Origin: Chloroflexota bacterium
GTDB taxonomy: Bacteria; Chloroflexota; Dehalococcoidia; Lucifugimonadales; JACPCL1
Length of the DNA: 64,000 nucleotides
Direction of reading: 5' to 3'
NCBI GenBank assembly: GCA_016179765.1
Contig: JACPCL010000036.1
Span: 13,916 to 77,915, forward strand
Part shown: in pieces, positions 1 through 64,000 of the stretch
How positions within the stretch are numbered: the stretch's first letter is position 1
How the letters are laid out: each line of letters begins with the position of its first letter
Translations under genes and position numbers: made by a program
Notes under the pieces: model-generated
Told to the model about the DNA's origin: nothing
What the model saw: only the letters and a program-made list of their open reading frames with translations
The model's database searches: none

Positions 1-56
1 CTTGTTCCGTAGCAACGCCTGTTGCCCAGAACCTGGAATCCATCTCCCTCTTTCCG

Positions 57-332
57 TTGCATAAAGACTTCAGGGTTGGCCCATGGCGGCTCAACTCCCT
101 GCTTCTTGCTGAGGTTCATATTGCCCAAGATAGCGTGATTGCCCTCACATACCTAAACCAAACATCTGAGTATGGTTCCGGCCAGACACCGGAAGCGGCG
201 CTTTGTGACTTAGTTTCATCCCTGGGGGAATACCGTGAGGCGCTTGAGTCACGCAGAGACCGCTTGGGACTCTCGGCGATAGGTGATCTGGCCGTGCTGG
301 AGAATCTGATAGCACGTGTCACTACACAGTAG
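57..332 (+). CDS. small protein with HicB-like (UPF0150-type) antitoxin motif
   Basis: 91-codon ORF with TTG start. SEYGSGQTPEAALCDLVSSLGEYREAL resembles the G-x-T-x-EEAL core of HicB N-terminal domains. A second small ORF follows 34 nt downstream. Confidence 0.35.
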   Translation: MHKDFRVGPWRLNSLLLAEVHIAQDSVIALTYLNQTSEYGSGQTPEAALCDLVSSLGEYREALESRRDRLGLSAIGDLAVLENLIARVTTQ

Positions 333-366
333 AAGCTCTCTTTCCGTTACTGAAAGCCAATAGGAT

Positions 367-636
367 ATGGATTACCGTGACCTCCGACGAGAATTGCTTC
401 GGAAAGCCCAGGCCGCTGAAGACCGTCACGGCGATCACGCTTTCTTTTTCATAGAAGTTGACGGGAAAGAGTATCGTGCTACCAAGATTTCCCACGGAGC
501 CAGAGGACAAATCAGCGCACCTTTGGAAGCCTTCATTGCCAGACAACTCCGTCTGACGGTTTCACAGCTCAGGGATTTCGTGGAGTGCCCTTTGACTGGC
601 GAGGCTTTCTTAGAGAATTGGCGGCGCAGCTCTTGA
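367..636 (+). CDS. small hypothetical protein, possible partner of the upstream HicB-like ORF
   Basis: 89-codon ORF with ATG start and AGGA just upstream. Family not recognised. Tight spacing suggests a two-gene module. Confidence 0.35.
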   Translation: MDYRDLRRELLRKAQAAEDRHGDHAFFFIEVDGKEYRATKISHGARGQISAPLEAFIARQLRLTVSQLRDFVECPLTGEAFLENWRRSS

Positions 637-706
637 GTCCTAGAGTTTGCCTTGAACCTATGTGGCATTCTTATCTGTCGAACCGTTCTCACAGGCCTAA
701 GCCTTT

Positions 707-736
707 TTGACACTCTCCACACTTGCATGGTATAGT
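707..736 (+). promoter_or_regulatory. sigma70-type promoter TTGACA-18-TATAGT
   Basis: TTGACA at 707-712, 18-nt spacer, TATAGT at 731-736. Confidence 0.5.
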
Positions 737-806
737 GCTAGCCGGGAGAAAGGGAGAACTGAGCCAAGCCCTGTTCCTTAACTAGTAAGCACATGTAGAC
801 AGCAAA

Positions 807-837
807 GGCCCTTCCCAAGTAGCGGAGGGCCTTTTTT
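807..837 (+). terminator. intrinsic terminator-like hairpin
   Basis: GGCCCTTCC (807-815) pairs with GGAGGGCC (824-831), followed by T6 (832-837). Confidence 0.55.
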
Positions 838-937
838 GTTTGCAAGGGCCTGCGCTCAGGCCCTGTCCACGGAATCATCACGGTATCCCTTTAGTCTGGC
901 TCTACCCCGCGCTTCCTGTAGAAAGGAGGTACAGTCC

Positions 938-2215
938 TTGGAGGGCAACGGCCTGCTCATCTTCATCTTCATCATCGCCCTGGTGTTCTCCGCCTTCTTC
1001 TCCGCATCGGAGGCGGCCTTCCTCTCCATCCAGCGTGGGAGGCTGGCCCACATGGTGCGCAGTGGCGTCAAGGGCGCTCAGAAGGTGGCCGATGTGGCGG
1101 GCCACCCGGAGAAGATGCTGCCCACGGTGCTTACGGGCAACAACCTGGTGAACACCATGGCCGCAGCCATAGGCACGGCCATCACCGTCTCGGTGGTTGG
1201 CCAGGGGAATGTTGCCCTGGTAGTCGCCACGGTGGCTGTCACCGTCATTCTGCTGGTCTTTGGAGAAATCATCCCGAAGACCATCGCGGCCCACTACTCT
1301 GAGCGGTTGGCCATCCTCTTCGTCGGCCCCTTGAAGGTGGCGGAGTCTCTCCTCTTACCGGTGGTGTGGGTGCTGGAGCACCTCAGCCGTTGGCTGGTGC
1401 GCCTGTTTGGCGTCTCCAGGGCAAGGATGGTGGCCGAGGAGGAGATCCGCGCCCTCATTGATGCCGGACGGGCGGTCGGCGTTGTGGAACCTCAGGAGGC
1501 TCAGATGCTAGAACGGGTCTTTGAGTTCGGCGACCGGGAGGTGAGGGAGGTGATGACCCCCCGCACGGAGATTGTGTCTCTGGAAAAGGGGGCCACCCTT
1601 GAAGAGTTCTTCAAAGTCTACACCCAGCACTCCCACACTCGCTTCCCCGTGTACGAAGGCAACCTGGACAACGTCCTGGGAACCCTCTCGTCCAAGGAGG
1701 TGTTGAACGCTCTGGCCCTGGGCAAGCTCGGCCCCAAAGAGGATGTGACCCAACTCCTGCACTCCGCCTACTTTGTGCCAGAGACCAAAAAGGTGGGAGA
1801 ACTCTTTCGCGAGCTGCGCGGCGCCGGCTACCAGCTTGTGATGGTGGCCGATGAGTTCGGCGGCGTGGCAGGCCTGGCCACTCTCAAGGAGATGGTGGAA
1901 GAGGTGGTGGGTCGCGTTGGGGAGGAGGGGGTGAAAGCTGAGGAGGAGTTCAAGGCCCTGGGGGAGAACACCTACCAGGTGGAGGGCGGCATGCGCGTGG
2001 CGGAGGCCAACGAGTACCTGGGCGTGGGCATCCCTCACGGCGAGTACGAGACCGTGGCTGGCTTCCTCCTGGCCCACATGGGACGCATCCCCAAGGAGGG
2101 GGACGATCTGTATTTCAACGGCTTCCACCTGGAGGTGGCGGAGATGAAGGGTGTGAAAATAGAGCAGGTGAAGATTACCAAGGTGACCAGCGCCGCCGAG
2201 GGCGCCGAGGCGTGA
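938..2215 (+). CDS. CNNM/HlyC/CorC-family transporter (DUF21-CBS pair-CorC_HlyC)
   Basis: Track ORF is 836..2215. Start moved to TTG 938, 8 nt after GGAGG (925-929). Has an N-terminal multi-TM DUF21 region, a CBS pair (REVMTPRTEIV, VADEFGGVAGLATLKEMVEEVVG) and a C-terminal CorC_HlyC-type domain. Confidence 0.9.
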   Translation: MEGNGLLIFIFIIALVFSAFFSASEAAFLSIQRGRLAHMVRSGVKGAQKVADVAGHPEKMLPTVLTGNNLVNTMAAAIGTAITVSVVGQGNVALVVATVAVTVILLVFGEIIPKTIAAHYSERLAILFVGPLKVAESLLLPVVWVLEHLSRWLVRLFGVSRARMVAEEEIRALIDAGRAVGVVEPQEAQMLERVFEFGDREVREVMTPRTEIVSLEKGATLEEFFKVYTQHSHTRFPVYEGNLDNVLGTLSSKEVLNALALGKLGPKEDVTQLLHSAYFVPETKKVGELFRELRGAGYQLVMVADEFGGVAGLATLKEMVEEVVGRVGEEGVKAEEEFKALGENTYQVEGGMRVAEANEYLGVGIPHGEYETVAGFLLAHMGRIPKEGDDLYFNGFHLEVAEMKGVKIEQVKITKVTSAAEGAEA

Positions 2216-2844
2216 AGCTGTACCTGGTGCGCCACGGGGAGACCCTGCTCAACCGCGACCACCTGGTGCAGGGCCAGGGGGACCAGAGCCTCACCGAACT
2301 GGGCGTGCGCCAAGCCAAGGCCGCCGCCCAGGCCCTTACCCAGGAGGGCCTCTGCGCCCTGTACACCAGCCCCCTGCGGCGAGCGTTGGAGACCTCCACG
2401 CTCATCGCCGCGGAGGTGGGGCTGCGCGCCCAGGTCGCGCCGGGGCTGGAGGAGCTGGACACCGGCGAGATGGACGGCCTCACCCCCCAGGAGATGCGCT
2501 CCCGCTACCCGGAGTTCATGGCCCAGTGGAGCAAAGACGCCGGCATAGCCCACCTTCCAGGGGGCGAGTCCCTGACCCAGGTCCAGGAACGGGCCTGGGA
2601 GGCGATAGAGGCCATAGCCAAGCAGCACCCCGAGGGGGTTGTGGCAGCCGTCTCCCACAACTTCACCATCTGCACCCTGGTGTGCAAAGCCCTGGACCTG
2701 CCCATTGCCGGCTTCCGCCGCTTCCGGGTAGACCTGGGATCCATCTCCGCCCTGGAGGTCACGCCGGAGCGCCCCCGCCTGGTACTGCTGAACAGCACCT
2801 TCCATCTGGCAAGTGTAAGAGCTTCTCAGGAGGCGCGGGAGTAA
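2212..2844 (+). CDS. histidine phosphatase family protein (phosphoglycerate mutase-like)
   Basis: RHGET motif (LVRHGETLLN) and a later SHN histidine. GTG start overlaps the upstream stop (GTGA). Confidence 0.85.
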   Translation: MKLYLVRHGETLLNRDHLVQGQGDQSLTELGVRQAKAAAQALTQEGLCALYTSPLRRALETSTLIAAEVGLRAQVAPGLEELDTGEMDGLTPQEMRSRYPEFMAQWSKDAGIAHLPGGESLTQVQERAWEAIEAIAKQHPEGVVAAVSHNFTICTLVCKALDLPIAGFRRFRVDLGSISALEVTPERPRLVLLNSTFHLASVRASQEARE

Positions 2845-2883
2845 GGCGGGACATCCGCGTTGGTCATTACCACGAAAATAGCT

Positions 2884-2970
2884 TCCTTCCCCCTTGCGGG
2901 GGAGGATTGAGGTGGGGGGTCGCCTTGATTCACCCCCATCCTCACCTTCCCCCGTCAAGGGGGAAGGAAC
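2884..2970. repeat. Rep-A palindromic repeat (two-arm copy)
   Basis: Arm 1 is CCCCCTTGCGGGGGAGGATTGAGGTGGGG and arm 2 is CACCCCCATCCTCACCTTCCCCCGTCAAGGGGGAAGG. The arms are imperfect inverted copies and each holds its own hairpin. Bases 2927-2970 match 61995-62038 at 43 of 44 positions. Confidence 0.8.
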
Positions 2971-3022
2971 TGGGAACCAGCCACGGAATTACACAATCCT
3001 TCATAACTCGGACAGCAAATCC

Positions 3023-4450
3023 ATGTCCTCCCTCCTCACCTGTGTAGAGCGTGCCCTGGCCCAGGCGGGCCTCTTTGACCCGCCCGACCAGACCATCGTC
3101 GCCGCCGTGTCGGGCGGGCCGGACTCCCTGGCCCTGCTTCACCTGCTCCATGCCCTCTCTAAGCAGCACCCCTTGCGTCTGCACGCGGCGCACCTGGACC
3201 ACGGCCTGCGGAGCGCCGAGGGGGCCGCCGATGCCGCCTTTGTAGAGGAGATCTGCCGCCGCATGGGCGTGCCCTTCCATACCGAAACGGCGGATGTCCT
3301 GGGCCTGCGCGTCAGCCTTCGCATCTCCCTGGAGGCCGCCGCCAGGGAGGCGCGCTACGCCTTCCTGGCGCGAGTGGCCAGCCAGACCGGAGCCTCCGCT
3401 GTGGCCACCGGCCACACCCAGGACGACCAGGCGGAGACGGTGCTGCTCCACCTCCTGCGGGGCGCTGGCCTGCGGGGGTTGCGGGGGATGCTTCCCCTCT
3501 CCCGCTGGCGCAGCCGGGATGGAACCCAGCAGGCGACGGTGGTGCGCCCCCTCCTTGAGGTGACGCGTCAGGAGACCGAGGCCTTTTGCCAGGAGCTGGG
3601 CCTGGCCCCCAGGCGCGATGCCTCCAACGCCGAGGAGCGGTTCGTGCGCAACCGCCTGCGCCTGACGGTCCTCCCCCAATTGCAGCAGCTCAACCCCAGC
3701 GCGCGGGAGGCCCTGACCCGCCTGGCAGCCTCCGCCTCCCGCGACCTGGCATACCTTTACGAGCAGGTGGACGGCGTCTGGCACGCTCTTGTTGCCCCTG
3801 AGGGCAATGGCCTGCGCATTGGGCGCATCCCCTTCCTGGGCCTGCACCCCTCTCTGCAAGCCCACCTCCTCTACCGGGCCTACGCTGAGCTGGCCGGCGA
3901 GGCGGCGGAACTAACCTTTGGCCAAATAGAGGCCATGATGCGGGTGGCCGCCCAGGGGGCGGGGCGGGAGGTGACCCTGGGCCACGGCCTGCGCCTCTTC
4001 ACCACCTATCAGAAGCTGCTGCTTACCCGCCAGCCGCTGGCCTCGCCCTGGCCTGCCGTACCTCAGACGCCCCTGCCTGCCTCTGGGGAGGCCTGCATCC
4101 AGGGCTGGCAGGTGCTGGTACAGCCCATCAGCCCGGAGGAGGTAGACGAGAGACTCCTGGGCCTTGATCCCTACCACGCCTATCTGGATGCCGACGCCAT
4201 CGGCGCAAAGGTATGGCTCAAGACACGACAGGCGGGCGACCGCTTTCAGGCCCTTGGCATGAAAGCGGATAAGAGGCTGAAGGAGTTCATGATAGATGCC
4301 CGCATTCCCCGGCAAGAGCGGGCCGGCGTACCCCTGGTGGCCTGCGAAAGGGGCATCGCCTGGGTCGTGGGTTGGCGCATCGCCCACTGGGCCCGGGTGA
4401 CGCCGGAGACGCGGCGCGTCCTGGCGGTGACGCTGGCGCGGGAAAAGTAA
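3023..4450 (+). CDS. tilS: tRNA(Ile)-lysidine synthase
   Basis: PP-loop AVSGGPDSLALLHLL, HLDHGLR, and a TilS C-terminal domain (RFQALGMKADKRLKEFMIDARIP). ATG 3023 chosen because 2894-3022 of the track ORF is repeat-encoded. Confidence 0.85.
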   Translation: MSSLLTCVERALAQAGLFDPPDQTIVAAVSGGPDSLALLHLLHALSKQHPLRLHAAHLDHGLRSAEGAADAAFVEEICRRMGVPFHTETADVLGLRVSLRISLEAAAREARYAFLARVASQTGASAVATGHTQDDQAETVLLHLLRGAGLRGLRGMLPLSRWRSRDGTQQATVVRPLLEVTRQETEAFCQELGLAPRRDASNAEERFVRNRLRLTVLPQLQQLNPSAREALTRLAASASRDLAYLYEQVDGVWHALVAPEGNGLRIGRIPFLGLHPSLQAHLLYRAYAELAGEAAELTFGQIEAMMRVAAQGAGREVTLGHGLRLFTTYQKLLLTRQPLASPWPAVPQTPLPASGEACIQGWQVLVQPISPEEVDERLLGLDPYHAYLDADAIGAKVWLKTRQAGDRFQALGMKADKRLKEFMIDARIPRQERAGVPLVACERGIAWVVGWRIAHWARVTPETRRVLAVTLAREK

Positions 4451-4489
4451 TGATGGGTGCTGCGGCTTTGCCGCAGCACCCATCATTAC
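4447..4489. terminator. bidirectional terminator hairpin between convergent genes
   Basis: Near-perfect ~20-bp stem (one mismatch next to the loop): GTAATGATGGGTGCTGCGGC-tt-TGCCGCAGCACCCATCATTAC. It includes the tilS stop codon. Confidence 0.7.
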
Positions 4490-4499
4490 AGAATCCAGG

Positions 4500-5426
4500 T
4501 CATCCCCCCAGCAGGTTGGTCACCAACAGGTCCTGATGCTCCAACAGGGGGACTGAGAGGGAGAAGGGCGTCCCATCGGCTCCTGTCCCCTCCACCGTCG
4601 CCTCCACGCGCAGGGAGAAGGTGGTGCGCTCTGCGGCGTTCACGTGGGACGGCCACCACTCCAGCAGGCGGCTGTTGTCCATGACGGCCCGGAAGGGCAC
4701 CGTTACATCTTTTCCCGGCGGCAGGGGAATGGCCTCGGTGGAGTCGGTCTGGGCCATCACCACGGTGTTCATGCGCGCCAGGACGCCGGTGCGGGCCACG
4801 GTGATGGTGGTGGCGCCGGTGTTGCGAACCACCAGGGAGCCGAGCACCTCGGTGGTGTCCTCCTTGACCTGCCCCCACTGAAGCCGGCGGGACTTGATGA
4901 GCAGGCTGAAGGGCCCCTGGGAGAGCACCTGGGGATCGGTAGAGTTGGCCTTGCCCAACAGGTCCGTTTCCACGGTGCGGGAGAGGTCCGGCGGGCTGAA
5001 GGAGAAGTTGCGGACCAGGTGCAGGATCCCCCGCGCCTGGATGCGCACCGTGGTGAACTCCTGGTTTTCCAGGTGGGAGGCCCACCACCGGGGCAAAAGG
5101 TTATTGTCCATGTGCGTCTCTACCCTGCTGGTGGATGCGCCGCTGGGGATGTGCACCTCCGCCAGGGAGCCTCGGCCCATGAGCACATCGTTCAGGTAGA
5201 TGTCCGCCTGAAAGCTGATACGGCTGGTGTTGATGTCAAAAACGTTGGGGTTCTCCATCTGTACCAGGGTCACCACCTGGGTAGACTCCCTGTTCACCTG
5301 GCCCCAGCTATGCTTGGCCGCTACCAGCTTTGGAGGTTTAGCGACGCCGAAGGCCACCGCCAGGACCGCCAGGAACACCATGACCAGGAAGAGGGCGAGC
5401 AGGGCCAGAAGCAACTTGCCAATCAA
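4500..5426 (-). CDS. membrane-anchored protein with two LEA_2/WHy-like domains
   Basis: N-terminal TM helix (LLLALLALFLVMVFLAVLAVAF). Two segments fit the LEA_2 pattern (ENPNVFDINTSRISFQADIYLNDVLMGRGS...IPSGAS and VVRNTGATTITV...IPLPPGKDVTVPF). Confidence 0.5.
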   Translation of the reverse strand: MIGKLLLALLALFLVMVFLAVLAVAFGVAKPPKLVAAKHSWGQVNRESTQVVTLVQMENPNVFDINTSRISFQADIYLNDVLMGRGSLAEVHIPSGASTSRVETHMDNNLLPRWWASHLENQEFTTVRIQARGILHLVRNFSFSPPDLSRTVETDLLGKANSTDPQVLSQGPFSLLIKSRRLQWGQVKEDTTEVLGSLVVRNTGATTITVARTGVLARMNTVVMAQTDSTEAIPLPPGKDVTVPFRAVMDNSRLLEWWPSHVNAAERTTFSLRVEATVEGTGADGTPFSLSVPLLEHQDLLVTNLLGG

Positions 5427-5588
5427 GGTTATCCTTCTCTCTTCTCTCTGCTAGGGCGCTGCCTTTTGGAGCGCTGTTCCATGCTGATGAGCGGGCAGCG
5501 CCTATTATGGCACATTCACTCTTGCGAGCGTTGCGCTATCCATGGCATTTCCAGAGCACTATGTGACGCAGAAAACGCATCAAGCATC

Positions 5589-5617
5589 TTGACACCTCCG
5601 CAAATGCCAGCTAGAAT
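5589..5617 (+). promoter_or_regulatory. consensus-like sigma70 promoter TTGACA-17-TAGAAT
   Basis: TTGACA at 5589-5594, 17-nt spacer, TAGAAT at 5612-5617. Three CGCAAAA repeats follow at 18-nt spacing (5621, 5639, 5657). Confidence 0.6.
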
Positions 5618-5644
5618 ATGCGCAAAACACGCATGGAGCGCAAA

Positions 5645-5899
5645 ATGAGCAATAGACGCAAAATGGCCCCAAGTCCAACCGCTGCCAAATCCTGGCTCCT
5701 CAAAGAGGCGACAGCTAGGGCTAAGGCCGTTGTGAGGAACCCGAAGGTGTGGCAATCACTGGTGAGGGTGCTAGCCGCCGTATTAGTGCTGTTGGCACGA
5801 ATGCCGAGTGGCCCTATAACAGCCCTAGCCTCATTGCTGGTGGCGGTAGCCAGTGTTTGGGCTTCTCCCCAAAAGCAACCTGTCGGAGAGGGGGTCTAG
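5645..5899 (+). CDS. small hydrophobic hypothetical protein
   Basis: Track ORF is 5618..5899. ATG 5618 directly abuts the -10 box, so ATG 5645 (GGAG 5 nt upstream) is preferred. Hydrophobic stretch LVRVLAAVLVLLA...LASLLVAVASVWA. Confidence 0.4.
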   Translation: MSNRRKMAPSPTAAKSWLLKEATARAKAVVRNPKVWQSLVRVLAAVLVLLARMPSGPITALASLLVAVASVWASPQKQPVGEGV

Positions 5900-5900
5900 A

Positions 5901-6353
5901 ATGCGCATAGGCAAGACAGACTTTGACATCGGCAACATGGGCCGCGTCCACCAGGCGGTCATGGACGCCGTGCCTGAAGAAGATGCAGTTGACGAAGCCG
6001 AACTGCGGGCGGTCTACGATGGGGTGGAAGAGCCGAACAAGCCCGCCTTTGAGACGGTGCTAGGTCACATCTCCTACTTGCTGGCGAAGCGCCAAATAGG
6101 GGGCGTCACCTTCTACCGGCGCAAGACCTGGCTCTCCAGTGCTGACGTCGCTCGCATGATGGACGTGTCCATACGTACGGCCCAAGACTGGGGCAAGAAA
6201 GGCCAGCAGGGTGCACAGCGGGTGGGAGGCAGGCTTCGCTTCGCCGCCGAGTCGGTGATGCGCAGGGATAAGCGCCCCCCTCACCCTCAGACCCCTGGCC
6301 CAGCGGCCCAGGTGTGGGACAACGACAAGGACAAGCAGTATGACAGCCTATAA
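5901..6353 (+). CDS. helix-turn-helix DNA-binding protein, probable antitoxin partner of MazF
   Basis: ATG 5901 preceded by GGAGAGGGGG. Excisionase/MerR-like HTH segment SSADVARMMDVSIRTAQDWGKKG...RLRF. 14-nt overlap with the MazF gene. Confidence 0.55.
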   Translation: MRIGKTDFDIGNMGRVHQAVMDAVPEEDAVDEAELRAVYDGVEEPNKPAFETVLGHISYLLAKRQIGGVTFYRRKTWLSSADVARMMDVSIRTAQDWGKKGQQGAQRVGGRLRFAAESVMRRDKRPPHPQTPGPAAQVWDNDKDKQYDSL

Positions 6354-6678
6354 GCGTGGAGACGTTGTCCTGCTGCGCTACACCTCCCCAGACGGGGCGG
6401 AGAACGGCCTGCGCCCCGCAGTGGTAGTTAGCTCAGAGACGTACCACCTGGGTAGGGGGCAGGTGGTCCTGGCTGCCGCCACCAGCAACCTGCGTGCTCC
6501 CCAGCCTGGAGATACCGCCGTGCAACACTGGGAGATGGCGGGCCTCAAAGGTCCCACCCTGGTCACCGGCGTCCTGCTGACGGCGCCTGCGGAAGGTGTG
6601 GCCAAGCGTTTGGGGACCTTGTCTCCGGAAGACCTGCGCGGCGTAGAGGCCAGCCTGCGGTTGAGCTTGGGGATGTAG
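6340..6678 (+). CDS. PemK/MazF-family toxin
   Basis: KRGDVVLLRYTSPDG...RPAVVVSSETYH...VVLAAATSN matches the MazF/PemK N-terminal signature. Confidence 0.75.
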   Translation: MTAYKRGDVVLLRYTSPDGAENGLRPAVVVSSETYHLGRGQVVLAAATSNLRAPQPGDTAVQHWEMAGLKGPTLVTGVLLTAPAEGVAKRLGTLSPEDLRGVEASLRLSLGM

Positions 6679-6707
6679 CCAGTCGTTCACCGAACCAAGG
6701 AGGAGCC

Positions 6708-6842
6708 ATGTTACCGAAAGAAGAACTTTCCAGGGTGCTGGAATTACCCATTAAGATGTTTCAATGGGCTTGTGAAGACCCTGAAAACGTGGCGGAGCTT
6801 TCGCGGTTTGCGAAGGAGCTTGTAAAAGCCCTTCAAGGCTGA
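6708..6842 (+). CDS. 44-aa hypothetical ORF (below ORF-track cutoff)
   Basis: ATG 6708 preceded by AAGGAGGAG. Translation: MLPKEELSRVLELPIKMFQWACEDPENVAELSRFAKELVKALQG. Confidence 0.3.
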   Translation: MLPKEELSRVLELPIKMFQWACEDPENVAELSRFAKELVKALQG

Positions 6843-7055
6843 AACTGGCAGGGGAACGATTCAATCACCTCCCTTAACGTTTAACGTTGACTTGGACAGC
6901 GTTCCAGCCCGCTTGAAGGCCACCTGGCAGCACCGCATTTCCCTCCCCGGGGCTGTCTAACCCACTACCATCCGCTAGCCTCTCCTTCCCTGCTCCTGTA
7001 TAATCGCACCAGCATCGCAGCGACCCTATGAGCTGCCTTCGCTAAAGGAGGGAAC

Positions 7056-8000
7056 ATGGCCGATCGTTTTCAAGGAAAGGTGGCCGTCGTCTCCGGCGGC
7101 GGCAGGGGCATCGGCCGCGCCGTCGCCCTGCTCCTGGCGGAGGAGGGGGCCTCCGTAGTGGTCAATGACCTGGGGTGCGAGGTGGATGGCACCGGCTCCT
7201 CCCACGTCCCCGCCGATGAGACCGTTGCCGCTATAACTAAGCAGGGCGGCAAGGCCGTCGCCAGCTACCAGGACGTCTCCCAGATGTCCGGCGGCGAGGC
7301 CCTTGTCCAGAAGGCGGTGGATACCTATGGACACCTGGACACCCTGGTCAACAGCGTGGGCATCCGCCGCGACCGCCTGATCTGGCAGATGACGCCGGAA
7401 GACTGGGACGCCGTGATCCGAAACTCCCTCAAGTCGGTGTTCACGACGACCAAGTTCGCCTGCATCCTCTTCCGTCAGCAGCGCAGCGGACGCATCGTCA
7501 ACATCACCTCCGACGCCGGCCTGGGGGGCATCGGCATGTCTAACTTCGCCGCCGCCTCCGAGGGTATCGTGGGCATGACGCGCACCATCGCACGGGACAT
7601 GGGCCGCTACGGCGTCACGTGCAACGCCGTCTCACCCATGGCGGCCACGCGCCTCTTTCCGGGCGTCGTGGACATGTACCGCCAGGGCGGCCCCAGGCAC
7701 AACAACCCAGACCGCCGGGCTGGCCTGGGCATCCCTGCCCCTCAGGATGCTGGGGAGGCATGGAAAGGCCCCGGCACCCCCAACGACCCGGAGAACGTGG
7801 CCCCCCTGGTGGCCTACCTGTGCTCCGGTGAATCGCCCAACGCCAACGGCTACGTCTTTGGCGTCCGCGGCGGCGATGTTTACCTGTACACCAACCCGGA
7901 GGTGGAGCGCGCCGTCTACGACCAGGGCCTCTTTAGCCTGGACGCCCTGGACGACCTGGTCCCGCGCATCATCTCCTATGACATGTGGCGCTGGAGATGA
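7056..8000 (+). CDS. SDR-family oxidoreductase (long form)
   Basis: GKVAVVSGGGRGIGRAVALLLAEEGASVVVNDLG Rossmann motif, NSVG, and SNFAAASEG (YxxxK region variant). Confidence 0.9.
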   Translation: MADRFQGKVAVVSGGGRGIGRAVALLLAEEGASVVVNDLGCEVDGTGSSHVPADETVAAITKQGGKAVASYQDVSQMSGGEALVQKAVDTYGHLDTLVNSVGIRRDRLIWQMTPEDWDAVIRNSLKSVFTTTKFACILFRQQRSGRIVNITSDAGLGGIGMSNFAAASEGIVGMTRTIARDMGRYGVTCNAVSPMAATRLFPGVVDMYRQGGPRHNNPDRRAGLGIPAPQDAGEAWKGPGTPNDPENVAPLVAYLCSGESPNANGYVFGVRGGDVYLYTNPEVERAVYDQGLFSLDALDDLVPRIISYDMWRWR

Positions 8001-8019
8001 TAGAGAATGAAACCAAAAC

Positions 8020-8138
8020 CTTTAGCAGGGTGCTGAAAAGGAGTGTCCAGAGTCCCGACAGGTCGGGACTCTGGCGGGGGTCTGGGGGTGTCCCCCAGAT
8101 ACAAATCAATCCGCCGTAGGCGGATACCTTGAACCCCC
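8020..8138. repeat. Rep-B modular repeat
   Basis: Sequence: CTTTAGCAGGGTGCTGAAAAGGAGTGTCCAGAGTCCCGACAGGTCGGGACTCTGG..GGGGGTCTGGGGGTGTCCCCCAGATACAAA..TCCGCCGTAGGCGGATACCTTGAACCCCC. Confidence 0.85.
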
Positions 8139-8983
8139 ACGACCTGGGGGGCCGCGTGGATGGCACTGGCGCCTCCACGGGCCCTGCCGATACCCTGGTG
8201 GCCGAGATACGCGCCGCCGGCGGCAAGGCCGTTCCCAACTACGACTCCGTCGCTACGATGGAAGGCGCCCAGAACATGGTGAAGGCCGCCCTGGACCACT
8301 TTGGCAACGTGGATATCCTGTGCCATGTGGCGGGTATCTTGCGGGACCGCATGGTGTTCAACATGGCGGAGGAGGAGTGGGACGCGGTGCTGCGGGTGCA
8401 CCTGTACGGCGCCTTCCACATGGTGCGTAACGTCGTGCCCCACATGATCAAGCAGCGATACGGACGCATCGTCATCTTCTCCTCGGGCTCCGGCCTGGGC
8501 AACTCCGGCCAGGCCAACTACGCCTCCGCCAAGGAGGGGCAGGTGGGCTTCTGCCGTGCCCTGGCCCGAGAGTTGGCCCCCTACGGCATCACCGTCAACG
8601 CCGTCTATCCCGGCGGCGACACGCGTATGACCCAGGGCATCCCAGACACCGCTCGCGAGATTCGCGCCCAGCGCGGCATCACCGCACGCCAGCAAGAGGT
8701 GCGGGAGGTGGAGAACCCCCGTGACCCAAACCGCAACGGCCCCAAGGTCGTCTACCTGTGTACCGAGGCCGCGGGCAACATCACCGGCCAGGTCGTCGGC
8801 ACCTCAGGGCTGCCCATGACTCTCTATTCGCCGCGCCACGTCTCCCGCGTCATCCACAAGGATGGACGCTGGACCCTGGACGAACTGGAGGTGCTGATGG
8901 GCAGCTCCATTACCCAGGGCATTCCCAACCCAGCGCCGGCGGCCCCGCCTCCTCAGCCCGCACCCACCGGCGCCCGGGCGTAA
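8129..8983 (+). CDS. SDR-family paralog lacking the N-terminal NAD(P)-binding Gly-rich motif (5'-truncated, possibly a pseudogene)
   Basis: Aligns to the upstream SDR from DLGGRVDGTGAS onward and keeps NYASAKEG and the PG motif. Its TTG start lies inside the Rep-B copy. Confidence 0.65.
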   Translation: MNPHDLGGRVDGTGASTGPADTLVAEIRAAGGKAVPNYDSVATMEGAQNMVKAALDHFGNVDILCHVAGILRDRMVFNMAEEEWDAVLRVHLYGAFHMVRNVVPHMIKQRYGRIVIFSSGSGLGNSGQANYASAKEGQVGFCRALARELAPYGITVNAVYPGGDTRMTQGIPDTAREIRAQRGITARQQEVREVENPRDPNRNGPKVVYLCTEAAGNITGQVVGTSGLPMTLYSPRHVSRVIHKDGRWTLDELEVLMGSSITQGIPNPAPAAPPPQPAPTGARA

Positions 8984-9017
8984 GCGCGAAACACGCGCAG
9001 GAACAACCCGCCAAGTT

Positions 9018-9079
9018 GCCCCTACGCCCAATGTCGCATATGCATGTGCGTAGGGGTACGACATATTGTGCCCCTATCG
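9018..9079. repeat. Rep-C palindrome (GTAGGGG...CCCCTAC type)
   Basis: CCCCTACGC...GCGTAGGGG, plus an overlapping TAGGGG...CCCCTA pairing. Confidence 0.6.
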
Positions 9080-9103
9080 TAAACCTGTTGGGGGGACCTT
9101 CCC

Positions 9104-9775
9104 TTGCCCCTGTATGACTTCCATACCCACACCTTTCTGAGCGACGGCGTGCTCTCCCCCATGGAGCTGATCCGCCGCGCCCACGTCCAGGGCTACCGGG
9201 CCATCGGCGTCACCGACCACGTGGGCCTGGCGGACCAGGAGCGGGTCATCCCCATCCTGGTGGAGGAGTGCCAGCGCGCCATGTCCCACTGGGACATCAT
9301 CGCTATCCCTGGGGTGGAGATAACCCACGTGCCGCCGGCCCTCATACCGGAAGCGGCGGAGCGGGCCAGGGGGTTGGGGGCCCGGCTGGTGGTGGTACAC
9401 GGCCAGACCATCACGGAGCCGGTGGAGCCAGGCACCAACAAAGGGGCGCTGGCATCGGGGAAGGTGGACGTAGTGGCCCATCCGGGGCTGGTGACGGCGG
9501 AGGAGTCGCAGCTTGCGGCAAAGAACGGTGTATACCTGGAGGTGTCCGCCAGGAAGGGGCATGGGCTTGCCAACGGCCACGTGGTCAGGCAGGCCCAGGC
9601 AGCGGGCGCAAAGCTTCTCTTAGACTCGGACGCGCACAGTCCAGAGGATTTACTGTCCGAGGAGTGGGTGCAGCAGGTAGCAAGAGGGGCTGGCTTGGAG
9701 GGGGAGGACCTGTACGCCGTCCTGGAGGCAAACCCCAAGAAGCTCCTGGAGAAGCTGGGCTATCGCCTCACCTAG
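9104..9775 (+). CDS. PHP-domain metal-dependent phosphoesterase
   Basis: N-terminal DFHTHTFLSDG plus GVTDH and DSDAH motifs. TTG start. Confidence 0.8.
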   Translation: MPLYDFHTHTFLSDGVLSPMELIRRAHVQGYRAIGVTDHVGLADQERVIPILVEECQRAMSHWDIIAIPGVEITHVPPALIPEAAERARGLGARLVVVHGQTITEPVEPGTNKGALASGKVDVVAHPGLVTAEESQLAAKNGVYLEVSARKGHGLANGHVVRQAQAAGAKLLLDSDAHSPEDLLSEEWVQQVARGAGLEGEDLYAVLEANPKKLLEKLGYRLT

Positions 9776-9819
9776 CCCCTCTGCACCATGTAGAGATTTT
9801 AGGAGACTTAGCCCCGGCC

Positions 9820-9960
9820 TTACGCCTTGCCTATGCGAAAGACCTTGGTACCGCACACCGAGCAGGTGCCCTGGGTAGCGGGCCGGCCATTCTTCAACGT
9901 GACGCCCCTCGGGTTGCGGATGGCTCGCTTGGCCCGGCACTTGAAGCAATAGGCATCCAT
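9820..9960 (-). CDS. 46-aa zinc-ribbon protein (DUF5679-like), below ORF-track cutoff
   Basis: GGAGGT then ATG 9960. Translation: MDAYCFKCRAKRAIRNPRGVTLKNGRPATQGTCSVCGTKVFRIGKA, with CxxC...CxxC. Confidence 0.65.
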   Translation of the reverse strand: MDAYCFKCRAKRAIRNPRGVTLKNGRPATQGTCSVCGTKVFRIGKA

Positions 9961-10131
9961 AGGTGGGACCTCCTTCTCAGATTGAGACAGACGATATATC
10001 GTAGCTATCAGATTGTCAAGAACTTTCGGGCGTTTACACAGACATTTTGCGAAAATTGCCCAGCACAGGCTGTGAAAAGGGAACGTGGGGATAGTCGGAA
10101 GAGTTTTTCAGTACAGCTGAGGGAGGCTGCC

Positions 10132-10503
10132 ATGTCCTACAGGGTCAACCACCTGCACCTCAAGAGCCCAGACCCCCAGAAGACGGCCCGATGGTACATT
10201 GACTACCTGGGCGCTACGGTTGTTGCGGAAAACCGCGCCACGGATGGCCGCATCACCTCCTACCGCCTGGACCTGCACGGCGTGCCCATGAACGTGACCG
10301 GTCTCGTTGAAGGGCAGAAGCTGGACCAGCACTGGGGCCTTGAGCACCTGGCCATTGACGCCAGCAACTTTGACGCCGAGGTGGCCCGCATCAAGGCCAG
10401 CGGCGCCCGGGTGCTGGAGGAGCGCCTCCTGGCCGATGGCCGCCGCGTCTGCTTCTTTGAGGGGCCAGAAGGGGTGCGCCTGGAGTTTATGGAGATGCGG
10501 TAG
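10132..10503 (+). CDS. VOC (glyoxalase/bleomycin-resistance/dioxygenase) family protein
   Basis: Only the last 123 codons of track ORF 9268..10503. GAGGGAGG precedes ATG 10132. NHLHLKSPDP...GLEHLAI. Paralog of 15879..16280. Confidence 0.8.
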   Translation: MSYRVNHLHLKSPDPQKTARWYIDYLGATVVAENRATDGRITSYRLDLHGVPMNVTGLVEGQKLDQHWGLEHLAIDASNFDAEVARIKASGARVLEERLLADGRRVCFFEGPEGVRLEFMEMR

Positions 10504-10561
10504 ATGCAAAGCGCTGTCCTTCTCCGGCGTCAGGAGGGGAACGTTTGGTTGGATGGAGAGG

Positions 10562-10942
10562 CTACCGGCAACAATGCTCGTTATCACTGGTTGGAAGGGC
10601 GTCTAACTTCCCTTCAAACTGTAGTTTCTTGTTTTTGAAGGCGAGCAAGATACCTGCACCTTCCATAGCCTGCATGCTGTCTACCGTATCCTTGAACGCA
10701 GAAAGACTGCTGGGAAATTCCTCCTCTACGTGCCACACCTCCTCATCATTCTGTGTTGCCTCCTCAATCTCTTCAATCTCTGCTAAGGCCCCCGCCTCGG
10801 CCTCCAGCAATGCCCAATACAGGAACTCATTCAATGCCTCTGTGTAGGTTACATCTTCGTTTCGCCCTAGCAGGAGCTTTGCCTGGTAGATGCGGATAAG
10901 TCGGTCAATTTCTGGAAGAATAGTAACTGTAACCCTTGGCAT
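10562..10942 (-). CDS. hypothetical protein with ribbon-helix-helix-like N-terminus
   Basis: 126-codon ORF in a lower-GC islet. N-terminus PRVTVTILPEIDRLIRIYQAK resembles CopG/Arc RHH. Acidic middle region. Confidence 0.45.
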   Translation of the reverse strand: MPRVTVTILPEIDRLIRIYQAKLLLGRNEDVTYTEALNEFLYWALLEAEAGALAEIEEIEEATQNDEEVWHVEEEFPSSLSAFKDTVDSMQAMEGAGILLAFKNKKLQFEGKLDALPTSDNEHCCR

Positions 10943-10964
10943 GATTCACCTCTAATGCTTAGCG

Positions 10965-10979
10965 TCTAAGAATCTTAGA
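10965..10979. promoter_or_regulatory. operator-like inverted repeat TCTAAGA-A-TCTTAGA
   Basis: Perfect 7-1-7 inverted repeat 23 nt upstream of the RHH-like gene start, in the divergent intergenic region. Confidence 0.4.
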
Positions 10980-11008
10980 ATCTTGGCTGCGATTTGTCAA
11001 TGGACTTC

Positions 11009-11037
11009 TTGCAGATTGTGTCAAATTGATGTATATT
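11009..11037 (+). promoter_or_regulatory. candidate higBA promoter TTGCAG-17-TATATT
   Basis: TTGCAG at 11009-11014, 17-nt spacer, TATATT at 11032-11037, 22 nt before the higB ATG. Confidence 0.45.
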
Positions 11038-11058
11038 CACCCATAAGGTGATGCCCTG

Positions 11059-11355
11059 ATGGACTTGACTTTTGCTTCCAGGCAGTTGGAGCGGTGCTAT
11101 ACTGACGAAGTTGAGGCAGCGCGCACTTGGGGACCGCAAGTGGGACGCAGATACATTGAGCGCGTTACGCTCCTGTACAAAGTGCGGAGCTTGCAGGAAC
11201 TCATGACCTTCAGGGCGCTCAGGCTCCATCCGTTGAAAGGCGACCGGGCCAACCAGTGGGCCATGATGTTGCAAGGGCGTTGGCGGCTCATCGTTGAGCT
11301 TCAGGATGCGAGGACGCTGGTTATCAGGGAGGTTACAAACCACTATGGCGACTAG
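11059..11355 (+). CDS. higB: HigB-like toxin (RelE/ParE superfamily, plasmid maintenance killer type)
   Basis: 98 aa. Pattern LHPLKGDRANQWAMMLQGRWRLIVEL...IREVTNHY is typical of HigB. Overlaps the downstream XRE antitoxin gene. Confidence 0.7.
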   Translation: MDLTFASRQLERCYTDEVEAARTWGPQVGRRYIERVTLLYKVRSLQELMTFRALRLHPLKGDRANQWAMMLQGRWRLIVELQDARTLVIREVTNHYGD

Positions 11356-11629
11356 CACACCATTGCAAACGAACGCTGTCATACCACCCGGTGAATTGCT
11401 CCGAGAAGAGCTAGAAGCCAGGGGCATGACCCAGAAGCAGTTGGCTCAGACCATCGGCAGGCCAGCCCAACTCATCAGTGAGATTTGCAGGGGGAAGAAG
11501 GAGATCACTGCGGAAACTGCCCTGGATCTGGAGAAGGCTCTGGGCACCCCTGCCTATATGTGGATTGCCCTGGAAGGTGACTACCGGCTCGCCCTCGCCC
11601 GCAAGAGAAGGCAAAGCGCTGCGGGATAG
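11345..11629 (+). CDS. higA: HigA-family antitoxin (XRE HTH)
   Basis: PPGELLREELEARGMTQKQLAQTIGRPAQLISEICRGKKEITAETALDLEKALG is the canonical HigA HTH. ATG 11345 overlaps the higB stop. Confidence 0.8.
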   Translation: MATSTPLQTNAVIPPGELLREELEARGMTQKQLAQTIGRPAQLISEICRGKKEITAETALDLEKALGTPAYMWIALEGDYRLALARKRRQSAAG

Positions 11630-11639
11630 ACGCAAGAAA

Positions 11640-11675
11640 CCAAGAAACCCTGGACGTACGTCCAGGGTTTCTTGG
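11640..11675. terminator. terminator hairpin
   Basis: CCAAGAAACCCTGGACG / CGTCCAGGGTTTCTTGG, between convergent higA and clpC. Confidence 0.65.
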
Positions 11676-11688
11676 TTATGCCGGCTCT

Positions 11689-11717
11689 GAAAACCCAGGG
11701 CTAAAGCCCTGGGTTTC
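11689..11717. terminator. terminator hairpin
   Basis: GAAAACCCAGGGC-taaa-GCCCTGGGTTTC. Confidence 0.6.
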
Positions 11718-11740
11718 TTGCTAGTGCTTGGCCGTAGCCT

Positions 11741-14227
11741 TTACACCACCTCTGCCGGCGACTTCACTTTCACCACCGTCTTGCCCTCCTCCACGTCTAT
11801 GACCACGGTGTCGCCGGGGCCGAACTTGCCGCCCAGAAGCTCCTCGGACAGGCAGTCCTCCACGTGCTCCTGGATCTGGCGGCGCAGGGGCCGCGCGCCA
11901 AAGTTAGGGTCAAACCCCTTCTCTGCCAGAAAGTCCTTCGCGGCCTGGGTCATCTCCAGGGTCACGCCCTTGCCCAGGAGCTGCTTGCCCACTTCGGAGA
12001 CCATCAGGTCTACGATCTGCATGATGTGCTCTTTGCTGAGAGCGTGGAAGACCAGGCTGCCGTCTATGCGGTTCAAGAACTCAGGCCGGAAGAACCGTTT
12101 CACCTCGTCCAGCACCTTGCTCTTCATGCTCTCATAGGCCTGCTCCGCCGACTTGGCCTCGTCCCTGCTGGTGGTGGAGAAACCCATGAACTGCTCCTTG
12201 CGGATGAGGTCCGAGCCGATGTTGCTGGTCATGACGATGATGGTGTTGCGGAAGTCCACCTTACGGCCCTTGGCGTCGGTCAGATGCCCATCGTCAAAGA
12301 TCTGGAGCAGGATGTTGAAGACGTCCGGGTGGGCCTTCTCAATCTCGTCCAAGAGGATGGCGCAGTACCCCTTGCGGCGGACGGCCTCGGTAAGCTGGCC
12401 GCCATCGTCGTAGCCGATGTAGCCAGGGGGCGCGCCCACCAGGCGGGCGACGGTGTGTCGCTCCATGAACTCGCTCATGTCCAGGCGCACCATGCTGTCC
12501 TCGCTGCCGAACATGAACTCCGCCAGGGCGCGCACCAGGTAGGTCTTGCCGACGCCGGTAGGGCCAAGGAAGAGGAAGACGCCAATGGGCCGGCGCGGGT
12601 CCTTCAGGCCGGCGCGGGCGCGGCGCACCGCCTTGGCGATGGCAACGATGGCCTCGTCCTGGCCCACCACCTTGTGGTGCAGCGCGTCCTCCATCTGGAG
12701 CAGGCGCTGGCTCTCCTCCGTTGCCAGGCGCGTGATGGGGATGCCTGTCCACATGGCGGCAACTTCGGCCACGTCATCGGCGGTCACCATGGGCACGGTG
12801 TTGTCCTCTTGCTTGCCGCCGTCGTGCCACTCCTTCTCCAACTGCTCCAGATTCTCCTTCAGGGTCTTCTCCCGCTGTTGCAGCTCTGTGGCAAACTCGT
12901 ACTGCTGGTTGGCCAGGGCCTCGTCTTTATCCTTGCGGACCTTCTCCAGGACCTTGGTCACCTCTTTGACGGAGAGTGGCATGGTGGTCTTGCGGATGCG
13001 GACGCGGCTGGAGGCCTCGTCAACCAGGTCAATGGCCTTGTCCGGCAGGAACCTGTCGGATATGTACCGAGAAGACAGATGGGCCGCGGCCTCCAGGGCC
13101 TCGTCCTCTATCTTCAAGTGGTGGTGGCCTTCGTACCTGTGCCTGATGCCCCTGAGGATCTCAATAGTCTCCTCAACGGTAGGCTCAGTGACGTTGATCG
13201 GTTGGAAGCGGCGCTCCAGGGCGGGGTCCCGCTCCACGTACTTGCGATAGTCGTCCAGGGTAGTGGCGCCGATGCACTGCAGCTCACCCCTGGCCAGTGA
13301 GGGTTTCAGGATGTTGGCGGCGTCCACGGCGCCCTCTGCGGCGCCTGCGCCCACCATGGTGTGCATCTCGTCAATGAAGAGAATGCAGTTGCCGGAGCTC
13401 TTGATCTCCTCAATGACCTTCTTCAGGCGCTCCTCAAACTCGCCCCGGTACTTGGTGCCGGCCACCAGCACGCCCATATCCAGGGTGACGACGCGCTTGC
13501 GCTGGAGGCCCTCCGGCACGTCACCGCTGATGATGCGCTGGGCCAGCGCCTCTACAATGGCGGTCTTGCCAACACCTGGCTCGCCAATGAGCACCGGGTT
13601 GTTCTTGGTGCGGCGGCTCAGGATCTGGACCACCCGCTGGATCTCTTTGCTTCGCCCCACCACGGGGTCCAGCTTGTCGTTGCGGGCCATCTGGGTAAGG
13701 TCAATGCCAAGCTGGTCAAGGGTGGGAGTGCGGCTGGCGCTCCTACCCTGGGGATGCTGGCCACTTTGGGCCACGTTCTGGCTCAGGATGCGGTTGGTCT
13801 CGGTGCGCACCTTCTCCAGGCTGACGCCCAGGCTCTCCAGGACACCAGCGGCTACCCCTTCCCCCTCGCGCATGAGGCCGATGAGAAGGTGCTCCGTGCC
13901 GATGTAGTGGTGATTCAGACGACGGGCCTCGTCCACCGCCAGTTCAATCACCTTCTTAGCCCTGGGGGTAAGGCCAATCTCGCCCGGGGCGGGCCGGCGC
14001 TCTCCCCGTCCGATGATGAACTCCACCGCCGAGCGGACCTTGCTGAGCTCTACCGAGAGGTTGGTCAGCACCCGCGCCGCCACCCCATCGGTCTCGCGCA
14101 CCAGGCCCAGGAGGATGTGCTCGGTGCCAATGTAGTTGTGGTTGAAGCGCTGAGCTTCTTCCTGGGCAAGGGAGAGGACCCTCCGTGCCCGCTCAGAGAA
14201 CTTCTCAAATCTGCTAGCCATATACAT
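11741..14227 (-). CDS. clpC: ATP-dependent Clp protease ATP-binding subunit ClpC
   Basis: Two Clp_N repeats, two AAA+ modules ([16 protein letters not shown]), a UVR-like linker, and C-terminal ClpB_D2-small. Confidence 0.95.
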
Positions 14228-14266
14228 GCCCTCCTGTTAGTGTGGGCGCAGAATGAGCAAACCCGA

Positions 14267-15397
14267 CTAGACCTCTGGCGTCCAGGGGTCCAGGGCTTGC
14301 TTGAGGCTGAGTCCCAGTCGCCTGCGCTCTGGCTCAATCTTGATGATCATGAGCTTGAGCTGGTCTCCTACGTTCACCACCTCTTTGGGGTGCTGGATGA
14401 TTCGGTCGCTGAGTTCTGAGATATGGATGAGTCCCTCAATGGAGTCTTCAATCCGGGCAAAGGCCCCAAAGTTGGTGAGCTTGGTGATGGAACCGTCCAC
14501 TACCTGGCCCACCTGGTACCGTTGAGGCACGGTAGCCCACGGTTCCGGCGCCAGCCGTCGGATGCTTAAGGCTATCTTCTTGTTTTCCTTGTCTACTTTC
14601 AAAATATAGACGTCTATCTCCGCCCCCGGTTTTACCACCTCCTCTGGCGAGCCGACCTGCGTCCACGCGAGCTCCGAGATGTGGACAAGGCCGTCTGCTC
14701 CTCCCAGGTCTACAAAGACGCCAAAGCTGGATATACCACTGACGCGCCCCTTGCGTACCTGGCCCTCCTGGAGCTCTTCCAGCAGCCGGGTCTTGTCCTG
14801 ATCCCGCTTTTGCTGAAGGGCCTGCCGCTCGGAAAGAATCACGCGGTTGCGCCGCCGGTTCACCTCCAAGAGCTGCGATTTGATGTTCTGGCCCACCCGC
14901 TGCGCCAGCACCTGCTCCTGGTCGCCAGCGTTGCGGTCTATGGGGGCTAGCTGGGACAGTGGGATGAACCCCTGCACCCCCTCCACGTCCACCACCACAC
15001 CACCCTTATTGTAGCCGGTGATGACCCCGTCCACTATCAGGTTGTTGTCCAGAGCGCGCTGCAGCACCACCCACCCCTGCTCGGAGCGAGCGCGGTCCAG
15101 GGAAAGGATGGCCGGGCCTTCCTCACTGTCCGGGCGGATCACGTAGGCATAAACCTCGTCGCCCCGGCTGAGCCGGCCCAACGCCTCTGGCGACAGGGTG
15201 CGCATCTCCCTGGGTGGAATGAGGCCGTCGGCCTTGTGGCCAATGTTGACCAGGACCCCATCCCCATCAATGCGCATCACCTCGCCGTTCACGATGTCTC
15301 CGCGCCGGACACTTTTTATCGGCTCGGAGTCCTTCAGCAAGTCGGCCATTGTTCCTGGCTCTAGGGGAGTGGTGGCCTTCTGGGTGGTGTACGTCAA
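14267..15397 (-). CDS. rpsA: 30S ribosomal protein S1 (four S1 domains)
   Basis: Repeated S1 motifs (GDIVNGEVMRID..GVLVNIG, GVITGYNKGGVVVDV, GRVSGISSFGVFVDLG, GSITKLTNFGAFARI). Confidence 0.9.
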   Translation of the reverse strand: MTYTTQKATTPLEPGTMADLLKDSEPIKSVRRGDIVNGEVMRIDGDGVLVNIGHKADGLIPPREMRTLSPEALGRLSRGDEVYAYVIRPDSEEGPAILSLDRARSEQGWVVLQRALDNNLIVDGVITGYNKGGVVVDVEGVQGFIPLSQLAPIDRNAGDQEQVLAQRVGQNIKSQLLEVNRRRNRVILSERQALQQKRDQDKTRLLEELQEGQVRKGRVSGISSFGVFVDLGGADGLVHISELAWTQVGSPEEVVKPGAEIDVYILKVDKENKKIALSIRRLAPEPWATVPQRYQVGQVVDGSITKLTNFGAFARIEDSIEGLIHISELSDRIIQHPKEVVNVGDQLKLMIIKIEPERRRLGLSLKQALDPWTPEV

Positions 15398-15528
15398 GAT
15401 AGTCCGTCACTTTACGAGATTCTAAGCACTATCAATTATGAGGGGTGACGGCAAAGCTGTAAAGGGTATAGCTGTGGAAGGGGAAGAAGCGCCCCTTTCC
15501 CCTTGGCCTGGGTCAGGGCTTTTGCTCC

Positions 15529-15787
15529 CCTAGCAGGCTGCGGAAAGGAAAAAGGGGGGTCCAGAGAGGGCTAAGCCCCCTCTGGCGGGGGACTGGGGGT
15601 GTCCCCCAGAGATACCCACTTAAGGCTTGCCCTCTCCATAACACGCGCTAAGGGGGGTCCAGCGGGGCAAAGCCCCGGAGCCTGCCCTGGTGAGCCGAAG
15701 CCCTGAACAACGTGAAGGGGCAGCGAAAGGGCGGGGGTCTGGGGGTGTCCCCCAGATACAAAGTCATCCCCGAAGGGGATGACTTTT
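15529..15787. repeat. Rep-B modular repeat, two tandem units
   Basis: CCTAGCAGGCTGCGGAAAGGAAAAAGGGGGGTCCAGAGAGGGCTAAGCCCCCTCTGG..GGGGGACTGGGGGTGTCCCCCAGAGATA, then a second unit GGGGGGTCCAGCGGGGCAAAGCCCC..GGGGGTCTGGGGGTGTCCCCCAGATACAAAGTCATCCCCGAAGGGGATGAC. Confidence 0.85.
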
Positions 15788-15878
15788 CCGAAGGCCTCCC
15801 GCCCAGAACGTGATACAGTATAGCGACGCCACCAAAGGACCGCGTCCGCAGGCATCTTACCGCACAGGAGCAGAGGGT

Positions 15879-16280
15879 ATGCCCTACGAGTTCAACCACG
15901 TGCACCTGAAAGCCTCCGATCCCAAGAAGACCGCCGACTGGTACGTTCAGGCCTTCAACTTCCGCATCCTCAGTGACACCGTGCGCCCCGTGGGCGACCG
16001 GTTCATTCGCTGCCAGACGGCGGACGGCGTCGGCGTCAACATCTCCGGCGCCCGCTCTGGGGAGCACCTGGACCCAGGCAACGCCAATGCCCACTGGGGC
16101 ATTGAACACTTCGGCGTGAACGTGGGGGATATGGAGGCGGAGATCCGGCGGCTGGTGGGCCTGGGCGCCAAGCTCCTGGAAGGGCCGAGCGGCAATCCGG
16201 GAGAGCTGCGCATCGCCTTTATCAAAGGCCCCGACGACACCCGCATTGAGCTCCTGCAACAGCCGCCCAGCCGGAGCTAG
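15879..16280 (+). CDS. VOC family protein (paralog of 10132..10503)
   Basis: ATG 15879 inside track ORF 15810..16280. FNHVHLKASDPKKTADWY...GIEHFGV. Confidence 0.8.
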   Translation: MPYEFNHVHLKASDPKKTADWYVQAFNFRILSDTVRPVGDRFIRCQTADGVGVNISGARSGEHLDPGNANAHWGIEHFGVNVGDMEAEIRRLVGLGAKLLEGPSGNPGELRIAFIKGPDDTRIELLQQPPSRS

Positions 16281-16291
16281 GGCAAGCCACC

Positions 16292-17692
16292 ATGTCCACC
16301 GCCGACCTCTGCTATCTCACCATCGCCGAAGCCGCCGCGCAGATGCGCGCCAAGAAGCTTTCGCCGGTGGAGCTGACCGCCGCCCACCTGGAGCGCATCT
16401 CTGCCCTGGACGGCACCCTCAACGCCTACATTACGGTGCTGGCGGAGCGGGCCATGGAGCAGGCCCGGGCCGCCGAGCGCGCCTTCGCCCGGGGCAGCGT
16501 CGCCTCCCCTTTGCAGGGCATCCCCCTGGCCGTCAAAGACCTGGTGTACACCAGGGGCATCCGCACCACCGCCGGCTCAAGGATTCTGGAGGACTTTGTC
16601 CCGGACTACGACGCCACCGTGATGGAGAAGCTGGAATCGGCGGGGGCGGTGCTTCTGGGCAAGCTGAACCTCCTGGAGTTCGCCATGGGCGGCACGATGA
16701 CCAACGTCCGCTTTGGGGCCACGCGCAACCCCTGGAACACGGCCCACTTCCCTGGCGGCTCAAGCTCCGGCTCCGGCTCCGGGGTGGCCGCGGGCCTGGC
16801 CATGGGGGCCATCGGCACCGATACCGGCGGCTCCATCCGTGGCCCCGCCCACAACTGCGGTATCCTCGGCCTCAAGCCCACCTACGGACGCGTCAGCCGC
16901 CACGGCGTCGTCCCCCTGAGCTGGTCCCTGGACCACGTTGGCCCCATGACCCGCACCGCCGAGGACTGCGCCCTTATGCTCCAGGCCATCGCCGGCCACG
17001 ACCCCAGGGAGCTGGCCTCCAGCGCCGCGCCCGTGGACGACTACACCGCCCACCTGAAGGACGGCGTCCGCGGCCTGCGGCTCGGCGTCCTGCGCAAGGA
17101 CGCCTTCCACGACCTGAGCGCCGACGTGGCCGCCGCCATAGAGTCGGCCCTGGGCCTCTTCGGCGAGCTGGGCGCGCGCAGCCACGACGTCTCCCTGGCC
17201 CACGACCTTGACGCCCGCACCCTCTACACGGCCATCGCCTACCCGGAGGCGACGGCCTACCATCTGGAGTGGATGAAGACCCGCATCCAGGAGTACGGCC
17301 CCAACTGCCGCAACCGCCTGGAACAGGGCCTGGGCCTGCTGGCCGTCCAGTACGTCCAGGCGCAGCGCGCCCGCAAGGTGCTGTATCAGGACTACATGGC
17401 CCTGTTTGACGATGTGGACCTGCTGGTAGCGCCCACAGCCCCTAACACCGCGCCGCGCCTGGACGCCGAGGCCGGCGGCACGGTCCCTGGCAGGGCGGCA
17501 GCCACCGGCGTCACCAATCCCGCCAACCTCACGGGGCTGCCCGCCCTGGCCCTGCCCATCGGCTTTGGCTCCGATGGCCTGCCCGTGTCCCTGCAGCTCA
17601 TCGCCCGCCCCTTTGACGAGGCCGCCATCCTGCGCGCCGCCCACGCCTACCAGCAGGCCGCCGGCTGGCATGGGAGAAGGCCAGGGGTGTAG
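16292..17692 (+). CDS. amidase-signature family amidase (GatA-like)
   Basis: GGSSSGSGSGVAAGLAMGAIGTDTGGSIRGPA amidase signature. KD and Ser-cisSer-Lys context. Confidence 0.9.
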   Translation: MSTADLCYLTIAEAAAQMRAKKLSPVELTAAHLERISALDGTLNAYITVLAERAMEQARAAERAFARGSVASPLQGIPLAVKDLVYTRGIRTTAGSRILEDFVPDYDATVMEKLESAGAVLLGKLNLLEFAMGGTMTNVRFGATRNPWNTAHFPGGSSSGSGSGVAAGLAMGAIGTDTGGSIRGPAHNCGILGLKPTYGRVSRHGVVPLSWSLDHVGPMTRTAEDCALMLQAIAGHDPRELASSAAPVDDYTAHLKDGVRGLRLGVLRKDAFHDLSADVAAAIESALGLFGELGARSHDVSLAHDLDARTLYTAIAYPEATAYHLEWMKTRIQEYGPNCRNRLEQGLGLLAVQYVQAQRARKVLYQDYMALFDDVDLLVAPTAPNTAPRLDAEAGGTVPGRAAATGVTNPANLTGLPALALPIGFGSDGLPVSLQLIARPFDEAAILRAAHAYQQAAGWHGRRPGV

Positions 17693-17735
17693 TCAAGGAC
17701 AGGTTGCCGGTCCCAGGGGGTAAGGCGACAACGCC

Positions 17736-18761
17736 CTAGGGTACCATTGGTGTGGGAGAGGGGAATGGAGTCTCCGCCTCATGGGGAGAAGTCTTGGTAT
17801 GCAGGTGCAAGGCCGCATGGAAGAGTATGGCTGCCAGAGGCGGTGAGCCTTTCGGAGAGGTTGCTGCGGCTGCCAACACATGCACAAAGGCGGGGTCCAG
17901 AACCACCTTGTTGTGCTCCGGGAGCAGCACAACCGGGCAAGAGCCCATATCATGAGTGTGACTGAGATCTAGCCAAAGCTGTTGATGGTACACGACTCCC
18001 TCCAGGTTGTTTTGAATCTTTGATTCCTCCTGAAGGTAGAGCAGTGCCTGAAAAATGGCAGAAAAATCCTCCAGATAACCGCTCACAACCACGTACCCGC
18101 GGCCCTGTTGGTCTTTGGATACGTCCTTAGCAACATCTTCAAGGACGCTGGTGTAGAATCTCTGAGCCGTGTCCCCGTGATAGACGACAGAGCTGATCCC
18201 ACCCGAGAAACGTGCCGCAGGGCACTGGTCTACGTTGAGAGCATTCCAATCAGGCTCGCTTGGAAGAGCGCGCTCGCCTTGGGAGGGATGAGAGGCCACG
18301 TCGGGGATGTCCTCCATTCGCCTGATAGTATGTAACGCCTTACATTCAGGACGTTCCCCTTTGAATGGTGAAACAGAGTACCACTCTCCTACTCGTATCT
18401 TCTCCTCTTGAATACACACGTTCAGCGGCAGACGATAGGGAAGTATGACATCGCGCAACGGGTCTGGAGAGGGGGCCACCGACAACCAGATGTTAACTCG
18501 CCTCCACAGGTCAACAATCAGGCTTGATGGCACACCCCCCAGCGGCGTCGGCGTTGGTGAGGGCGCAGGCGCCGTAGTAGTGGTTGGTGTTGCTGCAGGG
18601 ACTACAAAAGGCGTATAGGTAGGATAGGGTGTGTATGTTGGATAAGGCGTGTGCGTGGGATAAGGAGTGTACGTGGGGTAGGGAGTTGGCGTCGCACCCT
18701 GGCAAGCGGTCACGAACGGTACTAAGAACAGGAGCGCAAACGCTAAGAGACATTGTGCCAC
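17736..18761 (-). CDS. lipoprotein with (T/Y)P(T/Y)-rich tandem repeats, unknown C-terminal domain
   Basis: Lipobox-like signal LLFLVPFVTAC, then TPTPYPTYTPYPTHTPYPTYTPYPTYTPF and a Thr/Pro linker. Lower-GC islet. Confidence 0.6.
   Translation of the reverse strand: MAQCLLAFALLFLVPFVTACQGATPTPYPTYTPYPTHTPYPTYTPYPTYTPFVVPAATPTTTTAPAPSPTPTPLGGVPSSLIVDLWRRVNIWLSVAPSPDPLRDVILPYRLPLNVCIQEEKIRVGEWYSVSPFKGERPECKALHTIRRMEDIPDVASHPSQGERALPSEPDWNALNVDQCPAARFSGGISSVVYHGDTAQRFYTSVLEDVAKDVSKDQQGRGYVVVSGYLEDFSAIFQALLYLQEESKIQNNLEGVVYHQQLWLDLSHTHDMGSCPVVLLPEHNKVVLDPAFVHVLAAAATSPKGSPPLAAILFHAALHLHTKTSPHEAETPFPSPTPMVP
18605..18692. repeat. imperfect 18-bp tandem repeats encoding YPTxTP units
   Basis: About five imperfect 18-nt units on the coding strand of 17736..18761. 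Confidence 0.6.
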
Positions 18762-18937
18762 GGTGTACCCAAGGTCGGAAGCAACGGTAACAGTAGGCCG
18801 TCAGGGATCCCCGCAGGCCTACCATTACTGCCATTATACCTTAGTATGGGTTCTCAAGGTTTTCGAAATGGTATGCTACTGCAGCGGCATACTGGGCGTT
18901 TGGATAGTTAGAGTCATGCTCATACGCCGGCTGTAGT

Positions 18938-19441
18938 TTACTTACTGGTAGGCAACTCCCAGCGCCCCATGATTGCCCCATCTATCTGTTCACCTGTTTG
19001 TGCATCATAGACAACAACCAGTTGGTTCACCGGACGTTCCCCTCTCATGAGCCGGTCAGCGCCTTGTGGGCCTCCTGAGGCACCACCAATGGGCAAGTTG
19101 TCTACGACTACGACCCACACCTCACGGCCTGCCAACGACTCGCCAGTACGCTCGTGCTTGCCCGAATACAGGGCGACCGTTGCTTGCACCTGGAAGGCAT
19201 TCGGATCCACCGTTTCAAAGAAACTAGGTAGCTTTTCACGCACCCGGGCAATGACTTGCGCTCTGGAGACCGCTGGGACAAACGATGCGGGCGCGATCTG
19301 GCTGTTTGCGGGATCAAAAATCGCGCCGATCTCCTTCGTGGTTTCGTTTCGGGGCCCGCTGGGGACGGTAAATGCCAGCATCAAGAGGCCAACCGCTACA
19401 GACCCTAGGAAGGTCAAACCGAGCATCATCCGTGTTGTCAT
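18938..19441 (-). CDS. membrane-anchored protein with PepSY-like domain
   Basis: ATG 19441 (GAAGAGGA upstream) preferred over 19489. TM helix MLGLTFLGSVAVGLLMLAF. ISRAQVIARVRE...VVVYDAQTGEQIDGAIMG fits the PepSY pattern. Confidence 0.5.
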   Translation of the reverse strand: MTTRMMLGLTFLGSVAVGLLMLAFTVPSGPRNETTKEIGAIFDPANSQIAPASFVPAVSRAQVIARVREKLPSFFETVDPNAFQVQATVALYSGKHERTGESLAGREVWVVVVDNLPIGGASGGPQGADRLMRGERPVNQLVVVYDAQTGEQIDGAIMGRWELPTSK

Positions 19442-19508
19442 ATGATGTCCTCTTCTACTGGGTTCACATGGCTGGGTTCTGCGCGACATCCAATGGTTAC
19501 GCTACGTT

Positions 19509-20276
19509 CTATTCAGAGCACCGGGTGTCCCAAATTCGGAATCCTTGGTAGATGAGTTCAACGTCACCGTGCCCTTCCTTGTAGTTGCTCATGGAGGCTG
19601 ACTGCCAACTGTAGGAAGAATCGCGGTACATAACGTTGTCTCCGTGGATCTTATTCGTTGTATCTCCCGGGACATGGTCGCCTTTGTTGGGCGTGTCATA
19701 GTTCAAGGTTTCGCCAAAACTCTGCCACTTGGTCGGAGTCCAGGTTATCGAAACATTCCTGGTAGTTCCGCCATCGTACTGCATTTGGGCCTGGTTGTAC
19801 TCTCCTTGAAGGGGAACAAACATCGTGCTGTACTCTTTGGAACTAGGAGGCTCTGTGTGCGGCGTATCCTGCCAAAGAGCTGTGCTCGTGTTGTACCACT
19901 TGGTTTCCCAATTGCCTCCGCCATTCCAGGAATATTGGCTCCAGACGTACTCCTTGGCTCCGGTTATTCCATCGTACTCCCACCACCCGGTCTGAGCGTA
20001 GTTGCTGCCATCGGTCAGCATTACCCAGAAGCCTGTCGCTTTGTATACGGGGGCCGGATTGTAATTCCAGAGATTTGCCCTTATGCCGGTGATTCCCGAA
20101 ACTGAGTACTGGGCTCCGACCATTTTGTAGACGATTTCGCTGCCCTCGGGCACGGTACATTCCGCAAAGGCGACCGATGGCCTCAGAAATCCTGGCGTCA
20201 ACAGCAATACCAAGGCCATTGCCACGATCGTGCCAACAATCGCTGTCACCCGCGCGGCGAGTTTCACGTTGCTCAT
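19509..20276 (-). CDS. secreted Trp/Tyr-rich hypothetical protein
   Basis: Signal or TM segment AIVGTIVAMALVLLLTP, then an aromatic-rich beta-type sequence. FWVMLTDGSNYAQTGWW weakly recalls the WVGxDG...QTG motif of peptidase G1 (speculative). Confidence 0.5.
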   Translation of the reverse strand: MSNVKLAARVTAIVGTIVAMALVLLLTPGFLRPSVAFAECTVPEGSEIVYKMVGAQYSVSGITGIRANLWNYNPAPVYKATGFWVMLTDGSNYAQTGWWEYDGITGAKEYVWSQYSWNGGGNWETKWYNTSTALWQDTPHTEPPSSKEYSTMFVPLQGEYNQAQMQYDGGTTRNVSITWTPTKWQSFGETLNYDTPNKGDHVPGDTTNKIHGDNVMYRDSSYSWQSASMSNYKEGHGDVELIYQGFRIWDTRCSE

Positions 20277-20335
20277 CCCTCCTGGCTCCTTTTGAGATCG
20301 TTGCTTATAGGAATATGGGACATTTCTCCAAAACT

Positions 20336-20716
20336 CTACCGCCCCCAGCGTAATCTGTAAACCCTACAAATGTAGGGATGCCCGAATGATGCAATCGCAC
20401 TAATGATTGCCGGCGGCTTTATTGCCCCCCCCGGCACCTTCGCCGCCAGCTCCGTCCGGTTGTACACGCCGTACTTCTCCAGCAGCCTGCTTACGTACTC
20501 CCGCACCGTGTTCGGGCTGAGGTACAGCCTCTCCGCAATCTCCCTGTTGGTGCGGCCATCCCCAAGCAGGCTCAAGACCTGCCCTTCCTGAGCGGTCAGC
20601 CGTGGGCCGTCTCCCGGGTTACGGGTTTGCACATCACACCTCCCCCTTTGGCCTGCCTCTCTGCCCTCCGTGGCCACGCTACCATTGCCACGCCCGCCCA
20701 TCATCCGTAGAAACAT
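20336..20716 (-). CDS. LuxR-family HTH regulator (stand-alone DNA-binding domain)
   Basis: LTAQEGQVLSLLGDGRTNREIAERLYLSPNTVREYVSRLLEKYGV. Start codon uncertain (20716 or 20704). Confidence 0.7.
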   Translation of the reverse strand: MFLRMMGGRGNGSVATEGREAGQRGRCDVQTRNPGDGPRLTAQEGQVLSLLGDGRTNREIAERLYLSPNTVREYVSRLLEKYGVYNRTELAAKVPGGAIKPPAIISAIASFGHPYICRVYRLRWGR

Positions 20717-20730
20717 GGGACCACGTACGT

Positions 20731-20773
20731 CTCCTCCCCCTTCCTTCCTAGGGAAGGGGGTAGGGGGTTAGGT
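20731..20773. repeat. Rep-A palindromic repeat
   Basis: CTCCTCCCCCTTCCTTCCTAGGGAAGGGGGTAGGGGGTTAGGT. Confidence 0.75.
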
Positions 20774-21073
20774 CTGCCATCCACCCCTTCCCCAACCCCC
20801 TCCCTCGGCGGTACCCTTACGCCGTATGCACACCTCTGTCCACACCCATGCGCTCCACCGCCGGCGCAGCCACGGAAGAATCGTTTCTCCGAAAAATAAA
20901 AACGAATCCCCAAGCTCAGGCCAAGCTAAAAGCATCCCCTCCAGAGAAGAAAAACAAATCGCCAGGCACTCCCTCCCTCTCCCTTGCACTCCGATGCCAG
21001 AGTGGGCACAATAGAGCCTGAGCGCCTTGTCCCTTTTGCCGATGCGGCGCCGCCGGATGCTGAGGAGCCGCCC

Positions 21074-22027
21074 ATGAAATTCGGCCTGTGGGTCACCGCC
21101 AACTTCCCGCCCCGCTACACCCCGGCCCAGTGGTTCGCCGGCCTCGCCGAGCAGGTGCGCGCCGCCAAGCAGAACGGATTTAGCCTCATCAGCAGCGGCC
21201 AGCACTACCTCACCGCGCCCGACCACCGGCTCCAGACCCTCCCCCTGCTGGCCCGCCTCTCCGCCGAGGGGGAGGGCATGGAGGTAGCCACCTCCGTCCT
21301 GCTGCTGCCCCTGCACAACCCGGTGGACATCGCCGAGCAGGCGGCTACGATGGACGTGGTCACCGGCGGCAGGTTCATCCTGGGCCTTGGCATGGGCCAC
21401 GAGGGCGTGGAGTACGAGGCCTTTGGCGTGGACAGGCGGCGCATCGTCTCCCGCTACGAGGAGTCGCTGGACGTCATCGTGAAGCTCTGGGGCGGCGGCC
21501 CTGTAGAGCACAAAGGCCGCTATTTCACCATCCCCAGGACCGAGTCCATGGTACGCTCCACGGCTCAGCCGCACCCCCGCGTCTGGCTGGGCGGCGGCGC
21601 CGATGCCCCTATCCAGCGGGCGGCCCGCTACGGCTTTGCCTGGTTCCCCGGCGGCGGCGACGTGGAGCGCACCGCCCAGGGCCGCGCCACCTACCTGCGG
21701 GCACTGGCCGAGTACAACAGACCCGTGCCGCCGGACTTCCCCGTCAGCTCGTGGGTCTATCTGTGTGAAAGCGAGCAGCAGGCCCTGGAGGAGGCCCACC
21801 GGTTCATGGGGGGCCGCGCCACGCCCGAAGAGTTTCGCCGCCGCGCCGCTACCCAGATGATCGTTGGCACGCCTGCGCAAGCGGTGCGGCGGGTGAAGGA
21901 GATGCAAGAGCGCCTGGGGGCTAACTACCTGTTGTGCAGGGTGCAGGCCCCAGGCATGAGCCAGGCCCAGGTGCTGCGTACCCTCCGTCTGCTGGGGGAA
22001 GAGGTCATCCTGAAGTTCCCGGCGTAG
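21074..22027 (+). CDS. LLM-class flavin-dependent oxidoreductase (luciferase-like)
   Basis: ATG 21074 after GAGGAG. MKFGLWVT...QHYL...LGLGMGHEGVEYEAFG is typical of luciferase-like monooxygenases. Confidence 0.85.
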   Translation: MKFGLWVTANFPPRYTPAQWFAGLAEQVRAAKQNGFSLISSGQHYLTAPDHRLQTLPLLARLSAEGEGMEVATSVLLLPLHNPVDIAEQAATMDVVTGGRFILGLGMGHEGVEYEAFGVDRRRIVSRYEESLDVIVKLWGGGPVEHKGRYFTIPRTESMVRSTAQPHPRVWLGGGADAPIQRAARYGFAWFPGGGDVERTAQGRATYLRALAEYNRPVPPDFPVSSWVYLCESEQQALEEAHRFMGGRATPEEFRRRAATQMIVGTPAQAVRRVKEMQERLGANYLLCRVQAPGMSQAQVLRTLRLLGEEVILKFPA

Positions 22028-22065
22028 GCCGCTTCTGCTGCCGAGGTCACCCCCAGCCCCTTTGA

Positions 22066-22113
22066 CGGTCCGCCTGTGGCGGATGGGGGTGTTTTTCAGC
22101 AGCCCGCTCCTAG
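22066..22113. repeat. Rep-B partial copy (hairpin module plus terminus X)
   Basis: GGTCCGCCTGTGGCGGATGGGGGTGTTTTTCAGCAGCCCGCTCCTAG. Confidence 0.7.
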
Positions 22114-22214
22114 GGCCTGGGACGTAGAAAGGCCCGAGGAGCCTTCGCCCCTCGGGCCTTGGATCGTCAGGCGGCATCGCCGGTTGGATTTGGATAGTGT
22201 TGCCGCCCAGGCTG

Positions 22215-22240
22215 TTCCGTCCTTCATTTGAAGGACGGAA
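22215..22240. terminator. hairpin between convergent LLM gene and ftsZ
   Basis: TTCCGTCCTTCA-tt-TGAAGGACGGAA, 12-bp perfect stem. Confidence 0.55.
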
Positions 22241-22281
22241 TGGTTGGTGGGGATGACAGATGCATGATGGCCGCCCCTGGC

Positions 22282-23397
22282 CTATCTCCGGTCGCGGCGC
22301 TTCATGGCGGTGTTGCGACGCAAGAAGAGTGGGACATCCAGCTCCTCCTCTCTGGGCTCGCCCCTAACTCCCGCCAGGTCCAGGTGGGATAGGATGAGAT
22401 CGTCGTCCGGGACGGTGGCCGCTACCGCCGGGAAGCCGGTGGCGATGATGGTCACCCGCACCTCGTCCTCCAGGGTGGGGTCTTTGCTCATGCCAAAGAT
22501 GATGGTGGCGTCGGGGTCGGCCACGCTCTCCACCATCTGCGCCGCCTGGTGCACCTCTTGCAGCGTCAGGTCACTGCCCCCGGAGATGCTGAGGAGGATG
22601 CCCTTGGCGCCGTTGATCTGAACGTCCATAAGTGGGCTTTCAATGGCTGCGCGGGTGGCTTCGGTGGCGCGGTTCTCGCCAGAAGCGACGCCCAGGGCCA
22701 TCCAGGCGGTGCCCGCTCCGCTCACCACGGCCTTTACATCAGCGAAGTCCAGGTTGATTTCCCCGGTCTCGGTCACCAGCAGGGCAATGGCCATGACGCC
22801 CTGGCGCAGCACGTCGTCGGCCATCTTGAAAGCATCTTCAGTCGTAACATTAGCGTCGGCCAGCTCCAGGAGGCGTTCGTTCGGGATGACCAAGACGGAG
22901 TCCGCCTTCTCCTTCATGTGCTGGATGCCGTCCTCGGCCTGTTTGTGGCGCTTGTGCCCCTCAAACTTGAAGGGCTTGGTCACGACGCCAATGGTCAGGG
23001 CGCCCGTCTCCTTGGCGATCTCGGTGAGCACCGGGGCCGCCCCCGTGCCTGTTCCGCCCCCCATGCCCGCCGCAACGAACACCATATCTGCGCCCCGCAG
23101 CAACTCGTACAGCTCGTCCCGGTCCTCCTCCGCGGCCTCCCGCCCCAGGTCTGGCTGGCCGCCCACACCTAGGCCGCGGGTCAGCTTTGTGCCGATGGGC
23201 ATCTTGTGAGGCACCACCAGCGTCATCAAGTGCTGGGCATCGGTGTTGATGCAGATGTAGTCTACTCCCGGGATGGGCGAAGCCTGGTACATGCGGTTCA
23301 CGGCGTTGCAACCCCCGCCGCCAACGCCAATCACCTTGATCACCGTCTTGCCATTGGGAGCGGACCTGTTTTCCTGGTCATTCATAGCTGTTGCCAC
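22282..23397 (-). CDS. ftsZ: cell division protein FtsZ
   Basis: GVGGGGCNAV and AAGMGGGTGTGAAPV tubulin signature. Confidence 0.95.
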   Translation of the reverse strand: MATAMNDQENRSAPNGKTVIKVIGVGGGGCNAVNRMYQASPIPGVDYICINTDAQHLMTLVVPHKMPIGTKLTRGLGVGGQPDLGREAAEEDRDELYELLRGADMVFVAAGMGGGTGTGAAPVLTEIAKETGALTIGVVTKPFKFEGHKRHKQAEDGIQHMKEKADSVLVIPNERLLELADANVTTEDAFKMADDVLRQGVMAIALLVTETGEINLDFADVKAVVSGAGTAWMALGVASGENRATEATRAAIESPLMDVQINGAKGILLSISGGSDLTLQEVHQAAQMVESVADPDATIIFGMSKDPTLEDEVRVTIIATGFPAVAATVPDDDLILSHLDLAGVRGEPREEELDVPLFLRRNTAMKRRDRR

Positions 23398-23644
23398 CTT
23401 CTCCTTCTACTTGGTGTATGCCTTCGGCGCGCCCATCCACTGGGCGAGCCATTCTTGCCCTCGCCTGCCTTTGTTGAACGTAGCACCCTTGCTCTCATAC
23501 GCTATCCACCTGCTGCTCAGCGGCAGGTTTGTTTCACCTCCTCTAAAGAGTCTGCCGTCAGGTGGCATCACCCCCGGCTGGCCTGCTTGACACTCCAATC
23601 TCTTATGCTGAACGAGACGCTCAGGTAATCCAGGCGTCCCCCCC

Positions 23645-24643
23645 TCAAAGGGCGGCGCAGGCCCGCAGCCGTGCGCTGCGCACCCGGGGGTTGCGGGCAA
23701 CCTCTTCCGCAGAGGGCATTACCACTTTCCTGGTAAGCACCTTCACCGTTGCTTTGTGGCCGCAGACGCACGGGACCTGCTCCGGCGGGCAGATACAGTC
23801 CCTGGCCTCTTGGCGCATGAACCTCTTGACCTTGGCGTCCTCCAGGGAGTGGTATGCGATGACCACCAGCCGCCCACCCCTTTTCAGCACCCCGATAGCC
23901 CCCTGGAGGGCGGCCTGGAGGTTCTCCAGGTCACTATTGACCCACATGCGTAATGCTAAGAAGGTGCGAGTGGCAGGGCTGATGCGCCGCCCACGGCGGG
24001 GGACCACCCCTTCCACCGCCTGGGCAAGCTCCAGTGCGGTGGCAATGGGCCTGCGGCGGAGGATGGCCTGGGCGATGCGACGGGCCTGAGGTTCCTCTCC
24101 ATAGGTGAACAGGATGTGCGACAGCTCCTCCTGGCTATAGGTGTTCACCACCTCCGCGGCGGTGAAAGGCTGGGATGCGCTGAGGCGCATGTCCAGGGGG
24201 GCTTCGTCGCTGAAGCTAAACCCCCGGCGGGCCTCAGACAGTTGCCAGGAGGAGAGGCCCAAATCAAGAAGGACGCCCGGCACCGGCGCAAACCCGTGGG
24301 TCCGGACAACGGTGGCCAGGTTGGCAAAGTTGTCGTTCACCAGGACAACTCTGTCCGTGAATGGTTGAAGACGCTGCCGTGCCCGTTCCAAAGCTGCACC
24401 ATCCGCATCCAACGCAAGGAGCCGACCGTTAGGGGAAGTTGCCTCCAGGATAGCCATTGAGTGGCCACCGTCCCCCAGGGTGCCGTCCACGCACCGGTCC
24501 CCTGGGTGAAGGTCCAGGAAGGCCAGGGCCTCCTTCATGAGAGCGGGTGAGTGGTATGGCGGTAGGGGGGTGTGCTGGTACATCAGGCAGGTCTTCTGCC
24601 GATGGGCAACTCCTGGGTTTTCCAGTAAATAATCTAAGCTCAC
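23645..24643 (-). CDS. rsmH: 16S rRNA (cytosine1402-N4)-methyltransferase RsmH
   Basis: VDGTLGDGGHS, LLDLGLSSWQL and SLEDAKVKRF motifs. True start may be ATG 24583. Confidence 0.9.
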   Translation of the reverse strand: MSLDYLLENPGVAHRQKTCLMYQHTPLPPYHSPALMKEALAFLDLHPGDRCVDGTLGDGGHSMAILEATSPNGRLLALDADGAALERARQRLQPFTDRVVLVNDNFANLATVVRTHGFAPVPGVLLDLGLSSWQLSEARRGFSFSDEAPLDMRLSASQPFTAAEVVNTYSQEELSHILFTYGEEPQARRIAQAILRRRPIATALELAQAVEGVVPRRGRRISPATRTFLALRMWVNSDLENLQAALQGAIGVLKRGGRLVVIAYHSLEDAKVKRFMRQEARDCICPPEQVPCVCGHKATVKVLTRKVVMPSAEEVARNPRVRSARLRACAAL

Positions 24644-24979
24644 CTGATAATGGGGCGATTATAAACAGACCTGCCATAGCCGTCAAGGGGTTAAGCGGGG
24701 CAATTTTAGATGATATAGTTGAAATTACTAACTACTTTAGTAAAGAAACACAAGTTCTAAAAGTAACTTCCAGTCAAAAGAACAGCGGGCCTGTTGAAAT
24801 TGGAACGTTTGTGTTATCACTTTGCATCATGCCTCTTCCTGTCCATGTTGCAAATTCCACAAGAACCATATTTAACCCCTTATCTAGTTGTTATTGTGCA
24901 ACGTCACCCTATACATACGTTTGTTTTTATGCGCTTGTGTGAAATACTCTCACCCCCACTGTGCTATCATGATCCCACT

Positions 24980-25468
24980 ATGCCCACCCTCGGCATCCTC
25001 ACCTGCAGCGACCTGGGCTCCAGGGGCCTCCGCCAGGACACCAGCGGCCAACGCATCCGGGAGTTGCTTACCCCCGCTGGCTTCCAGGTGGCACGCTACG
25101 AAGTGGTGCCCGACGAGCGCCCTATTCTTGAGGACCGCCTGCGCCGCTGGTGCGACCTGGACAGGCTGGACCTCATCGTCACCACCGGCGGCACCGGCAT
25201 CACCGACCGCGACGTGACCCCTGAGGCGACCCGCGCCGTCATTGACCGGGAGATCCCCGGCATGGCCGAGGCCATGCGCATCCAGACGCTCGCGAACACC
25301 CCCATGGCTATGATCAGCCGCGCCGTGGTGGGTACCCGGGGCCGCACCCTCATCATCAACCTGCCCGGCAGCACCAGGGCCGTCCAGGAATGCCTGGAGG
25401 TGGTCCTCCCGGCTATCCCCCACGCCCTGGACATGCTCAAAGCCCAACCTCCAGCCCACGGGGCATGA
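24980..25468 (+). CDS. MogA/MoaB-family molybdenum cofactor biosynthesis protein
   Basis: ATG 24980 within track ORF 24794..25468. LIVTTGGTGITDRDVTPEAT and INLPGSTRAV motifs. Confidence 0.8.
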   Translation: MPTLGILTCSDLGSRGLRQDTSGQRIRELLTPAGFQVARYEVVPDERPILEDRLRRWCDLDRLDLIVTTGGTGITDRDVTPEATRAVIDREIPGMAEAMRIQTLANTPMAMISRAVVGTRGRTLIINLPGSTRAVQECLEVVLPAIPHALDMLKAQPPAHGA

Positions 25469-25635
25469 GATGTTCCGAATACCACGGGGTGCCCCTTTCC
25501 TCCAACGGGATGTGTAAGGCTGTGGGTTGCGGCTGAACCGCAACCCACAGCCACTTACCTCGTCTGAAATCTGTAACAGTCCCAGAAGCCATGCCCCCTT
25601 TTGCCCCGAAGGCCGGAGTGGGGTAGACTTGGGAC

Positions 25636-26361
25636 ATGAGGATTGACGTGTTCACCCTGTTTCCGGGGATGTTCGGGGGTGTGCTTGGGGAAAGCATCAT
25701 TGGCCGGGCCATGGCCCATGACAGGCTGGAGGTGCGGCTGCACAACTTCCGGGAGCACGCTACGGACCGGCACCACACGGTGGACGACTACCCTTACGGT
25801 GGCGGCCCCGGCATGGTGCTCAAGCCAGAGTCGCTGTTCACCGCGGTGGAGGCAGCCCTGGGCACTCCGCCCTCCTGCCCGGTCATCCTGCTCACCCCCC
25901 AGGGCAAGCCCTTCCAGCAAAAGGATGCGGAGCGCCTGGCCCAGTTCCCGGCCTTTGCCCTGCTGTGCGGCCACTACGGCGGCGTGGACGAGCGCATTCG
26001 GCAGCATCTGGCCACCGAGGAGCTGAGCATCGGCGACTACGTGCTGACGGGGGGCGAGCTGGCCGCCATGGTCGTTATGGACGCCGTGGCCCGGCTGATC
26101 CCCGGCGTGCTGGGGTCTGAGGAGTCCCCTGCGTCAGACTCCCACACCACTGGTCTGCTGCAGTATCCCTTGTACACCCGGCCGCCGGAGTTCCGGGGCT
26201 GGAGTGTGCCAGAGGTGCTGCTTTCCGGTAACCACCAGGCCATCGCCCGCTGGCGGCGGCGGCAGGCCCTCCTGCGCACCCGAGAAAAGCGCCCAGACCT
26301 CCTGGTTAAGGCGGACCTGACCGAAGAGGACAGGCGCTTCCTTAACGAGCAGGAGCCTTAG
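25636..26361 (+). CDS. trmD: tRNA (guanine37-N1)-methyltransferase
   Basis: [29 protein letters not shown] and [13 protein letters not shown] motifs. Confidence 0.95.
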
Positions 26362-26442
26362 CAGGCTGCTGAAAAACACCCCCAAACCCCCGACAGAGAG
26401 GCTTCGCCCCTCTGGACTCCCCTTTCTTCCGCGGCCTATTAG
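26357..26442. repeat. Rep-B short copy (terminus X + hairpin + terminus Y)
   Basis: CTTAGCAGGCTGCTGAAAAACACCCCCAAACCCCC..AGAGAGGCTTCGCCCCTCTGGACTCCCCTTTCTTCCGCGGCCTATTAG. Its first bases contain the trmD stop TAG (26359-26361). Confidence 0.85.
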
Positions 26443-26488
26443 ATTCTTCGGTCGTCCACCTTTGGCGGACTCCCTCGGAATGATAACC

Positions 26489-26538
26489 CGTGAGCATCAA
26501 AAAGCCTGGGCAGTTGCCCAGGCTTTTTGATGCTCACG
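26489..26538. terminator. bidirectional terminator hairpin
   Basis: 24-bp perfect stem CGTGAGCATCAAAAAGCCTGGGCA-gt-TGCCCAGGCTTTTTGATGCTCACG, between convergent trmD and glnA. Confidence 0.75.
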
Positions 26539-26545
26539 TCATCCC

Positions 26546-27985
26546 TTACGCGTCAAAGTACAGGTAGAACTCGTAGGGGTGGGGGCGCAGGCGGACGGGG
26601 TCCAGCTCTCGCGTCCGCTTGTACTCCAGGTAGGTGTCAATGAGGTCCCTGGTGAAGACATCGCCGCGCAGGAGGAAGTCGTGGTCCTTCTCCAGGGCGT
26701 CCAGGGACTCGCCCAGGCTGCCGGGCACCTGCTTCACCCTCCTGGCCTCCTCTGCGGACATCTCGTAGATGTTCACGTCTAGGGGCTCGCCGGGGTCAAT
26801 CTTATTCAGGATGCCATCAATGCCGGCCATGAGCATGGCGGCAAAGGCCAGGTATGGGTTGCAGGTGGGGTCTGGGCAGCGAAACTCCACGCGCTTGGAC
26901 GCCGGCGTGTCAAAGTACATGGGGATGCGGGCGCAGGCGCTGCGGTTGCGGGCGGAGTAGGCCAGGTTGACAGGCGCCTCGTAGCCCGGCACCAGGCGGC
27001 GATAGGAGTTGGTGGTGGGTGCGCAGAGGCCCAGGAGCGCCGGGGCATGCAAAAGCAGGCCGCCAATGTAGTGCTTCATTATGTCACTCATGTTGGCGTA
27101 GCCCTGTCCATAGAACAGGGGCGTGCCCCCCTTCCAGATGCTCTGGTGGGTGTGCATGCCCGTGCCGTTGTCGCCAAAGAGGGGCTTCGGCATAAAGGTG
27201 GCCACCTTGCCGTGCTTCCGGGCGACGTTGCGCAGGGCGTACTTGAACATCATCACGTTGTCAGCCATCTTCACCAGGGAGTCGTACCGCATGTCAATCT
27301 CGCCCTGGCCGGCGGTAGCCACCTCGTGGTGGTGCTTTTCAATGGTGATGCCAAAGTCCTGCATCATCAGCACGGCCTCGGAGCGGATGTCCCCCTGGGT
27401 GTCCGTGGGTGGCGATGGGAAGTAGCCCTCCTTGTAGCGGGGGCGATAGGCCAGGTTCCGGCCGCCCAGCAGAGAGCTGTCCCGGCCGGAGTTCCAGACG
27501 CCTTCGTCGGAGTCAATATAGTAGTAGCCGCTGTTGACGGTCTGGTCAAAGCGGGCGGAGTCAAAGATGAAGAACTCCAGCTCGGGGCCCCAGTAGCTGG
27601 TGTCGCCGATGCCAGAGGACTTCAGAAAGGCCTCCGCCTTCCGGGCGATCCAGCGGGGGTCACGGGAGTAGCTACCACCGGTCGCCGGGTCGCGAACATC
27701 ACAAATAACGCTCAGGGTGGGGATCTCAAAGACCGGGTCTACCACGGCGGTGGTGGAATCGGGTATCAGGAGCATATCGCTCTCCTGGATGGCCTGAAAG
27801 CCCCGGATGCTGGAGCCGTCAAACCCCGTGCCTTTCTCAAAGACTTCCATGTTCAGCTCGCCGATGGGGATGGCAACGTGCTGCATGGTGCCGGGGATAT
27901 CAATAAACTTGAGGTCAACCATCTGGATACCCCTGTCTTTGCACAACTGTAGTACCTGGGCCGGTGTGAGATTTCTGCCCGCCAT
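26546..27985 (-). CDS. glnA: glutamine synthetase, type I
   Basis: [25 protein letters not shown] and [13 protein letters not shown] motifs. 479 aa. Confidence 0.95.
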
Positions 27986-28204
27986 GGCGACGGACTCCTT
28001 TCCTTGTGTTGTCTTTCACAAACTGTGTCAGTGTCAACGAAACGGGCCCCCGTGGTCAAGGGCTCAGGCCTGGGGTTCCACCCTTCCGCCTGCCCTCACA
28101 ACCCTCAAGGGCAGGCACAGAGCCGTCCCTTGCCAGTGGCCCCGGCGTCAATGACGCAACCTGTATAGGTTACCTTCATTCTGACGAAGGCGTGTAGCCT
28201 GGAT

Positions 28205-28231
28205 GTTGCCCTTTTGTTACATCTTTGTTAC
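28205..28231 (-). promoter_or_regulatory. three 11-bp-spaced direct repeats GTAAC/GTAAC/GCAAC upstream of glnA
   Basis: The glnA-sense strand reads GTAAC-aaagat-GTAAC-aaaagg-GCAAC. The repeats lie about 220-246 nt upstream of the glnA ATG. Confidence 0.4.
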
Positions 28232-28269
28232 ATGACAATATGTTCCCTCTCTCGCCCTCCTTCGGCAGG

Positions 28270-28445
28270 CTTAGCAGGCTGCGGAAGAAAGGGGAGTCCA
28301 GAGGGGCGAAGCCCCGGAGCCTGCCATGAACGTAGCCGAAGGGACGGGGGTCTGGGGGTGTCCCCCAGATACAAATCCATCCGCCGCAGGCGGATACCTT
28401 GAACCCCTCGAGGGGGTTTGGGGGTGTTTTTCAGCGCCCTGTTAG
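28270..28445. repeat. Rep-B complete copy (reference copy)
   Basis: CTTAGCAGGCTGCGGAAGAAAGGGGAGTCCAGAGGGGCGAAGCCCC...GGGGGTCTGGGGGTGTCCCCCAGATACAAATCCATCCGCCGCAGGCGGATACCTTGAACCCCTCGAGGGGGTTTGGGGGTGTTTTTCAGCGCCCTGTTAG. Confidence 0.9.
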
Positions 28446-28563
28446 AACGGAGAGAAGGAGGAGACCCCAGACCCTCACCAAATGGGCAAATGCCCCCTCT
28501 GGACGCTCTTTTTGTGCGGCCTGCTCGGGAGAGTCAAAGGGGCTGTTCCTATCATAGCAGGGC

Positions 28564-29949
28564 CTACAGCACGCTCTCCGGGGATGCCGCCTGGCGCTCC
28601 ATCTGGGCCTGTAACCCAGCAAGGCCGGGGCTAAGGCCCACCGGGTACTGGGGAGCCTCGCGCAGCGCCTTGTAACGCTCAGGCAGGCGCGCAAACTCCC
28701 CTCGGAAGCGTCCGCGTATCTCTTCCAGTGCAGGCGTCTGGTCCAGGAGGCGTCCCCCCTCCATGACTTTTTCCAGGAGCGGCTCGCCTGCCGGGGTTCC
28801 GACGAGTCGGGACTCCCCCCGCAGGGCGATGGTGTCTTCCAGGAAGGCACCGCCTGGGTCCGAGCGGCGGTAGACCTGTTTTTCGCCTGCCAGGGAGACC
28901 TTGCCGCTGCTGAGCTTCAGGACCGGGCGGCCCCCGTACTTCACGAGCTTGTACGCAATGTCCATGTATGGGGCGTCGGCGGAGACCCCCATGCGCGTGC
29001 CCACACCAAAGCCGTCAATGGACGCCCCGGCGGCAAGAAGCGCCTCTATTTGGTATTCGTCCAGGCCGCCGCTGGCGAAGACCTCTACGTAGGCCAGGCC
29101 AGCCTCGTCCAGCACCTGGCGCACGTCCTGGCTCAGGGCCAGCAGGTCGCCGCTGTCCAGGCGCACGGCTCGCAGGCGGTGTCCCGCGCCCTCCATCTCC
29201 CTGGCGACGGCTGCCGCTTTGCGGGCGCCCGCGACGGTGTCGTAGGTGTCAATCAGAAAGGTGGAGGTGTCCGGGAAGGTGCGGGCGTAGGCGCGGAAGG
29301 CCGCAATCTCCTCTGGGAAGCTGGAGACGTAGGAGTGGGCCATGGTGCCGGCGATGGGGATGCCGTACCGCTTGCCCGCCAGGACGTTGCTGGTGGAGTC
29401 AAAGCCCGCCAGGTATGAGGAGCGGGCCGCCTTTATGCCGGCGTCGGCGCCGTGGGTGCGGCGCAGGCCGAAGTCCACCAGGCGCCGTCCCTGGGCGGCC
29501 CACACGCAACGGGCGGCCTTGGTGGCGACCATCGTCTGCAGGTGCACCTGGTTGATGACGAAGGTCTCTACAATCTGTGCTTCAGGGATGGGCGCGGTGA
29601 CCTCAAGCAAGGGTTCGTTAGGGAAGACCAGCCGCCCCTCTGGGATGGCCCACACCTCGCCGGTGAAGCGGAAGGAGGCCAGGGTGTCCAGGAAGTCGCC
29701 CCCGAAGATGCCCGTGGAGCGCAGGTAGTCCACGTCGGCGGGGGAGAAGCGCAGGCCCTCCAGGTAGCGGAGCACATCTTGCAGGCCCGCGGCCACCAGG
29801 TAGGAGCGGCCCGGAGGCAGCGTGCGGGTGAAGAGGCTGAAGGTGGCCTGGCTGGACATGCCCTCCCGCAGGTAGCTCTGGGCCATGGTCAGCTCGTACA
29901 GGTCGGTGAGGAGTCCCAACGAAGTTGGGACTCCTCCGTCAGCCGTCAT
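28564..29949 (-). CDS. pncB: nicotinate phosphoribosyltransferase
   Basis: LLTDLYELTMAQSYL N-terminus and the GTMAHS motif. Confidence 0.9.
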   Translation of the reverse strand: MTADGGVPTSLGLLTDLYELTMAQSYLREGMSSQATFSLFTRTLPPGRSYLVAAGLQDVLRYLEGLRFSPADVDYLRSTGIFGGDFLDTLASFRFTGEVWAIPEGRLVFPNEPLLEVTAPIPEAQIVETFVINQVHLQTMVATKAARCVWAAQGRRLVDFGLRRTHGADAGIKAARSSYLAGFDSTSNVLAGKRYGIPIAGTMAHSYVSSFPEEIAAFRAYARTFPDTSTFLIDTYDTVAGARKAAAVAREMEGAGHRLRAVRLDSGDLLALSQDVRQVLDEAGLAYVEVFASGGLDEYQIEALLAAGASIDGFGVGTRMGVSADAPYMDIAYKLVKYGGRPVLKLSSGKVSLAGEKQVYRRSDPGGAFLEDTIALRGESRLVGTPAGEPLLEKVMEGGRLLDQTPALEEIRGRFRGEFARLPERYKALREAPQYPVGLSPGLAGLQAQMERQAASPESVL

Positions 29950-30000
29950 GCCCGTATGCTCCTATTACCCGTTTGCCCGTATGTTCGTATGCCCGTCCCC

Positions 30001-31110
30001 CTACAGCGCCACTTTCTGCCGCCTCCCGGTCTCCGAGGAGTGCTGGACGGCGTCCAGCAGCTTGTGGCGGCGCACGGCGTGGTCAAAGTCCGGCTCCATC
30101 TTGGTGTTGGTGCGGATCGCCTTGGCAAAGTTGACCCACATCTGGCCTACTTCAAAGGCGGAACCGGCCCTCTGCACCTCCTGGGGAACCCACTTCAGGC
30201 GGTCTGGGACGGGGATCTCCTGGAGCTGCCTATCGTCCTTGCGTCCGCCCATGATGCGTAGCTGCTCCCCCGCCGCCCCCCCGCCGCCGCCCCCGGCCAG
30301 GACCAGCGTGCCATCCTTGCCGTAGATCTCCATCCTGTACCCGCTGCCATGGTAGGGATGGACGCCCACGTTGGCGTTGACCACCGCGCCGCCCTCCAGC
30401 CTGCCGCTGATCATGATGTTGTCCGGCGAGGTCACGTCCACGTACCGGTTGGTGTCCGTCTCGTACCACTGCGGAACCTGGGTACTCACCACGCCTGACA
30501 CCTCCGTGATCTCCCCCACGACCATGCATAGCGCGTCAATGGAGTGGCCGAAGCCGATGGTCAGGGTGTTGGCGCCCAGGGAGGCGTCCCGCTGCCAGGT
30601 GCGGTCGGAGGTGCGGTTCAGGACGCCGCCGCCCTGCTGCATCAGGTTGACGGAGAGGACCTGGCCGACGTACCCCTCGGCCACCAGCTCCTTGAGGCGC
30701 AGGTACGTGGGAGAGGCGCGCCGTTGCAGGCCCACCATGGTGTGTACCTTCTTCCTGCGGGCCAGGGCCGCCAGCTCCTTGGTCTCCCTGAGGTTGGCAC
30801 CCAGGGGCCACTCGCAGTAGACGTGCTTGCCCGCCTCCAGTGCGTTCTTGGTCAGGACGTAGTGGGTGGGCACGCGCACCACCACGTCCACCGCCTCAAC
30901 CTGAGGGTTGGCGTCCATGGTCTTGTCGTTGTGGTAGGCCAGCTCCACGCTGTACTTCTGGGCTGCTTCCCGCGCCGTGTTGTCGTGGGCGGTGCAGACG
31001 GCGTACAGCTCCGTCTCCGGCAGCCTCTGTATGGCCGGGATGTGCGCCGACGGCCCCCACCGTCCGGTGGCCCCGATGAGTCCTACCCGCAGGCGATTGG
31101 ATGTGGTCAT
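30001..31110 (-). CDS. Gfo/Idh/MocA-family oxidoreductase
   Basis: N-terminal Rossmann LRVGLIGATGRWG and the CEWPL motif. Confidence 0.85.
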   Translation of the reverse strand: MTTSNRLRVGLIGATGRWGPSAHIPAIQRLPETELYAVCTAHDNTAREAAQKYSVELAYHNDKTMDANPQVEAVDVVVRVPTHYVLTKNALEAGKHVYCEWPLGANLRETKELAALARRKKVHTMVGLQRRASPTYLRLKELVAEGYVGQVLSVNLMQQGGGVLNRTSDRTWQRDASLGANTLTIGFGHSIDALCMVVGEITEVSGVVSTQVPQWYETDTNRYVDVTSPDNIMISGRLEGGAVVNANVGVHPYHGSGYRMEIYGKDGTLVLAGGGGGGAAGEQLRIMGGRKDDRQLQEIPVPDRLKWVPQEVQRAGSAFEVGQMWVNFAKAIRTNTKMEPDFDHAVRRHKLLDAVQHSSETGRRQKVAL

Positions 31111-31182
31111 AGATGTGCCTCCCTCACGAACTTGTAGAAGATGTAGTCCCCCAGACGCTCAGGATGTTCTAGCTTCCGATAG

Positions 31183-31608
31183 CTAAGTTTTCAGCGCTCC
31201 TTTCAGGTACCTAATCAGGTCATCGGGAGTCAGGACGCTGTCAACGATTACCTGTACGGCAGGGTCGCTGACTCGCTCAGATGTCACGACCTTCTTCCCC
31301 TTGCCATGAGCATATCCAGCCTCTATTGCCGTACTCAGGCCCATATAACCGTCCCTTGTTACGATATATAAGATCGCAGAGTGGTCAATCTTGCGGAGAA
31401 ACAGCCTCACCAGGTCCGCTTGCAGGCCGGGAGTTATGGACTCCCAGACCTCGTTGAACTCATAGTCTGGTGCATAGCAGGTCACACCGTGTCCTTCCAG
31501 ATAAGCCTGCACCTGGGCTGCCTCAGCAATAAACTTGAAGCTGGCCGCAAGGGCAACGTCACGATATTCGTTAATCTCATCCAAGCTTCTGGGCCAGGGA
31601 AATGTCAT
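31183..31608 (-). CDS. hypothetical protein, nucleoside 2-deoxyribosyltransferase-like fold suspected
   Basis: ATG 31608 (GGAGGAG upstream) inside track ORF 31183..31680. AILYIVTRDGYMGLSTAIEAGYAHGKGKKVV fits the NDT-like pattern. Lower-GC islet. Confidence 0.35.
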   Translation of the reverse strand: MTFPWPRSLDEINEYRDVALAASFKFIAEAAQVQAYLEGHGVTCYAPDYEFNEVWESITPGLQADLVRLFLRKIDHSAILYIVTRDGYMGLSTAIEAGYAHGKGKKVVTSERVSDPAVQVIVDSVLTPDDLIRYLKGALKT

Positions 31609-31698
31609 GATGACAGAACTCCTCCTGACCGGAGTCTTACTCCTCCTCCAGCGTGCTCGTATCGCCCTCCGGCAGGCCAAGATCGCGGGCCTTCAGAC

Positions 31699-31769
31699 CT
31701 CTCCGTGCGGAAAGGGAGAGCGATTCTCCCCCTTCCCGCACGGGAAGGGGGAGCCAGAGGGGATTAGGT
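31699..31769. repeat. Rep-A palindromic repeat (two hairpins plus GGGGATTAGGT tail)
   Basis: CTCTCCGTGCGGAAAGGGAGAG..CTCCCCCTTCCCGCACGGGAAGGGGGAGCCAGAGGGGATTAGGT. Confidence 0.8.
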
Positions 31770-31925
31770 CGTCTCCCTTGCCTTGCCTAGAATCTGCATC
31801 AATACCGCCGGCAGGTCTGTTTGCACCGCTTTATTCTGCTGCTGCCGCGTCCATTAGCTCACCGTTAGCTATATTACGCTCGCAAACATCCCTCTCACCC
31901 ATCACGTCGCGTGGCCCGACCGCCT

Positions 31926-32436
31926 TCATCTCACGTCCTCTTTCACGGGGAAACCCAGCCGCCGCCGAGGGGGGTCTGGCGGGGTCATAAGCTGCCGGAT
32001 AGCGTCAAACACTACTTTGAACTGCTGGTCATATTTCTTCTCTAGCTCGTCTAGCCTCTTTGATAGCTCTGCATTGGAGGCAACCAACTGGCGCAGTCGC
32101 ACAAAGGCCCGCATGATCTCAATGTTTACCTGCACCGCCCAAGCGCTCCGCAGGACACTGGAAAGCATGGCCACGCCTTGCTCGGTGAAGGGTAGGCGGA
32201 TAGCGCTTCCCGCCCCTCCCTTCGTTTGAGGTCACAATTTGTGACCTCAAACGGCTGAACTCTTCCTTGGTAAGTCGGAACATGAAGTCTTCGGGGAATC
32301 GGCCCTTGTTCCGCCCCACGGCTTGAACCAGCGCTCTCGTTTCCACGCCATAGAGTTCTGCCAAGTCGCTATCCAGCATAACTCGCTGGCTACGTATAGA
32401 GATGATTGCGCGTTCAATGCGTTCAGACGGGATCAT
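31926..32436 (-). pseudogene. ORF6N-domain protein, frameshifted
   Basis: Track ORFs 32119..32436 and 31926..32174 together give the ORF6N pattern ([46 protein letters not shown] then [29 protein letters not shown]). A 1-nt frame change lies near 32180-32195. Confidence 0.7.
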
Positions 32437-32542
32437 TGTCCAACTTTCTTCCGCTGCCTACTACTTACGCCTGGCGTTTGTCTGCATTTCAATCCCCTGC
32501 CAATTTTAGGCTAATGATGGCTTCCCTCATCGCACCCTCCTC

Positions 32543-32582
32543 TTTCTCCCCTTCCCTTTAAGGAAGGGGCAGGGGATTGGGT
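32543..32582. repeat. Rep-A palindromic repeat
   Basis: TTTCTCCCCTTCCCTTTAAGGAAGGGGCAGGGGATTGGGT, same orientation as 31699-31769. Abuts the acsA stop codon. Confidence 0.75.
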
Positions 32583-34182
32583 TACTCCTCCTCCAGGGTG
32601 CTGGTGTCGCCCTCTGGCAGGCCAAGCTCCCGCGCCTTGAGCAGGCGGCGCATAATCTTGCCGCTGCGCGTCTTGGGCAGCGTCTTCACGAAGTCTATCT
32701 CGCGCGGGGCCACCATCGCCGACAGCTTCTGCCGGGAGAAGCGCAGCAGCTCCTGGCGGAGCTGGTCCGTCGGCTCGTAGCCGTCCTTCAGCGCCACGAA
32801 TGCCTTCACGACCTCCATGGCGATAGGGTCCGGCTTGCCAATGACCCCCGCCTCGGCGACGGCGGGGTGCTCAATCAGGGCGCTTTCCACCTCAAAGGGG
32901 CCGACCAAGTGGCCGGCGGTGTTGATGACGTCGTCGGCGCGGCCCACGAACCAGAAGAAGCCGTCCTCGTCCACGCGGGCCTCGTCGCCGGTGATGTACC
33001 ACCCCTTCTTGAACTTGGAGTTGTACATATCGGCGTTATTCCAGTGGCGATGAGGATGGCCCCTGTCTCGGTCTGCCACCAGTTGTCATGGATGGGCTGC
33101 TTGAAGGCCTCCAGCCCCCAGACGATGGCCTCGGGGTTCAGCGGCTCCCCCACGCTGTTGATGTAGCGCAGGCTGGAGAGGTCGTACTGGGAGGTCACCC
33201 GGGTGCCGCCGCGCATCAGCATACGGATGGCCGTGGGCGCGGTGTACCACACCGTGACCTTGTGCTTCTGAATCAGCTCGTACCAGGTGGTAGCCCTGAT
33301 CCCCCCCTCGTAGATAAGCTGGGTAACGCCGTTGCTCCAGGGGGCCAGCATCCCATAGGAGGTGCCGGTGACCCAGCCGGGGTCCGCGGTGCACCAGTAG
33401 ATGTCGTTGGGGTGCAGGTCCAGCACCCACTTGCCCGTCACGTACTGCTGGACGATAGCCATGTGGCGGTGCACCGCGCCCTTGGGCTTGCCCGTGGTGC
33501 CCGAGGTGTAGTGCATGATGGAGTAGTCGTACATGGAGGTGTTGTCCACCTTAAAGTCGGGCGAGGCTCTTGCCATCAACTCTTCATAGCGCAGATCGGT
33601 GGCAGCGATGGGCGTCTTGTCCCGCCCCAGCTTGTTCACGATGACGATGTGCTTCAGCTCCGGCAGGTCCTTGAAGATATGTGCGATGCGACCCCGCAGC
33701 TCCGGCGAGGTCACCAGGACCTTGGCCCCGCTGTCCAGCAGGCGGTCGCGCACCGGGTCGGGGCCGAAGGCGGAGAAGAGCGGCCCGGCGATGGCCCCCG
33801 CCTTCAGGATACCAAAGACGGCGAAGTAGTGCTCCGGGATGCGGTCCAGGAAGGTGAAGACCCGGTCGCCCCGCTGGACGCCCAGGCCCCGCAGCACGTC
33901 GGCGAACCTATTCGTCTCCCGTTTCATATCGGCGAAGGTGTACTGCTCCTGCTCGCCGTTCTTGCCCTCCCAGACCATGGCCCGCTTGCCGGCAAGGGGG
34001 CCGTTGGCGTGGCGGTCAATACACTCGTGGGCCTTGTTCAGGCCGCCGTCGGGTAGCCAGTCTAGCTCGCTGTACACGTCGGTGAACCGGAAGGAGTTGC
34101 GGAGCTTCTGGTAACCCGTGAGGTTTGGCTGCGCCTTCATCCGAGAAGGCGGCGGCTTCTTGGTAGTCTGGTAGGTAGCCAT
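32582..34182 (-). pseudogene. acsA: AcsA-type acetyl-CoA synthetase (AMP-forming) with internal deletion and frameshift
   Basis: Track ORFs 32875..34305 and 32582..33079. The N-part runs colinear to ..[16 protein letters not shown]. The C-part resumes at [30 protein letters not shown] in another frame. ATG 34182 after AGGAGAGG. Confidence 0.8.
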
Positions 34183-34389
34183 CAGACCTCTCCTGGCGTT
34201 GGGTTGCGCGGTAGGCACAAGTCTAGTACGCCTACCTGGGGGAGTCAACGGGCGCGGAAGAGCAACAACTCGGACAAGGCATCGTCCATCCTTTGCTGAT
34301 GGCAACCCGTTGTAGTAGTATTGCTGGCAGCGTCACTCTGTGTTGCGACTTTGCGCGACATTCAACAAAGAGGGTCAGAGATAACAAAA

Positions 34390-35430
34390 ATGAACGCTCC
34401 TGGATTACCTCGTTTTATCTTCCTTGGTGCGAAGCGCCCGGAATTACGTCTAATGGACGACGCAGGCGAGCAACTTCCTTACAGTTTGACCAACATCAAC
34501 GTGTACACTACCTCTGGTGACTTAACAGGAGAGCCTGGTACCCTTAGCTTGGCCAATCTGCTTCGGGGTACAGGGGGAATCATAGGATGGGGGCTAATAG
34601 ACCACTACCGATTGCCAAACTGCTACCTTTGCCTTTCAGGTCGTAGAGTGTGTCCGATGCTTGTCGATAAGGTGGAGGAAACAGCGTATGGCCCAGATAT
34701 TACTAAGGAAGTTGCAGTGCGAAAATTGAGGCTGAAGATGCATGAAAGGCCTCAATTAGAGAAATGTAATACTCTTAAGGTTTTGCTCGAACTTTCCCAA
34801 ACAGGACCCGAGAAACAACTCTTTTCCATGTATTGCGAAGCAGTAATCTCAGGGATAGACCTTAGACAGGTATCAGCCTACGATTTTGAATTTACTGTCC
34901 TTCAAGAGAGTTCCCTTGTGCACCAATACGGCAGCTTGTGGGAAGCGAAACTGCTGAACCTTCCTGCAAGTAGTCGTTCACCATCTGCCCTTACCGCCGC
35001 CATGCTGAATTCACTCGGCCAGCCGGCACTCTTGCCTCAATATTGGCTTGATTGGACCTATGATCCCAAGGCTCCCTCTCATTCCTTGCCCAGACCAACG
35101 CTAGATATGCCAACTAGGATTGACTTTTTTGCTTTTCGGAATGGGAAGCGCATGGCAATTGAAGTAGATGGCCCTGAGCATTATGCCAATTTTGATAGGC
35201 AGAATGGCAAATACGTTCTTAGTGAAGAGGTATATGCCAAAAACCTTAGAATAGATAGATCTATGCGTTTTCAGGGTTGGAAAATACATAGAGTGAGCAA
35301 TTGGGAGGTAAATGCCCAGCCTAACCGGGCATTGGCTGACCTAGCGGATGCCCTGGAATTACCCCTTGAAGGCTGGGGGGTTGAACCATTGCTTCCTGGC
35401 TTGCCAGACATAAGAGACTTGCCGTTTTGA
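34390..35430 (+). CDS. hypothetical protein with C-terminal DUF559/Vsr-like PD-(D/E)xK nuclease domain
   Basis: C-terminus RIDFFAFRNGKRMAIEVDGPEHY...RIDRSMRFQGWKIHRVSNWEV. The N-terminal ~250 aa were not recognised. Clearly lower-GC islet. ATG 34390 preferred to 34321. Confidence 0.55.
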   Translation: MNAPGLPRFIFLGAKRPELRLMDDAGEQLPYSLTNINVYTTSGDLTGEPGTLSLANLLRGTGGIIGWGLIDHYRLPNCYLCLSGRRVCPMLVDKVEETAYGPDITKEVAVRKLRLKMHERPQLEKCNTLKVLLELSQTGPEKQLFSMYCEAVISGIDLRQVSAYDFEFTVLQESSLVHQYGSLWEAKLLNLPASSRSPSALTAAMLNSLGQPALLPQYWLDWTYDPKAPSHSLPRPTLDMPTRIDFFAFRNGKRMAIEVDGPEHYANFDRQNGKYVLSEEVYAKNLRIDRSMRFQGWKIHRVSNWEVNAQPNRALADLADALELPLEGWGVEPLLPGLPDIRDLPF

Positions 35431-35461
35431 ATTGAGAGTTGTCCAAATATCTCCGATTTCA

Positions 35462-35736
35462 TTAGTGGGTCAAGGAATTTCTCAATTCGGCATCCTCTCG
35501 CTTGGCCTCGGCGCGCCGTTCTGCAATGAGCTTATCAGCCAGGCTTACTCCCCGTGAGACATTCTTATATCGCTCCTGTATCTTCGCCCACAATTGGTCC
35601 CGTGTGAGCAACTCTATGTGGCCCTCCTCCAGCAGGAGCAGCAGTTCATCCCCTTCCTTAAGGCCAAGCTCATGCCGCACCGCCGCCGGCAGGACTATGC
35701 CCCCTGGGAGCCTATTTTAACCGATACGTGTGCCAT
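35462..35736 (-). pseudogene. AbrB/MazE/SpoVT-type antitoxin, frameshifted in a G5 run
   Basis: ATG 35736 (GGAGGA upstream) gives MAHVSVKIGSQGA-stop. The next frame continues GIVLPAAVRHELGLKEGDELLLLLEEGHIELL. The shift lies at the C5/G5 run 35700-35704. Confidence 0.55.
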
Positions 35737-35800
35737 AGAAGCGTCCTCCGTGTGCCAACTGCCTCCAGTATGGCACGTATGTCAGAGTTACGCCATATTT

Positions 35801-36994
35801 CTACCCCACCACCCACCCGTACCCTATCCCTAGCGCGCCTCCTCCCGCCACCAGCCACGCCGAGTTGAGGCGCGTGCGGAACACAAGTACCGTCGCTACC
35901 AAGGCCAGCACGATAGTGAAGGGGTCTATGATGGAGGCGCGGCCAAGCTGCAAGGCCACGCCCCCCATGAGGGCCAGGGACGCCACATTCACGCCGTCCA
36001 GGGCAGCGGCGGCCAGAGGCGAACGCCGCACCAGGGGCAGGATGCGGCTCAGGAGCGCAACGAAGACAAAGGCCGGCAGAAAGATGCCCACCGTCGCCAG
36101 GAGAGCCGCCGGCAGCCCGCCCACCACGTACCCCACAAAGGTAGCGGTGGTCAGCACCGGCCCCGGGGTGAACTGGCCGATGGCTATGGCGTCCAGAAGC
36201 TGCTGGTCCGTCAGCCAGCCCAAGCGGTCCACGAAGTCGCCGCGCAGGAAGGCCAGCAATACGTACCCGCTGCCATACAGCACGGAGCCGATCTTGAGGA
36301 AGTTCAGGAAGAGCGTCAGCAGGCTATACGGGGCCGCACCGGCGGGCAGCGTTCCCAGGGAGAGGCTGCCTAGCGGAAGCAGCGCAAGGCCCGCCACGCC
36401 CTTCTTGGCCAGACGTTTGCCACCGTAGACCAGCGCCATGACGATGCCGCCTGCGAAGACCAGTAGCACCTCGTTGACGCCCAGTAGGTAGAGGACCAGC
36501 GCCGCAACGCCGGCGGCTGCCAGCACAGGGCCTTTCACGGCGCGCCGTCCCAAGGCCCACAACGCCTGCACTACAACGGCGATAATGACGGGTTTGATGC
36601 CGTACAGGAGCCACTCGGCCTGGGGCGTGCCCCCGTAGCGTACGTAGGCCATGGCCACGGCCAGGACAATGAGCACGGCGGGGGTGATGAACAGCGCGCC
36701 CCCAAGGATGAGGCCCGGCCATCCGGCGCGACGCTTACCCAGGTGAATGGCCATCTCCGTGGAGTTGGGGCCGGGGATAAGGTTGGTGGCCCCGACCATA
36801 TCCAAGAAGTCCTGGTCATCCAGCCATTTGCGGCGGCGCACCACCTCGTCCCGCATCATGGCGATGTGGGCTGCCGGGCCCCCAAAGCCAATGACGCCTA
36901 GCTTCAGGAACAGCCAGGCAACCTCTCTCAAACGCCCCGGGGTTCCTGTGGCGATTGTGGGCCTCCTGAGGTATGTGCCGTAGGGGCGCAGCAC
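35801..36994 (-). CDS. chrA: chromate transporter ChrA
   Basis: Two CHR halves (FLKLGVIGFGGPAAHIAMM.., FLKIGSVLYGSGYVLLAFL..). The annotated GTG start lies inside a Rep-C palindrome, so the start is uncertain. Confidence 0.85.
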   Translation of the reverse strand: MLRPYGTYLRRPTIATGTPGRLREVAWLFLKLGVIGFGGPAAHIAMMRDEVVRRRKWLDDQDFLDMVGATNLIPGPNSTEMAIHLGKRRAGWPGLILGGALFITPAVLIVLAVAMAYVRYGGTPQAEWLLYGIKPVIIAVVVQALWALGRRAVKGPVLAAAGVAALVLYLLGVNEVLLVFAGGIVMALVYGGKRLAKKGVAGLALLPLGSLSLGTLPAGAAPYSLLTLFLNFLKIGSVLYGSGYVLLAFLRGDFVDRLGWLTDQQLLDAIAIGQFTPGPVLTTATFVGYVVGGLPAALLATVGIFLPAFVFVALLSRILPLVRRSPLAAAALDGVNVASLALMGGVALQLGRASIIDPFTIVLALVATVLVFRTRLNSAWLVAGGGALGIGYGWVVG

Positions 36995-37010
36995 GCTGCG
37001 CCCCTACGGC
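36977..37010. repeat. Rep-C palindrome
   Basis: GCCGTAGGGGCGCAGC-ac-GCTGCGCCCCTACGGC, directly downstream of the peroxiredoxin stop. Confidence 0.75.
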
Positions 37011-37014
37011 ATTA

Positions 37015-37482
37015 TTATTTCCCGGCCAGCTTCTTGATAGCCTCCAAGGACTCCGTGGCGTGCTGCTCGGTGTTAGGCCGGTCATCCACAACGTGGCGGA
37101 TGATTCCCGACTTGTCAATGACAAAGGTGACACGGCGGTCGGAAAGGCGCTCCTCATTGAAGACGCCAAAGGCCTTGGCCGCGGCGAAGGTGGGGAAGTC
37201 GGCCACCACGGGGAAGGTCACGCCGCAGTGGTCAGCGAAGGCCTTCTGGGGAGGGGCGGCATCGGTGCTGGAACCCAGAACCTGGGTTTCTAGCTGCTGA
37301 AACTCCGAGAGCAAGCTCTGGAACTTTCGCAGCTCCCGCTCTCAGCCCCCTGTGAAAGCTCTGGCATAAAAGGCGACGACCACGTTCTGCTTGCCCTTGA
37401 AATCCGTGAGCTTGTACTCCTTGCGGTCAGCGCCGGTGAAGCTGACGTCGGGCACTGGGTCTCCGACCTGTAGCGGTGGCAT
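37015..37482 (-). CDS. Bcp/AhpC-TSA-type peroxiredoxin with in-frame TGA (candidate selenocysteine) at the peroxidatic position
   Basis: ATG 37482 after GGGAGG. One 155-codon frame: [49 protein letters not shown](37344..37342)-ERELRKFQSLLSEFQQLETQVLGSSTD...VTFVIDKSGIIRHVV...KLAGK. A hairpin starts at the UGA. Confidence 0.7.
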
Positions 37483-37532
37483 AGGAACCTCCCTTTGTTA
37501 AGAGCTGCGGGGACACGAAAATGGTGTGGCCT

Positions 37533-37561
37533 ATTATCGCAACGAACCTTGAGCAAGGCAA
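37533..37561 (-). promoter_or_regulatory. candidate peroxiredoxin promoter TTGCCT-17-GATAAT
   Basis: On the minus strand, TTGCCT (37561..37556), 17-nt spacer, GATAAT (37538..37533). Confidence 0.5.
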
Positions 37562-37565
37562 CAGG

Positions 37566-37600
37566 TGTGTAGGGGCGAGGCGGCGATGCGCCCCTACACA
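37566..37600. repeat. Rep-C palindrome
   Basis: TGTGTAGGGGCG...CGCCCCTACACA, 12-bp stem. Confidence 0.7.
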
Positions 37601-37606
37601 TTTCGC

Positions 37607-38910
37607 CTAGGGGAAGTCTGCGTCTGTGCTCGGTCTGGGGGTCGGCCTTGGCAGGGCGGCGCGCACCGCTTCGGCCAGGGTGCGGACGCCCGTGGCCTCA
37701 ATCGACACGCTGCCCGCATCGTCTCGCTGCGACGCTGGGATGACGGCGCGCTGGAAACCCAGGCGTGCGGCCTCGGAGAGGCGGCGGCCAAGCTGGGGGA
37801 CGCCGCGGACCTCGCCGCCCAGGCCAACCTCGCCAATGGCGACGGTCCAGGGGTCAATGGGGGCGTTGCGGAAGCTGGAGGCTAATGCCAGGGCCATGCC
37901 CAGATGAGGAGGAGGCGTCCGAAATCCACGCCCGTGCCCGTGCGCCGGGGCTGCGGGAAGACGGTGTGGGTGGTCAGGGCCTGCACCTCGGCCAGCAGGG
38001 GGCGCGTCCCCTCCATGGACACGACGACCACGGAGCCAGCGACGCCCTGCCGGTCATGGGAGAGGAAGAGGAGGGATGGCTCGGGCACCTCTTCCAGGCC
38101 TGCGCCGCCCATCTGAAAGACGCCGACCTCGTTGGTGGAGCCGAAGCGGTTCTTGACGCCGCGCAGGATGCGGTAAGGGGTGAGGGTATCGCCTTCCAGG
38201 GAGAGCACCACGTCCACCATGTGCTCCAGCGTGCGTGGGCCGGCGATGGTCCCGTCCTTGGTGACGTGGCCCGCCAGCAGGATGGGGACGCCGGTAGCCT
38301 TTGCCCACGCCGTCAGGCGGCGGGTGCACTCGCGCACCTGGGCAATGCTGCCCATGGCCGAGGGGGTGTCCTGGGAGTAGATGGTCTGGACGGAATCCAC
38401 GACGGCGAGGCTAGGCTTGAGCCGGTCCAGGTGAGCCAGAAGGACCTCCACTTCCGTCTCGCTGAGGAAAAAGATACCCTGGCCGGGGACGCCCAGGCGC
38501 TTGGCGCGCAGCTTGACCTGGTGGGCGGACTCCTCGCCGGAGGCGTAGAGGACGCGCAGGCCGGCGGCGGCCAGACGGGCGGAGGCCTGAAGAAGGAGGG
38601 TGGACTTGCCGATGCCGGGGTCGCCGGCCATGAGGACCATGGCGCCCGGGACGATGCCGCCGCCCAGGACGCGGTCCAGCTCGGCGAAGGCGGTGGGAAT
38701 GCGGGGCGAGGCGTCGGTGGAGATGGCGGAGAGCTCCTGGACGGCTGCGCCATCGCCATCTAACCACGGGGCCTTGCCTGCGGGACGGCTGGGCGCTTGG
38801 GCGGCGGCCATGGTGTTCCACTGGCCGCAGGCGGGGCACTGGCCGGTCCACTTGGGAGCTTGGGCGCCGCACTCCTGGCAGGCGTAGATGGTCTTGGTAC
38901 GCTTGTTCAC
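37607..38910 (-). pseudogene. radA: DNA repair protein RadA with internal deletion and frameshift in the Lon-like domain
   Basis: Zn ribbon CQECGAQAPKWTGQCPACGQW, Walker A GDPGIGKSTLLLQ, KNRFGSTNEVGVFQM. ORF 1 ends ..GVDFGRLLLI-WAWPWH-stop. ORF 2 (37607..37897) resumes LGMALALASSFRNAPI..FGEVGLGGEVR in another frame. Confidence 0.8.
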
Positions 38911-38923
38911 CTCACCCCCCGGC

Positions 38924-38948
38924 CCCCTCCCCTGAAGTGGGAGGGGGA
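38924..38948. repeat. Rep-A-like mini hairpin
   Basis: CCCCCTCCCCTGAAGTGGGAGGGGG. Confidence 0.5.
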
Positions 38949-39221
38949 GCTAAGGATTTTCTGCTACGGCGGGGCCATTGTAGCGCATTTGGGCGCTGTG
39001 TTTGATTGTTTGCCCGCCGACTGATTGTATTTCCCCCGCTTTTTCTGTGGCAGCTTTGGACGGGGGGAAGGCCAAATTGGAAGGCTCTGTTTGACCTTCT
39101 TGACCTTCCCCTGAGTCTCTCCTTCGGCTGGAACGGGACAGGCGGGAGGGCAGTGGCTATACTACGGGCTATCACACAAAGATGGTAGGAGTTGGGGGCG
39201 GGATAGGGCAAGAGGGATGTG

Positions 39222-39263
39222 ACCTAACCCCTGTCCCCTTCCCTCATAGGGAAGGGGCAAGAG
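39222..39263. repeat. Rep-A palindromic repeat (inverted orientation)
   Basis: ACCTAACCCCTGTCCCCTTCCCTCATAGGGAAGGGGCAAGAG. Confidence 0.75.
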
Positions 39264-39382
39264 GCCGGAGCAGGCGATGCAGGACAGGAAAGAGCAGGCG
39301 AGGGCAGAGGTGGGGCGAGAGCATCGCAGGCCTTCGCCGATGCCAGTCGTTCAGCGGCAGGCAACTAATGGCGGGCAAAGAG

Positions 39383-40288
39383 TCAGATGGTGTTAGACTG
39401 GCGGCGATTTGCTGGAGCCAGTTGTGGCCCTCTGTAGTTCTCCAGGAACGCCAGGGTATCTTCCTTGGTGGCAAACTTACCCGTGATTTCGTCTTCGTTG
39501 TTGTAGACGATTGAAATCTCGAGACGGACAAGGTGACCATGCACCATGAAATCATCGTAGCTCTTGATGAAAACGATAGCTTCATCCGCCGACTTCCAAG
39601 AAGAAGACACTCCGTGCAGGGGGAGCACTCTAATTGAAGCCACGTAGCGAGTAACGCTGCTTTCAAGGTTTATCATGAAAGCCCGGACTTCTTCATTGTG
39701 GGATTCAAGTAACGCGTTTGCCACCCGGCTACGTTGCCTCGCCGCCAGCCGTTCCCAAGCGGAAACCTTACGCTGGACCTCCGAATCTGGCGTGTCTTCA
39801 TCAAAAGAGGCGTCTATCCTGACTTCCTTGAATGCACTGAGCAGAGAGTCATAAGGGAAATAAAGAACCCGGAACTTTTGGGACTCAAGCTGTCTCAGAG
39901 CGCCTTCAGTGAATACTCCCGCAAGGATCGTACCCAGAAAGGGAGCTGAGCTTTGGTGGGTAGCAGCTAGAGGAAGAATTGCTCCCTGTATTTCCTGCGC
40001 TTTGTTCCGCGAATGCTTGGTGTAACGCCTCCATGCTGTTTCAATGAACGCAACTGGAATGCCTATTTCGGTGGCAGAGCCTCCCCTTTCTAGAACATAG
40101 TCAAGATCATGAATGTTCCCATATGAATCTGTCCAACTCACCTTCCGACCCTTACGTGCAGGTCGGGGTCCTTTCTTGTCCAAAAAGAGGGAGTGTTGCC
40201 GCGCAAAATCAGCCAGAATAGGTTCAATAGCTGTTTCCAACACATCCCCAATGATTTGGCCAAACCTGTGCGCGGGCGATTGCGCCAT
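39383..40288 (-). CDS. probable type II restriction endonuclease (partner of adjacent methyltransferase)
   Basis: 301-aa ORF starting 3 nt after the methyltransferase stop. Lower-GC islet. Possible PD-(D/E)xK-like core around HDLDYVLE...VAFIETAWRRYTKH. Family not recognised. Confidence 0.45.
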   Translation of the reverse strand: MAQSPAHRFGQIIGDVLETAIEPILADFARQHSLFLDKKGPRPARKGRKVSWTDSYGNIHDLDYVLERGGSATEIGIPVAFIETAWRRYTKHSRNKAQEIQGAILPLAATHQSSAPFLGTILAGVFTEGALRQLESQKFRVLYFPYDSLLSAFKEVRIDASFDEDTPDSEVQRKVSAWERLAARQRSRVANALLESHNEEVRAFMINLESSVTRYVASIRVLPLHGVSSSWKSADEAIVFIKSYDDFMVHGHLVRLEISIVYNNEDEITGKFATKEDTLAFLENYRGPQLAPANRRQSNTI

Positions 40289-40291
40289 GAC

Positions 40292-41572
40292 TTAACCCTC
40301 GACCCACAGGCAGCCTTCTTGCAACGGCACTCGGTGCTTGCGATTCTTCCACTTGGTGTTCCTGTCCCTGAGTTTCTCAAAACGGTAAGCCTTAAAGCCC
40401 ACACAAACAGCTAGTTGCCCCATCCACTCTTCAACAGGTACGTGTACTCCGTAGGGGGCAGAGTCTCCCACAACAAAGCATACGGCCGCGTTTTTCCGGC
40501 AAACGCGCCTCAGCGCTTGCCAGACATGGAGCATATCAGCGAAATACGCGGCGATCAGAACATCATACTGCTTCTTGCCCCCGTGGTTGCTCCGTTCTTC
40601 GGCGAGCTGTCCGCAAACAGTTCGAATAGCGCCTTCGAACGGGATTCCATTGAGTTGCGTTAGCATGTCTTCAATTGCGGTTTTCTCAGTAGAGACATGT
40701 TGAGAACAGGACCGTACAAGCCCTTTCCTAGCTTTCTCGTGGAGGTCACCCCAGTCAAGAACTTCACCGAGAAAGGTCATCTCGAGCCTGGTGGCATCAG
40801 CGTAATCATAATTGTTCGCATACGGGGGAGAGGTAACAACCAATCCAACCGATTGGTCTTCAATACCTTCACAAGTTCTAGCGTCCGAGAGGCGGATTTG
40901 CGCACTCGGTTCAGCAACCTGGAGTTGTCGGATACGCATGTCCATGATCATTCTGTTTACCTGAGAGGCGAAGGCATCGTAAGGGCGAGCAACTATAGCT
41001 TTCTCTTGACTAGGTAAGACGTATTGCCAAGGCGCCGTGCCGACGTGAGAGCAGGAACGAAGAATACTCACCAAACAAAGCCAGGCCAATTCCGAAACAG
41101 CGCTATAATCCGCGAGCCGTTCCCACGCCGCCTTTAGAGAGTAAAGATCTCTGATAGCATGCTCTGAGTAACACTTCTCTATGAGACGTGGATACTTGGG
41201 TTCGTGTGCTGGCTCGCGTTTTGCGGCGGTAAGAACACGCTCCGCAAAGTCGGCAAACTCTTCTACCCTCTCGTACCAATTCAGCTTTGCCTTAGCTACC
41301 CGGAGAATGAAGGGTTGTGCCTCTAGCCCTAGGGACCGAACCCCTGCTTCTTCAGCAGCAAGAACTGCCGTTCCTACGCCTGAAAACGGGTCAAGGAATG
41401 TTCCACCATTCAATTCGCCACGATGATCGTGGACAACTGTTCTAACCCATTCAGCAGAGAACCCCGCAGGGAACCTAAACCAACCATGTACAGGTAGCGC
41501 CACATTTCGGATGAAAGTAGATGTCCCGTTCCTTGTGGTGGGATAACTGGCGGCTTGCGTCAAAGCAGGCAT
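40292..41572 (-). CDS. DNA amino-methyltransferase (N4-C or N6-A), SPPY type
   Basis: Motif I-like FLDPFSGVGTAVLAAEEAG (aa 59-77) precedes motif IV VVTSPPYANNYDY (aa 245-257). Followed by YFADMLHVWQALRRVCRKNAAVCFVVGDS. Confidence 0.8.
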   Translation of the reverse strand: MPALTQAASYPTTRNGTSTFIRNVALPVHGWFRFPAGFSAEWVRTVVHDHRGELNGGTFLDPFSGVGTAVLAAEEAGVRSLGLEAQPFILRVAKAKLNWYERVEEFADFAERVLTAAKREPAHEPKYPRLIEKCYSEHAIRDLYSLKAAWERLADYSAVSELAWLCLVSILRSCSHVGTAPWQYVLPSQEKAIVARPYDAFASQVNRMIMDMRIRQLQVAEPSAQIRLSDARTCEGIEDQSVGLVVTSPPYANNYDYADATRLEMTFLGEVLDWGDLHEKARKGLVRSCSQHVSTEKTAIEDMLTQLNGIPFEGAIRTVCGQLAEERSNHGGKKQYDVLIAAYFADMLHVWQALRRVCRKNAAVCFVVGDSAPYGVHVPVEEWMGQLAVCVGFKAYRFEKLRDRNTKWKNRKHRVPLQEGCLWVEG

Positions 41573-41705
41573 GGGCCACCTCTGGTAGACTATGCGCTTG
41601 ATACTAGCATAACTGTTCTTGTCGCTTCAACTGGGTTTTGCGGGATAATCGAGTGTTTTAGAGTTCGTTGCTCCGCGAACCTAACAGGAATCAGTATTGC
41701 AGCTA

Positions 41706-41813
41706 ATGGCGGCAGACCGGCGGATAAATAGGCGGGTGTACGAGGTGTACGGTCTTACTACTGCGGAACGGCGGCTGGTGGGGGGGACGCAGGTTGTCCG
41801 AAGGCCCCTGTAG
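41706..41813 (+). pseudogene. remnant resembling the C-terminal tail of type IIG/Eco57I-like R-M enzymes
   Basis: 35-codon ORF MAADRRINRRVYEVYGLTTAERRLVGG... recalls the ...IDRLVYELYGLTEEEIxIVEG tail. No upstream body is present. Confidence 0.3.
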
Positions 41814-41842
41814 GGGCGCAGCATGCTGCGCCCCTACAGGGG
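41805..41842. repeat. Rep-C palindrome (perfect)
   Basis: CCCCTGTAGGGGCGCAGCATGCTGCGCCCCTACAGGGG. Confidence 0.8.
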
Positions 41843-41845
41843 TTT

Positions 41846-41930
41846 CACCCTTACCCCTTTGCCCTGATGAATCGGGTACTCAGGGCAAGCTCCGTATCCT
41901 TCCCTGTCAAGGGGGAAGGAGGATTTGGTC
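41846..41930. repeat. Rep-A composite repeat
   Basis: TTGCCCTGA...TCAGGGCAA hairpin plus CCTTCCCTGTCAAGGGGGAAGGAGGATTTGGTCA. Abuts the nfo stop codon. Confidence 0.7.
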
Positions 41931-42780
41931 ACACCTCTGCCTGCTGGCGTAGCTCTTTGAGGATGTCCACGTTGCGCTTGTCGGGGCCTTTGTTCTCAAA
42001 GCCAGGGACCTCCAGGAGGAGGGGGAGGTCGCGGAAGGCGGGGTGGGAGAGGATGTTCAGGAAACCCTCTCGTCCAATGTGGCCCTCGCCGATGTTCTCA
42101 TGGCGGTCCACGCCGGAGGCAAGGGCCTGCTTGGAGTCGTTGGCATGGACGGCGGCCAGGTTGGCCAGGCCGATCTCGCGGTCAAACTCCCGCATGGCGG
42201 CGTCCAGGCCATCCCGGGCGGCCACGTTGTAACCGGCGGCGAAGCAGTGCTGGGTGTCCAGGCACACCTTCATGCGGGGATCGTCCACGGCGCGCAGGAT
42301 GCGGCCCATCTCCTCAAACCTGGAGCCGATGTGGTTGCCCATGCCGGCGCTGTTCTCCAGGCAGAGGAGCACATCCTGGGGCGAGCGTTCCAGCACCGCC
42401 TTGAGGGAGTCCACGACCTGGCGAAAGATGCCGTCGTAGCCTGCGCCGCGATGGCTACCGCCGTGGAAGACGACGCCTGCGCCGCCCATGGCGGAGGCGA
42501 CGCCCATGTAGTTGACCAGGGAGTCCATGCTCTTCTGGAGGTTCTCCGGCGTGGGCGCGCTGAGGTTCACTAGATAGATGGCGTGGAGGAAGGCGGGGCC
42601 GATGCCGGCCTCCTGGGCGCGCTGGCGGAAGGCGGAGGTCTGGGCCTCCGGCACGGGCTTGAAGGCCCACCCCTGGGGGGAGGAGCAGAAGAATTGCACG
42701 GCCTCGGCCCCGATCTCCAGGGCGCGGTCTATGGCTTTGGGTAGGCCGCCTGCGGTGGACACGTGGGCGCCGATGCGCAT
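41929..42780 (-). CDS. nfo: deoxyribonuclease IV (endonuclease IV)
   Basis: ATG 42780 after GAAAGGAGG. MRIGAHVSTAGGL, HAIYLVNL, CLDTQHCFAAGY and HANDSK motifs. Confidence 0.9.
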   Translation of the reverse strand: MRIGAHVSTAGGLPKAIDRALEIGAEAVQFFCSSPQGWAFKPVPEAQTSAFRQRAQEAGIGPAFLHAIYLVNLSAPTPENLQKSMDSLVNYMGVASAMGGAGVVFHGGSHRGAGYDGIFRQVVDSLKAVLERSPQDVLLCLENSAGMGNHIGSRFEEMGRILRAVDDPRMKVCLDTQHCFAAGYNVAARDGLDAAMREFDREIGLANLAAVHANDSKQALASGVDRHENIGEGHIGREGFLNILSHPAFRDLPLLLEVPGFENKGPDKRNVDILKELRQQAEV

Positions 42781-42860
42781 GATGGGCCTCCTTTCTATGG
42801 GTAGAACGCACCAATTATCCAGGGGCAAAGGCCAAGCTGTCAAAGGAGTATACTGGGGAC

Positions 42861-42905
42861 GCAAACCCCTCTCTTATCAAGGGAAGGGGGTTTGGAAGGG
42901 GTTCC
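42861..42905. repeat. Rep-A palindromic repeat
   Basis: GCAAACCCCTCTCTTATCAAGGGAAGGGGGTTTGGAAGGGGTTCC. Confidence 0.65.
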
Positions 42906-42934
42906 ACGAGCGGGAGCAAGAGAGGGAGACAGCT

Positions 42935-43774
42935 ATGGCAGGCTTGTGGCCTGGGAGGACACGGTGCGTGGTCATGCTCACCTTTGACGTGGATGGGGTT
43001 TCCGCCGTTCTGCGTCGCAACCCGGAGATGGCGGACCACCCAAGCCTCATGTCAATGTACGAGTTTGGCCCATCGGTGGGCGTCTTTCGCATTATGGACC
43101 TGCTGGAGGAGTACCGCATCAAGGCCAGCTTTTTCATCCCAGGCTACGTGGCGGAGACCCACGTGGGCATGGTGAAGGAGGTGCAGCGCCGCGGCCACGA
43201 GATTGGAAATCACGGCTACCTGCACGAGCCGCCCTCCTCCCTGGGGCCCCAGGAGGAGGAGGGGGCCATCCTGGACCGGGGCAGCCGCATCCTTCAGGGC
43301 ATCACGGGGGAGCGGCCTCTGGGCTATCGCTCCCCCTCCTGGGAGCTGAGCGGCAGGTCGTTGGACCTGCTGGCGGAACGGGGCTTCGCCTACGATTCCA
43401 GCCTGATGGGGAACGATATCCCCTACTTCGTGGAAGCGTCCAACGGCAAGCGGCTGGTGGAGTTGCCCGTCCACTGGGCCCAGGACGACGTGCCGTACTA
43501 CGCCTTCGCACCGGTAACCGGGCGCACCGCGCCTCCAGCGAGCCCCGCGGATGTGCTGAACGCCTGGCAGTGGGAGTTTGACGGCGCTTACCGATACGGG
43601 CGGGCCTTCATGCTCACGATGCACCCCCACACCAGTGGACGCCTGGCCCGTATCATGGCCCTTGAGAAGCTCATCCTGCACATGAGGTCCCAACCTGGTG
43701 TGGAGTTCATGCGGTGCATAGACGTGGCCCAGGGCTGGACGGAGCAGGGGTTGAAGCTGAGGAGGGGGCGGTAG
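42935..43774 (+). CDS. polysaccharide deacetylase family protein (NodB homology)
   Basis: ATG 42935 inside track ORF 42578..43774. VMLTFDVDG, FFIPGYVAETH and EIGNHGYLHE motifs. Confidence 0.8.
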   Translation: MAGLWPGRTRCVVMLTFDVDGVSAVLRRNPEMADHPSLMSMYEFGPSVGVFRIMDLLEEYRIKASFFIPGYVAETHVGMVKEVQRRGHEIGNHGYLHEPPSSLGPQEEEGAILDRGSRILQGITGERPLGYRSPSWELSGRSLDLLAERGFAYDSSLMGNDIPYFVEASNGKRLVELPVHWAQDDVPYYAFAPVTGRTAPPASPADVLNAWQWEFDGAYRYGRAFMLTMHPHTSGRLARIMALEKLILHMRSQPGVEFMRCIDVAQGWTEQGLKLRRGR

Positions 43775-43786
43775 TAGAAAGGAGGT

Positions 43787-43842
43787 GAGTAGGGGCGCAA
43801 GGACCTTCGGCAGGCTCAGGGCAGGCTCTTGCACCCCTACTC
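43787..43842. repeat. Rep-C long-loop variant
   Basis: GAGTAGGGGCGCAAG...CTTGCACCCCTACTC with one mismatch. Confidence 0.65.
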
Positions 43843-43992
43843 CTGGCAGCAGCGGGCCAGGGATGCCCTGGCAAGAAGCGGGTCGGCCTGCCTGGCGGGA
43901 TAGCATTCAGAGGGGCCGTCGGCTGAATAGGTGGTGGTGTAACCTGCCTGAGGTCAAAAGTCCAGGCATAGTCGGCGAAGGGTAGTTTTGGA

Positions 43993-44021
43993 TTGCCACC
44001 TTAGGCTGAATGTGGTATACT
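43993..44021 (+). promoter_or_regulatory. nusA operon promoter TTGCCA-17-TATACT with TGn extension
   Basis: TTGCCA at 43993-43998, 17-nt spacer with TG at 44013-44014, TATACT at 44016-44021. Confidence 0.55.
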
Positions 44022-44065
44022 TGCTTACGGACTCTGGGAGTCTGTCTAAATGCATGGCTTGGAGG

Positions 44066-44095
44066 GAAAGTGGGTTTCATCCCACTTTCTTTATT
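44066..44095 (+). terminator. terminator-like hairpin inside the nusA leader (candidate attenuator)
   Basis: GAAAGTGGG-tttcat-CCCACTTTC followed by TTTATT, 38 nt before the nusA ATG. Confidence 0.45.
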
Positions 44096-44132
44096 CATAG
44101 GGGGTGGGGGAGCGCCTTGGAGGTCACAGAGC

Positions 44133-45764
44133 ATGAAGAGCGATTTCCTGATAGCCCTCACACAGCTCGCGGCGGAGAGGAATCTCCCACGGGAGATGGT
44201 CCTCTCTGCCATTGAAGCCGCATTAGCCTCGGCCTATAGGAAGGACAACCTTGTGGGCGAGGAGAACATTGCGGTGCGTCTCAGCCCCACCACAGGGGAC
44301 GTCCACGTCCATGTCCTGAAAACGGTGGCGGAGCCGGTGAACGACGTTCGCCTGGAGATCTCCCTGGCCGACGCCCAGAAGATCAAGAAGGACGCCGTCC
44401 TGGGCGAGGTGGTTGAGACCGGGTCCACGCCCTATAGCCCCGGGCGCATCGCGGCCCAGACCGCCAAGCAGGTGGTGATGCAACGGCTGCGGGAGGCCGA
44501 GCGAGACCTGGTGTACGCCGAGTACGCCAACCGCGCCGGCGAGATCATCACCGCCATGGTGCAGCGGGCCGACTCTCGCCAGGTGGTCGTTGACCTGGGT
44601 CGCGCCGAGGGCATCATGCCCGAAAAGGAGCTGATCCCCACGGAGCGCTACCGGCCCAACTTGAAGGTGAAGGTGTACATCGTAGAGGTGGCCCGCACCG
44701 CCAGAGGGCCCGAGATCATCGTCTCCCGCGCCCACCGGGACCTGATACGGCGTCTCTTTGAGATAGAGGTGCCAGAGATCTTCAACGGCGTGGTGGAGAT
44801 CAAGACCATCGCCCGGGAGGCGGGCGCTCGCAGCAAGGTGGCGGTGTGGGCGCGGCAGGAAGGGGTGGACGCCGTCGGCTCCTGCGTCGGCATGCGGGGG
44901 GTCCGCATCCAGAACGTGGTGCAGGAGCTTCAGGGCGAAAAGATAGACGTGGTGCAGTGGCATCGCGACCCCGCCACATTCATCGCCAACGCCTTGAACC
45001 CGGCCCAGGTCGCCCACGTGGACTTGAATTCGGCGGAGAACACCGCCCGTGTGGTGGTGCAGGATAAGCAGCTCTCACTGGCCATAGGCAAAGAGGGGCA
45101 GAATGCCCGCCTTGCGGCCAAGCTTACCGGCTGGAAGATAGACATTATCAGCGCTTCGGATGCGGAGCAGGAGCGCCTGGCCCGCAGCGCCGCTCTTGTT
45201 CAGCAGGATGAAGAGCGCAGGGCAAAGGTTCTGGAGGGGGCGGTTACCCTTGTCCCAGCCGAGGCCGCCCAGGCCCCCGTGCTGCTGCCCCAGCCTGAGC
45301 CGCAGGTGCTGCGCCCCGCCGCGCAACAAGAGACCCAGCTGGCCCCGACTGCCGTCGGGGCGGTCCCCATGCCAGTGGCCGAGGCCAAGGAGCGGGCGAC
45401 CAGACCCGTCGCAGCTCAAGGCCAGCCCGTCATGACCGCCCAGGAGCAGGAGGCCTGGCTTCTGAAGTCCATTGCTGACGAAGAGGCGGCCCACGCCGCC
45501 CAGGCGGAGGCGGAGGAGGAAGCCGAAAGGGAGCGGGCAGAGGAAGCGGAGGGGGTGCCCATCACCGACGACGTGTGGAATGTGCCGGTGCTGGTGCCTT
45601 CTGCTGGCGGGCAGATACGCTTTGCCGAGGATATTCTGGGCCAGCGCGGAGGCGGTCGACGGGGCGGTAGGCGCGGCGACGGCCGTGATGAGGACCCAAA
45701 CCGGGCCAGGAAAGGCACCGCCAAGCGCCGCCGCGGTCCTGGCCAGACAGAGCAGAGGGAGTAG
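44133..45764 (+). CDS. nusA: transcription termination/antitermination factor NusA with long low-complexity C-terminal tail
   Basis: ATG 44133 after GGAGGT. NTD, S1 and two KH domains ([36 protein letters not shown]). Arg/Gly-rich end. Confidence 0.95.
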
Positions 45765-45767
45765 CGC

Positions 45768-46082
45768 ATGGACAAGGCAGCCCCCAAAGGGGCCGGCCCC
45801 CCTCACAAGCACATCCCTCTGCGACGCTGTGTCTCCTGCGGCCAGCGGTCCCCCCAGCGGGAGCTGGTGCGCATCGTGCGCTCGCCAGGGGGAGAGGTGT
45901 CAGTAGACCTGGGGCGCAAGAAACTCCCGGGCCGTGGCGCCTATCTGTGCCGCTCGCCAGAGTGCTGGGAGAGGGCCATTAAAAAGGACCGTCTCTCCTT
46001 TGCCCTCAAGGCCAATGTTTCGCCGGAAGACCGCCAGCGTCTCCAGGAGTTTGCCCTGGGCCAGCTTGCGCAGGCGCACTAG
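45768..46082 (+). CDS. ylxR: YlxR/DUF448 family RNA-binding protein
   Basis: PLRRCVSCGQRSPQRELVRIV..GRGAYLC motif. Canonical position between nusA and infB. Confidence 0.85.
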   Translation: MDKAAPKGAGPPHKHIPLRRCVSCGQRSPQRELVRIVRSPGGEVSVDLGRKKLPGRGAYLCRSPECWERAIKKDRLSFALKANVSPEDRQRLQEFALGQLAQAH

Positions 46083-46262
46083 GGTGGCGTCCGAGAAATA
46101 AGTTCTTGTTGGCAGTTGGGTCTTGCACCGCAGCCTGAAGGCTGCGGCATGATGCCGCATCGTTGGAGCTTGCCCTGAGTACAGCGAAGGGGTGCGGTGG
46201 AAAACTACCACCGAGGACAGCGACCTCATCATTGGACTAAGCGCTAGGGAAGTGGAGGAAGG

Positions 46263-48065
46263 ATGCAGAGGCAATTATCGCCAACCCCGACGAAAGAGCC
46301 CGGCGAGGCCCGGCCACGACCCGCGACGGTACGCGAGGTGCAGGTTCCTGAGGCCATCACCGTGGCGCGGCTGGCGGAGCTTGTCCATGCCAGTCCCATA
46401 GACCTCATGAAGCAGCTCATGCGGGCGGGCGTGATGGCTAGCATCAACCAGGCCATTGGGTTCAACACCGCCGCGGCCATCATTCCCGCCTACGGCTACC
46501 GCGCCGTGCCGGTGGCGGAGGCTGCGAAGGCCGCCAAAGCCCCTGAGGAGGCGGGGGACCCCGCCAAGCTCCAGAGCCGCCCCCCCGTGGTGACGGTGCT
46601 GGGGCACGTGGACCACGGCAAAACCACGCTGCTGGACGCGATCCGCAAGACCAAGATGGCCCAACGGGAGGCCGGCGGCATTACCCAGCACATCGGGGCC
46701 TACCAGACCGAGTACAAAGACCACAAGGTCACCTTCCTGGACACCCCAGGGCACGAGGCCTTCACGGCCATGCGCGCCCGGGGCGCCAACGCCACGGACA
46801 TCGCCATCCTGGTGGTGGCGGCGGACGACGGCGTCATGCCCCAAACCGTGGAGGCTATCAACCACGTAAAGGCCGCCAAGGTGCCTATTGTAGTGGCCCT
46901 GAACAAGATAGATAAACCCGAGGCGGACCCCGAGCGGGTCAAACGCCAGCTTACCGAGCATGGCCTGCTGGTGGAAGAGTGGGGCGGCGATGTCATCGCC
47001 GTACCCGTCTCTGCCAAGGCCGGCACGGGGATAGACGACCTTCTGGAAAACATTCTGGTGGTGGCGGAGGTGGCAGAGCTCAAGGCCAACCCGTACCTGC
47101 GCGCCCGGGGCATCGTGATAGAGGCCAGGCTGGACAAGAGCCGGGGGCCCGTCGCCACCGTCCTCATCAAGAACGGCACCCTCAACGTGGGCGACTACGT
47201 AGTGGTGGGCAACGTCCGGGGCCGCATGAAGGCGCTGGTGAGCGATGCTGGCCGGCGGTTGCAGTCGGCCCCTCCCTCAACGCCCGTGGAGGTGCTGGGT
47301 CTCAATGAGCTGCCCCAGGCAGGTGATACCCTGGAGGCGGTGCCCAGCGAGCGGGCGGCCAAGGCCCTGGTGGAAGCACGCCTTCTGCGACAAGGGAACC
47401 TTCGCACCCACGTTAGCCTGGAGGACGTGGTCAACCGCATCCGCACCGGCGAGACCCAGGAGCTTAACCTCATCATCAAGGCGGACGTCCAGGGTAGCGT
47501 AGAGGCGGTGCGGGAGGCCGTGATGCGCCTGAGTACGGAGAAGGTCCAGGTGCACATCATTCATACTGCCAGCGGCGCCATTACCGAGAGCGATATCTTC
47601 CTGGCGGAGGCCTCTCAGGCCCTGGTGCTGGGCTTCAACACCGGCGTGGAGCAAGGAGCGCGCAGGCTGGCGGAGTCCGAAGGCGTACAAATACGGTTCT
47701 ACAACATTATTTACACCATGGTGGAGGAGATCCAAGGCTTGCTGGAAGGCATGGTCCAGCCGGTGGTCAAGGACATCGTTGAAGGCCATGCGGCGGTGCG
47801 GACCATCATCTCCCGGAGCCGCCAGAGCAAAGTGGCTGGCTGCATGGTGACCGATGGGCGCCTCCTGCGCAACGCCCAGATACGCGTGCTACGCAAGGGC
47901 AAGGCGGTGTACGAGGGGCCCATCCAGAGCCTGCGCCGTTTCAAGGAGGACGTGCGTGAGGTGGCGGCAGGCATGGAATGCGGCGTGGTGCTGGCCAAAT
48001 TTGACGACTTTCAGGAAGAGGATATCCTGGAGGCCCGCCGCCAGGAGCAGCAACCAGCGCGGTAG
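46263..48065 (+). CDS. infB: translation initiation factor IF-2
   Basis: G domain [25 protein letters not shown]-terminal IF-2 domains. Confidence 0.95.
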
Positions 48066-48318
48066 CCCTTCCGACCCTTAGGCTTGCCCTGTTGCCTGGG
48101 AGACCTCACCCCCTCGGTCCATCCTTGCGTCACGGTGGAATCGGGACGCAAGGACAAGCTCTTCCCTGAAGGAAAAGGGGAAGGATTCCTCTATCTCGTG
48201 AAACTATCTCAAGAACCTTTTTGGCATCCCCCCCTTCGGCTCCACTCAGGGCAGGCTGTTTAAGCTGGGGCGAGGAGCCATGTTGAGAGAGTCTCTCAAG
48301 CCCCCAGGGGAGACCTGA

Positions 48319-48678
48319 ATGAGCCGCAGAACAGAACGGGTCAACGACCTTCTTAGGGAGGAGATCAGCTACATCCTGGCCAGAGAGATGAAGGACCCTC
48401 GCCTCTCCGTGCTGCTCACCATCACCCGCGTCCAAGTCTCTACCGACCTTCAACAGGCGGTGGTCCACGTGAGCATCATGGGTACGCCCGAAGAAAAGAA
48501 GACGACCATTGAGCTGCTACGCGCCGCCGCAGGCTTCATTCAACGGGAGCTGAAACCCAAGCTGGCTACTAAGCTAGTCCCTTTTCTTACCTTCAAGCTG
48601 GACGAGTCCATAGAAGAGGGGATGCGTATGTTCCAACTCCTGGACACACCGCAAGGGCCAAAGCAGGAGAAGACGTAG
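48319..48678 (+). CDS. rbfA: ribosome-binding factor A
   Basis: RVNDLLREEISYILAREMKDPRL..ITRVQVSTDLQQAVVHVS. Confidence 0.9.
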   Translation: MSRRTERVNDLLREEISYILAREMKDPRLSVLLTITRVQVSTDLQQAVVHVSIMGTPEEKKTTIELLRAAAGFIQRELKPKLATKLVPFLTFKLDESIEEGMRMFQLLDTPQGPKQEKT

Positions 48679-48757
48679 TGAGGTGGATGTCTGCGACCGC
48701 ACCCTGATGGTCTTCAACCAAATACTATTGCTTCCGTAAGCAGGACTTTACCCCCTA

Positions 48758-48832
48758 TCCACCCCTTCCCCCGCAAGGGGGGAAGGGGTGGGCTTCCTCC
48801 CCCTTGACGGGGGAGGATTGAGGTAGGGGTGA
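48758..48832. repeat. Rep-A two-arm copy
   Basis: CACCCCTTCCCCCGCAAGGGGGGAAGGGGTG..CCTCCCCCTTGACGGGGGAGGATTGAGGTAGGGGTG. Confidence 0.8.
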
Positions 48833-48950
48833 AACCCTCCGCTCATTACAAAATAAGCTATTTCGTTCATGACCTGAAGCGTGTGGCAATGGGTTTATAA
48901 GCCAACCCGTGAACGGGGCGGTGTCCTTCGCCGCCCATCCAGTACCTCCC

Positions 48951-49901
48951 ATGACCTCCCCACTCCTCACAGATGGCATCCTTACCTTAGACAAGGCCCA
49001 GGGCATGACCTCCATGGAGGTGGTGCGCCAGGTCAAGCGCCTCACCGGCCACCGCCACGTGGGGCATGGCGGCACACTGGACCCCGAAGCCACGGGGGTG
49101 CTCCCCATCTTTTTGGGCCAGGCTACTCGCCTCATGGAGTATCTGCTGGAGGGGGAGAAGGAGTACCTTGGTACCTTGCGGCTGGGCATCGCCACGGACA
49201 CCTACGACGCCGCCGGCCGGGTGACTGAGGAGCGAGAGGCGGGCGGCGTGACCAGGGAGACGTTGGAGGAGGCCCTTTCAGGGTTCCGGGGCGTTATCCG
49301 CCAGACCCCTCCTATGCACAGCGCCCTGAAGTGGAAAGGCCAACGACTGTACGAACTGGCCCGCAGAGGCGTGGAGGTGGAGCGAGAACCCAGGACCGTG
49401 GAGGTCAGCCGCCTGGATCTCCTGGAATGGCAACCGCCCTACGCCACCCTTGCCATCCAGTGCGGGCGCGGGGCCTACATCCGTTCCCTGGCCCACGACG
49501 TGGGCCAGGCCCTGGGGTGCGGCGCACACCTGGCAGGGTTGCGGCGCACCCGCACGGGAGCCTTCCGTATCGGCCAGGCGGTCACCCTGGAACAGCTGAG
49601 GGAAGCGATAGCAGAAGGCCAGGGGACGGAGTTGCTCTTGCCGGTGGATTACGCCGTCCTGCACTTCGGGGCGGTCGTGCTAAACTCGGGGGAGGAGCGC
49701 ATGGTGCGCAGCGGCCAGCCGGTGCGCCTGAGCGCCCATACCCACTCCGCCGAGCACCTGGAGGTCTGCCGGGCCTACAGCCAGGAGGGGCGCTTTGCGG
49801 CGCTGCTACGCTTCAACCGGCCAATACGTCTATGGGAGCCACACAAGGTGTTCCAGCTTCAAGCGCCCTCGCCCTACGCACATGAGGGAGCCCTCGTATG
49901 A
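48951..49901 (+). CDS. truB: tRNA pseudouridine(55) synthase
   Basis: ATG 48951. GILTLDKAQGMTS and VGHGGTLDPEATGVL motifs. Confidence 0.9.
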   Translation: MTSPLLTDGILTLDKAQGMTSMEVVRQVKRLTGHRHVGHGGTLDPEATGVLPIFLGQATRLMEYLLEGEKEYLGTLRLGIATDTYDAAGRVTEEREAGGVTRETLEEALSGFRGVIRQTPPMHSALKWKGQRLYELARRGVEVEREPRTVEVSRLDLLEWQPPYATLAIQCGRGAYIRSLAHDVGQALGCGAHLAGLRRTRTGAFRIGQAVTLEQLREAIAEGQGTELLLPVDYAVLHFGAVVLNSGEERMVRSGQPVRLSAHTHSAEHLEVCRAYSQEGRFAALLRFNRPIRLWEPHKVFQLQAPSPYAHEGALV

Positions 49902-49996
49902 CCGCATCCCGGGGCAACCTGGTGGAGAGAGCGGAGCGCCACCCCAGATTGCTTCGTCGTCCCGATGGAATCAGCCTTCCCACACACCGCACGTTT

Positions 49997-50062
49997 TCCT
50001 CTCCCTTGACGGGAGAGAGCAGAGCCGCCCTGAGCGAAGCCGAAGGGGTGAGTGTGAAAGGG
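49997..50062. repeat. Rep-A variant
   Basis: CCTCTCCCTTGACGGGAGAGAGC..CCCTGAGCGAAGCCGAAGGGGTGAGTGTGAAAGGG. Confidence 0.55.
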
Positions 50063-50152
50063 TAGCCGACCCCGGCAAATGGTTTTGGGATAGCGTCAAG
50101 TAAACAACCCCAAATGCTTTCATTGTCGCGCCACCTTTGGTGTTTTTGCACC

Positions 50153-50184
50153 TTGACATAATGCCCCCCCCCCCCTGATAGAAT
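50153..50184 (+). promoter_or_regulatory. TTGACA and TAGAAT hexamers separated by a 20-nt spacer containing a C12 tract
   Basis: TTGACA at 50153-50158, C12 at 50164-50175, TAGAAT at 50179-50184. About 100 nt upstream of the protease-like gene. Confidence 0.45.
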
Positions 50185-50284
50185 AAAAACGTTGTTTGCG
50201 GGGGTAGCTCCTAGGAGAAGCCACGGAGGCGGGGCATGCGAGGGCGTTTTAGCCTACTTCTAACTTCCAGTTGAAAGGTGTCCA

Positions 50285-51601
50285 ATGCAAAAACGTAGCC
50301 AGCTACTGTTACTTCTCACCATAACTATAATAGGTGTTTGGTTCATTACTTCATCTCTTGCCAGCCAAAGCTCCGAAGCAACAAGGCGCTCCTCCTTGGA
50401 GGCGTCAGGCGCGCCAGGCCTTGGCACACATCCAAAGACTCCTCATGACCTCATGGTTGAGGTCGCCGACACTGTTCCCGGTTTTGCTGGCCTTTACTTT
50501 GAGGGGGACGTTTTGAACGTCGTGCTCGTCCATCCCTCGCCAGAGGCGGCGCAGCGGGCAGCAGAGTTGTATTTTGGCAATAATGATGACCGCCTAAGTC
50601 GTGCCCGTGAGATCCGCGCCGTGCAAGGGCAGTACGATGGCAAGCAACTCAAGGCATGGTTTGATGCCCTCCACACCGTAGCCATTGAAGGACGAAGCGG
50701 AATCTCCATTAGGACGGACAAGAACCGGGTCTGGATTGGCGTTAAGGATGAGGCCTCACGGAACCGGACACAGGAGGCATTGGCTCAGCTAGGCATTCCG
50801 CCAGAGGCCGTCATCATAGAGGTTGGAGTCTTCTGGTTCGCCTCCAGCCACGAGTATCTGACGGGCTATGTGAATCCCTACAAGGGCGGCCTGGCTACCG
50901 ATGCCTATGCCGGTGGGTGTACCCTCGGGCCCACTGTTACCCTTGGGGGGACAGCCGGCAATCTCTCTCCTACCCATTGCTCTAGATACTTGGGAACTGT
51001 GGATAACACCGGACTCTATCAGCCCAACTACGACCCCAGCAACAACCCGAACAACTACATCTCATACGAGACCGCTGACCCTAGTTTCTTTACTTCCGCC
51101 CAGAACTCCCAGTGTCCTCCCAATCGCTTGTGTCGCTATAGCGATGCGTCTTTTTACAAAGAAGACAACGCTAACCGGTCACGCCAGCAGGGACGTGTTG
51201 CCCGTACCGTCGGCAGCTACACAACAGAGATCAGCCATAATTTCCCTACATTTCGGATCGTTGACTTCCAAAATGGGCCCGTCATAGGAGAAGTCCTGAC
51301 CAAGGTAGGGAGAGTAAACGGCACGCTCTCTGGCCAGGTCACTGACACCTGCGCTACCATAGACTGGTCAGGCACAAGTTACACCTTCCTCTGCCAAGGA
51401 GTCATGACCGTGAACCAGGCGAGCGGAGAGAGCGGAGCACCTGTCTTCTATGAGACGAACAGTCCGCAATACTCTGACGCCAAAATATATGGCATGGCGA
51501 CGCTCACAAGCAGCGCTGGGCAGGCAGGCTTTAGCCTCGTGAACTCCCTGTTCTGGGAGTTAGGCAATTTGAAGTGGTGTGACCCTAGCTTCACCTGCTA
51601 G
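50285..51601 (+). CDS. secreted S1-family (alpha-lytic/streptogrisin-like) serine protease homolog with pro-region
   Basis: Signal/TM LLLLLTITIIGVWFITSS. Pro-domain-like FAGLYFEGDVLNVVLV and RVWIGVKDE. Candidate triad contexts LSPTHCS, YSDASF, GESGAPVF (GDSGG variant). Lower GC. Confidence 0.5.
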   Translation: MQKRSQLLLLLTITIIGVWFITSSLASQSSEATRRSSLEASGAPGLGTHPKTPHDLMVEVADTVPGFAGLYFEGDVLNVVLVHPSPEAAQRAAELYFGNNDDRLSRAREIRAVQGQYDGKQLKAWFDALHTVAIEGRSGISIRTDKNRVWIGVKDEASRNRTQEALAQLGIPPEAVIIEVGVFWFASSHEYLTGYVNPYKGGLATDAYAGGCTLGPTVTLGGTAGNLSPTHCSRYLGTVDNTGLYQPNYDPSNNPNNYISYETADPSFFTSAQNSQCPPNRLCRYSDASFYKEDNANRSRQQGRVARTVGSYTTEISHNFPTFRIVDFQNGPVIGEVLTKVGRVNGTLSGQVTDTCATIDWSGTSYTFLCQGVMTVNQASGESGAPVFYETNSPQYSDAKIYGMATLTSSAGQAGFSLVNSLFWELGNLKWCDPSFTC

Positions 51602-51627
51602 CAAACCACCTATCCCGACAGCGTTCA

Positions 51628-51668
51628 AGACGCCGCGAGGCAAACTGCTTCTGCGGCGTCTTTCTTTT
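51628..51668 (+). terminator. intrinsic terminator after protease-like gene
   Basis: AGACGCCGC...GCGGCGTCT followed by TTCTTTT. Confidence 0.6.
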
Positions 51669-51853
51669 GGCAATTTGCATTGTTAACGCCTGCACCATGC
51701 GCCCTCAATGCGGAAGGCGCATGGTCTCCTCCGGGAGACTGACGTCATCCAAGATAAGAGGGCAACAAAGTACATCATGGCGGCGCAGGCGTCCGCGAGC
51801 AAACGTTCCCTCTACCCCCGTCCTGTCCACATGTCCTGAACCAGTACAACCCC

Positions 51854-51881
51854 TTGCACACCCACGCCTCTATGCTATACT
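51854..51881 (+). promoter_or_regulatory. promoter of the 5S rRNA gene TTGCAC-16-TATACT
   Basis: TTGCAC at 51854-51859 and TATACT at 51876-51881. The predicted start coincides with the 5S 5' end. Confidence 0.55.
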
Positions 51882-51886
51882 AAAAA

Positions 51887-52005
51887 TCCTGGTGTTTAGA
51901 GCGAGGTGGCACCACCCGTTCCCATCCCGAACACGGAAGTGAAACGCCTCAGCGCTGACGATATTGTGCCCGCGAGGGTATGGGAAAATAGGCCATCGCC
52001 AGGAC
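51887..52005 (+). rRNA. rrf: 5S ribosomal RNA
   Basis: UCCUGGUG...CCCAUCCCGAACACGGAAGUGAAACGCCUCAGCGCUGA...CGCCAGGA matches the bacterial 5S consensus, and helix I closes between the two ends. Confidence 0.85.
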
Positions 52006-52006
52006 T

Positions 52007-52051
52007 CACGAGGCTCTTGGCATGAAGCTTGTGCCAAGAGCCTCGTGTTTT
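52007..52051 (+). terminator. intrinsic terminator after 5S rRNA
   Basis: CACGAGGCTCTTGGCA-tgaagctt-TGCCAAGAGCCTCGTG followed by TTTT. Confidence 0.75.
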
Positions 52052-52133
52052 CCCACCATCTCCCTTCACTCAAAGGCGCCTGATGCACACGCGGCATCAC
52101 TGATACCTCCCATCAAGGTGTTTCACCCGATCT

Positions 52134-52284
52134 CCTAACAGGCTGCTGAAAAACACCTTTAGACCATCCCCCTTGCCCCCTTTCTGGAAGGAAGGGGGCA
52201 GATTTTGTATCTGAGGGACACCCTCAGACTCCCGGCAGAGGGGCAAAGCCCCTCTGGACTCCCCTTCTTTCATCAGCCTTCTAG
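52134..52284. repeat. Rep-B copy with a nested Rep-A hairpin
   Basis: CCTAACAGGCTGCTGAAAAACACC..CCCCCTTGCCCCCTTTCTGGAAGGAAGGGGGCAG..TTTGTATCTGAGGGACACCCTCAGA..AGAGGGGCAAAGCCCCTCTGGACTCCCCTTCTTTCATCAGCCTTCTAG. Its end contains the fic stop codon. Confidence 0.85.
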
Positions 52285-53432
52285 AGGGCAGAGGAAGCTT
52301 CCAATGCATGGAGTACCTCCCTAGCAACATATAAACGTGGCCAGGAATTGGGTACGGGTTCTAGAATGCCGGCGGCTGCTAGTTTGTCCAAGACAGCGTG
52401 CGCTCCAGGGTTGCTGATGTTGAGCAACGCTGAAGCCCTTGGAGCGGTCATGAACGGCCCAGCTACCAATTCCTCAAGTAGACGAGTGGCGCTACCTGAC
52501 AAATGGTGTTCACGTGCTATTGTCATGTACCGCTCATGGACAGACCTCATCTGCTTAATTCGGGCTATGGCATCCCTGGATTGTTGCTCTACCCCGGCAA
52601 AGAAAAAGCTCAACCACCCTTTCCAGTCACCAGTGGCGCTCACGGCAAAGAGATGGTCGTAGTACTCTTCCCGGTGACGCTCAAAGTAGGCGCTCAAGTA
52701 CAGCAATGGCGCCGGAAGAACACCTTTGGCACAGAGGAACAAGATGATGAGCAAGCGGCCAACGCGGCCATTGCCATCAAGGTACGGGTGTATGGCCTCA
52801 AACTGATAGTGCACCATGGCGCAGGCTATGAGGGGAGGCAATAACGTATCTTCGTTGGCGAAGCGTTCCCAATCCAGGAGCAAATCGCGTACCACGTCTG
52901 CTGGGGGTGGCACGTAGCGGGCTTCCTCTATTGGCGTTCCCGGGACGCCGATATGGACCTGCTCCGTTCGCAGCTCACCGGGGCGTTTGTCCTCGTCACG
53001 CACTCCTCTCAGAAGCCTTTCATGTACTTGATTTATGAGACGCAACGAGATGGGCAGGCGATTCAAGAGGTCTAAGCCACGCTCCAATGCCCGAACATAG
53101 TTGGCAACTTCACGTACGTCGCCCCGGGGACGAGTTTCGTCCGAAGCCTCATACAGGAAAAGGTCTGAAAGAGAGGCGTACGTGCCTTCAATACTTGAGG
53201 AGAGCACAGCCTCACGGCGCATGAAGGGGCGGACCAGGATAGTAGGATTCGGGATCGTCTCCCCTACTCCTGCCAACGTGGCAACAGCCCTGCTTGCCTT
53301 ATCAAGTGCCACGATGAGGGGTGTTGAGAGAGCCATCTCCCTGGGAAGAGGATCAGGCACGAAGGCCACCTGGTTGTGCCCCAAGACAGGCACAAGCTTT
53401 CCGTTGGGGCTGCTGGCCAGACGTGACATCAT
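52281..53432 (-). CDS. fic: Fic-family protein (class II, N-terminal inhibitory helix)
   Basis: Fic motif HPYLDGNGRVGR. Inhibitory motif SSSIEG (S-x-x-x-E-G). C-terminal winged-helix-like region. Lower GC. Confidence 0.85.
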   Translation of the reverse strand: MMSRLASSPNGKLVPVLGHNQVAFVPDPLPREMALSTPLIVALDKASRAVATLAGVGETIPNPTILVRPFMRREAVLSSSIEGTYASLSDLFLYEASDETRPRGDVREVANYVRALERGLDLLNRLPISLRLINQVHERLLRGVRDEDKRPGELRTEQVHIGVPGTPIEEARYVPPPADVVRDLLLDWERFANEDTLLPPLIACAMVHYQFEAIHPYLDGNGRVGRLLIILFLCAKGVLPAPLLYLSAYFERHREEYYDHLFAVSATGDWKGWLSFFFAGVEQQSRDAIARIKQMRSVHERYMTIAREHHLSGSATRLLEELVAGPFMTAPRASALLNISNPGAHAVLDKLAAAGILEPVPNSWPRLYVAREVLHALEASSAL

Positions 53433-53510
53433 GATGGCAAAAGAAACCCCGCTTTCAATTTCTCACCCAATTGAAACATATCGGCCAAAAAGTTTCAATT
53501 GCCCTTTCGG

Positions 53511-53542
53511 TTGAACGTGGTGTTTTTAGTAGCCGCTGGTAG
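53511..53542. repeat. degenerate Rep-B terminus X (inverted relative to 52134)
   Basis: TTGAACGTGGTGTTTTTAGTAGCCGCTGGTAG, compared with CCTTGAACCCC..GGGGGTGTTTTTCAGCGCCCTGTTAG. Confidence 0.5.
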
Positions 53543-53582
53543 GGGGTTGACCCTGGCAGGCTACATCATCTCGTGGGTATAA

Positions 53583-54974
53583 CTACACCGCCACCGCCTT
53601 CACCAGCTCCTCCACCGTTGCCATGGTACTGACACGGTAGATGGCATCCAGGGCCACTGCAATGCGCTCCGCAGGCAGCGTCCCCGTGGCGCAGTCGGTG
53701 AACTTGGCCGCCATCTCCTGCTGGCTCATGGGCCTATCGGGCTGGCCGCGGGAGGTGAAGGCTTCCCGGGAGTAGACGCGCCCATCCCTGAGCCGCACCT
53801 CCACCAGGCTACGCATTTTCTCCGCGCCCTTGGCCTCAATCTCCGGGCTATGGTAGGTCTTCACCCGCTGCATCATGGCCCGCACCTCTGGCGAGAGCAC
53901 CACCTCGTCAGTGAACTCTCGGATGCCCGCCCGCCGCCGCAGCGCCAGAATACCCAGGCAGAACTGAAGGCTGAACTTCGCCTCCAACTCGTTCTGGGGG
54001 TCGGTGTAGCGCAGAGGGTTGAGGATGTTGTAACCCGCGCCCAGGCGCACCTCCTCCACCTGCTGAGGGTGGATGTCGTGCTCGGTCATCAGGTCCAGAA
54101 GCGTATCCATGGAAGGATGGCTGAGGGAGCCGCAGGGGTACGGCTTGACCGACACGCCAGGCCAGCTCAGGGTGTAGGGGTTGCCCAGGCGACCGATGAT
54201 GCGCGCCGCGTCCACGCCACCGCCGGTGACCTGGAAGTACCCCCATTGGCCGTCCAGGGCGTTGGGGTCTGCCTCGTACCCCAGGACGGCCAGCTTGGCG
54301 GCGGCGACGCCGTTCTCCGCCGCTGCGCCGGCGTGGTAGGGCTTGGTCATGGTGCCGAAGTTGACGCGGAGGCCAGCGCTCTTGGAGGCGGCGATGCCCA
54401 GGGCATGGCGCATCTGCTGGGGCGTCAGCCGGTACAGCCTGGCCGCTCCCGCTGCGGCGGCAAAGACGCCGAAGGTACCCGTGGAGTGGAACCCCTGGAG
54501 GTAGTGTCTGGGGGCAACCGCCTCCGCCATCTTGCACTCCACCTCCATGGCGGTGCAGAAGGCCGCCAGAAACTCCTGGCCGGAAGCGCCTACCTCCTGG
54601 GCCACCGCGAGGGTGGCGGCAAGGGCGGGGGTGGTGGGATGGGTGAGCAGGCCGTACACCCGGTCCGGGGTCTCGGCAAGCTGCGTGTCGTCGTAGTCAT
54701 CGGCGTGAGCGGCGACGCCGTTGGCCAGGGCAGCCAGGCTCGCCGATGTCAGGATGCGTGTGCCGGCAATGCTGCACGGGCCAACCACGCCGCTCTCCCG
54801 AATGTACCGCTGGATTACATGGGAGCACCCGGCCCGGGAGCCGGACAGGGTGACGGCCAGGCCGTCCACCAGGCACCGGTGCAGCTCTCGCTGCACCTCC
54901 GGCGGGATAGCCAGGAAGCTCATGCCCTGGATATAGTCAACCAGGGCGCTGGTGATGGTCTGCTGGCTGGCCAC
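53583..54974 (-). CDS. MmgE/PrpD family protein (2-methylcitrate dehydratase-like)
   Basis: 463 aa. Typical PrpD N- and C-domain patterns (AHADDYDDT, KPYHAG, KPYPCGSLSHP). Confidence 0.9.
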   Translation of the reverse strand: MASQQTITSALVDYIQGMSFLAIPPEVQRELHRCLVDGLAVTLSGSRAGCSHVIQRYIRESGVVGPCSIAGTRILTSASLAALANGVAAHADDYDDTQLAETPDRVYGLLTHPTTPALAATLAVAQEVGASGQEFLAAFCTAMEVECKMAEAVAPRHYLQGFHSTGTFGVFAAAAGAARLYRLTPQQMRHALGIAASKSAGLRVNFGTMTKPYHAGAAAENGVAAAKLAVLGYEADPNALDGQWGYFQVTGGGVDAARIIGRLGNPYTLSWPGVSVKPYPCGSLSHPSMDTLLDLMTEHDIHPQQVEEVRLGAGYNILNPLRYTDPQNELEAKFSLQFCLGILALRRRAGIREFTDEVVLSPEVRAMMQRVKTYHSPEIEAKGAEKMRSLVEVRLRDGRVYSREAFTSRGQPDRPMSQQEMAAKFTDCATGTLPAERIAVALDAIYRVSTMATVEELVKAVAV

Positions 54975-55142
54975 GGATACCCTCCTTGGCGGCGCGTGGG
55001 TATCACTATATACGCAACGTCAGGGGAAGGCCACAGGGCTTAAGGAGGGGACCTCCCATCGCATCGCCCTTGACACGTGCGCCAGGACGTGCCACTATAG
55101 GCGCATCTCTCACACCGTGCCTCAAGACATTTACGATTTCTA

Positions 55143-55916
55143 TTGGCCTCTCCCCAACCTCCGCCCAAAACGATCCGCTTGTCCCGCCAGGGGCCAGTGG
55201 CCTCCATACTCCTCCGACGACCTCGCGCTGCCAACCGGGTGAATCTGCGCATGGCTGAGGAGCTGGCCCTGGCTTGCGCGGCAATCAACCAGGATGACGC
55301 TATCCGGTGCGTAATGCTCTCCGGCAGCGGCGACGTTTTTTCCGCCGGCTGGGAGACGCCCCCGGTCACACCCGCTGCCGGACTCTCTCGCTACCAGGCC
55401 GCCATCGCCATTGCCAGCCTGCATGCGCCGGTTGTGGCCGCCATCAATGGCGACGCCATTGGCCAGGGGCTGGAGCTGGCCCTGGCCGCCGACCTTCGTA
55501 TCGCCGCCTCCACTGCTCACTTTGCCATGCCGCAGGTGGGCCACGGGCTGCTGCCCTGGGACGGCGGCACGCAGCGACTGGCCCGCATCGTGGGCCGCGC
55601 CTATGCCCTGGAACTGCTGCTGACGGGGGAGACCGTGGACGCGGCCACCGCCCTGCGCATGGGGCTGGTGAACCGCCTTGCGCCGCCCCAAGAGTTGCGC
55701 CAGGCGGTAGATGCGGTGGTGGGGCAGGTGATCGCCGCTGCGCCCATCGCCATACGCTACGCCAAAGAGGCGGTGCGGGACGGCGCCGAGCTGGCTCTAG
55801 CCCAGGGCTTGCGCTTAGAGGCAGACCTGACTATCCTCTTGCAGGGTACAAAAGACCGGGCGGAGGGAATCCGCTCCTTTATGGAGCGGCGGCCCGCCGT
55901 TTTTAGAGGCGAGTGA
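55143..55916 (+). CDS. enoyl-CoA hydratase/isomerase (crotonase) family protein
   Basis: VMLSGSGDVFSAGWE, AAINGDAIGQGLELALAADLRIA. TTG start. Confidence 0.85.
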   Translation: MASPQPPPKTIRLSRQGPVASILLRRPRAANRVNLRMAEELALACAAINQDDAIRCVMLSGSGDVFSAGWETPPVTPAAGLSRYQAAIAIASLHAPVVAAINGDAIGQGLELALAADLRIAASTAHFAMPQVGHGLLPWDGGTQRLARIVGRAYALELLLTGETVDAATALRMGLVNRLAPPQELRQAVDAVVGQVIAAAPIAIRYAKEAVRDGAELALAQGLRLEADLTILLQGTKDRAEGIRSFMERRPAVFRGE

Positions 55917-55958
55917 CCAGGTGGTTGCTACGCCACTGGGGAAGATTCGGAGGCCACG

Positions 55959-56552
55959 GTGAAATTGCGGCTGGACCTGCATACGCACATCTGGGAAGCA
56001 TCAGGTTTCCAGTCCCCTAATCTGGCCTGGGCGGAGAAGGTCGTCCAGCAGTGCAAGGCCAGGGGCATTGACGGTATTGCCATCACCGAGCACAAAATCC
56101 TGGAGCACAGCTTCGCCTACAAGCGCATCATTGAAACGCACTTCCCTGGCCAGCTCCTCGTCTTCCCTGGCTGGGAGATAGAGGAGCACTTCATAGACGA
56201 CTACTTTCAGACTCGGGAGGTGGGGGAGTTCCTGCTCCCCAATGGCAAGGTGTTCCGCAACTACTGCCATCCGGGCCATCCCTCCCGCACCATAGAGATA
56301 GACAGCGTCCAGTCCATTGAGGTGGACAACTGCCTGCACAACTGGCACATAGACAAGAAGCGGGTGGAAGCGGTAGCCAAGGAGCACAGCCTGCTCCTGA
56401 CCAGGGTGAGCGACGCCCACAACGTGGAGGACATAGGCAAGAACTACATTGAGGTTGAGCTGGAGGAGCTATGCGCCAGGGCCAAGGAGGTCCCTGGGTG
56501 GGGCCAGAGCATGAGGAGCTACGATGGCGACCCCGACCGTCCTGTACAATAA
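55959..56552 (+). CDS. PHP-like metal-dependent phosphoesterase
   Basis: LDLHTHIWEASG, GIAITEH and VSDAH motifs. GTG start. 29-nt overlap with the next gene. Confidence 0.6.
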   Translation: MKLRLDLHTHIWEASGFQSPNLAWAEKVVQQCKARGIDGIAITEHKILEHSFAYKRIIETHFPGQLLVFPGWEIEEHFIDDYFQTREVGEFLLPNGKVFRNYCHPGHPSRTIEIDSVQSIEVDNCLHNWHIDKKRVEAVAKEHSLLLTRVSDAHNVEDIGKNYIEVELEELCARAKEVPGWGQSMRSYDGDPDRPVQ

Positions 56553-57282
56553 GGAAGGGCCGGTGGCGTGGGTGACCTTGAACCGTCCCCATGTCCTCAA
56601 CGCCTACAACATGGCCATGAGGGACGAGCTCTACACCACCCTTGAAGCGGTGCGAGATGATCCGGAGGTGCGTGGGGTGATCCTGGCCGGCGCGGGCGAG
56701 CGGGCCTTCTGCGCGGGGGCGGACCTCACGGAGTTTGGCGCTGCGCCCTCACAGGCCATCGCCCGCCAGGTACGGTGGGAGCGTGACGTGTGGGGCCTCT
56801 TCCTGGGCATGGACAAGCCTATGGTGGCTGCCGTGCACGGATATGTCCTGGGCTCTGGGGTGGAGATGGCGCTGCTCTGCGACCTGCGCATCGCCGCGGA
56901 GGATGCTCTCTTTGGCCTGCCGGAGACCGCTCTTGGCCTGATCCCTGCGGCGGGCGGTACCCAGACCCTGCCCAGGTGTATCGGAGTGGCGGAAGCGCTG
57001 GACCTGTTGCTGACAGGCCGTCGCCTATCCGCCGCGGAGGCCTTTGGCCTTGGTTTGGTGACCCAGGTCATGCCCAGGCGTCAGCTTCATGAGCAGGCGC
57101 GGCTGACCTTGGAACGCATCATTCGCACAGACCCGGCGGCGCTGGCCAGCGCCAAACGCGCCGTCCACGAAGGGTTGGATATGCCCTTGGGAGAGGCGTT
57201 AGCCCTGGAGGAGCGCCTGGCCGGGGGGCTGCTGCACCAGGGGAAGAGGGGGAGCAGGAGAGCCGGCCGGCCGGCGCCGTAG
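56524..57282 (+). CDS. enoyl-CoA hydratase/isomerase (crotonase) family protein
   Basis: VAWVTLNRPHVLNA, GAGERAFCAGADL, AAVHGYVLGSGVEMALLCDLRIA. Confidence 0.85.
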   Translation: MATPTVLYNKEGPVAWVTLNRPHVLNAYNMAMRDELYTTLEAVRDDPEVRGVILAGAGERAFCAGADLTEFGAAPSQAIARQVRWERDVWGLFLGMDKPMVAAVHGYVLGSGVEMALLCDLRIAAEDALFGLPETALGLIPAAGGTQTLPRCIGVAEALDLLLTGRRLSAAEAFGLGLVTQVMPRRQLHEQARLTLERIIRTDPAALASAKRAVHEGLDMPLGEALALEERLAGGLLHQGKRGSRRAGRPAP

Positions 57283-57351
57283 CGTCCCTGGACGACGTTC
57301 CTGGGCACACGTATCATGAACCCTGCGGGACCGTCAACTCAGAGGAGTCCC

Positions 57352-58965
57352 ATGAACACTACCGAGTTCTTAGCCCTGTCTAGCGCCATTGTCCCCCAGA
57401 GGGAGGCCGTCATCTTTGAGGAGAAACGCTTTTCCTACGAAGACTTGCTGGAGCGGGTCAATCGCCTGGCGGACGCCCTGGCCAACCGGGGCATTGGCCG
57501 CGGCGACCGCATCGCAGCCATTCAGGTCAACTGCAACGAGCATATAGAGGCATACTTCGCCGCCGCCAAACTGGACGCCATCTACGTCCCCATCAACTTC
57601 CGCGTGAAGAACGATGAGCTGAGCTTCATGCTCAAGGACTCGGAGCCCAAGGCGCTCCTGGCAGGCGGCCGGTACTACGATCTGGTGGAGGCGGGCACCA
57701 AAGGCGTACCCTCCCTGAATACGCTCATTGCCCTGGACGGCCCACACGACTCCTGGCTCTCCTACGAGAAGCTCCTGGCTTCGGGCAAGAACGAGGAGCG
57801 CTTCCCCCAGGGTGACGATGATGACACCACCATCATCATGTTTACCGCAGGCACAACCGGCACGCCCAAGGGCGTCATGCTCACCTACAACAGCTTCGCC
57901 TCTTACATCATCTCCAACATCAGCCCCGCTGACCCGGAGGTGGAGGAACGGAACATCCTCACCGTGCCGCTGCACCACATCGCCGGCATGCAGGCGGTCC
58001 TGTCCGCTATCTATGGAGGCCGCACCCTCATCATCCAGCGCCAGTTCCAGCCCGTGGAGTGGATGCAACTGGTCCAGCGGGAGAAGGTCAACCGGGCCAT
58101 GATGGTCCCCACCATGCTCAAGCAGCTCATTGACCATCCCGACTTCCTCAAGTACGACCTCTCCAGCCTTCAGGTCATCACCTACGGCGCCGCTCCCATG
58201 CCGTTGCCCGTTATCCAGGACGCCATCAGAAAGCTGCCCAAGACAAGGTTCATCAATGCCTTTGGCCAGACGGAGACCGCCTCCACCATTACCATGCTGC
58301 CGCCTGAGGACCATGACCTCAGCGGCTCCCCTCAGGTGGTGCAGAGGAAGCTCAAGCGCCTCTCCTCCATCGGCAAGCCCCTGGAGGACGTGGAGGTGCG
58401 CATCGTGGATGAGCAGGGGATTGACGTGCCCAAGGGCGAGGTGGGTGAGATCATCGCCAGCGGCCCACGCCTGATGAAGGGGTACTGGCATCGGGAGGAC
58501 GCCACCAGGGAGACCATGCGCAACGGCTGGCTCTTCACCGGCGACCTGGGCTACATGGACGAAGACGGCTACATCTTCCTGGCCGGACGGGCCAAGGACT
58601 TCATCAAGCGCGGCGGCGAGATGATCTCGCCTGATGAGGTGGAGCAGGTGCTCATGTCCCACCCGGCGGTGGATGAGGCCGCCATCATTGGCGTGCCGGA
58701 CGACTACTGGGGCGAGCGCATCCGGGCGGTAGTGGTGGTGCGCCCCGGTAGCCGGGTGACGGGCCAGGAGCTCATAGAGCACTGCCACGAGCGGCTGGCC
58801 AGCTACAAGCGTCCCGAGTCGGTGGTGTTCGTTCCAGAGCTGCCGCGCAACCCCATGGGGAAGGTGCTCAAACGGGTGCTACGGGAGGAGTTTGGCCAGC
58901 CCATCGTAGAGGGCGGAGACGCCAGCTCCGTTGGGAAAGGGCAGCCGAGGGCAAGGGCAAATTGA
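57352..58965 (+). CDS. AMP-dependent acyl-CoA synthetase/ligase
   Basis: ATG 57352 after GAGGAG. IMFTAGTTGTPKGV, TGDLGYMDEDGYIFLAGRAKD and PRNPMGKVLKR motifs. Confidence 0.9.
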   Translation: MNTTEFLALSSAIVPQREAVIFEEKRFSYEDLLERVNRLADALANRGIGRGDRIAAIQVNCNEHIEAYFAAAKLDAIYVPINFRVKNDELSFMLKDSEPKALLAGGRYYDLVEAGTKGVPSLNTLIALDGPHDSWLSYEKLLASGKNEERFPQGDDDDTTIIMFTAGTTGTPKGVMLTYNSFASYIISNISPADPEVEERNILTVPLHHIAGMQAVLSAIYGGRTLIIQRQFQPVEWMQLVQREKVNRAMMVPTMLKQLIDHPDFLKYDLSSLQVITYGAAPMPLPVIQDAIRKLPKTRFINAFGQTETASTITMLPPEDHDLSGSPQVVQRKLKRLSSIGKPLEDVEVRIVDEQGIDVPKGEVGEIIASGPRLMKGYWHREDATRETMRNGWLFTGDLGYMDEDGYIFLAGRAKDFIKRGGEMISPDEVEQVLMSHPAVDEAAIIGVPDDYWGERIRAVVVVRPGSRVTGQELIEHCHERLASYKRPESVVFVPELPRNPMGKVLKRVLREEFGQPIVEGGDASSVGKGQPRARAN

Positions 58966-59084
58966 CCTGGCCAAGCCGCGTGCTTGCTTTGCTCTCCCTT
59001 GACCCGTCAGAAGTCTGGAGCCTAAGGGAGATGGTAAGGGCTTTGCCAGTTTGTCCCCTTCGCTAGTGGGAGGTTCACCCGCCC

Positions 59085-60839
59085 GTGTCCAGACTTCGTT
59101 GTTTGCTAGCATTTCCTGTCGCTGCCATGGCCATCTTTGTCTTGGCGGCTTGTTCCTCTGGAGCGCCCCCAGCCGCGGACACCCGTTCGCCTTCCCCACT
59201 TCCTGGCCGAACGCCCGCTCCGTCTCCCAGCGCAACGATTGCGCAATGGCCTTTCCCTACGGCAACTCCAACGGCGACGGAGCTCCATGGCGTGCGTACC
59301 CGTCCGCCCTTGGACGCTGGGAGAATCGCCGCCATTGACCAGCACGCTCTGGATGCTCCCGATTCCGCCGAGCAGTCCATCAAGGCCCTTGCGTCGTACC
59401 TCGTTTCCCCCGCCCAGGACGACGTTGAGAAGGCAAGGGCTATCTATCGTTGGATTACCGATAACATCGCTTACGATTTCGCGAGCTACCTCTCCAAAAG
59501 GTATCCGGACCAAAGCGCTGAAGCCGTCATGAAACGTCGGACAGGGGTGTGTAGTGGCTACGCCAATCTTTTTGCGGCCTTGGGAAAGGCTGCGGGGTTG
59601 CAGGTGGAAGTGATTAGTGGTTGGTCAAAGGGCTACGCGTATGTAAACAACACCTTGGACGAAGAGCCCAACCACGCCTGGAACGCAGTGCGCCTAGACG
59701 GCGGCTGGTATCTTGTGGAGTCAACTTGGGGCGCTGGCTTCATTAGCGAAGAGAAGCAGTTCGTGCGCAGATTTGATGGCTATTACTTCCTGACATCGCC
59801 CCAAGAACTTATCTTTGATCACTACCCCGTGGACTCGCGCTGGCAATTGCTTGTCGTACCGGTAGCGAAGCAAGAGTTTCTCTCTTTGCCCCGGGTATGG
59901 CCGGAATTCTTTGAAAACGGCATTGGTCTAGAAAGCCATCGTCAGGCAGGGATTCGTGCAAATCGTGAGGTGGATGTTACCCTTTCGGCTCCCTTGGACG
60001 CGCTCCTGTTGGTGACCCTCCACAGAGGTGAGGAGGACTTGTCGGATTTGATGACTTTTGTGCAACGTTCTGGTGGGGACTACCATGTCAAGGCGGCATT
60101 CCCGGGGGCTGGCGAGTATCGCCTAACGGTCTTCTCCAAGAAAGCATCTGACCAGGGTCCGTTTCACAGCACCTTAGAGTACACCGTAGCTGTGGCGGTC
60201 GGTGACCCTTCCCATCCCGGATTCCCAAAGGTGTGGCCCGCCTTTTTTGACAACCAGCTTGGGTTTGTCAGCCACTCCGGCGGCATGATTGCGGCGGCAG
60301 GTGAAGTGCTGGTTACCCTGTCAGCGCCTCCGGATGTTCTTCTCTTGGCCAGCCTCAGCCGTGATGGCCAGGAGCTTTCAGCCGGCCTGACCTTTGTCCA
60401 GCGCAAAGGTGCAGACTACAACGTCAGCGCCGCTTTCCCTACAGCAGGGCGGTATGCACTGACCATCTTCTCCAAGCGTGCTAGGAGCGATGGCCTTTAC
60501 AAAAGCTCTCTGGAGTATACTCTCCAAGTGAGCAAAGGTGCCCCCGGACTTTCCTATCCAACCACCTACAGCTCTTTCTCACAGAGAGGCGTTGTGCTCT
60601 ACAGCCCCTTCTCCGGGACGCTCCCTTTGGGCAGCACCCAAACCTTTCGGTTGCAAGTGCCAGGAGCTGAGCAGGTGGCGGTAATCATTGATGAACAGTG
60701 GCACTACCTGAACGGTGACGGTGGCCTTTTTGAGGGGTACGTAGCTATAGACGGGCAGGAGATCGGGGTGTACGCCAAGTTCCCCGGCAACACCCAGTTC
60801 AGCGGTCTCCTCAATTACACCTCTGGGCCTGTCCCCTAG
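59085..60839 (+). CDS. transglutaminase-domain lipoprotein with three C-terminal repeat domains
   Basis: Lipobox FVLAAC. Cys-His-Asp core GVCSGYANLF..HAWNAV..D. Two clear ~105-aa repeats (PRVWPEFFENG.. and PKVWPAFFDNQ..) plus a third, diverged one. Confidence 0.8.
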   Translation: MSRLRCLLAFPVAAMAIFVLAACSSGAPPAADTRSPSPLPGRTPAPSPSATIAQWPFPTATPTATELHGVRTRPPLDAGRIAAIDQHALDAPDSAEQSIKALASYLVSPAQDDVEKARAIYRWITDNIAYDFASYLSKRYPDQSAEAVMKRRTGVCSGYANLFAALGKAAGLQVEVISGWSKGYAYVNNTLDEEPNHAWNAVRLDGGWYLVESTWGAGFISEEKQFVRRFDGYYFLTSPQELIFDHYPVDSRWQLLVVPVAKQEFLSLPRVWPEFFENGIGLESHRQAGIRANREVDVTLSAPLDALLLVTLHRGEEDLSDLMTFVQRSGGDYHVKAAFPGAGEYRLTVFSKKASDQGPFHSTLEYTVAVAVGDPSHPGFPKVWPAFFDNQLGFVSHSGGMIAAAGEVLVTLSAPPDVLLLASLSRDGQELSAGLTFVQRKGADYNVSAAFPTAGRYALTIFSKRARSDGLYKSSLEYTLQVSKGAPGLSYPTTYSSFSQRGVVLYSPFSGTLPLGSTQTFRLQVPGAEQVAVIIDEQWHYLNGDGGLFEGYVAIDGQEIGVYAKFPGNTQFSGLLNYTSGPVP

Positions 60840-60845
60840 GAATCG

Positions 60846-60973
60846 AAGGTATCCCCTTCGGGGATTGATTTGTATCTGGGGGACACCCCCAGACCCCCGC
60901 CCCTTCGCTACCACTCAGGACAGGCTCCGAGGTTTCGCCCCTCTGAACTCCCCTTTTTTCAGCAGCCTCTTAG
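60846..60973. repeat. Rep-B copy (inverted orientation)
   Basis: AAGGTATCCCCTTCGGGGATTGATTTGTATCTGGGGGACACCCCCAGACCCCC..GGTTTCGCCCCTCTGAACTCCCCTTTTTTCAGCAGCCTCTTAG. Confidence 0.85.
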
Positions 60974-60988
60974 GTTGGGGCTGATGGC

Positions 60989-62203
60989 TTACCTTGTGGG
61001 CAGGAGCGCCTGCGCCCTCTGCGCCGCCCGCTGGGCGGCCTCCGCCACAAGCTCTGGGGCGCGGGCCAGGGCCTCGGCCAGGGGCATTCCGGCGGGAGCG
61101 GCGGCCTCGGCCAGGGCGATGCCTTGCCCCAGCAGCGCTTCGTACCCTGGCCCAAAGGAGCCGGCCACGGCAATCACCGGCACGCCCCTGCGCTGGGCAC
61201 GGCGGGCCACGGCCATTGGGGCCTTGTCGTAGGCGGTCTGCCAGTCCAGGCGACCCTCGCCGACGACTGCAAGGTCGGCTCCTTCCAGGGCGGCGTCCAG
61301 CCCCAGAGCATCGCACACGATGTCCGCGCCAGAGCCGACCTCCGCTCTCAGGAGGGCAAAGAGGCCGGCCCCCGCGCCGCCCGCCGCCCCCATGCGCAGG
61401 CGGGCCAGCACCTCCACCCCCAGGTCTCGCCGTACCACCTGAGCAAAGTGATAGAGGGCGGCATCCAGTTCCGTCACCACCTCGGGCGTTGCGCCCTTTT
61501 GCGGCCCGTAGGTGGCGGAGGCGCCTTCCGGACCGCAGAGGGGGTTGGCGACGTCGGCAGCGGCCAGGATGCGCGTCTCCCTCAGGCGCGGGTCCAGCGG
61601 GACAAGGTCAATTTCGGCGAGGCGGGACAGGGCCGCGCCACCCGTGGGCAGTTCCCGACCAGCACGGTCCAGGAAGCGAGCGCCCAAGGCCTGGGCGATG
61701 CCCGCGCCGCCGTCGTTGGTGGCGCTACCCCCAAGGCCGATAATGATGCGCCGGTAGCCAGCGTCCAGGGCGGCCCTGAGGAGCTGGCCCGTGCCGTAGG
61801 TGGTGGCGCGCCGGGGGTCGCGGCGGCCCTCCGATAGCAGGGCCAGGCCGGAGGCCCTCGCCAGCTCTATGACGGCGGTCTGCCTATTGGCCTGACCACG
61901 GGCGTCCATGACGCCCCAGTCGGCCTGGAGCGGCTCGCCCAGGGGGCCGGTGACGGCGGTGTGGAAGAGGCGACCTCCGGGCTGCTGGACTGGGGATTCA
62001 CCCCCATCCTGACCTTCCCCCGTCAAGGGGGAAGGAACAGCAGAAACCAGGGTCTCCAGGGTGCCATCGCCGCCGTCGGCCACGGGAAGCAGAACGAGGC
62101 GCGCCTGGGGGAAGACGCGGCCCAGGCCCCGGGCGATGGCCTGGGCCGCCTCTATGCCGCGCAGCCCGCCCTTGAAGGCCTGGGGGCAGATGAGGATGTT
62201 CAT
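60989..62203 (-). CDS. glxK: glycerate kinase
   Basis: MNILICPQAFKGGL, PVADGGDGT, VTGPLG, GGSATNDGGAG. Carries a 20-codon in-frame repeat-derived insert. Confidence 0.85.
   Translation of the reverse strand: MNILICPQAFKGGLRGIEAAQAIARGLGRVFPQARLVLLPVADGGDGTLETLVSAVPSPLTGEGQDGGESPVQQPGGRLFHTAVTGPLGEPLQADWGVMDARGQANRQTAVIELARASGLALLSEGRRDPRRATTYGTGQLLRAALDAGYRRIIIGLGGSATNDGGAGIAQALGARFLDRAGRELPTGGAALSRLAEIDLVPLDPRLRETRILAAADVANPLCGPEGASATYGPQKGATPEVVTELDAALYHFAQVVRRDLGVEVLARLRMGAAGGAGAGLFALLRAEVGSGADIVCDALGLDAALEGADLAVVGEGRLDWQTAYDKAPMAVARRAQRRGVPVIAVAGSFGPGYEALLGQGIALAEAAAPAGMPLAEALARAPELVAEAAQRAAQRAQALLPTR
61979..62038. repeat. Rep-A arm inserted in frame within glxK
   Basis: 61995-62038 matches 2927-2970 at 43/44 positions. 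Encodes VPSPLTGEGQDGGESPVQQP between conserved ..TLVSA and GGRLFHTAVTGPLG. Confidence 0.8.
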
Positions 62204-62205
62204 GA

Positions 62206-62282
62206 TGGAGCGGGGGACGGGATTTGAACCCGCGACAACCTGCTTGGAAGGCAGGAGCTCTGCCGGACTGAGCTACCCCCGC
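62206..62282 (-). tRNA. tRNA-Gly (anticodon UCC), CCA encoded
   Basis: GCGGGGGTAGCTCAGTCCGGCAGAGCTCCTGCCTTCCAAGCAGGTTGTCGCGGGTTCAAATCCCGTCCCCCGCTCCA folds as a 77-nt cloverleaf. Anticodon loop is CTTCCAA. Confidence 0.9.
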
Positions 62283-62468
62283 GCGGGGAGCTATCACCAG
62301 TGTATATCAGGCTGGCTTGCATCGCTAGCGGGCGGTTTTCACGCGCCGTGCGCCTCGGGTTGACGCTACGGGACCCACAAGGTGCGGTATGCGCCGCTCG
62401 GTTCACGTGGCGGCGCTGGCCACACCAGGCAAAGGGAACCGTTCTCTCCGGTCAGCCTGGGGCAAAGC

Positions 62469-63986
62469 TTAGATCACGGCCTTTTTCAGCCATCCATCCC
62501 CCAGGAAATAGGGCACAAAAGCCAGGGCGCGGATGAGCATGGCGATGGTGATGGCCCAGGCGATGCCGAACTGGCCCCAATGGGCAATGGTAGGGAAGGT
62601 CACGGTAAGGCCAAAGAGGCCGACCGGAATGGGGGTTCCCGTCAGCATGAGGGCGAGAGGCACCTCAATGATCCAGAAGCTCACGAGGCTCACCACCATG
62701 GGTATGAGGGTGGCCCCAGCCGTGTTAAAGGACTGGGCGAAGACCTGCCCGGCGCCCAAGCAAAAGACGCTCAGGGCCAGGATTCGGAGCCAGTCCACTC
62801 CGAGAGGAATGAGCTCCGGGTCCCGCGTAAAGGCTCTGACCACCCATGGGGCGAAGATGATGAGGAGCAGCGTAAGGGCGCCAGCGAGAGCTATGACGTA
62901 GCCCAAAGCCCACAGCACCGTCTTGCGAGCGCGGTCGGGGCTGCCAGCCCCGAGGTTCTGTCCGACGAGCACGCCGGAAGCCTGGCCCAGCCCGCCGCCG
63001 CCAAGCTGGGCCAGGCTCTCCGCCCGGCGAGTGAGGGCAAAGGCGGCCAGGGCCAGGGTGCCGAAGTGGGCCACCAAGGCTACGAGCACGAGCTGGGCCG
63101 TAGAGCGTTCCATGCCCGTCACCGAGGCGGGAAAGCCAATCTTGATGATGCGCCACAGGATGGGCAGGTCTGGCCGATAGCCTCGGAGGGTCAGGTGCAA
63201 ACGCGAGCTGCCCCGGAAAAGCACCGCGAAGTTCCATGTTGACCCTCCAAACTGGGCGATGACATCGGCCAGGGCAGCGCCAGCAATGCCCATCTCCGGG
63301 AAGAACAACCAGCCGAAGATGAGGAAGGGCGAAAGGACGATGTGGGTGACCCGGGTCAGGGTGGTGGCCTTCATGGGGGTGATGGCATCGCCGGCGGCCT
63401 GAAGAGCCGCACCGCCCATCTGCCGGAAGGAAACACCGATGACGCTGAGGAATTGGATACGCAAATAAAGGGATGCGCTATCAATGATGTCCTGGCCCAG
63501 GCCAAGGAGTTGCATAAGTGGGACGGCGAAGATTGCGCCGGACAAACCTATGATGAGGGAAAAACCGCCGCTGAGCGTAAAACCTTGGAGGGCAAGGTGG
63601 TTGGCGAGGCGGGCGTCCTTGGCTCCGATGGCCCGGGCGACCTGGGCCCGCATGGCCGTGTCAAAACCCATGCGCCCCGTCATGGTGAGCTGGCGGTAGG
63701 TCTGGGCGATGCCTACACCGGCGATGGCGCTGACGCTGATGATACCCGCCCAGATGAGGTCAATGATCTGGTCTACGACGTTAAGGACGCTCTCCACCAT
63801 CTGAGGCCAGGCAAGCCACCACAGGTTTCTGGGGATGCTGCCCTGGGTGAGGTCACGGCCTTTGAGGGATATTGCCCTACGTCCGGCCCCTCTTTGAGGG
63901 ACAGCGGGAGCTTCAGCGACGGTGGAGGCGATAGCGGCGGATTGCCCCTGGTCGGGAGATGGGCCTTCAGATGCGGTAGTTGACAA
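62469..63986 (-). CDS. MATE-family efflux transporter
   Basis: 12-TM profile. N-terminal LTQGSIPRNLWWLAWPQMVESVLNVVDQIIDLIWAG is typical of NorM/DinF-type MATE. TTG start uncertain. Confidence 0.85.
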   Translation of the reverse strand: MSTTASEGPSPDQGQSAAIASTVAEAPAVPQRGAGRRAISLKGRDLTQGSIPRNLWWLAWPQMVESVLNVVDQIIDLIWAGIISVSAIAGVGIAQTYRQLTMTGRMGFDTAMRAQVARAIGAKDARLANHLALQGFTLSGGFSLIIGLSGAIFAVPLMQLLGLGQDIIDSASLYLRIQFLSVIGVSFRQMGGAALQAAGDAITPMKATTLTRVTHIVLSPFLIFGWLFFPEMGIAGAALADVIAQFGGSTWNFAVLFRGSSRLHLTLRGYRPDLPILWRIIKIGFPASVTGMERSTAQLVLVALVAHFGTLALAAFALTRRAESLAQLGGGGLGQASGVLVGQNLGAGSPDRARKTVLWALGYVIALAGALTLLLIIFAPWVVRAFTRDPELIPLGVDWLRILALSVFCLGAGQVFAQSFNTAGATLIPMVVSLVSFWIIEVPLALMLTGTPIPVGLFGLTVTFPTIAHWGQFGIAWAITIAMLIRALAFVPYFLGDGWLKKAVI

Positions 63987-64000
63987 GATAGAGAGCGCCT

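Follow-up and report, generated by a model that had tools for sequence, protein, structure and literature searches.

Rep-B, a modular MITE family with a three-hairpin interior in Dehalococcoidia genomes

Introduction

The Dehalococcoidia, which abound in groundwater, sediments and the deep ocean, are bacteria that for the most part have not been cultured. Small mobile repeats are known from other organisms: the Correia elements (NEMIS) of Neisseria are ~100-155 bp long, with inverted ends of ~20-26 bp and size classes that differ by internal deletion, and they lie in intergenic sequence near genes, duplicate a TA and give rise to transcripts that fold into stable hairpins. The Tourist MITEs of the PIF/Harbinger superfamily are distant eukaryotic analogues. 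The small noncoding repeats (SNRs) of Deinococcus radiodurans are mosaic, GC-rich, hairpin-bearing intergenic repeats of 60-200 bp. Mention of these SNRs is found in PMC1978522, and the REP superfamilies of proteobacteria are described in PMC3733652. REPs are palindromic sequences of 20-40 bp that carry a GTAG/CGTC tag, are linked to RAYT genes and have neither terminal inverted repeats (TIRs) nor a target duplication. Bacterial MITEs derived from IS5-family insertion sequences include BrickBuilt/MITE293 of Porphyromonas gingivalis and ATR of Neisseria, and IS5-family TIRs are exemplified by GAGACCTTTGCAAAA (PMC4596501); for IS5 itself, a duplicated CTAG tetranucleotide is reported (PMC10379815).

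Here we describe Rep-B, a repeat family that shares features with each of these systems. Similar to the Correia elements, it combines a comparable unit size with inverted ends, deletion classes and intergenic sites near genes, and its transcripts would likewise fold into stable hairpins; however, it duplicates 4 bp rather than TA, its fold is a cloverleaf where theirs is one long hairpin, and it has no sequence similarity to them. With the SNRs it has in common a mosaic, GC-rich, hairpin-containing and intergenic character in a GC-rich genome, although its exact core occurs in Dehalococcoidia/Chloroflexi MAGs, with none in Deinococcus among the matches listed. As in REP/BIME repeats, short GC-rich palindromic modules form mosaics in both orientations at extragenic positions near 3' ends, where Rep-B might likewise stabilise or terminate transcripts, but Rep-B has TIRs and a target-site duplication (TSD), and no RAYT was present among the ORFs scanned. 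The IS5-derived MITEs are similar in being small and non-coding, in having TIRs and a short TA-centred duplication, and in being scattered through intergenic sequence in many copies, deletion derivatives among them. Unlike them, Rep-B has as its interior a conserved three-hairpin cassette instead of remnants of IS ends, its hosts are uncultured Dehalococcoidia, and its canonical ends, CAGGGTGCTGAAAAAGG, are only putatively IS-derived. Its density of ~9-10 pieces in 64 kb compares with the 10-20 copies per genome typical of bacteria (PMC4596501). In full-text searches of the literature we came across no description of the family, nothing on small mobile repeats of Dehalococcoidia, and nothing relevant on Dehalococcoidia/Chloroflexi MITEs or on the core sequence; Rep-B is a genuine MITE family, previously undescribed, of a well-known element class.

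Results

The window, by which we mean the whole 64-kb stretch of DNA analysed here, has a G+C content of ~62% and contains housekeeping genes, with genes for an S1 protein, a ClpB-like ATPase and a NAPRTase along with ftsZ, trmD, glnA and tilS, as well as a lone 5S rRNA gene and a tRNA-Gly gene. A 30-mer core, GGGGGTCTGGGGGTGTCCCCCAGATACAAA, is found exactly at 8076(+), 15733(+), 28346(+) and 60869(-), and with three mismatches, among them a compensatory G>A/C>T stem pair, at 52204(-), where dinucleotide shuffles give an expectation of 0 core matches. The terminus CTTAGCAGGCTGC is repeated at 8021, 15529, 26357, 28270 and 52134, and a general repeat search of the window linked the sites in both orientations, with 28276-28382 being 86% complementary to 60862-60968 over 107 nt. 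We built an HMM from 12 canonical copies of genomes other than that of the window and a covariance model (CM) from 51 copies, and both the HMM (searched with nhmmer) and the CM recover seven copies in the window, all at CM E<=3e-6. In total the window contains 9 pieces at 7 sites, listed here together with one doubtful stretch:

52135-52284, minus strand: full-length copy of canonical form, 150 bp (nhmmer positions 2-149, E=2e-32; CM 122.7 bits, E=1e-27)
28271-28445, plus strand: full-length variant, 175 bp (nhmmer positions 1-149, E=2e-18; CM E=6e-8)
28459-28525, minus strand: degenerate partial copy, from left TIR to core (nhmmer positions 3-69, E=2e-5)
26358-26442, minus strand: 85-bp internal-deletion derivative (nhmmer positions 2-73; CM E=4e-7)
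8022-8138, plus strand: right-truncated copy (nhmmer positions 1-90, E=1e-14; CM E=2e-9)
15530-15617, plus strand: partial copy (nhmmer positions 2-78, E=3e-13; CM E=8e-8)
15650-15790, plus strand: another partial copy, sharing its site with 15530-15617 (nhmmer positions 18-89, E=4e-8; CM E=3e-6)
60846-60973, minus strand: copy without the right TIR (nhmmer positions 2-89, E=8e-16; CM E=2e-6)
22066-22113, plus strand: right-end fragment (19/19 match to GGGGTGTTTTTCAGCAGCC, 0.01 expected; match to the hairpin pattern)
53511-53542, plus strand: doubtful, only a loose right-TIR likeness, membership unsupported

The canonical Rep-B unit, taken from the HMM consensus of the 12 clean copies from other genomes with the flanks of the core lined up, is 149 bp long, and TIRs of ~19 bp, CAGGGTGCTGAAAAAGGGG, enclose three hairpins. 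Its left part runs from YTAR through CAGGGTGCTGAAAAAGGGGA, hairpin A (GTCCAGAGGGGCGAAGCCCCTTTGGC) and GGGGG to hairpin B (TCTGGGGGTGTCCCCCAGA), and its right part consists of a spacer, hairpin C (ACCCCCTTCCTGGYCAGGAAGGGGG), a G-rich tail, TTTTTCAxCACCCTG and YTAR. In full, and set between a CTAG at either end, the consensus reads CAGGGTGCTGAAAAAGGGGA-GTCCAGAGGGGCGAAGCCCCTTTGGC-GGGGG-TCTGGGGGTGTCCCCCAGATAC-AATTTTC-ACCCCCTTCCTGGCCAGGAAGGGGGT-AGGGGGGATGGTCGAAAGGG-TTTTTCATCACCCTG. Across the 16 pairs of helix 1, the canonical ends pair with CCTTTTTCAxCACCCTG in 89% of cells. Either single strand yields a cloverleaf in which the TIRs form the closing stem and the three hairpins lie inside, at energies of -66 to -75 kcal/mol and z = -3.2 to -5.6. 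At the tip of hairpin A sits a GNA-type triloop (GAA, GGA or GCA; occasionally AAA). Mean identity is 85% among 51 aligned, distinct full copies, with the hairpin stems conserved at 93-97% versus 89% for the TIRs and 73-86% for loops and spacers. Stem cells remain paired at 93.6%, double changes are seen at 12 pairs and are more numerous than in the shuffled and slid controls, and the covariation score, 0.093, lies above every one of these controls, although related sequences without structure can exceed such controls as well. Flanks and termini of three or more further kinds accompany the exact core, in a sample that was selected for the exact core. We note separately that stem conservation above that of the TIRs is not obviously predicted for a purely selfish, decaying element.

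Against this layout, the copy at 52135-52284 is complete, with left TIR, hairpin A with its GNA-type triloop, a core hairpin B that carries the compensatory A-T pair, hairpin C and right TIR, flanking 4-mers CTAG and TTAG (in element orientation), and a cloverleaf of -68.7 kcal/mol (z=-3.2). The variant at 28271-28445 is flanked by TTAG at 28271-28274 and at 28442-28445, has an insertion of ~30 nt, GGAGCCTGCCATGAACGTAGCCGAAGGGAC, between hairpins A and B, a module that is also present in copies of other MAGs, and possesses ATCCGCCGCAGGCGGAT plus CCCCTCGAGGGGG in place of hairpin C. Tail to tail with it lies the degenerate copy at 28459-28525. The 85-bp derivative at 26358-26442, with TTAG at 26358-26361 and at 26439-26442, keeps both TIRs and hairpin A without hairpins B and C, and is linked to the 175-bp variant by inverted-repeat pairs (I4 and I7). 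The right-truncated copy at 8022-8138 consists of TTAG, left TIR, a hairpin A with substituted apex (GTCCCGACAGGTCGGGAC), the exact core and the hairpin ATCCGCCGTAGGCGGAT; it has no right TIR, and its end coincides with the start of a 5'-truncated SDR gene (8129-8983). At 15530-15617, CTAG, the left TIR and hairpin A precede a core that differs by T>A (GGGGGACTGGGGG) and by an inserted GA (CCCCCAGAGATAC), whereas the copy at 15650-15790 has no left TIR and proceeds from hairpin A through a long insertion module, the exact core and the hairpin GTCATCCCCGAAGGGGATGAC to TTTT. The copy at 60846-60973 is composed of CTAA, left TIR, hairpin A, the insertion module, the exact core and the hairpin ATCCCCGAAGGGGAT, and is situated between a CTAG holding the stop codon of gene 59085-60839 and the stop codon of a glycerate kinase gene (60989). 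Finally, the fragment at 22066-22113, downstream of ftsZ (22282-23397, minus strand), comprises the hairpin TCCGCCTGTGGCGGA of the form TCCGCC-nnn-GGCGGA, the right TIR GGGGGTGTTTTTCAGCAGCC and a CTAG at 22110-22113.

These structures bear on a sequence-only reading of the window, which had listed eight intergenic sites. Seven of them hold significant copies or fragments, among them 22066-22113, whose membership is upheld by its 19/19 right-end match together with its hairpin; the eighth, 53511-53542, drops out, having no nhmmer or CM match and no 19-mer right-end match at <=3 mismatches. What had been taken as one copy at 15529-15787 is really two partial ones, and the copy at 28459-28525 was absent from that list. 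The two termini it named X and Y are, as it proposed, imperfect inverted copies of each other: Y combines hairpin A with the left TIR, and X is the right TIR on the other strand, in the form of this genome's own subfamily. Its hairpin-forming core is hairpin B of the 149-bp unit and its last module is hairpin C in this genome's version. Full copies had been estimated at 85-180 bp with terminal inverted repeats, and those observed measure 85, 150 and 175 bp (window copies overall spanning 85-175 bp). Rep-B has no coding capacity, and ORFs through its copies are short read-throughs only, such as the spurious (M)YLGDTPRPPP at 60870, which is present as described. Since the insertion module and the substituted hairpin-A apex of the window copies recur in copies of other MAGs, modularity is a property of the family, and the shuffling of modules reflects internal deletions of the element, replacement of hairpin apices and insertion of the ~30-nt module, and truncation through adjacent deletions.

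The flanking 4-mers of full copies conform to YTAR (CTAG, TTAG or CTAA; n=53), and 27 of the 53 have one and the same 4-mer on both sides. CTAG on both sides is the commonest pair, while other like pairs are TTAG/TTAG (6 copies), CTAA/CTAA (6) and GTAG/GTAG (1); the inverted combination TTAG/CTAA occurs in 0 of the 53. Among the 42 copies with a central TA, position 1 matches between left and right as CC in 27 and TT in 7, with 4 discordant (Fisher p=7e-5), and position 4 as GG in 28 and AA in 6, with 6 discordant (p=1.2e-3). Under an inverted-repeat model the two flanks are not associated (p=1), and the duplication stops at 4 bp, with no match at the fifth base. The flanks thus match as direct repeats, which indicates a 4-bp TSD and, with it, transposition.

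Many copies adjoin the stop codons of genes, and at 10 of 56 gene-proximal ends the duplicated target itself supplies the stop codon through its TAG or TAA. In the window, the stop codon of trmD (25636-26361) is the TAG at 26359-26361 in the TTAG flank of the 85-bp derivative, the Fic-family gene 52281-53432(-) has its TAG stop (52281-52283) inside CTAG 52281-52284, and the stop codon of gene 59085-60839 lies within the CTAG beside the copy at 60846-60973. Where the target triplet TAG or TAA is itself a stop codon, insertion would regenerate the stop, so insertion of a YTAR-specific element at this position would be harmless; this may explain why copies so frequently sit exactly at stop codons with the gene intact, as YTAR is presumably rare elsewhere in these GC-rich genomes. 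In tandem spacers, 17 copies have the same orientation as the flanking genes and 13 the opposite (crude ORF calls). Convergent spacers account for 25% versus 18% in the background and divergent ones for 17% versus 16%, with no clear excess or deficit given the crude gene calls. The cloverleaf could possibly stabilise or terminate neighbouring 3' ends. As to intrinsic terminators, no stem of the canonical unit runs straight into a series of T, and a simple scan flags only the right end of the 175-bp variant (28397-28423 plus GTGTTTTTCA), so we set this reading aside. In Rfam, only 5S rRNA and tRNA reach the gathering score in the whole window, and a search over the canonical copy (E<=10) has a best match of E=0.037, below threshold.

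At orthologous positions we surveyed 80 glnA loci of relatives (63-76% protein identity) and found the element at 2 of them, in both cases downstream of glnA, ~150 nt from its stop codon, and belonging to different subfamilies; thus the element is not a conserved glnA-linked RNA. In the window itself glnA is bracketed by two copies in inverted orientation. The spacer between two SDR genes holds a copy in the window and also a variant, CTAG-flanked copy in L055, a locus of the E14 MAG from a different species. This could reflect old shared ancestry rather than recent movement, although the L055 element has another start position and other modules than the window copy, so that independent insertion is as likely.

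Scanning one genome per species (species representatives) for the exact 22-mer TCTGGGGGTGTCCCCCAGATAC gave at least 103 stretches. Among the matches listed, all come from MAGs labelled Dehalococcoidia, Dehalococcoidales or Chloroflexi, at least 19 in number, whose sources include groundwater, the Black Sea and Lake Baikal, so that this host range is a minimum; our first guess from GC content and mosaic appearance, the SNR repeats of Deinococcus, was dropped on this result. In ~700 kb of carrier loci from these MAGs, nhmmer finds 158 non-overlapping copies. With core and target left out, copies are 89% identical inside one MAG versus 79% across MAGs, which points to genome-specific subfamilies and amplification inside lineages, and the maximum of 97% speaks against a very recent burst. 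Copies are found on viral contigs as well: one IMG/VR phage contig has three copies around a gene with a weak, sub-threshold match to a terminase domain, which is adjoined by genes for portal, capsid and adaptor proteins. One near-complete copy lies on another IMG/VR contig. Among three additional viral scans, the one with a hairpin-A 17-mer gave chance matches only. The element therefore also enters phage genomes, and phages are a plausible route for Rep-B between hosts.

We looked for an autonomous partner and for empty sites. As the sequence-only reading had stated, no transposase was found in the window, neither by a Pfam search of 30 ORFs nor by a second search, with NCBIfam, of 10 ORFs (8 Pfam-negative ORFs of the 30, plus 34321-35430, which has a weak sub-threshold Pfam match, and 15648-16259), a scan that left out ~30 shorter or housekeeping-like ORFs; no Y1 transposase or RAYT was present among the window ORFs scanned. 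Searches of the window and of the ~700 kb of carrier loci for solo TIRs and for TIR pairs 0.3-4 kb apart revealed no autonomous element, nor did a search for split left and right halves or for long repeats common to the loci, and no IS-like repeat is common to the carrier loci. The only candidates for such a partner turned out to be MITE pairs around ordinary genes, namely an SDR gene (L088) and glnA (window). Flank-to-flank BLAST among all loci identified no empty site, its sole match being the occupied SDR-SDR spacer of L055. An exact-protein look-up retrieved short-read contigs from several samples encoding trmD, Fic, NAPRTase and SDR1, with no empty allele among them, and returned no contig for glnA, for which the nearest relative among metagenome loci has 76% identity or less. 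The trmD, Fic, NAPRTase and SDR1 contigs all end a few dozen bases into the repeat; such breaks indicate that the repeat is multi-copy in this genome and are silent on polymorphism.

Discussion

Taken together, the TIRs, the 4-bp direct duplication and the dispersed copies suggest that Rep-B is, in all likelihood, a non-coding, transposon-derived MITE family that a DDE-type transposase, encoded at another site, mobilises in trans. Such a transposase would bind the inverted ends and cut YTAR with a 4-bp stagger. The MITE-like reading first proposed for the window is thereby borne out, both by the YTAR direct repeat with its left/right co-variation, which answers the proposed search for target-site duplications, and by further copies in at least 19 other genomes and on IMG/VR viral contigs. 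Two of its other suggestions fare worse. Active or recently active movement finds no direct support: copies of the same genome are ~89% identical (97% at most), window copies are mostly truncated or rearranged, and the short-read contigs include no empty site. The structured-RNA family offered as an alternative finds little support, there being no Rfam match and no orientation bias, with the element absent at 78 of 80 glnA loci, though the unusually strong conservation of the hairpins makes some structural constraint conceivable. Because the 4-bp YTAR duplication is like that reported for IS5, the partner may be an element of the IS5 family, a proposal on which we are evenly divided. The diverged subfamily of L081, L088 and L187 has the ends GAGACTGCTGAAAAA, and these bear a loose resemblance (GAGAC...AAAA) to the IS5-family TIR cited above.

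The conservation of the hairpins leads to another way of viewing Rep-B, in which a structured element, as RNA or as single-stranded DNA, is selected by the host as a 3'-end stabiliser, a terminator or, in the manner of REP/BIME units, a site of protein binding, and transposition is a mere means of its spread. We consider this unlikely. The stems do outconserve TIRs, loops and spacers, their pairing is maintained with 12 double changes and a covariation score above controls, the exact core is joined to several kinds of flanks and termini (in the exact-core-selected sample), numerous copies adjoin stop codons, and the G-U pairs of the consensus (columns 32-51 and 60-81, helix 4) pair on the G-rich strand only. 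However, orientation shows no bias to transcription, neither convergent nor divergent spacers shift beyond background, no Rfam family corresponds, and the canonical unit has no stem with an immediate T-run. Moreover, truncation and rearrangement occur freely among the window copies, related unstructured sequences can exceed the covariation controls, and repair can also keep palindromes symmetrical. A more specific form of this idea, that the three-hairpin cassette (the GNA-triloop hairpin A, TCTGGGGGTGTCCCCCAGA and hairpin C) is under purifying selection and has been captured by several kinds of transposon ends, appears to us decidedly unlikely, and in that event the cassette could serve as an orientation-independent 3'-end stabiliser or insulator, or as a site for a host or transposon protein. 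We keep a functional cassette as a minority hypothesis on account of the stem conservation, the pairing and the occurrence of the core with several termini.

It is highly improbable that Rep-B is instead a TA-duplicating MITE of the IS630/Tc1-mariner type, similar to the Correia elements, in which the outer C and G of CTAG belong to the target and no 4-bp duplication exists. CTAG on both sides is indeed the commonest flank, and ends of the form G-CAGG...CCTG-C would lengthen the inverted repeat by one base, but the left/right co-variation of positions 1 and 4 (p=7e-5 and 1.2e-3) is not predicted by a 2-bp duplication, and TTAG/TTAG and CTAA/CTAA pairs are common. We give next to no credence to an immobile cis-regulator or small-RNA gene at orthologous sites, or to a REP/IS200/IS605-type palindrome moved by a Y1 transposase, a pair of readings that the hairpin-rich element and the SDR-SDR spacer occupied both in the window and in L055 might favour, but that the glnA-locus survey (2 of 80 loci, with different subfamilies) and the direct 4-bp duplication largely refute, together with the TIRs, the differing start position and modules of the L055 element and the copies in a phage, as to our knowledge Y1-transposase elements have neither a direct 4-bp duplication nor TIRs.

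Considered as a MITE family, Rep-B is no new kind of system, with its host range, its cloverleaf interior and its siting at stop codons adding some interest. For those who work with these genomes it has practical consequences, as it breaks short-read assemblies (the population contigs for trmD, Fic, NAPRTase and SDR1 end in copies), gives rise to spurious ORFs and in one instance adjoins the 5'-truncated SDR gene 8129-8983, and a defined Rep-B consensus, HMM or CM would help the annotation and binning of Dehalococcoidia MAGs. Insertion that regenerates the stop codon would be a target preference that allows low-cost spread through a compact genome. Were the cassette indeed under selection, MITEs and phages would be vehicles that spread a regulatory module through Dehalococcoidia genomes, and if its conserved hairpins are functional, Rep-B would be a Chloroflexi counterpart of the REP/BIME or Correia elements.

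Truncated and repeat-flanked genes

Alongside the right-truncated copy of the Rep-B family of short non-coding repeats lies a gene whose start coincides with the element's own boundary:
8129-8983 (+), second of two tandem SDR genes, compared with L055:3281-4243 (-) of the E14 MAG

The point at which this gene is truncated at its 5' end is the exact end of the Rep-B copy. Aligned with the intact 320-aa L055 ortholog the similarity begins only at residue 37 (77% identity), and the glycine-rich NAD(P)-binding motif is missing from the truncated product. The gene is probably a pseudogene produced by a deletion adjoining the Rep-B element.

At 26358-28445 we observe that glnA (26546-27985, -) is flanked by two Rep-B copies in inverted orientation, a layout like that of a composite transposon, and the 4-mers flanking both copies are TTAG in 4/4. 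A bidirectional terminator-like hairpin at 26488-26539 belongs to glnA itself. In a relative's locus (L111, 3740-3960) a candidate cobalamin riboswitch, recognized by eye, lies 3' of glnA and between two element copies.

A further copy, of the canonical form, follows a ribosomal gene:
51888-52004 (+), 5S rRNA gene

This gene is solitary, no 23S or 16S gene being found within the 64-kb window. Directly downstream of it come first a palindrome (52006-52048) and next the canonical Rep-B copy.

Other repeats and low-GC3 ORFs

The Rep-B core hairpin is also found within a different repeat, with ends TTGCACAAAAA...TTTTTGTGCAA (L003, L016, L048, L060; OZ252215.1). The direct repeats flanking it are longer and start with CTAG (CTAGACAC in L048, CTAGTCCCC in L016), and together with the distinct ends this suggests a second element type built on the same core cassette. 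Other palindromes and hairpins occur in the window:
2883-2970, 48746-48837, 61993-62038; also 20731-20767, 31728-31752, 39228-39264, 41892-41921, 42867-42896: second family, short GC-rich palindromes, and solo hairpins
36980-37007 and 41810-41837: 28-nt perfect palindrome GTAGGGGCGCAGCAYGCTGCGCCCCTAC, two occurrences

Members of the second family consist of CCTTCCCCCTTGACGGGGGAAGG then TGAGGATGGGGGTGA, in some cases as inverted pairs, and with the solo hairpins, which are similar to Rep-B hairpin C, they may form a REP-like family akin to the third module of Rep-B. The GTAG...CTAC ends of the 28-nt palindrome resemble the tag of classical REP elements.

Several ORFs stand out by their composition:
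17736-20276, 34321-35430, 39383-41572, 50285-51601: low third-position G+C ORFs

Their third-position G+C is 0.45-0.66, against ~0.8 in neighbours, and most lack a Pfam or NCBIfam match. An N6/N4 DNA methylase lies beside one of them, and for another there is a weak match of restriction-endonuclease type. They are probably horizontally acquired islands, a restriction-modification system among them.

Rep-B in metagenomes and viral contigs

Short-read Logan contigs from the SRR121134xx runs (L104-L106, L193-L200) represent the same population, with 100% identity to the window, and every one of them ends 20-80 nt inside a Rep-B copy. The family is a systematic source of assembly breaks in these metagenomes. 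Copies are also carried on two viral contigs:
L187 (IMGVR_UViG_3300009127_000063), 9-95, 1575-1642 and 2498-2621: three diverged-subfamily copies
L192, 2873-3002: near-complete canonical copy

Portal, capsid and adaptor genes are present on L187, a phage contig, and its three copies surround a gene whose match to a terminase domain is weak. Phages may carry the element from host to host.

Follow-up and report, generated by a model that had tools for sequence, protein, structure and literature searches.

A probable selenocysteine-decoded, AhpE-like peroxiredoxin gene with an in-frame UGA in a Dehalococcoidia genome

Related peroxiredoxins and recoding elements

Peroxiredoxins with a TxxU motif are an established and verified family of bacterial selenoproteins (PMC13188914, PMC1794560), and the preliminary description of this locus was right to regard the class as not new. 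The gene analysed here resembles the known selenocysteine (Sec) peroxiredoxins, such as PrxU of Eubacterium acidaminophilum and the peroxiredoxins of Deltaproteobacteria, Clostridia and marine metagenomes, in its PF00578 domain, in the Sec predicted in T-x-x-U and in the existence of Cys orthologues. Recoding by a structure located directly 3' of the UGA is probably another shared trait. By the TxxU criterion, applied to the predicted protein, the gene belongs with these known Sec-peroxiredoxins; it is AhpE-like and not a PrxU or Bcp equivalog. Since the Sec-peroxiredoxin class is well known, the finding is confirmatory rather than surprising. Unlike PrxU, the protein falls on an AhpE-like branch of Chloroflexi and Acidobacteria. 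The Pro of PxxxTxxU has been described as highly conserved (2026 review), whereas most Sec forms of the present family are without it. No specific report of a natural Sec-containing AhpE, or of Sec with a PxxxTxxC motif, was found in the literature searched; for an AhpE-like branch with natural Sec forms, such a search without a match is not proof of absence.

AhpE (Rv2238c) of Mycobacterium tuberculosis is a 1-Cys peroxiredoxin which is reduced via mycoredoxin. The predicted protein is similar to it in size (~153 aa) and shows the FTG-x-C, FP-x-x-x-DF, GVFNE and R-x-TFV-x-D-x-SGIIR blocks in the same order. Two differences were observed: Sec and Ala would occupy the positions of Cys and Pro in AhpE (FFPLAFTGIC), and an invariant Cys86 is found in the clade of the window protein where AhpE has Ser. 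Mycothiol and mycoredoxin as partners are characteristic of actinobacteria, and Chloroflexi would not be expected to have them. The second conserved Cys, 39 residues past the peroxidatic residue, is reminiscent of those atypical 2-Cys PrxQ/BCP enzymes whose resolving Cys is located in helix alpha-3 (e.g. Xanthomonas campestris BCP). Cys86 is presumably located near the end of the predicted helix alpha-3, and we take its spacing to be comparable with that of the alpha-3-type BCPs. Unlike PrxQ/BCP, the protein scores below the Bcp equivalog cut-off and its second Cys is limited by clade.

As for the recoding signal, the SECIS of Escherichia coli fdhF is a hairpin placed right after the UGA, and its SelB-binding apical stem-loop begins ~11 nt from the UGA. 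The present gene is like fdhF in that a stable structure begins at the UGA, and one of the candidate folds (fold A, see below) has a 5'-side bulged pyrimidine and GU in the loop. In contrast to fdhF, the element spans ~72 nt and can form two mutually exclusive folds and a second hairpin, with no sequence similarity to the fdhF element; moreover, sister clades of the gene use quite different hairpins.

Gene structure, annotation and family assignment

In the window, meaning the whole 64-kb stretch of DNA that was analysed, the peroxiredoxin coding sequence of 155 residues occupies positions 37015..37482 on the minus strand. Translation of the frame gave an ATG at 37482..37480 opening 46 codons, a TGA at 37344..37342, 108 further codons and a TAA at 37017..37015, the TGA being the single interruption of the 155-codon frame. 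A Shine-Dalgarno-like GGGAGG is located 5 nt before the ATG (37488..37493, minus strand), as evidenced by direct reading of the sequence. This is in full agreement with the preliminary description, which had reported a minus-strand frame from ATG 37482 to TAA 37015 with a lone TGA and a GGGAGG upstream of the ATG. It had also proposed that the gene is split by ORF calling, and the same two pieces were indeed found in both sources: the mechanical ORF list contains a 46-aa ORF (37342..37482) and a 99-aa ORF (37015..37314), and in the public gene calls for this species the gene is split identically. In GenBank MAGs the gene is labelled as a 99-105-aa fragment, "redoxin domain-containing protein". 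A protein search retrieved 28 database homologues that are C-terminal fragments of 92-107 aa, corresponding to the C-terminal two thirds, and every one of them is cut at the TGA site. This is the signature of a family that is cut at one site.

When the full frame was compared with the Pfam AhpC-TSA profile (PF00578), with Cys placed at the TGA, residues 6-131 matched profile positions 1-124 of 124 with an E value of 1.5e-30 and a score of 106.1 bits (curated cut-off 26). The end-to-end match bears out the earlier claim that the peroxiredoxin is intact and colinear past the TGA. The best match among solved structures was M. tuberculosis AhpE (E = 6e-23, 39% identity over 127 residues). Among the top PDB matches, the AhpE entries reached 84 bits, with archaeal Bcp-4 close behind at 74 bits. 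The PrxU model NF040737 gave 50.8 bits, below its cut-off of 270, and the model for Bcp / thioredoxin-dependent thiol peroxidase, NF006960, gave 70 bits, below its cut-off of 140. No NCBIfam equivalog cut-off was reached by the window protein. The gene had been described as a Bcp/AhpC-TSA-type peroxiredoxin, with PrxU cited as a known Sec-containing example; the AhpC-TSA part of that assignment stands, but the Bcp and PrxU cut-offs were missed, and AhpE appears to be the closest characterised relative.

The residues expected in the active site were examined in the alignment. Thr44, the predicted U47 and Arg117 are present in the window protein, and Thr (or Ser) and Arg are found in all 165 loci. 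The Arg117 codon (37132..37134, minus strand) encodes the conserved peroxiredoxin active-site Arg, invariant in 165/165 loci and aligned with the Arg of RGTFVVD in AhpE. The candidate resolving residue Cys86 is encoded by TGC at 37225..37227 (minus strand). It is invariant in 58/59 Chloroflexi-type Sec forms and missing from Sec forms of the Acidobacteria type and from the majority of Cys forms. Because of this absence outside the Chloroflexi-type Sec forms, a resolving role for Cys86 would be clade-specific, and the residue is considered a candidate only.

A further feature of the active site is the residue at the Pro position of PxxxTxxC. In the window protein this is Ala40, read directly from the codon GCC at 37363..37365 (minus strand). 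The Pro is missing in 105/117 Sec forms and kept in 47/48 Cys forms. It is replaced by Ala or Val in Chloroflexi and by Ile, Val or Leu in Acidobacteria-type sequences. Parsimony counting on a neighbour-joining tree suggests ~9 changes each for the Pro and the Sec/Cys characters, and on the same tree the Sec forms that still have the Pro adjoin Cys clades.

The flanking sequence was also inspected. A sigma-70-like promoter match, by consensus only, is located at 37533..37561 on the minus strand (TTGCCT, a spacer of 17 nt and TG-GATAAT); the promoter consensus scan returned 2 sites, compared with 0.1 expected. Directly past the stop codon lies a 17-bp GC-rich palindrome (36975..37012, not assigned to a strand), a likely transcript-end hairpin. 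The palindrome belongs to a repeated element, TAGGGGCG...CGCCCCTA, with copies at 36981-37006, 37570-37596 and 41811-41836. With a promoter-like site, a Shine-Dalgarno sequence and a palindrome after the stop, the peroxiredoxin gene looks like a transcription unit of its own.

The UGA codon and the RNA region downstream

The in-frame UGA (37342..37344, minus strand), presumably a Sec codon, corresponds to residue 47, the peroxidatic position of TxxU. In alignments with Cys homologues and with AhpE, the UGA column coincides with the Cys of FTG(G/I)C. Thus, the TGA lies at the position of the catalytic Cys, as had been claimed from the sequence of the window. Five full-length Cys homologues (P0001-P0005) were obtained in the protein search, with the motif ..AFYPRAFTGGCERE.. 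at this site. In the homologues without TGA, column 47 is Cys, never Trp or Gly.

The same TGA was found in two further, independent assemblies of the same species, the NCBI MAG GCA_016202445.1 (L001), which differs from the window by a few SNPs, and the Logan assembly SRR12113426 (L002). A scan of species-representative genomes yielded 80 loci. The TGA occurs at this very codon, flanked on either side by open frame, in ~46 loci from Chloroflexi/Dehalococcoidia/SAR202 (45-90% identity) and in 3 loci from Bryobacterales, while TGC or TGT was found in one Dehalococcoidia locus (L020) and in ~30 Acidobacteria/Acidimicrobiia loci. The metagenome scan added dozens more UGA forms, mainly from soil and peat. 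Among the well-covered loci (n = 165), 117 have TGA and 48 have TGC or TGT. Overall, the TGA is kept in more than 100 homologous loci, down to ~36% identity. It was seen in dozens of unrelated MAGs, in closed chromosomes, including those of Dehalococcoidia (OZ252212.1, OZ240235.1, OY762956.1 and OZ220698.1), and in metagenome contigs.

Both sides of the codon appear to be maintained as protein-coding sequence. When the window was compared with its clade relatives, dN/dS was 0.02-0.2 for codons -40..-1 as well as for codons +25..+100, at dS values of ~0.6-2. In all relatives the frame is intact, and the two pieces stay in register without any change in spacing. One Cys form (L083, P0001) combines TGT with the whole downstream element of the UGA forms and thereby constitutes a one-nucleotide Sec/Cys pair.

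The RNA region following the UGA was evaluated by a test that does not depend on structure, namely the fraction of differing codons among sequence pairs sharing an amino acid. In the Sec forms, the synonymous difference over codons +1..+24 was 0.31, compared with at least 0.48 in every other non-overlapping block of 24 codons; the pair counts are phylogenetically non-independent, a caveat that weighs equally on every block because all of them come from one alignment and one tree. The Cys forms gave a flat profile at ~0.49. The dip is the gene-wide minimum, is restricted to the Sec forms and is present in clade c1 and in clade c2 when each is taken alone. Part of the dip, codons +14..+24 (nt +42..+72), is located past the 37-nt hairpin of the preliminary description. 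This synonymous minimum over the 24 codons after the UGA, found in the Sec forms only, indicates an RNA element of ~72 nt. The constrained codons cover 37270..37341 on the minus strand, and this segment is, on the basis of synonymous variation and fold energy, a putative recoding region of SECIS type.

Fold energies pointed in the same direction. The 81 nt after the UGA had a mean of -29.7 kcal/mol in the Sec forms vs -21.8 kcal/mol in the Cys forms at equal GC, and the stability of the region exceeded that seen elsewhere in these genes. For the window itself, the hairpin alone (61 nt) gave z = -0.95, with 37/200 shuffles folding as well, an unremarkable energy at such a high GC content, and the 81-nt segment gave z = -2.46, with 3/200 shuffles folding as well. 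It is the comparative evidence, not the fold energy, that places the feature beyond chance.

Two folds were obtained for the first part of the element. For this part of the window, RNAfold gave fold A (37306..37344, minus strand; nt 1-39 counted from the U of the UGA) as the structure of minimum free energy. It has a lower stem of 9-10 bp (GAGAGCGGG/CUUGCUCUC) that includes the UGA, a 2x2 AG/AG internal loop, a CUG/CAG stem and an apical loop AAGU at nt 19-22. This is the hairpin of the preliminary description, and its lower stem, its AG/AG loop and its CUG/CAG stem were all recovered; the apical loop is 4 nt instead of the 9 nt proposed, since RNAfold forms two additional pairs. Fold C is an alternative long hairpin at 37292..37334 (minus strand; nt 11-53), derived as the RNAalifold consensus of clades c1, c1b, c2 and c3. 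Its outer stem is AGCUGC.../...GCAGCU and its apical loop, CUUG, is located at nt 30-33. Folds A and C are mutually exclusive and isoenergetic in the window (-29.1 and -29.6 kcal/mol, respectively, hairpin 2 included in each).

Hairpin 2, AACCCAG-GUU-CUGGGUU (37272..37288, minus strand; nt 57-73), was present in the consensus folds of the same four clades. Its ACC and GGU codons showed almost no synonymous variation (0.00 and 0.15, respectively), unlike Thr and Gly codons elsewhere, which do vary. Across 38 sequences, 75% of the cells were paired for fold A, with 4 pairs changed on both sides; the corresponding values were 82% and 6 pairs for fold C, and 83.5% and 2 pairs for hairpin 2. Folds A and C exceeded the shuffled and slid controls, as folds derived from the same sequences tend to do. 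Compensatory changes can be followed in L089, where both the fold A lower stem (6-34) and the fold C outer stem (12-52) change from G-C to A-U.

Other branches of the family have different structures. The only structure of clade c4 is a simple hairpin (UUGUUGG-GUU-CCAACAA, nt 14-30) that coincides in position with fold A, and the Acidobacteria-type genes have a hairpin UAUCA-GGC-UGAUA at nt 22-34. No SECIS-like Rfam match was obtained with gathering or permissive thresholds. The candidate apical loops of fold A and fold C, at nt 19-22 and nt 30-33, are both inside the distance range usual for bacterial SECIS elements. The consensus of bacterial SECIS elements commonly has a G as the first or second nucleotide of the apical loop, which neither fold shows. 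A single 37-nt hairpin had been proposed as the site of a bacterial SECIS; structured RNA directly after the UGA was confirmed, but the constraint reaches ~72 nt and fold C competes with comparable conservation. As judged from these sequence comparisons, a recoding-type RNA element specific to the UGA forms is present, with two exclusive candidate folds of similar support.

Decoding of the UGA and genome context

The best explanation for these data is a peroxiredoxin gene in which the UGA would be decoded as Sec, giving one AhpE-like product of 155 residues with Sec at position 47 (T-G-G-U). A probability of about 0.88 is assigned to this reading. A recent TGC/TGT-to-TGA nonsense mutation, which would have left a pseudogene like its disrupted neighbours, had been considered plausible earlier, and radA and acs are indeed broken in the same assembly: the window radA has a 100-nt out-of-frame deletion relative to L001, and acs is interrupted near 33040 by an internal deletion or a frameshift (a search of the compared loci gave no intact acs relative). 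However, the TGA is common to L002 and to L001, in which radA is intact, so that the radA deletion is uninformative on the TGA. The presence of the TGA in more than 100 homologous loci and the purifying selection on both sides contradict this explanation and exclude a pseudogene, and the downstream RNA is constrained in the TGA forms only; the probability of a nonsense mutation is negligible. The two internal deletions in nearby genes could also cast doubt on the window assembly and hence on the TGA itself, as a sequencing or assembly error. Yet the window, GCA_016202445.1 and Logan SRR12113426 agree at the base, and the codon recurs in dozens of unrelated sequences (MAGs, closed chromosomes and metagenome contigs), which makes such an error extremely improbable. 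Hardly any weight can be given to the annotated version either, that of two separate small proteins of 46 aa and 99 aa. Gene callers do give exactly those ORFs, and a TTG start is available for the 99-aa ORF, but the Pfam domain is unbroken across the junction, the 99-aa piece is without the T-x-x-C/U active site, frame and spacing are constant across all relatives, and the start codon of the second ORF varies among them (products of 97-107 aa).

The UGA could also be read through without Sec, by a reassigned code (Trp/Gly), by near-cognate read-through or by a Cys-charged tRNA resembling tRNA(Sec). This is very unlikely, although Sec machinery is absent from the 64-kb window and one homologue, P0015, is annotated by JGI with Trp at the site. 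The P0015 DNA has TGA, so the Trp there is an annotation choice. UGA ends 17/61 long ORFs in the window, and in L007-L017 it is both an internal codon and the stop of the peroxiredoxin gene; UGA thus continues to act as an ordinary stop, and there is no global reassignment. Furthermore, the homologues have Cys and never Trp or Gly at the column, the RNA element specific to the UGA forms fits recoding of SECIS type, and Dehalococcoidia are known for heavy use of Sec (PMC13326102).

If the UGA is decoded as Sec, SelB bound to Sec-tRNA(Sec) would recognise a hairpin in the constrained region while the ribosome holds the UGA in its A site. The first ~13 nt after the UGA would be inside the ribosome at that moment, which would leave either the inner portion of fold C or the apical portion of fold A free to form. 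When nt 1-14 were held single-stranded, the inner part of fold C was the minimum-free-energy fold. The enzyme would then reduce peroxides via a selenenic-acid intermediate, with Thr44 and Arg117 completing the active site, and the intermediate may be resolved either by the clade-specific Cys86, as a selenenylsulfide, or by an external thiol.

A more far-reaching reading joins the protein and the RNA. Sec may have made the active-site Pro dispensable, and the loss of the Pro would then block reversion to Cys, acting as a ratchet; in addition, instead of a single SECIS hairpin, the ~72-nt element may change over from one exclusive fold to the other upon arrival of the ribosome and be followed by a second conserved hairpin. 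As a joint proposal this is tentative and rather doubtful. If true, the Pro ratchet would bear on the question of what makes enzymes retain Sec.

Natural Sec/Cys pairs are numerous in this family, and one of them is the one-nucleotide pair that keeps the recoding element. The correlated change, in which the active-site Pro is usually lost in the Sec forms, could serve to test the benefit of Sec to a peroxiredoxin. As the gene is annotated as fragments and matches no NCBIfam equivalog, antioxidant capacity and selenium dependence are under-called. The under-calling concerns groundwater, lake and marine bacteria of the Dehalococcoidia/SAR202 type as well as soil Acidobacteria.

Genes for the Sec machinery were searched for around the loci. 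Neither tRNA-Sec nor selA, selB or selD was detected in the 64 kb of the window or in the sequence flanking the Dehalococcoidia loci; E. coli SelA, SelB and SelD sequences served as tblastn probes. ARAGORN, applied to the window and all loci, reported tRNA-Sec in two Bryobacterales loci only. Several protein matches were rejected. The "SelB" match of the window is IF2 (infB, between nusA and truB); those in L024 and L077 were EF-Tu on inspection, and the matches in L028 and L047 are similar in score and position. The "SelD" matches found ~9 kb upstream in clade c2 correspond to an AIR-synthase-like protein (93 bits vs a SelD cut-off of 125). According to the literature, MAGs of Dehalococcoidia, with 46-49 selenoprotein genes, rank with the bacteria richest in selenoproteins (PMC13326102), and selC, genes for Sec synthesis and a Sec-specific elongation factor are present in Dehalogenimonas (PMC4918011).

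The window was also scanned for ORF-TGA-ORF pairs in which the GC pattern looked coding-like on either side of the TGA, and the peroxiredoxin gene was the only one retained; the pair at 55143-56552 was rejected, since it looks like two adjacent genes. Comparison of the neighbourhoods revealed no conserved redox partner gene. CoA-transferases are found nearby in clade c1, and Ni-SOD and MFS transporters in clade c2. In clade c2, the peroxiredoxin gene is arranged head to head with the Ni-superoxide-dismutase gene, a neighbour that fits an antioxidant role.

Proline of the active-site motif and the probable selenocysteine residue

The Ala40 codon of the AhpE-like peroxiredoxin (window 37363..37365) occupies the Pro position of the peroxiredoxin PxxxTxxC motif. 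Among the homologous loci L003-L168, this Pro was present in 47 of the 48 Cys forms, those with TGC or TGT at the peroxidatic codon, and it was found to be substituted in 105 of the 117 Sec forms, which carry TGA there. The substitutes were Ala (49), Ile (35), Val (16), Leu (3), Gly (1) and Phe (1). Those Sec forms in which the Pro is retained adjoined Cys clades in a neighbour-joining tree, and by parsimony about nine changes were counted for each of the two characters, Pro and Sec/Cys.

Second hairpin and individual homologues

A second small hairpin, AACCCAG-GUU-CUGGGUU, is located 57-73 nt past the UGA (window 37272..37288, minus strand). It was kept across clades c1-c3 of the Sec-form homologues, and its ACC and GGU codons were near-invariant among the UGA forms. 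The locus L083 (363..824 in GCA_030693085.1, protein P0001) is a Cys form with TGT, yet the whole downstream SECIS-like sequence and the second hairpin are still there. This homologue is apparently the product of a very recent conversion from Sec to Cys. The motif position is Pro in L083, and the position of Cys86, the candidate resolving cysteine, is occupied by Leu. For protein P0015 (L084, 148..609, JGI 3300076147), the public annotation displays Trp at the active-site position, whereas the DNA of L084 has TGA; the contig was apparently translated under a code in which UGA is read as Trp. The MAG JAUSCR01 (Dehalococcoidia) contains two diverged UGA-containing copies, L012 and L021, which are 79% and 73% identical to the window protein.

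Genes adjoining the homologues in other genomes

Candidates for the Sec machinery were located near homologues at L069 (12968-13064), L075 (12969-13065), L062 (~12305-13066) and L050 (10550-11551). Those in Bryobacterales are a gene for tRNA-Sec and a SelA-like one, both 2-3 kb from the Cys-type homologue. In an Acidimicrobiia MAG, the Cys-type homologue is adjoined by a SelD-like ORF, with 43% identity to a SelD probe. In clade c2 (L036 8822..10021 and the other c2 loci), the Sec-peroxiredoxin gene is divergent from an adjoining gene with a Ni-superoxide-dismutase domain (E = 2.7e-46).

Disrupted genes and further features of the window

The window radA (37607..38910, minus strand) lacks 100 nt, out of frame, in comparison with L001, another assembly of this species, whose RadA is intact (467 aa). 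The deletion, with its junction near 37885-37900, may reflect either genuine variation between strains or an error of assembly. In an acetyl-CoA-synthetase-like gene (AMP-binding enzyme; 32582..34305, minus strand), the frame shifts near 33037-33047 and reading continues in another frame, suggesting an internal deletion.

Two ORFs without a family match, of 369 aa and 301 aa (34321..35430 and 39383..41572), adjoin a DNA-methylase-domain gene (426 aa). The third-position GC of the ORF at 34321..35430 was 0.45, unusually low against about 0.8 for adjacent genes. This DNA may have been acquired. A 5S rRNA gene is present (51888..52004); no 16S or 23S rRNA genes were found in the whole 64-kb window.

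An intergenic palindrome, TAGGGGCG-N10-CGCCCCTA, was found on either side of the peroxiredoxin gene (36981-37006 and 37570-37596), with further copies away from there, namely a complete one at 41811-41836 and half-sites at 22359 and 43790. It may represent a REP-like element or a terminator, and its octamer was observed 8 times against 3.2 expected.

Follow-up and report, generated by a model that had tools for sequence, protein, structure and literature searches.

The radA gene of the Chloroflexota genome analyzed here is written with a gap of 100 nucleotides in the coding sequence of its Lon-like (P) domain, and this gap is likely an artefact of assembly, scaffolding or sequence handling, radA being intact in the organism. 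The analysis covered a window of 64,000 nucleotides, in which the radA locus occupies positions 37607-38910 of the minus strand. It is directly observed that the window has the gap and that four same-strain assemblies, made independently, contain the missing bases; the best-supported reading is that the organism carries a complete 467-aa RadA/Sms gene of the usual kind.

As written in the window, radA is read normally over 336 codons, after which 100 nt are absent and the remainder, up to the usual end of the gene, is in a shifted frame. The correctly framed 5' part (codons 1-336; 37903..38910, minus strand), delimited by matches to TIGR00416 and Pfam and by identity to the same-strain contig L091, spans the zinc ribbon, the RecA-like/DnaB-type ATPase, the KNRFG motif and the beginning of the P domain. 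It forms most of an ORF of 342 aa (37882..38910, minus strand) which starts with MNKRTKTIYACQECG and whose translation reaches VDFGRLLLI, followed by WAWPWH and a stop. This out-of-frame tail and the premature TAG at 37882-37884, a stop that had already been pointed out in the earlier note, together occupy 37882..37902 (minus strand). The 3' part (37607..37902, minus strand), assigned from TIGR00416, Pfam ChlI and the same-strain contigs L092-L094, comprises residues 370-467 and the normal stop, one base out of the 5' frame, and encodes the remainder of the P domain. Its translation yields an ORF of 96 aa in this other frame (37607..37897, minus strand; LGMALALASSFRNAPIDPWTVAIGEVGLGGEVRGV...RLSEAARLGF), to which TIGR00416 positions 377-454 match, in agreement with the earlier proposal that the rest of the domain had moved to a second frame.

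Upstream of the gap, the hallmarks of the RadA family are all present. The C4 zinc ribbon (residues 9-34; 38809..38886, minus strand) is matched by Pfam PF18073 (E = 1.7e-11), and its CxxC...CxxC pattern can be read in the translation. The Walker A sequence GDPGIGKST of the DnaB-type ATPase (residues 96-104; 38599..38625, minus strand) occupies invariant columns in an alignment of 10 RadA sequences, and the KNRFG motif (residues 253-257; 38140..38154, minus strand), which is RadA-specific (PMC5512693, PMC4786428), is invariant from K253 to G257 in the RadA alignment. The intactness of the zinc ribbon, ATPase and KNRFG motif, initially deduced from the letters, is thus upheld by profile matches and invariant columns. 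Among Pfam families, Zn_ribbon_LapB, AAA_25, ATPase (KaiC-type) and DnaB_C match the 5' piece; the 3' piece matches the last part of the ChlI/Lon-like domain (ChlI positions 65-120/121). The NCBIfam equivalog profile TIGR00416, for which the cut-off is 403 bits, aligns with the 5' piece over profile positions 3-343 (427.6 bits) and with the 3' piece over positions 377-454; positions 344-376 (~33) find no match in the window, which encodes no complete in-frame P domain. Nor was a second copy of radA found within the 64-kb window.

The locus is bordered by palindromes. A perfect 12-bp hairpin, located directly 3' of the radA stop by an inverted-repeat search (37566..37600, without strand assignment), represents a terminator or one of the GTAGGGGCG palindromes, and related palindromes lie at 36976-37011 and 41805-41842. 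Immediately 5' of the radA start, the hairpin list contains a G/C-rich palindrome (38923..38949, also without strand), and the Logan contigs L085 and L089 terminate there, at window position 38923. Short, perfect, G/C-rich palindromes of several families (e.g., TCTGGGGGTGTCCCCCAGA, ATCCGCCGYAGGCGGAT, GTAGGGGCGCAGC..GCTGCGCCCCTAC and CTCCCCCTTCCC..GGGAAGGGGGAG) occur in intergenic positions of the window and are REP-like. A first set is found at 8081, 15592, 15738, 28351, 52210 and 60875, a second at 8109, 22068 and 28379, a third at 36976, 37566 and 41805, and a fourth at 20736, 31726, 38923, 39235 and 48759; the ends of Logan contigs tend to coincide with such palindromes (8076, 36979 and 38923).

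The size and position of the gap were established by alignment to the relatives L081, L001 and L082 and to the same-strain contigs L091-L094. The junction lies at 37902..37903 (minus strand), where 100 nt (ACCGCC...GCTGACC) are missing: the window reads CTCCTCATC joined directly to TGGGCATGG, while the intact version is recognized by ACCGCCGTCCTGAGC...GCCGCTGACC. The gap measures exactly 100 nt against all three relatives, including L081 (92% nucleotide identity), and against all four same-strain contigs, its position being ambiguous by 1 nt (a C). Since 100 nt correspond to 33 codons and 1 nt, the reading frame of radA is changed. At the protein level, a search of a large collection retrieved full-length RadA sequences (467-495 aa) encoded in metagenome genomes of Chloroflexota and Dehalococcoidia. 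The 33 residues missing from the window (TAVLSKRLGYALSDQDVIVNVAGGLRLEEPAAD or close variants) are present in each of the nine relatives aligned, and, in the alignment of these relatives with the two window pieces, most columns of the segment are invariant or nearly invariant. The "roughly 30 residues" first reported absent are therefore 33 residues plus 1 nt, and the description of a clean deletion within the Lon-like domain, accompanied by a frameshift, is structurally exact. It had also been considered that relatives might naturally lack this segment while remaining in frame; comparison with radA of sister genomes found the segment in all of them. As it is conserved P-domain coding sequence in all relatives, an excised intein or mobile element is ruled out. 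The junction shows a microhomology of only 1 nt (C), which occurs both in the left flank and at the end of the missing 100 nt, and no direct repeats were found flanking it, which rules out repeat-mediated collapse or slippage. With a GC content of 73% for the missing bases vs 71% for the radA gene mean, nothing suggests a coverage gap driven by GC either.

Same-strain contigs were retrieved by look-up of the 46-aa ORF located just downstream of radA. Four Logan contigs, each from a different run, span the junction (L091, SRR12113433; L092, SRR12113426; L093, SRR12113401; L094, SRR12113429). They match the window at 100% identity on either flank of 37903 and, at this position, contain an extra segment of 100 nt which is the same in all four and restores an uninterrupted RadA of 467 aa, the length of the closest NCBI relative, with a complete P domain. 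The contigs cross both edges of the segment, none of the four ending or branching there, and in each of them the long ORF leads into the 46-aa downstream gene. A longer, in-frame sequence in read data had been named at the outset as the sign of an assembly collapse, and it is exactly what these independent read-derived assemblies contain; the loss of RadA, or its conversion into a two-piece protein, suggested in the earlier note, finds no support, the contigs carrying the 100 nt and an intact 467-aa gene.

Beyond radA, the window agrees closely with these data. Exact copies of its neighbouring genes occur in Logan assemblies of the SRR121134xx runs, and no mismatch or indel relative to Logan contigs was detected over 3056-8076 and 36979-40500 (>8 kb), except the 100-nt gap. 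Such base-perfect stretches imply that the window is not generally error-prone and that it has instead a few discrete, clean lesions; a generally error-prone (long-read-like) assembly is accordingly ruled out. Counting against an assembly artefact, there is no N anywhere in the window, including at the radA junction, and the join is base-precise. Independent assemblies disagree with the window at the radA gap and agree perfectly around it, as is characteristic of a local assembly error, and the lesion, found in none of the four same-strain contigs, is not reproduced in independent data as that of a genuine pseudogene would be. Separately, a Logan contig from an unrelated accession series (L104, SRR4343428) is 99.9% identical to window positions 30760-31956, which indicates that the strain is present in at least one further dataset.

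It is unlikely that the window records a real and very recent 100-bp deletion, that is, a radA null allele in the sampled sub-population coexisting with the intact allele in other samples. Such an event would be compatible with the precise junction in an otherwise highly accurate assembly and with the segregation of loss-of-function variants in natural populations; radA is also dispensable for viability in model bacteria (PMC4786428, PMC9129000), and the further lesions of the window could indicate a lineage accumulating deletions. However, the deletion is carried by none of the four independent same-strain assemblies, which show no branching at the site, and a public collection of 153 billion genes contains neither the 342-aa nor the 96-aa product in exact form. 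Both radA halves are nucleotide-identical to the intact allele and thus show no decay following inactivation; comparison of the remaining radA sequence with the same-strain contigs disclosed no signs of relaxed selection or decay, and the deletion would have to be too recent for any other difference to have built up. The single nucleotide of microhomology also falls short of what is usual for slippage deletions. Finally, several large, clean lesions of housekeeping genes within 64 kb, together with zero point differences, are better accounted for by assembly faults than by evolution. If the deletion were real, it would constitute a natural null allele segregating in an uncultured population, which would be of modest interest.

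Hardly any probability attaches to a functional split RadA made of the two ORFs, or to frames joined by programmed frameshifting. Each piece is a long open frame whose motifs are intact, and an ATG at 37897 opens the 3' ORF; this ATG is nevertheless not preceded by a Shine-Dalgarno sequence, and the arrangement is found in no relative. A degenerate pattern of the deletion junction had 0 matches in JGI metagenomes, against 97 contigs for a control pattern of the intact left junction, a result that also favours the artefact over a genuine pseudogene. Moreover, the 33 invariant or near-invariant residues that are absent belong to the P domain which maintains the hexamer (PMC5512693), and deletion of the C-terminal domain abolishes the function of Escherichia coli RadA (PMC4786428). 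Frameshifting cannot restore a missing sequence: because the residues are absent rather than merely out of frame, neither a two-piece protein nor a programmed frameshift is credible.

Regarding the origin of the artefact, which remains the preferred explanation, the most likely cause would be a local assembly error in which two contigs were joined over a short unassembled gap whose bases were left out; alternatively, a gap filler may have been lost in later sequence handling. De Bruijn contigs normally require read support for every k-mer, and the error would consequently have to stem from scaffolding, gap closing or later handling. SRR12113421, whose accession adjoins those of the matching runs, is the run from which a genome of agricultural groundwater (Modesto, California) was binned, and belongs to BioProject PRJNA640378 (He et al., 2021). 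The closest GTDB relative (L001), a Chloroflexi genome designated NC_groundwater_..._Ag, also comes from the PRJNA640378 study. In this work, each filter was assembled by MEGAHIT and the contigs were then scaffolded by IDBA-UD (He et al., 2021; PMC7906910), and the window presumably derives from the same pipeline. Local assembly errors at joins have been suspected to be especially prominent with IDBA-UD and, when uncorrected, spread wrong gene sequences into databases (Chen et al., 2020; PMC7111523).

A different origin, in which the bases were removed after assembly from a scaffold that was originally gapped, by stripping of an N placeholder or other record editing for instance, appears improbable. 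In public records, 100 is the conventional length of a gap of unknown size; the loss is exactly this round number, the window contains no N, and the scaffolding in the likely source study puts Ns at joins. Yet a conventional length would not normally match the true length of the missing sequence, the lesion in the acetate-CoA ligase gene described below measures 154 nt and is not round, and the data bear no sign of editing.

Other genes of the window exhibit comparable lesions. The acetate-CoA ligase (ACS) gene is split by a frameshift into ORFs at 32875..34305 and 32582..33079 (minus strand). Relative to L095, the deficit at ~33045 is exactly 154 nt, 2 nt short of 52 codons, and the missing segment encodes NYAFQEVRHGSMGRP...WPSMFHTY; compared with five relatives, 52 residues are lacking, and positions 372-420 of NCBIfam NF003313 are unmatched. 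An ORF6N-domain gene (31926-32436, minus strand) is split into ORFs of 105 aa and 82 aa by a net loss of 2 nt at ~32190, the relative L095 having an intact gene of 170 aa. A short-chain dehydrogenase (SDR) gene (8120-8980, plus strand), the second of two in tandem, lacks its first ~35 codons: the match begins at profile position 31, and both the start codon and the glycine-rich NAD-binding motif of the Rossmann fold are missing. The SDR sequence begins right after three perfect hairpins (8047-8125), and three Logan contigs all stop at 8076. By contrast with these few lesions, ~35 other genes of the window have full-length domain coverage, including those encoding ClpC, FtsZ, GlnA, IF-2, NusA, TruB and TilS.

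The ORF6N fragment is absent from the gene collection, a protein search around the ACS junction yielded relatives at 80% identity or below but no same-strain match, and the Logan contigs with neighbouring genes stop before reaching the lesions. By analogy with radA, the ACS, ORF6N and SDR lesions are assumed to be artefacts as well. That a sub-population has just lost both RadA and acetate-CoA ligase, through clean deletions of 100-154 bp without microhomology, is more doubtful still than a recent deletion of radA by itself; if true, these losses would suggest that deletions arise by an unusual process or that a recombination-deficient lineage lives beside an intact one.

The window contains several additional features. 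Next to radA, an AhpC/TSA peroxiredoxin gene (37015-37482, minus strand) has an in-frame TGA (37342-37344) where the peroxidatic cysteine is expected (AFYARAFTGG-TGA-ERELRKF), as a result of which gene callers split it into ORFs of 46 aa and 99 aa. L081, L092 and L095 share this TGA, which is also where a stable hairpin begins (-26.9 kcal/mol, z = -1.7); the gene probably encodes a selenocysteine peroxiredoxin. A lone 5S rRNA gene (51888-52004, plus strand; 87.6 bits) was identified, no match to 23S or 16S rRNA being present anywhere in the 64-kb window. Two islands, at 39383-41572 (minus strand) and 34321-35430 (plus strand), have a low GC3 (0.45-0.52 vs ~0.8 in neighbouring genes). The former, directly upstream of radA, contains an N6_N4_Mtase (DNA methyltransferase-like) gene and a 301-aa gene of unknown function. 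The latter contains a weak REase_MTES_1575-like gene between ACS and a chromate transporter, at a site where relatives have a MazE-PIN pair, and a MazE remnant is found at 35462-35755. Both islands probably consist of horizontally acquired genes of restriction-modification type.

The consequences of the radA gap are to be considered first for databases. Through a fault of 100 bases, a near-universal repair gene would be counted here as lost or as a pseudogene, and such faults would pass into any survey of gene loss, estimate of completeness or count of pseudogenes that relies on scaffolded metagenome-assembled genomes; at least one further core gene of the window, acetate-CoA ligase, bears a similar clean lesion. 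The radA gap resembles the errors reported by Chen et al. (2020; PMC7111523) in that a short stretch is missing at a join, the resulting coding sequence is wrong and the scaffold is otherwise accurate. In that study, a local assembly error is recognized when the consensus across the junction lacks a single perfectly supporting read (PMC7111523), whereas the radA case rests on disagreement with four independent assemblies.

With respect to RadA itself, alignment with the Streptococcus pneumoniae protein places the 33 missing residues in the C-terminal P (Lon-like) domain, which forms a six-fold ring, the RadA hexamer being kept mainly through P-P contacts (Marie et al., 2017; PMC5512693). In E. 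coli, deletion of the C-terminal (Lon-like/S5-domain-2) region negates RadA function in vivo, as stated by Cooper and Lovett (2016; PMC4786428). Given this role of the P domain and the effect of its deletion, the window allele, if real, would be null: its truncated product, without a foldable P domain, would form no hexameric ring. The E. coli C-terminal deletions cited there (PMC4786428) are, however, laboratory constructs, while there is no evidence that the window allele exists in cells. As written in the window, the gene departs from the RadA/Sms family by the absence of 33 P-domain residues and by its frameshift, but the gene of the same strain elsewhere is typical of the family. For biology, the gap is of minor consequence. 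The organism's RadA shares 91% identity with that of a groundwater Chloroflexota and is a conventional representative of an extensively studied family. Once restored to 467 aa, it aligns end to end with S. pneumoniae RadA (8RXC, 5LKM; E ~3e-129) and has the domain order common to RadA/Sms proteins: C4 zinc ribbon, DnaB-type ATPase with Walker A, KNRFG motif and P domain.

What the first reader, a model, noticed from the sequence alone, without database searches (positions are those of the whole stretch)
61979..62038. Palindromic repeat (Rep-A) inserted in frame inside glycerate kinase
Bases 61995-62038 within glxK are 43/44 identical to the intergenic Rep-A arm at 2927-2970 (GATTCACCCCCATCCTsACCTTCCCCCGTCAAGGGGGAAGGAAC). 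The 60-nt block adds 20 codons (VPSPLTGEGQDGGESPVQQP) between ADGGDGTLETLVSA and GGRLFHTAVTGPLG. As I recall, other glycerate kinases such as Bacillus GlxK (ADGGEGTVQSLVDATGGRI..VTGPLG) have these two segments contiguous. The reading frame is preserved. This resembles the in-frame insertions of Rickettsia palindromic elements, where a selfish repeat adds a peptide loop to a functional enzyme.
Basis: partly seen in the sequence, partly recalled or inferred. Interest (0 to 1): 0.6.

Follow-up and report, generated by a model that had tools for sequence, protein, structure and literature searches.

The report
Palindromic repeat inside glycerate kinase gene
A short, selfish-looking palindromic DNA repeat sits in frame inside an otherwise normal glycerate kinase gene and adds a floppy 20-residue loop; this kind of event is already known, but here related bacteria carry the repeat at the same spot.

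Summary
Bases 61995-62038 match the intergenic copy at 2927-2970 at 43 of 44 positions. The 60-nt block 61979-62038 encodes residues 56-75 of an intact glycerate kinase (60989-62203, minus strand). These residues are absent from both solved glycerate kinases and from most orthologs.

The repeat is a REP-like unit: a 9-bp G+C-rich hairpin followed by the tail TYAGGATGGGGGTGA. It is very widespread in Dehalococcoidia genomes. In this window it also occurs as two intergenic inverted dimers.

The insert is not specific to this genome. [quoted passage not shown] The closest relative has lost 39 nt of it and has gained a second palindromic insert elsewhere in the gene.

The gene is under purifying selection (dN/dS 0.22-0.30). 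The insert is modelled as a disordered loop. Every glxK copy carries CAG where the repeat consensus has TAG, a stop codon in this frame.

Intragenic REPs and Rickettsia palindromic elements are already described, so this is a new member of a known kind. What is unusual is the long persistence and the DNA-level conservation of the intragenic copy.

The parts
60989..62203 (-). glxK, glycerate kinase family gene (404 aa), intact and full length
   Evidence: PF02595, E 5.7e-125. 3cwc E 2.2e-88. AlphaFold model pLDDT 92.3, TM 0.80-0.88 to 3cwc and 1to6. dN/dS 0.22-0.30 against orthologs.
61979..62038 (-). 60-nt in-frame insert, codons 56-75 (VPSPLTGEGQDGGESPVQQP)
   Evidence: 19-residue gap in the alignment to 3cwc. 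Absent from most orthologs. pLDDT below 50 for residues 62-72, no secondary structure between helix 48-54 and strand 78-85.
61997..62035 (-). Core REP-like unit on the coding strand: hairpin CCTTCCCCC-TTGAC-GGGGGAAGG followed by the tail TCAGGATGGGGGTGAA
   Evidence: This is the span shared with most of 134 extragenic copies from other genomes. Some copies match further, over 61988-62041.
62013..62035 (.). 9-bp G+C-rich stem-loop (stems 62013-62021 and 62027-62035, loop 62022-62026), encoding PSPLTGEG
61987..62009 (-). Second, weaker hairpin GGATGGGGGTGAATCCCCAGTCC within the insert. The 39 nt deleted in the closest relative (61979-62012 plus the first GGAGG of the flank) cover it.
   Evidence: Folds. 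The extension GGGGGTGAAaCCCCA recurs in other copies. Deletion in L001.
2883..2970 (.). Intergenic inverted dimer of the same repeat (arms 2883-2920 and 2932-2969, 11-nt spacer).
   Evidence: I8. DNA fold -36.2 kcal/mol, z -7.4. The same dimer is 88.6% identical in another Chloroflexi MAG, L056. It lies upstream of the probable ATG at 3024.
48746..48837 (.). Second intergenic inverted dimer of a diverged subtype of the repeat
   Evidence: (D4, I6, I9). DNA fold z -5.2.

Best explanation
A unit of a REP-like interspersed palindromic repeat family lies in frame in a structurally permissive, disordered loop of a working glycerate kinase. The unit is a 9-bp G+C hairpin plus the tail TYAGGATGGGGGTGA, and the loop lies between the helix that follows the invariant ADGGDGT motif and the next beta strand.

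Shown here:
- The insert is repeat DNA.
- The gene stays intact and under purifying selection.
- The same hairpin occupies the same site, orientation and frame in several diverged Dehalococcoidia/Chloroflexota orthologs.
- Around that hairpin the architecture keeps changing. Other repeat units are added on either side, and the closest relative has a 39-nt deletion bounded by the short direct repeat AGGTC.
- All glxK copies carry CAG where the family consensus has TAG, a stop codon in this frame.

Inferred:
- The core hairpin entered glxK once, in an ancestor of this clade, and was inherited vertically.
- Only an in-frame, stop-free copy in a tolerant loop could survive.
- The copy has since been kept close to the family consensus by gene conversion from the many genomic copies, or by whatever constraint keeps all copies of this family alike.
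- Lineages that lost the hairpin drifted to short PSxGxG-type loops.
- The peptide itself is most likely a neutral passenger.
For: Repeat identity:
- 43/44 match to 2927-2970, none expected by chance.
- Consensus AGTC, hairpin, TTAGGATGGGGGTGA from 134 copies.

Insert status and gene function:
- Gap against 3cwc. Most orthologs lack the insert.
- dN/dS 0.22-0.30 in five comparisons.
- Confident model with a low-confidence coil only at the insert. Fold matches glycerate kinases.

Shared site, orientation and frame:
- Seen in L001, L002/L003, L004, L005, L006 and L043.
- L043 was found through the repeat scan, not through glxK.
- Sister orthologs L002 and L004 share the rare tail variant GGATAGGGGT (A at that position in 5 of 134 copies).

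Conservation beyond the gene background:
- The arm is 35/37 identical (34/37 against L005) where the genes are 74-77% identical and third codon positions 55-59% (P about 1e-5 to 1e-7 against third positions).
- Window against L043 is 35/36 by my count from the sequences printed, with gene identity 68.6%.

Stop-codon filter:
- 78 of 134 copies have TAG and only 12 have CAG at the codon after GGN. Every glxK copy whose tail is intact (window, L002, L004, L005, L006, L043) has CAG; L001 has lost that part of the tail.

Permissive-site filter:
- Among 121 orthologs, internal insertions of 8 aa or more occur at only two places, after residues 55 and 262.

Rarity of in-frame copies:
- Of about 130 copies fetched by the repeat scan, only L043 (glxK) and L063 lie deep inside credible ORFs.
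Against: - A single origin is not proven. A site- and strand-specific insertion mechanism would also give the same orientation and frame each time.
- L043 lies in a different sub-clade from the window, among orthologs with degenerate loops. This fits re-insertion or conversion better than simple inheritance.
- L007 has a same-length but decayed insert although its genome still carries the repeat, so conservation is not universal.
- No mobilising enzyme was found. No target-site duplication was seen.
- Nothing here shows that the protein is made or is active.
- The NJ tree is crude.
Confidence: 0.75

Rival explanations
1. Recurrent independent insertion. The loop codons of glxK are a mutational hot spot, for example because an earlier hairpin or its remnant attracts new units. 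Each lineage acquired its present hairpin separately and recently from its own genomic repeat population.
For: - The intragenic copies are almost identical to the family consensus despite dS of 0.7-0.9 between the genes.
- Architectures differ between orthologs. A second repeat type lies to the right in L002 and to the left in L004, there is an inverted arm in L043, and an inverse flank in L005.
- L043 is phylogenetically separated from the window clade.
- Di Nocera et al. report REPs inserted within small palindromes in Thermomicrobium roseum, and different REPs at about the same site in the recB genes of two Xanthomonas species (PMC3733652).
Against: - All six lineages have the same orientation and the same one of four open frames. 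If insertion were unbiased this has a chance of roughly (1/4)^5.
- L002 and L004 share a rare tail variant.
- The left junction falls at the same codon in the window, L001, L002 and L005.
Confidence: 0.3
2. The hairpin, or the peptide, is functional and selected at this locus. It could be an mRNA or DNA structure that tunes glxK translation or co-translational folding, a binding site for a repeat-binding protein, or a loop with a role in the enzyme.
For: - Synonymous positions of PSPLTGEGQDGG are conserved across orthologs far beyond the gene background.
- L006 keeps the stem through paired changes, CTCTCCCCC with GGGGGAGAG.
- The insert and its flanks fold more stably than shuffles (RNA z -2.6, DNA z -3.5).
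- The site lies seven residues after the invariant ADGGDGT motif.
Against: - The closest relative deleted 13 of the 20 codons.
- Several clade members have no insert or a decayed one (L007, L127-L129, P0012, P0015).
- The hairpin sequence is the same as hundreds of extragenic copies, so its conservation need not be local.
- The L006 variant may simply be that genome's own repeat subtype.
- The loop is modelled as disordered.
Confidence: 0.1
3. Artefact or dead gene. The block is an assembly chimera created by a repeat, or glxK is a pseudogene in which the repeat is tolerated because the gene no longer matters.
For: Repeats are a classic cause of misassembly. No reads are available here.
Against: - The same arrangement is present in independent assemblies from different projects (JGI L001, ENA L002, NCBI L003, L004, L005, L006, L043).
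- The frame is open over 404 codons with every family-invariant residue aligned.
- dN/dS is 0.22-0.30.
Confidence: 0.03

Closest known systems
Intragenic REPs (repetitive extragenic palindromes found inside ORFs), as catalogued by Di Nocera, De Gregorio and Rocco 2013 (PMC3733652)
   Same: - Short G+C-rich stem-loop unit with a stem of about 9 bp and a loop of about 5 nt.
- Interspersed and mostly intergenic, with single units and inverted dimers.
- Occasional copies lie wholly inside ORFs and encode about 20-30 residues.
- Different REPs at about the same site in orthologous genes are reported there for the recB genes of two Xanthomonas species.
   Different: - The unit here carries neither the GTAG nor the CGTC end tag that defines the two superfamilies in that paper. 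The 4 nt in front of the stem are AGTC in 37 of 134 copies and NGTC in 53 of 134, and the stem starts CC, not with A/T pairs.
- The host clade (Dehalococcoidia) and the target gene (glxK) are not in that catalogue as far as I read it.
- Persistence across orthologs with dS of about 0.7-0.9 is documented here.
Rickettsia palindromic elements (RPE; Ogata et al. 2000, as summarised in PMC10969869 and PMC3733652)
   Same: Palindromic repeats are inserted in frame into unrelated housekeeping genes. They add a peptide segment judged compatible with the fold, and the host gene stays functional.
   Different: - RPE-1 type elements are about 100-150 bp with a conserved encoded peptide. This unit is about 40-55 nt.
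- There is no sequence relationship, and the host is a free-living Chloroflexota lineage, not an obligate intracellular alphaproteobacterium.
- In Rickettsia many genes are hit. Here in-frame copies look rare (2 loci among about 130 copies).
REPINs and their RAYT transposases (Bertels and Rainey 2011, PMC3116915; later work on long-term vertical persistence, bioRxiv 10.1101/2021.07.10.451892)
   Same: - The two intergenic elements in the window are inverted doublets of the unit with a short spacer that fold into one long hairpin.
- The glxK copy is a singlet.
[quoted passage not shown]
   Different: No RAYT gene was found in the window or in about 0.9 Mb of repeat-bearing loci (weak tests). 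There is no GTAG tag. The same unit occurs across several phyla, whereas REPIN-RAYT systems are described as lineage-bound.
Bacterial MITEs that make in-frame fusions (intragenic ERIC, Coxiella QMITE1; review PMC10969869)
   Same: A non-autonomous small repeat contributes coding sequence to a host ORF.
   Different: No terminal inverted repeats of a parent insertion sequence and no target-site duplication were recognised. The unit is much shorter.

Membership tests
Glycerate kinase family (Pfam PF02595) | Full-length match to the family profile and to solved glycerate kinase folds | tested here: met
   E 5.7e-125 over profile positions 1-369 of 372. 3cwc E 2.2e-88. Model TM 0.80-0.88 to 3cwc and 1to6.
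REP (repetitive extragenic palindrome), generic sense | Short (20-40 nt) imperfect palindrome forming a G+C-rich stem-loop | tested here: met
   9-bp stem, 5-nt loop, 39-nt conserved unit.
REP (repetitive extragenic palindrome), generic sense | Many interspersed copies, mostly between genes | tested here: inconclusive
   The window holds five arms in 64 kb, four of them intergenic. More than 119 loci were found in other genomes, nearly all outside credible ORFs. The copy number in the source genome itself cannot be counted from one window.
GTAG-tagged REP superfamily (PMC3733652) | GTAG (or a close variant) at one end of the stem | tested here: not met
   The 4 nt next to the stem are AGTC, AATC or TGTC on one side and TTAG or CTAG on the other. 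No GTAG.
CGTC-tagged REP superfamily (PMC3733652) | CGTC (TGTC or CCTC variants) at one end, stem of 8-9 bp starting with A/T pairs, loop of 4-5 nt, CCA-like tail | tested here: not met
   NGTC in 53 of 134 copies, but the first base is mostly A (TGTC in 8 of 134). The stem begins CC/GG and the tail is TYAG. Stem length and loop length do fit.
REPIN | Two REP units in inverted orientation separated by a short spacer | tested here: met
   2883-2920 with 2932-2969 (11-nt spacer), and 48746-48789 with 48798-48837. The glxK copy is a singlet.
REPIN | A cognate RAYT (Y1 HUH transposase) gene in the genome, usually flanked by the repeat | not testable with these tools
   This needs the whole genome. 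Weak negatives only: tblastn with an E. coli RAYT sequence recalled from memory found nothing better than E 1.2 in the window plus 126 loci. The 17 ORFs flanked on both sides by the hairpin, judged by eye from their N-termini without a family search, do not look like transposases.
Rickettsia palindromic elements | Membership of one of the RPE sequence families of Rickettsia (about 100-150 bp, conserved peptide) | tested here: not met
   The unit is 39-55 nt and the host is Chloroflexota. The sequence was not compared directly with RPE consensus sequences. It works like an RPE but is not one.
MITE | Terminal inverted repeats derived from an insertion sequence, and target-site duplications | tested here: inconclusive
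   No duplication is visible at the junctions when filled and empty orthologs are compared. A weak GCTG...CAGC closing stem exists, but it is not shared by other copies.

The most novel reading that the evidence does not exclude
The intragenic hairpin is not a passive passenger. A single REP-like unit has been held at one codon position of glxK, with near-perfect DNA identity, through divergence that saturated synonymous sites. The same 39-nt unit is shared by Dehalococcoidia, Proteobacteria (including isolates), Phycisphaerae and Nitrospiria. This would imply a conserved trans-acting partner (a binding protein or recombinase) or frequent templated repair that maintains every copy, coding ones included. 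glxK would then be a natural reporter for measuring that process.
Probability: 0.12. Interest if true: 0.7.

Novelty: new member of a known kind. Interest (0 to 1): 0.4.

Why it matters
The finding adds a free-living, uncultured lineage (Dehalococcoidia) and a central-metabolism enzyme to the short list of cases where palindromic repeats become part of a working protein.

The series of orthologs shows the life history of such an insert:
- entry into a tolerant loop;
- filtering for a stop-free variant;
- accretion of further units;
- microhomology deletion;
- decay to a short linker.

It also poses a concrete, testable question. Why does an intragenic copy stay almost identical to the family consensus while the surrounding gene diverges to 69-77% nucleotide identity?

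There is a practical point for annotators. REP-encoded peptides such as PSPLTGEGQDGGE inside real enzymes are not frameshifts or chimeras.

Tried and rejected
- Rfam. The gathering scan of the whole window found only 5S rRNA and one tRNA. An E-value scan of 61900-62120 found nothing. An E-value scan of 2840-3020 gave only sub-threshold matches to eukaryotic miRNA-precursor hairpins on both strands, which is a generic resemblance to a long hairpin.\n- RAYT search. tblastn with a remembered E. coli YafM sequence gave nothing better than E 1.2. ORFs bracketed by the repeat did not look like transposases from their N-termini; they were not scanned against a family library.\n- search for related loci in metagenome contigs with GlxK. 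It gave no new close relatives. The best hit was the already known 73% ortholog and the rest were 57% or less.\n- Peptide search for other proteins carrying PSPLTGEGQDGGE. It returned only unrelated primer and microsatellite hits.\n- The second palindromic unit found in L001 glxK was looked for in the window and in all loci. It occurs only in L001 glxK.\n- Candidate in-frame copies in L025, L057 and L102. From reading the translated ORFs, the repeat lies upstream of the likely start codon of what look like a DsbD-like protein, a CoA-transferase and a large secreted protein. No family search was run on them. They are not counted as in-frame.\n- GTAG and CGTC classification was considered and rejected.\n- One script timed out and was rerun in a simpler form.

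Full report
**1. The observation**

The window was read directly at both places. The 44-mer GATTCACCCCCATCCTSACCTTCCCCCGTCAAGGGGGAAGGAAC occurs exactly twice, at 2927-2970 and 61995-62038. The two copies differ at one base, and no match appeared in 100 dinucleotide-preserving shuffles.

The ORF 60989-62203 on the minus strand (404 aa) is a full-length member of the glycerate kinase family (PF02595, E 5.7e-125).

HMMER aligns the solved Salmonella enzyme 3cwc (E 2.2e-88) along the whole protein with a single 19-residue gap placed exactly over VPSPLTGEGQDGGESPVQQ.

**2. What the repeat is**

Within the window the repeat forms two intergenic inverted dimers:
- 2883-2920 with 2932-2969, separated by an 11-nt spacer;
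- 48746-48789 with 48798-48837.

glxK holds a single arm. As single-stranded DNA the dimers fold into one long hairpin far more stable than shuffles (z -7.4 and -5.2).

Most are Dehalococcoidia MAGs, several with many copies per chromosome. Copies also occur in Proteobacteria (including the isolates Chiayiivirga flava and Deefgea rivuli), Phycisphaerae and Nitrospiria.

Aligning 134 copies gives the consensus unit AGTC, CCTTCCCCC-TTGAC-GGGGGAAGG, TTAGGATGGGGGTGA(A). BLAST of the glxK insert against all these copies shows that the shared span is usually 61997-62035 and sometimes 61988-62041. So at least 39, and up to about 54, of the 60 inserted bases are repeat DNA.

Copies from unrelated genomes are as close to the glxK copy as the window's own intergenic copy is, for example 40/40 and 43/44. 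The 43/44 identity therefore reflects how uniform the family is, not necessarily a recent jump from 2927.

Rfam has no family for the repeat.

**3. The gene is alive and the insert is a loop**
- dN/dS against five orthologs is 0.22-0.30.
- An AlphaFold model built on 65 sequences has mean pLDDT 92.3 and pTM 0.91. It matches the glycerate kinases 3cwc and 1to6 with TM 0.80-0.88.
- The only segment with pLDDT below 50 is residues 62-72. Residues 55-77 have no secondary structure and lie between helix 48-54 and strand 78-85.
- Across 121 orthologs, internal insertions of 8 residues or more occur at only two positions, after residue 55 and after residue 262. Both look like permissive loops.

**4. 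The insert is not private to this genome**

The 120 best homologs are Chloroflexota proteins, and the nearest is 80% identical. Most have nothing at the site (LVDA-TGGQ and similar). A clade around the query has inserts of 6-42 residues there.

I fetched the DNA of these orthologs and read the site. The same hairpin, in the same orientation and reading frame (PSPLTGEG), is present in the following:

| Locus | Relation to the window | State of the site |
|---|---|---|
| L001 | 91% nt identical; contig syntenic with 55062-64000 | hairpin only |
| L002/L003 | ortholog | hairpin with tail variant GGATAGGGGT, then a second repeat type to the right |
| L004 | ortholog | second repeat type to the left, then hairpin with GGATAGGGGT |
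| L005 | ortholog | inverse flank on the left; loop TTGC |
| L006 | ortholog | stem variant CTCTCCCCC/GGGGGAGAG, plus two other hairpin units |
| L043 | Lake Baikal MAG | inverted arm plus direct arm |

L043 was not fetched as a glxK. It turned up among the repeat hits and proved to be glxK with the repeat at the same site.

Other clade members have decayed or short loops:
- L007: VPPALAHGGAG..., an insert of the same length with a decayed sequence;
- L129: APARQDGGPG;
- L127: PSPGDG.

These plausibly derive from the repeat, but that is not proven.

Independent assemblies from JGI, ENA and NCBI agree, which argues against an assembly chimera.

**5. Turnover**

Relative to the window, L001 lacks 39 nt (13 codons). 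The missing segment is bounded by AGGTC on both sides: GGAAGGTC...GGAGGTC in the window against GGAAGGTC in L001. The outgroups keep QD(G/R)G after GEG, so this is a deletion in the L001 lineage.

L001 has also gained, after residue 262-264, three tandem 36-nt palindromic units encoding EGGPSGASLKDG. These units are found nowhere else in the data held.

**6. Two filters are visible**

The first is a stop-codon filter. In the glxK frame the consensus tail reads GGT TAG. Of 134 copies, 78 have TAG at that codon and 12 have CAG. Every glxK copy whose tail is intact (L001 has lost that part) has CAG.

The second is position. Of about 130 copies obtained through the repeat scan, only two lie deep inside credible ORFs: L043 glxK and a hypothetical protein in L063 that carries several such units. 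Other candidates lie upstream of the likely start codon, judging from the translated ORFs.

Within the window, glxK is the only confidently called gene with a repeat-family hairpin well inside it.

**7. Conservation that needs explaining**

Between orthologs whose genes are 74-77% identical, with third codon positions 55-59% identical, the 37-nt arm is 35/37 identical (34/37 against L005). This gives P about 1e-5 to 1e-7 against the third-position rate and 0.001-0.02 against overall identity.

The window and L043 copies differ at 1 of 36 bases. I counted this from the sequences printed, because the script's own figure for that pair is off by a 1-nt register shift. Their gene identity is 68.6%.

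The segment encodes a disordered loop and its synonymous positions are conserved too. The constraint therefore acts on DNA or RNA, not on the protein.

Three readings remain:
- inheritance with gene conversion from the many genomic copies;
- repeated site-specific re-insertion;
- selection on the nucleic-acid structure.

Evidence for a single origin of the core hairpin:
- all lineages share the same orientation and the same one of four open frames;
- the left junction falls at the same codon in the window, L001, L002 and L005;
- the sister orthologs L002 and L004 share the rare tail variant A (5 of 134 copies).

Evidence for re-insertion or conversion:
- the architectures differ between orthologs;
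- L043 sits in a different sub-clade.

I rate a single origin with later remodelling as more likely, but it is not settled.

**8. Comparison with what is known**

In-frame palindromic elements are classic in Rickettsia (summarised in PMC10969869).

Di Nocera et al. 2013 (PMC3733652) catalogued REPs wholly inside ORFs in several species. These encode 20-30 residues and are sometimes at about the same site in orthologs of related species. The phenomenon is therefore known.

The unit here does not meet the definitions of that paper's GTAG or CGTC superfamilies. It is not an RPE by size, and it was not compared with RPE consensus sequences. It resembles REPINs in forming inverted doublets.

No RAYT was found, but the tests were weak and the whole genome is needed.

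I found no paper that mentions this sequence or its peptide.

**9. Verdict**

It is a new member of a known kind.

The claim that the insert is lineage-specific has to be replaced. The insert is shared and remodelled across a clade of Chloroflexota orthologs and is absent from distant glycerate kinases. The unusually strict DNA conservation of the intragenic copy is the part most worth following up.

Noticed in passing
L001:9878-9987 (glxK of the closest relative; corresponds to window residue 262-264, about 61410-61420): A second in-frame insert: three tandem 36-nt palindromic units (GGAGGCCCC-TCT-GGGGCCTCC core) encoding EGGPSGASLKDG three times. It is absent from the window and from every other locus held.
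   Followed up: partly
L025, L045, L015, L021/L038, L074 and others: The identical 23-nt hairpin with a GGATGGGGGTGA-type tail also occurs outside Chloroflexota. It is found in the isolates Chiayiivirga flava DSM 24163 and Deefgea rivuli DSM 18356, and in Betaproteobacteria, Phycisphaerae and Nitrospiria MAGs. A REP-like unit shared across phyla at this level of identity is unexplained.
   Followed up: no
window 60846-60974; also 8069-8137, 15580-15794, 26359-26443, 28272-28444, 52211-52285: A different and larger interspersed repeat family, with modules such as GGCGGGGGTCTGGGGGTGTCCCCCAGA and GGCTTCGCCCCTCTGGACTCCCC. One copy lies immediately downstream of the glxK stop, between convergent genes. 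It is 86-100% identical between copies.
   Followed up: no
window 36976-37011 and 41805-41842: Two copies of a perfect palindrome GTAGGGGCGCAGCAYGCTGCGCCCCTAC that begins with GTAG. This may be a GTAG-tagged REP of the classical kind, co-resident with the family studied here.
   Followed up: no
window 62206-62282 (-): tRNA-Gly(UCC) ends 3 nt upstream of the glxK ATG on the same strand, leaving essentially no room for a separate promoter or ribosome-binding site.
   Followed up: no
window 51888-52004 (+): A 5S rRNA gene with no 16S or 23S match anywhere in the 64-kb window. It appears to be unlinked from the other rRNA genes.
   Followed up: no
L063:about 4970-6310 (+): A hypothetical ORF of about 445 codons that contains several copies of the repeat-encoded peptide (TPSPSTGEGWDGGEN, APSPLTGEGWDGGEN, PLPEGEGWGEG). 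It may be a protein partly built from these repeats, or a spurious ORF across a repeat cluster.
   Followed up: no
P0034, P0036, P0042 (GlxK orthologs), after query residue 262: The second permissive site carries 24-aa or 2 x 24-aa inserts (IDVSKAPGGEA..VVGRQPA) in another sub-clade. These are unrelated in sequence to the L001 insert at the same place.
   Followed up: no
window 26489-26538, 4447-4489, 11638-11677, 25518-25552: Long perfect intergenic palindromes (stems of 21, 18, 16 and 14 bp) that are not part of the families above. They are probably terminators or further repeat types.
   Followed up: no
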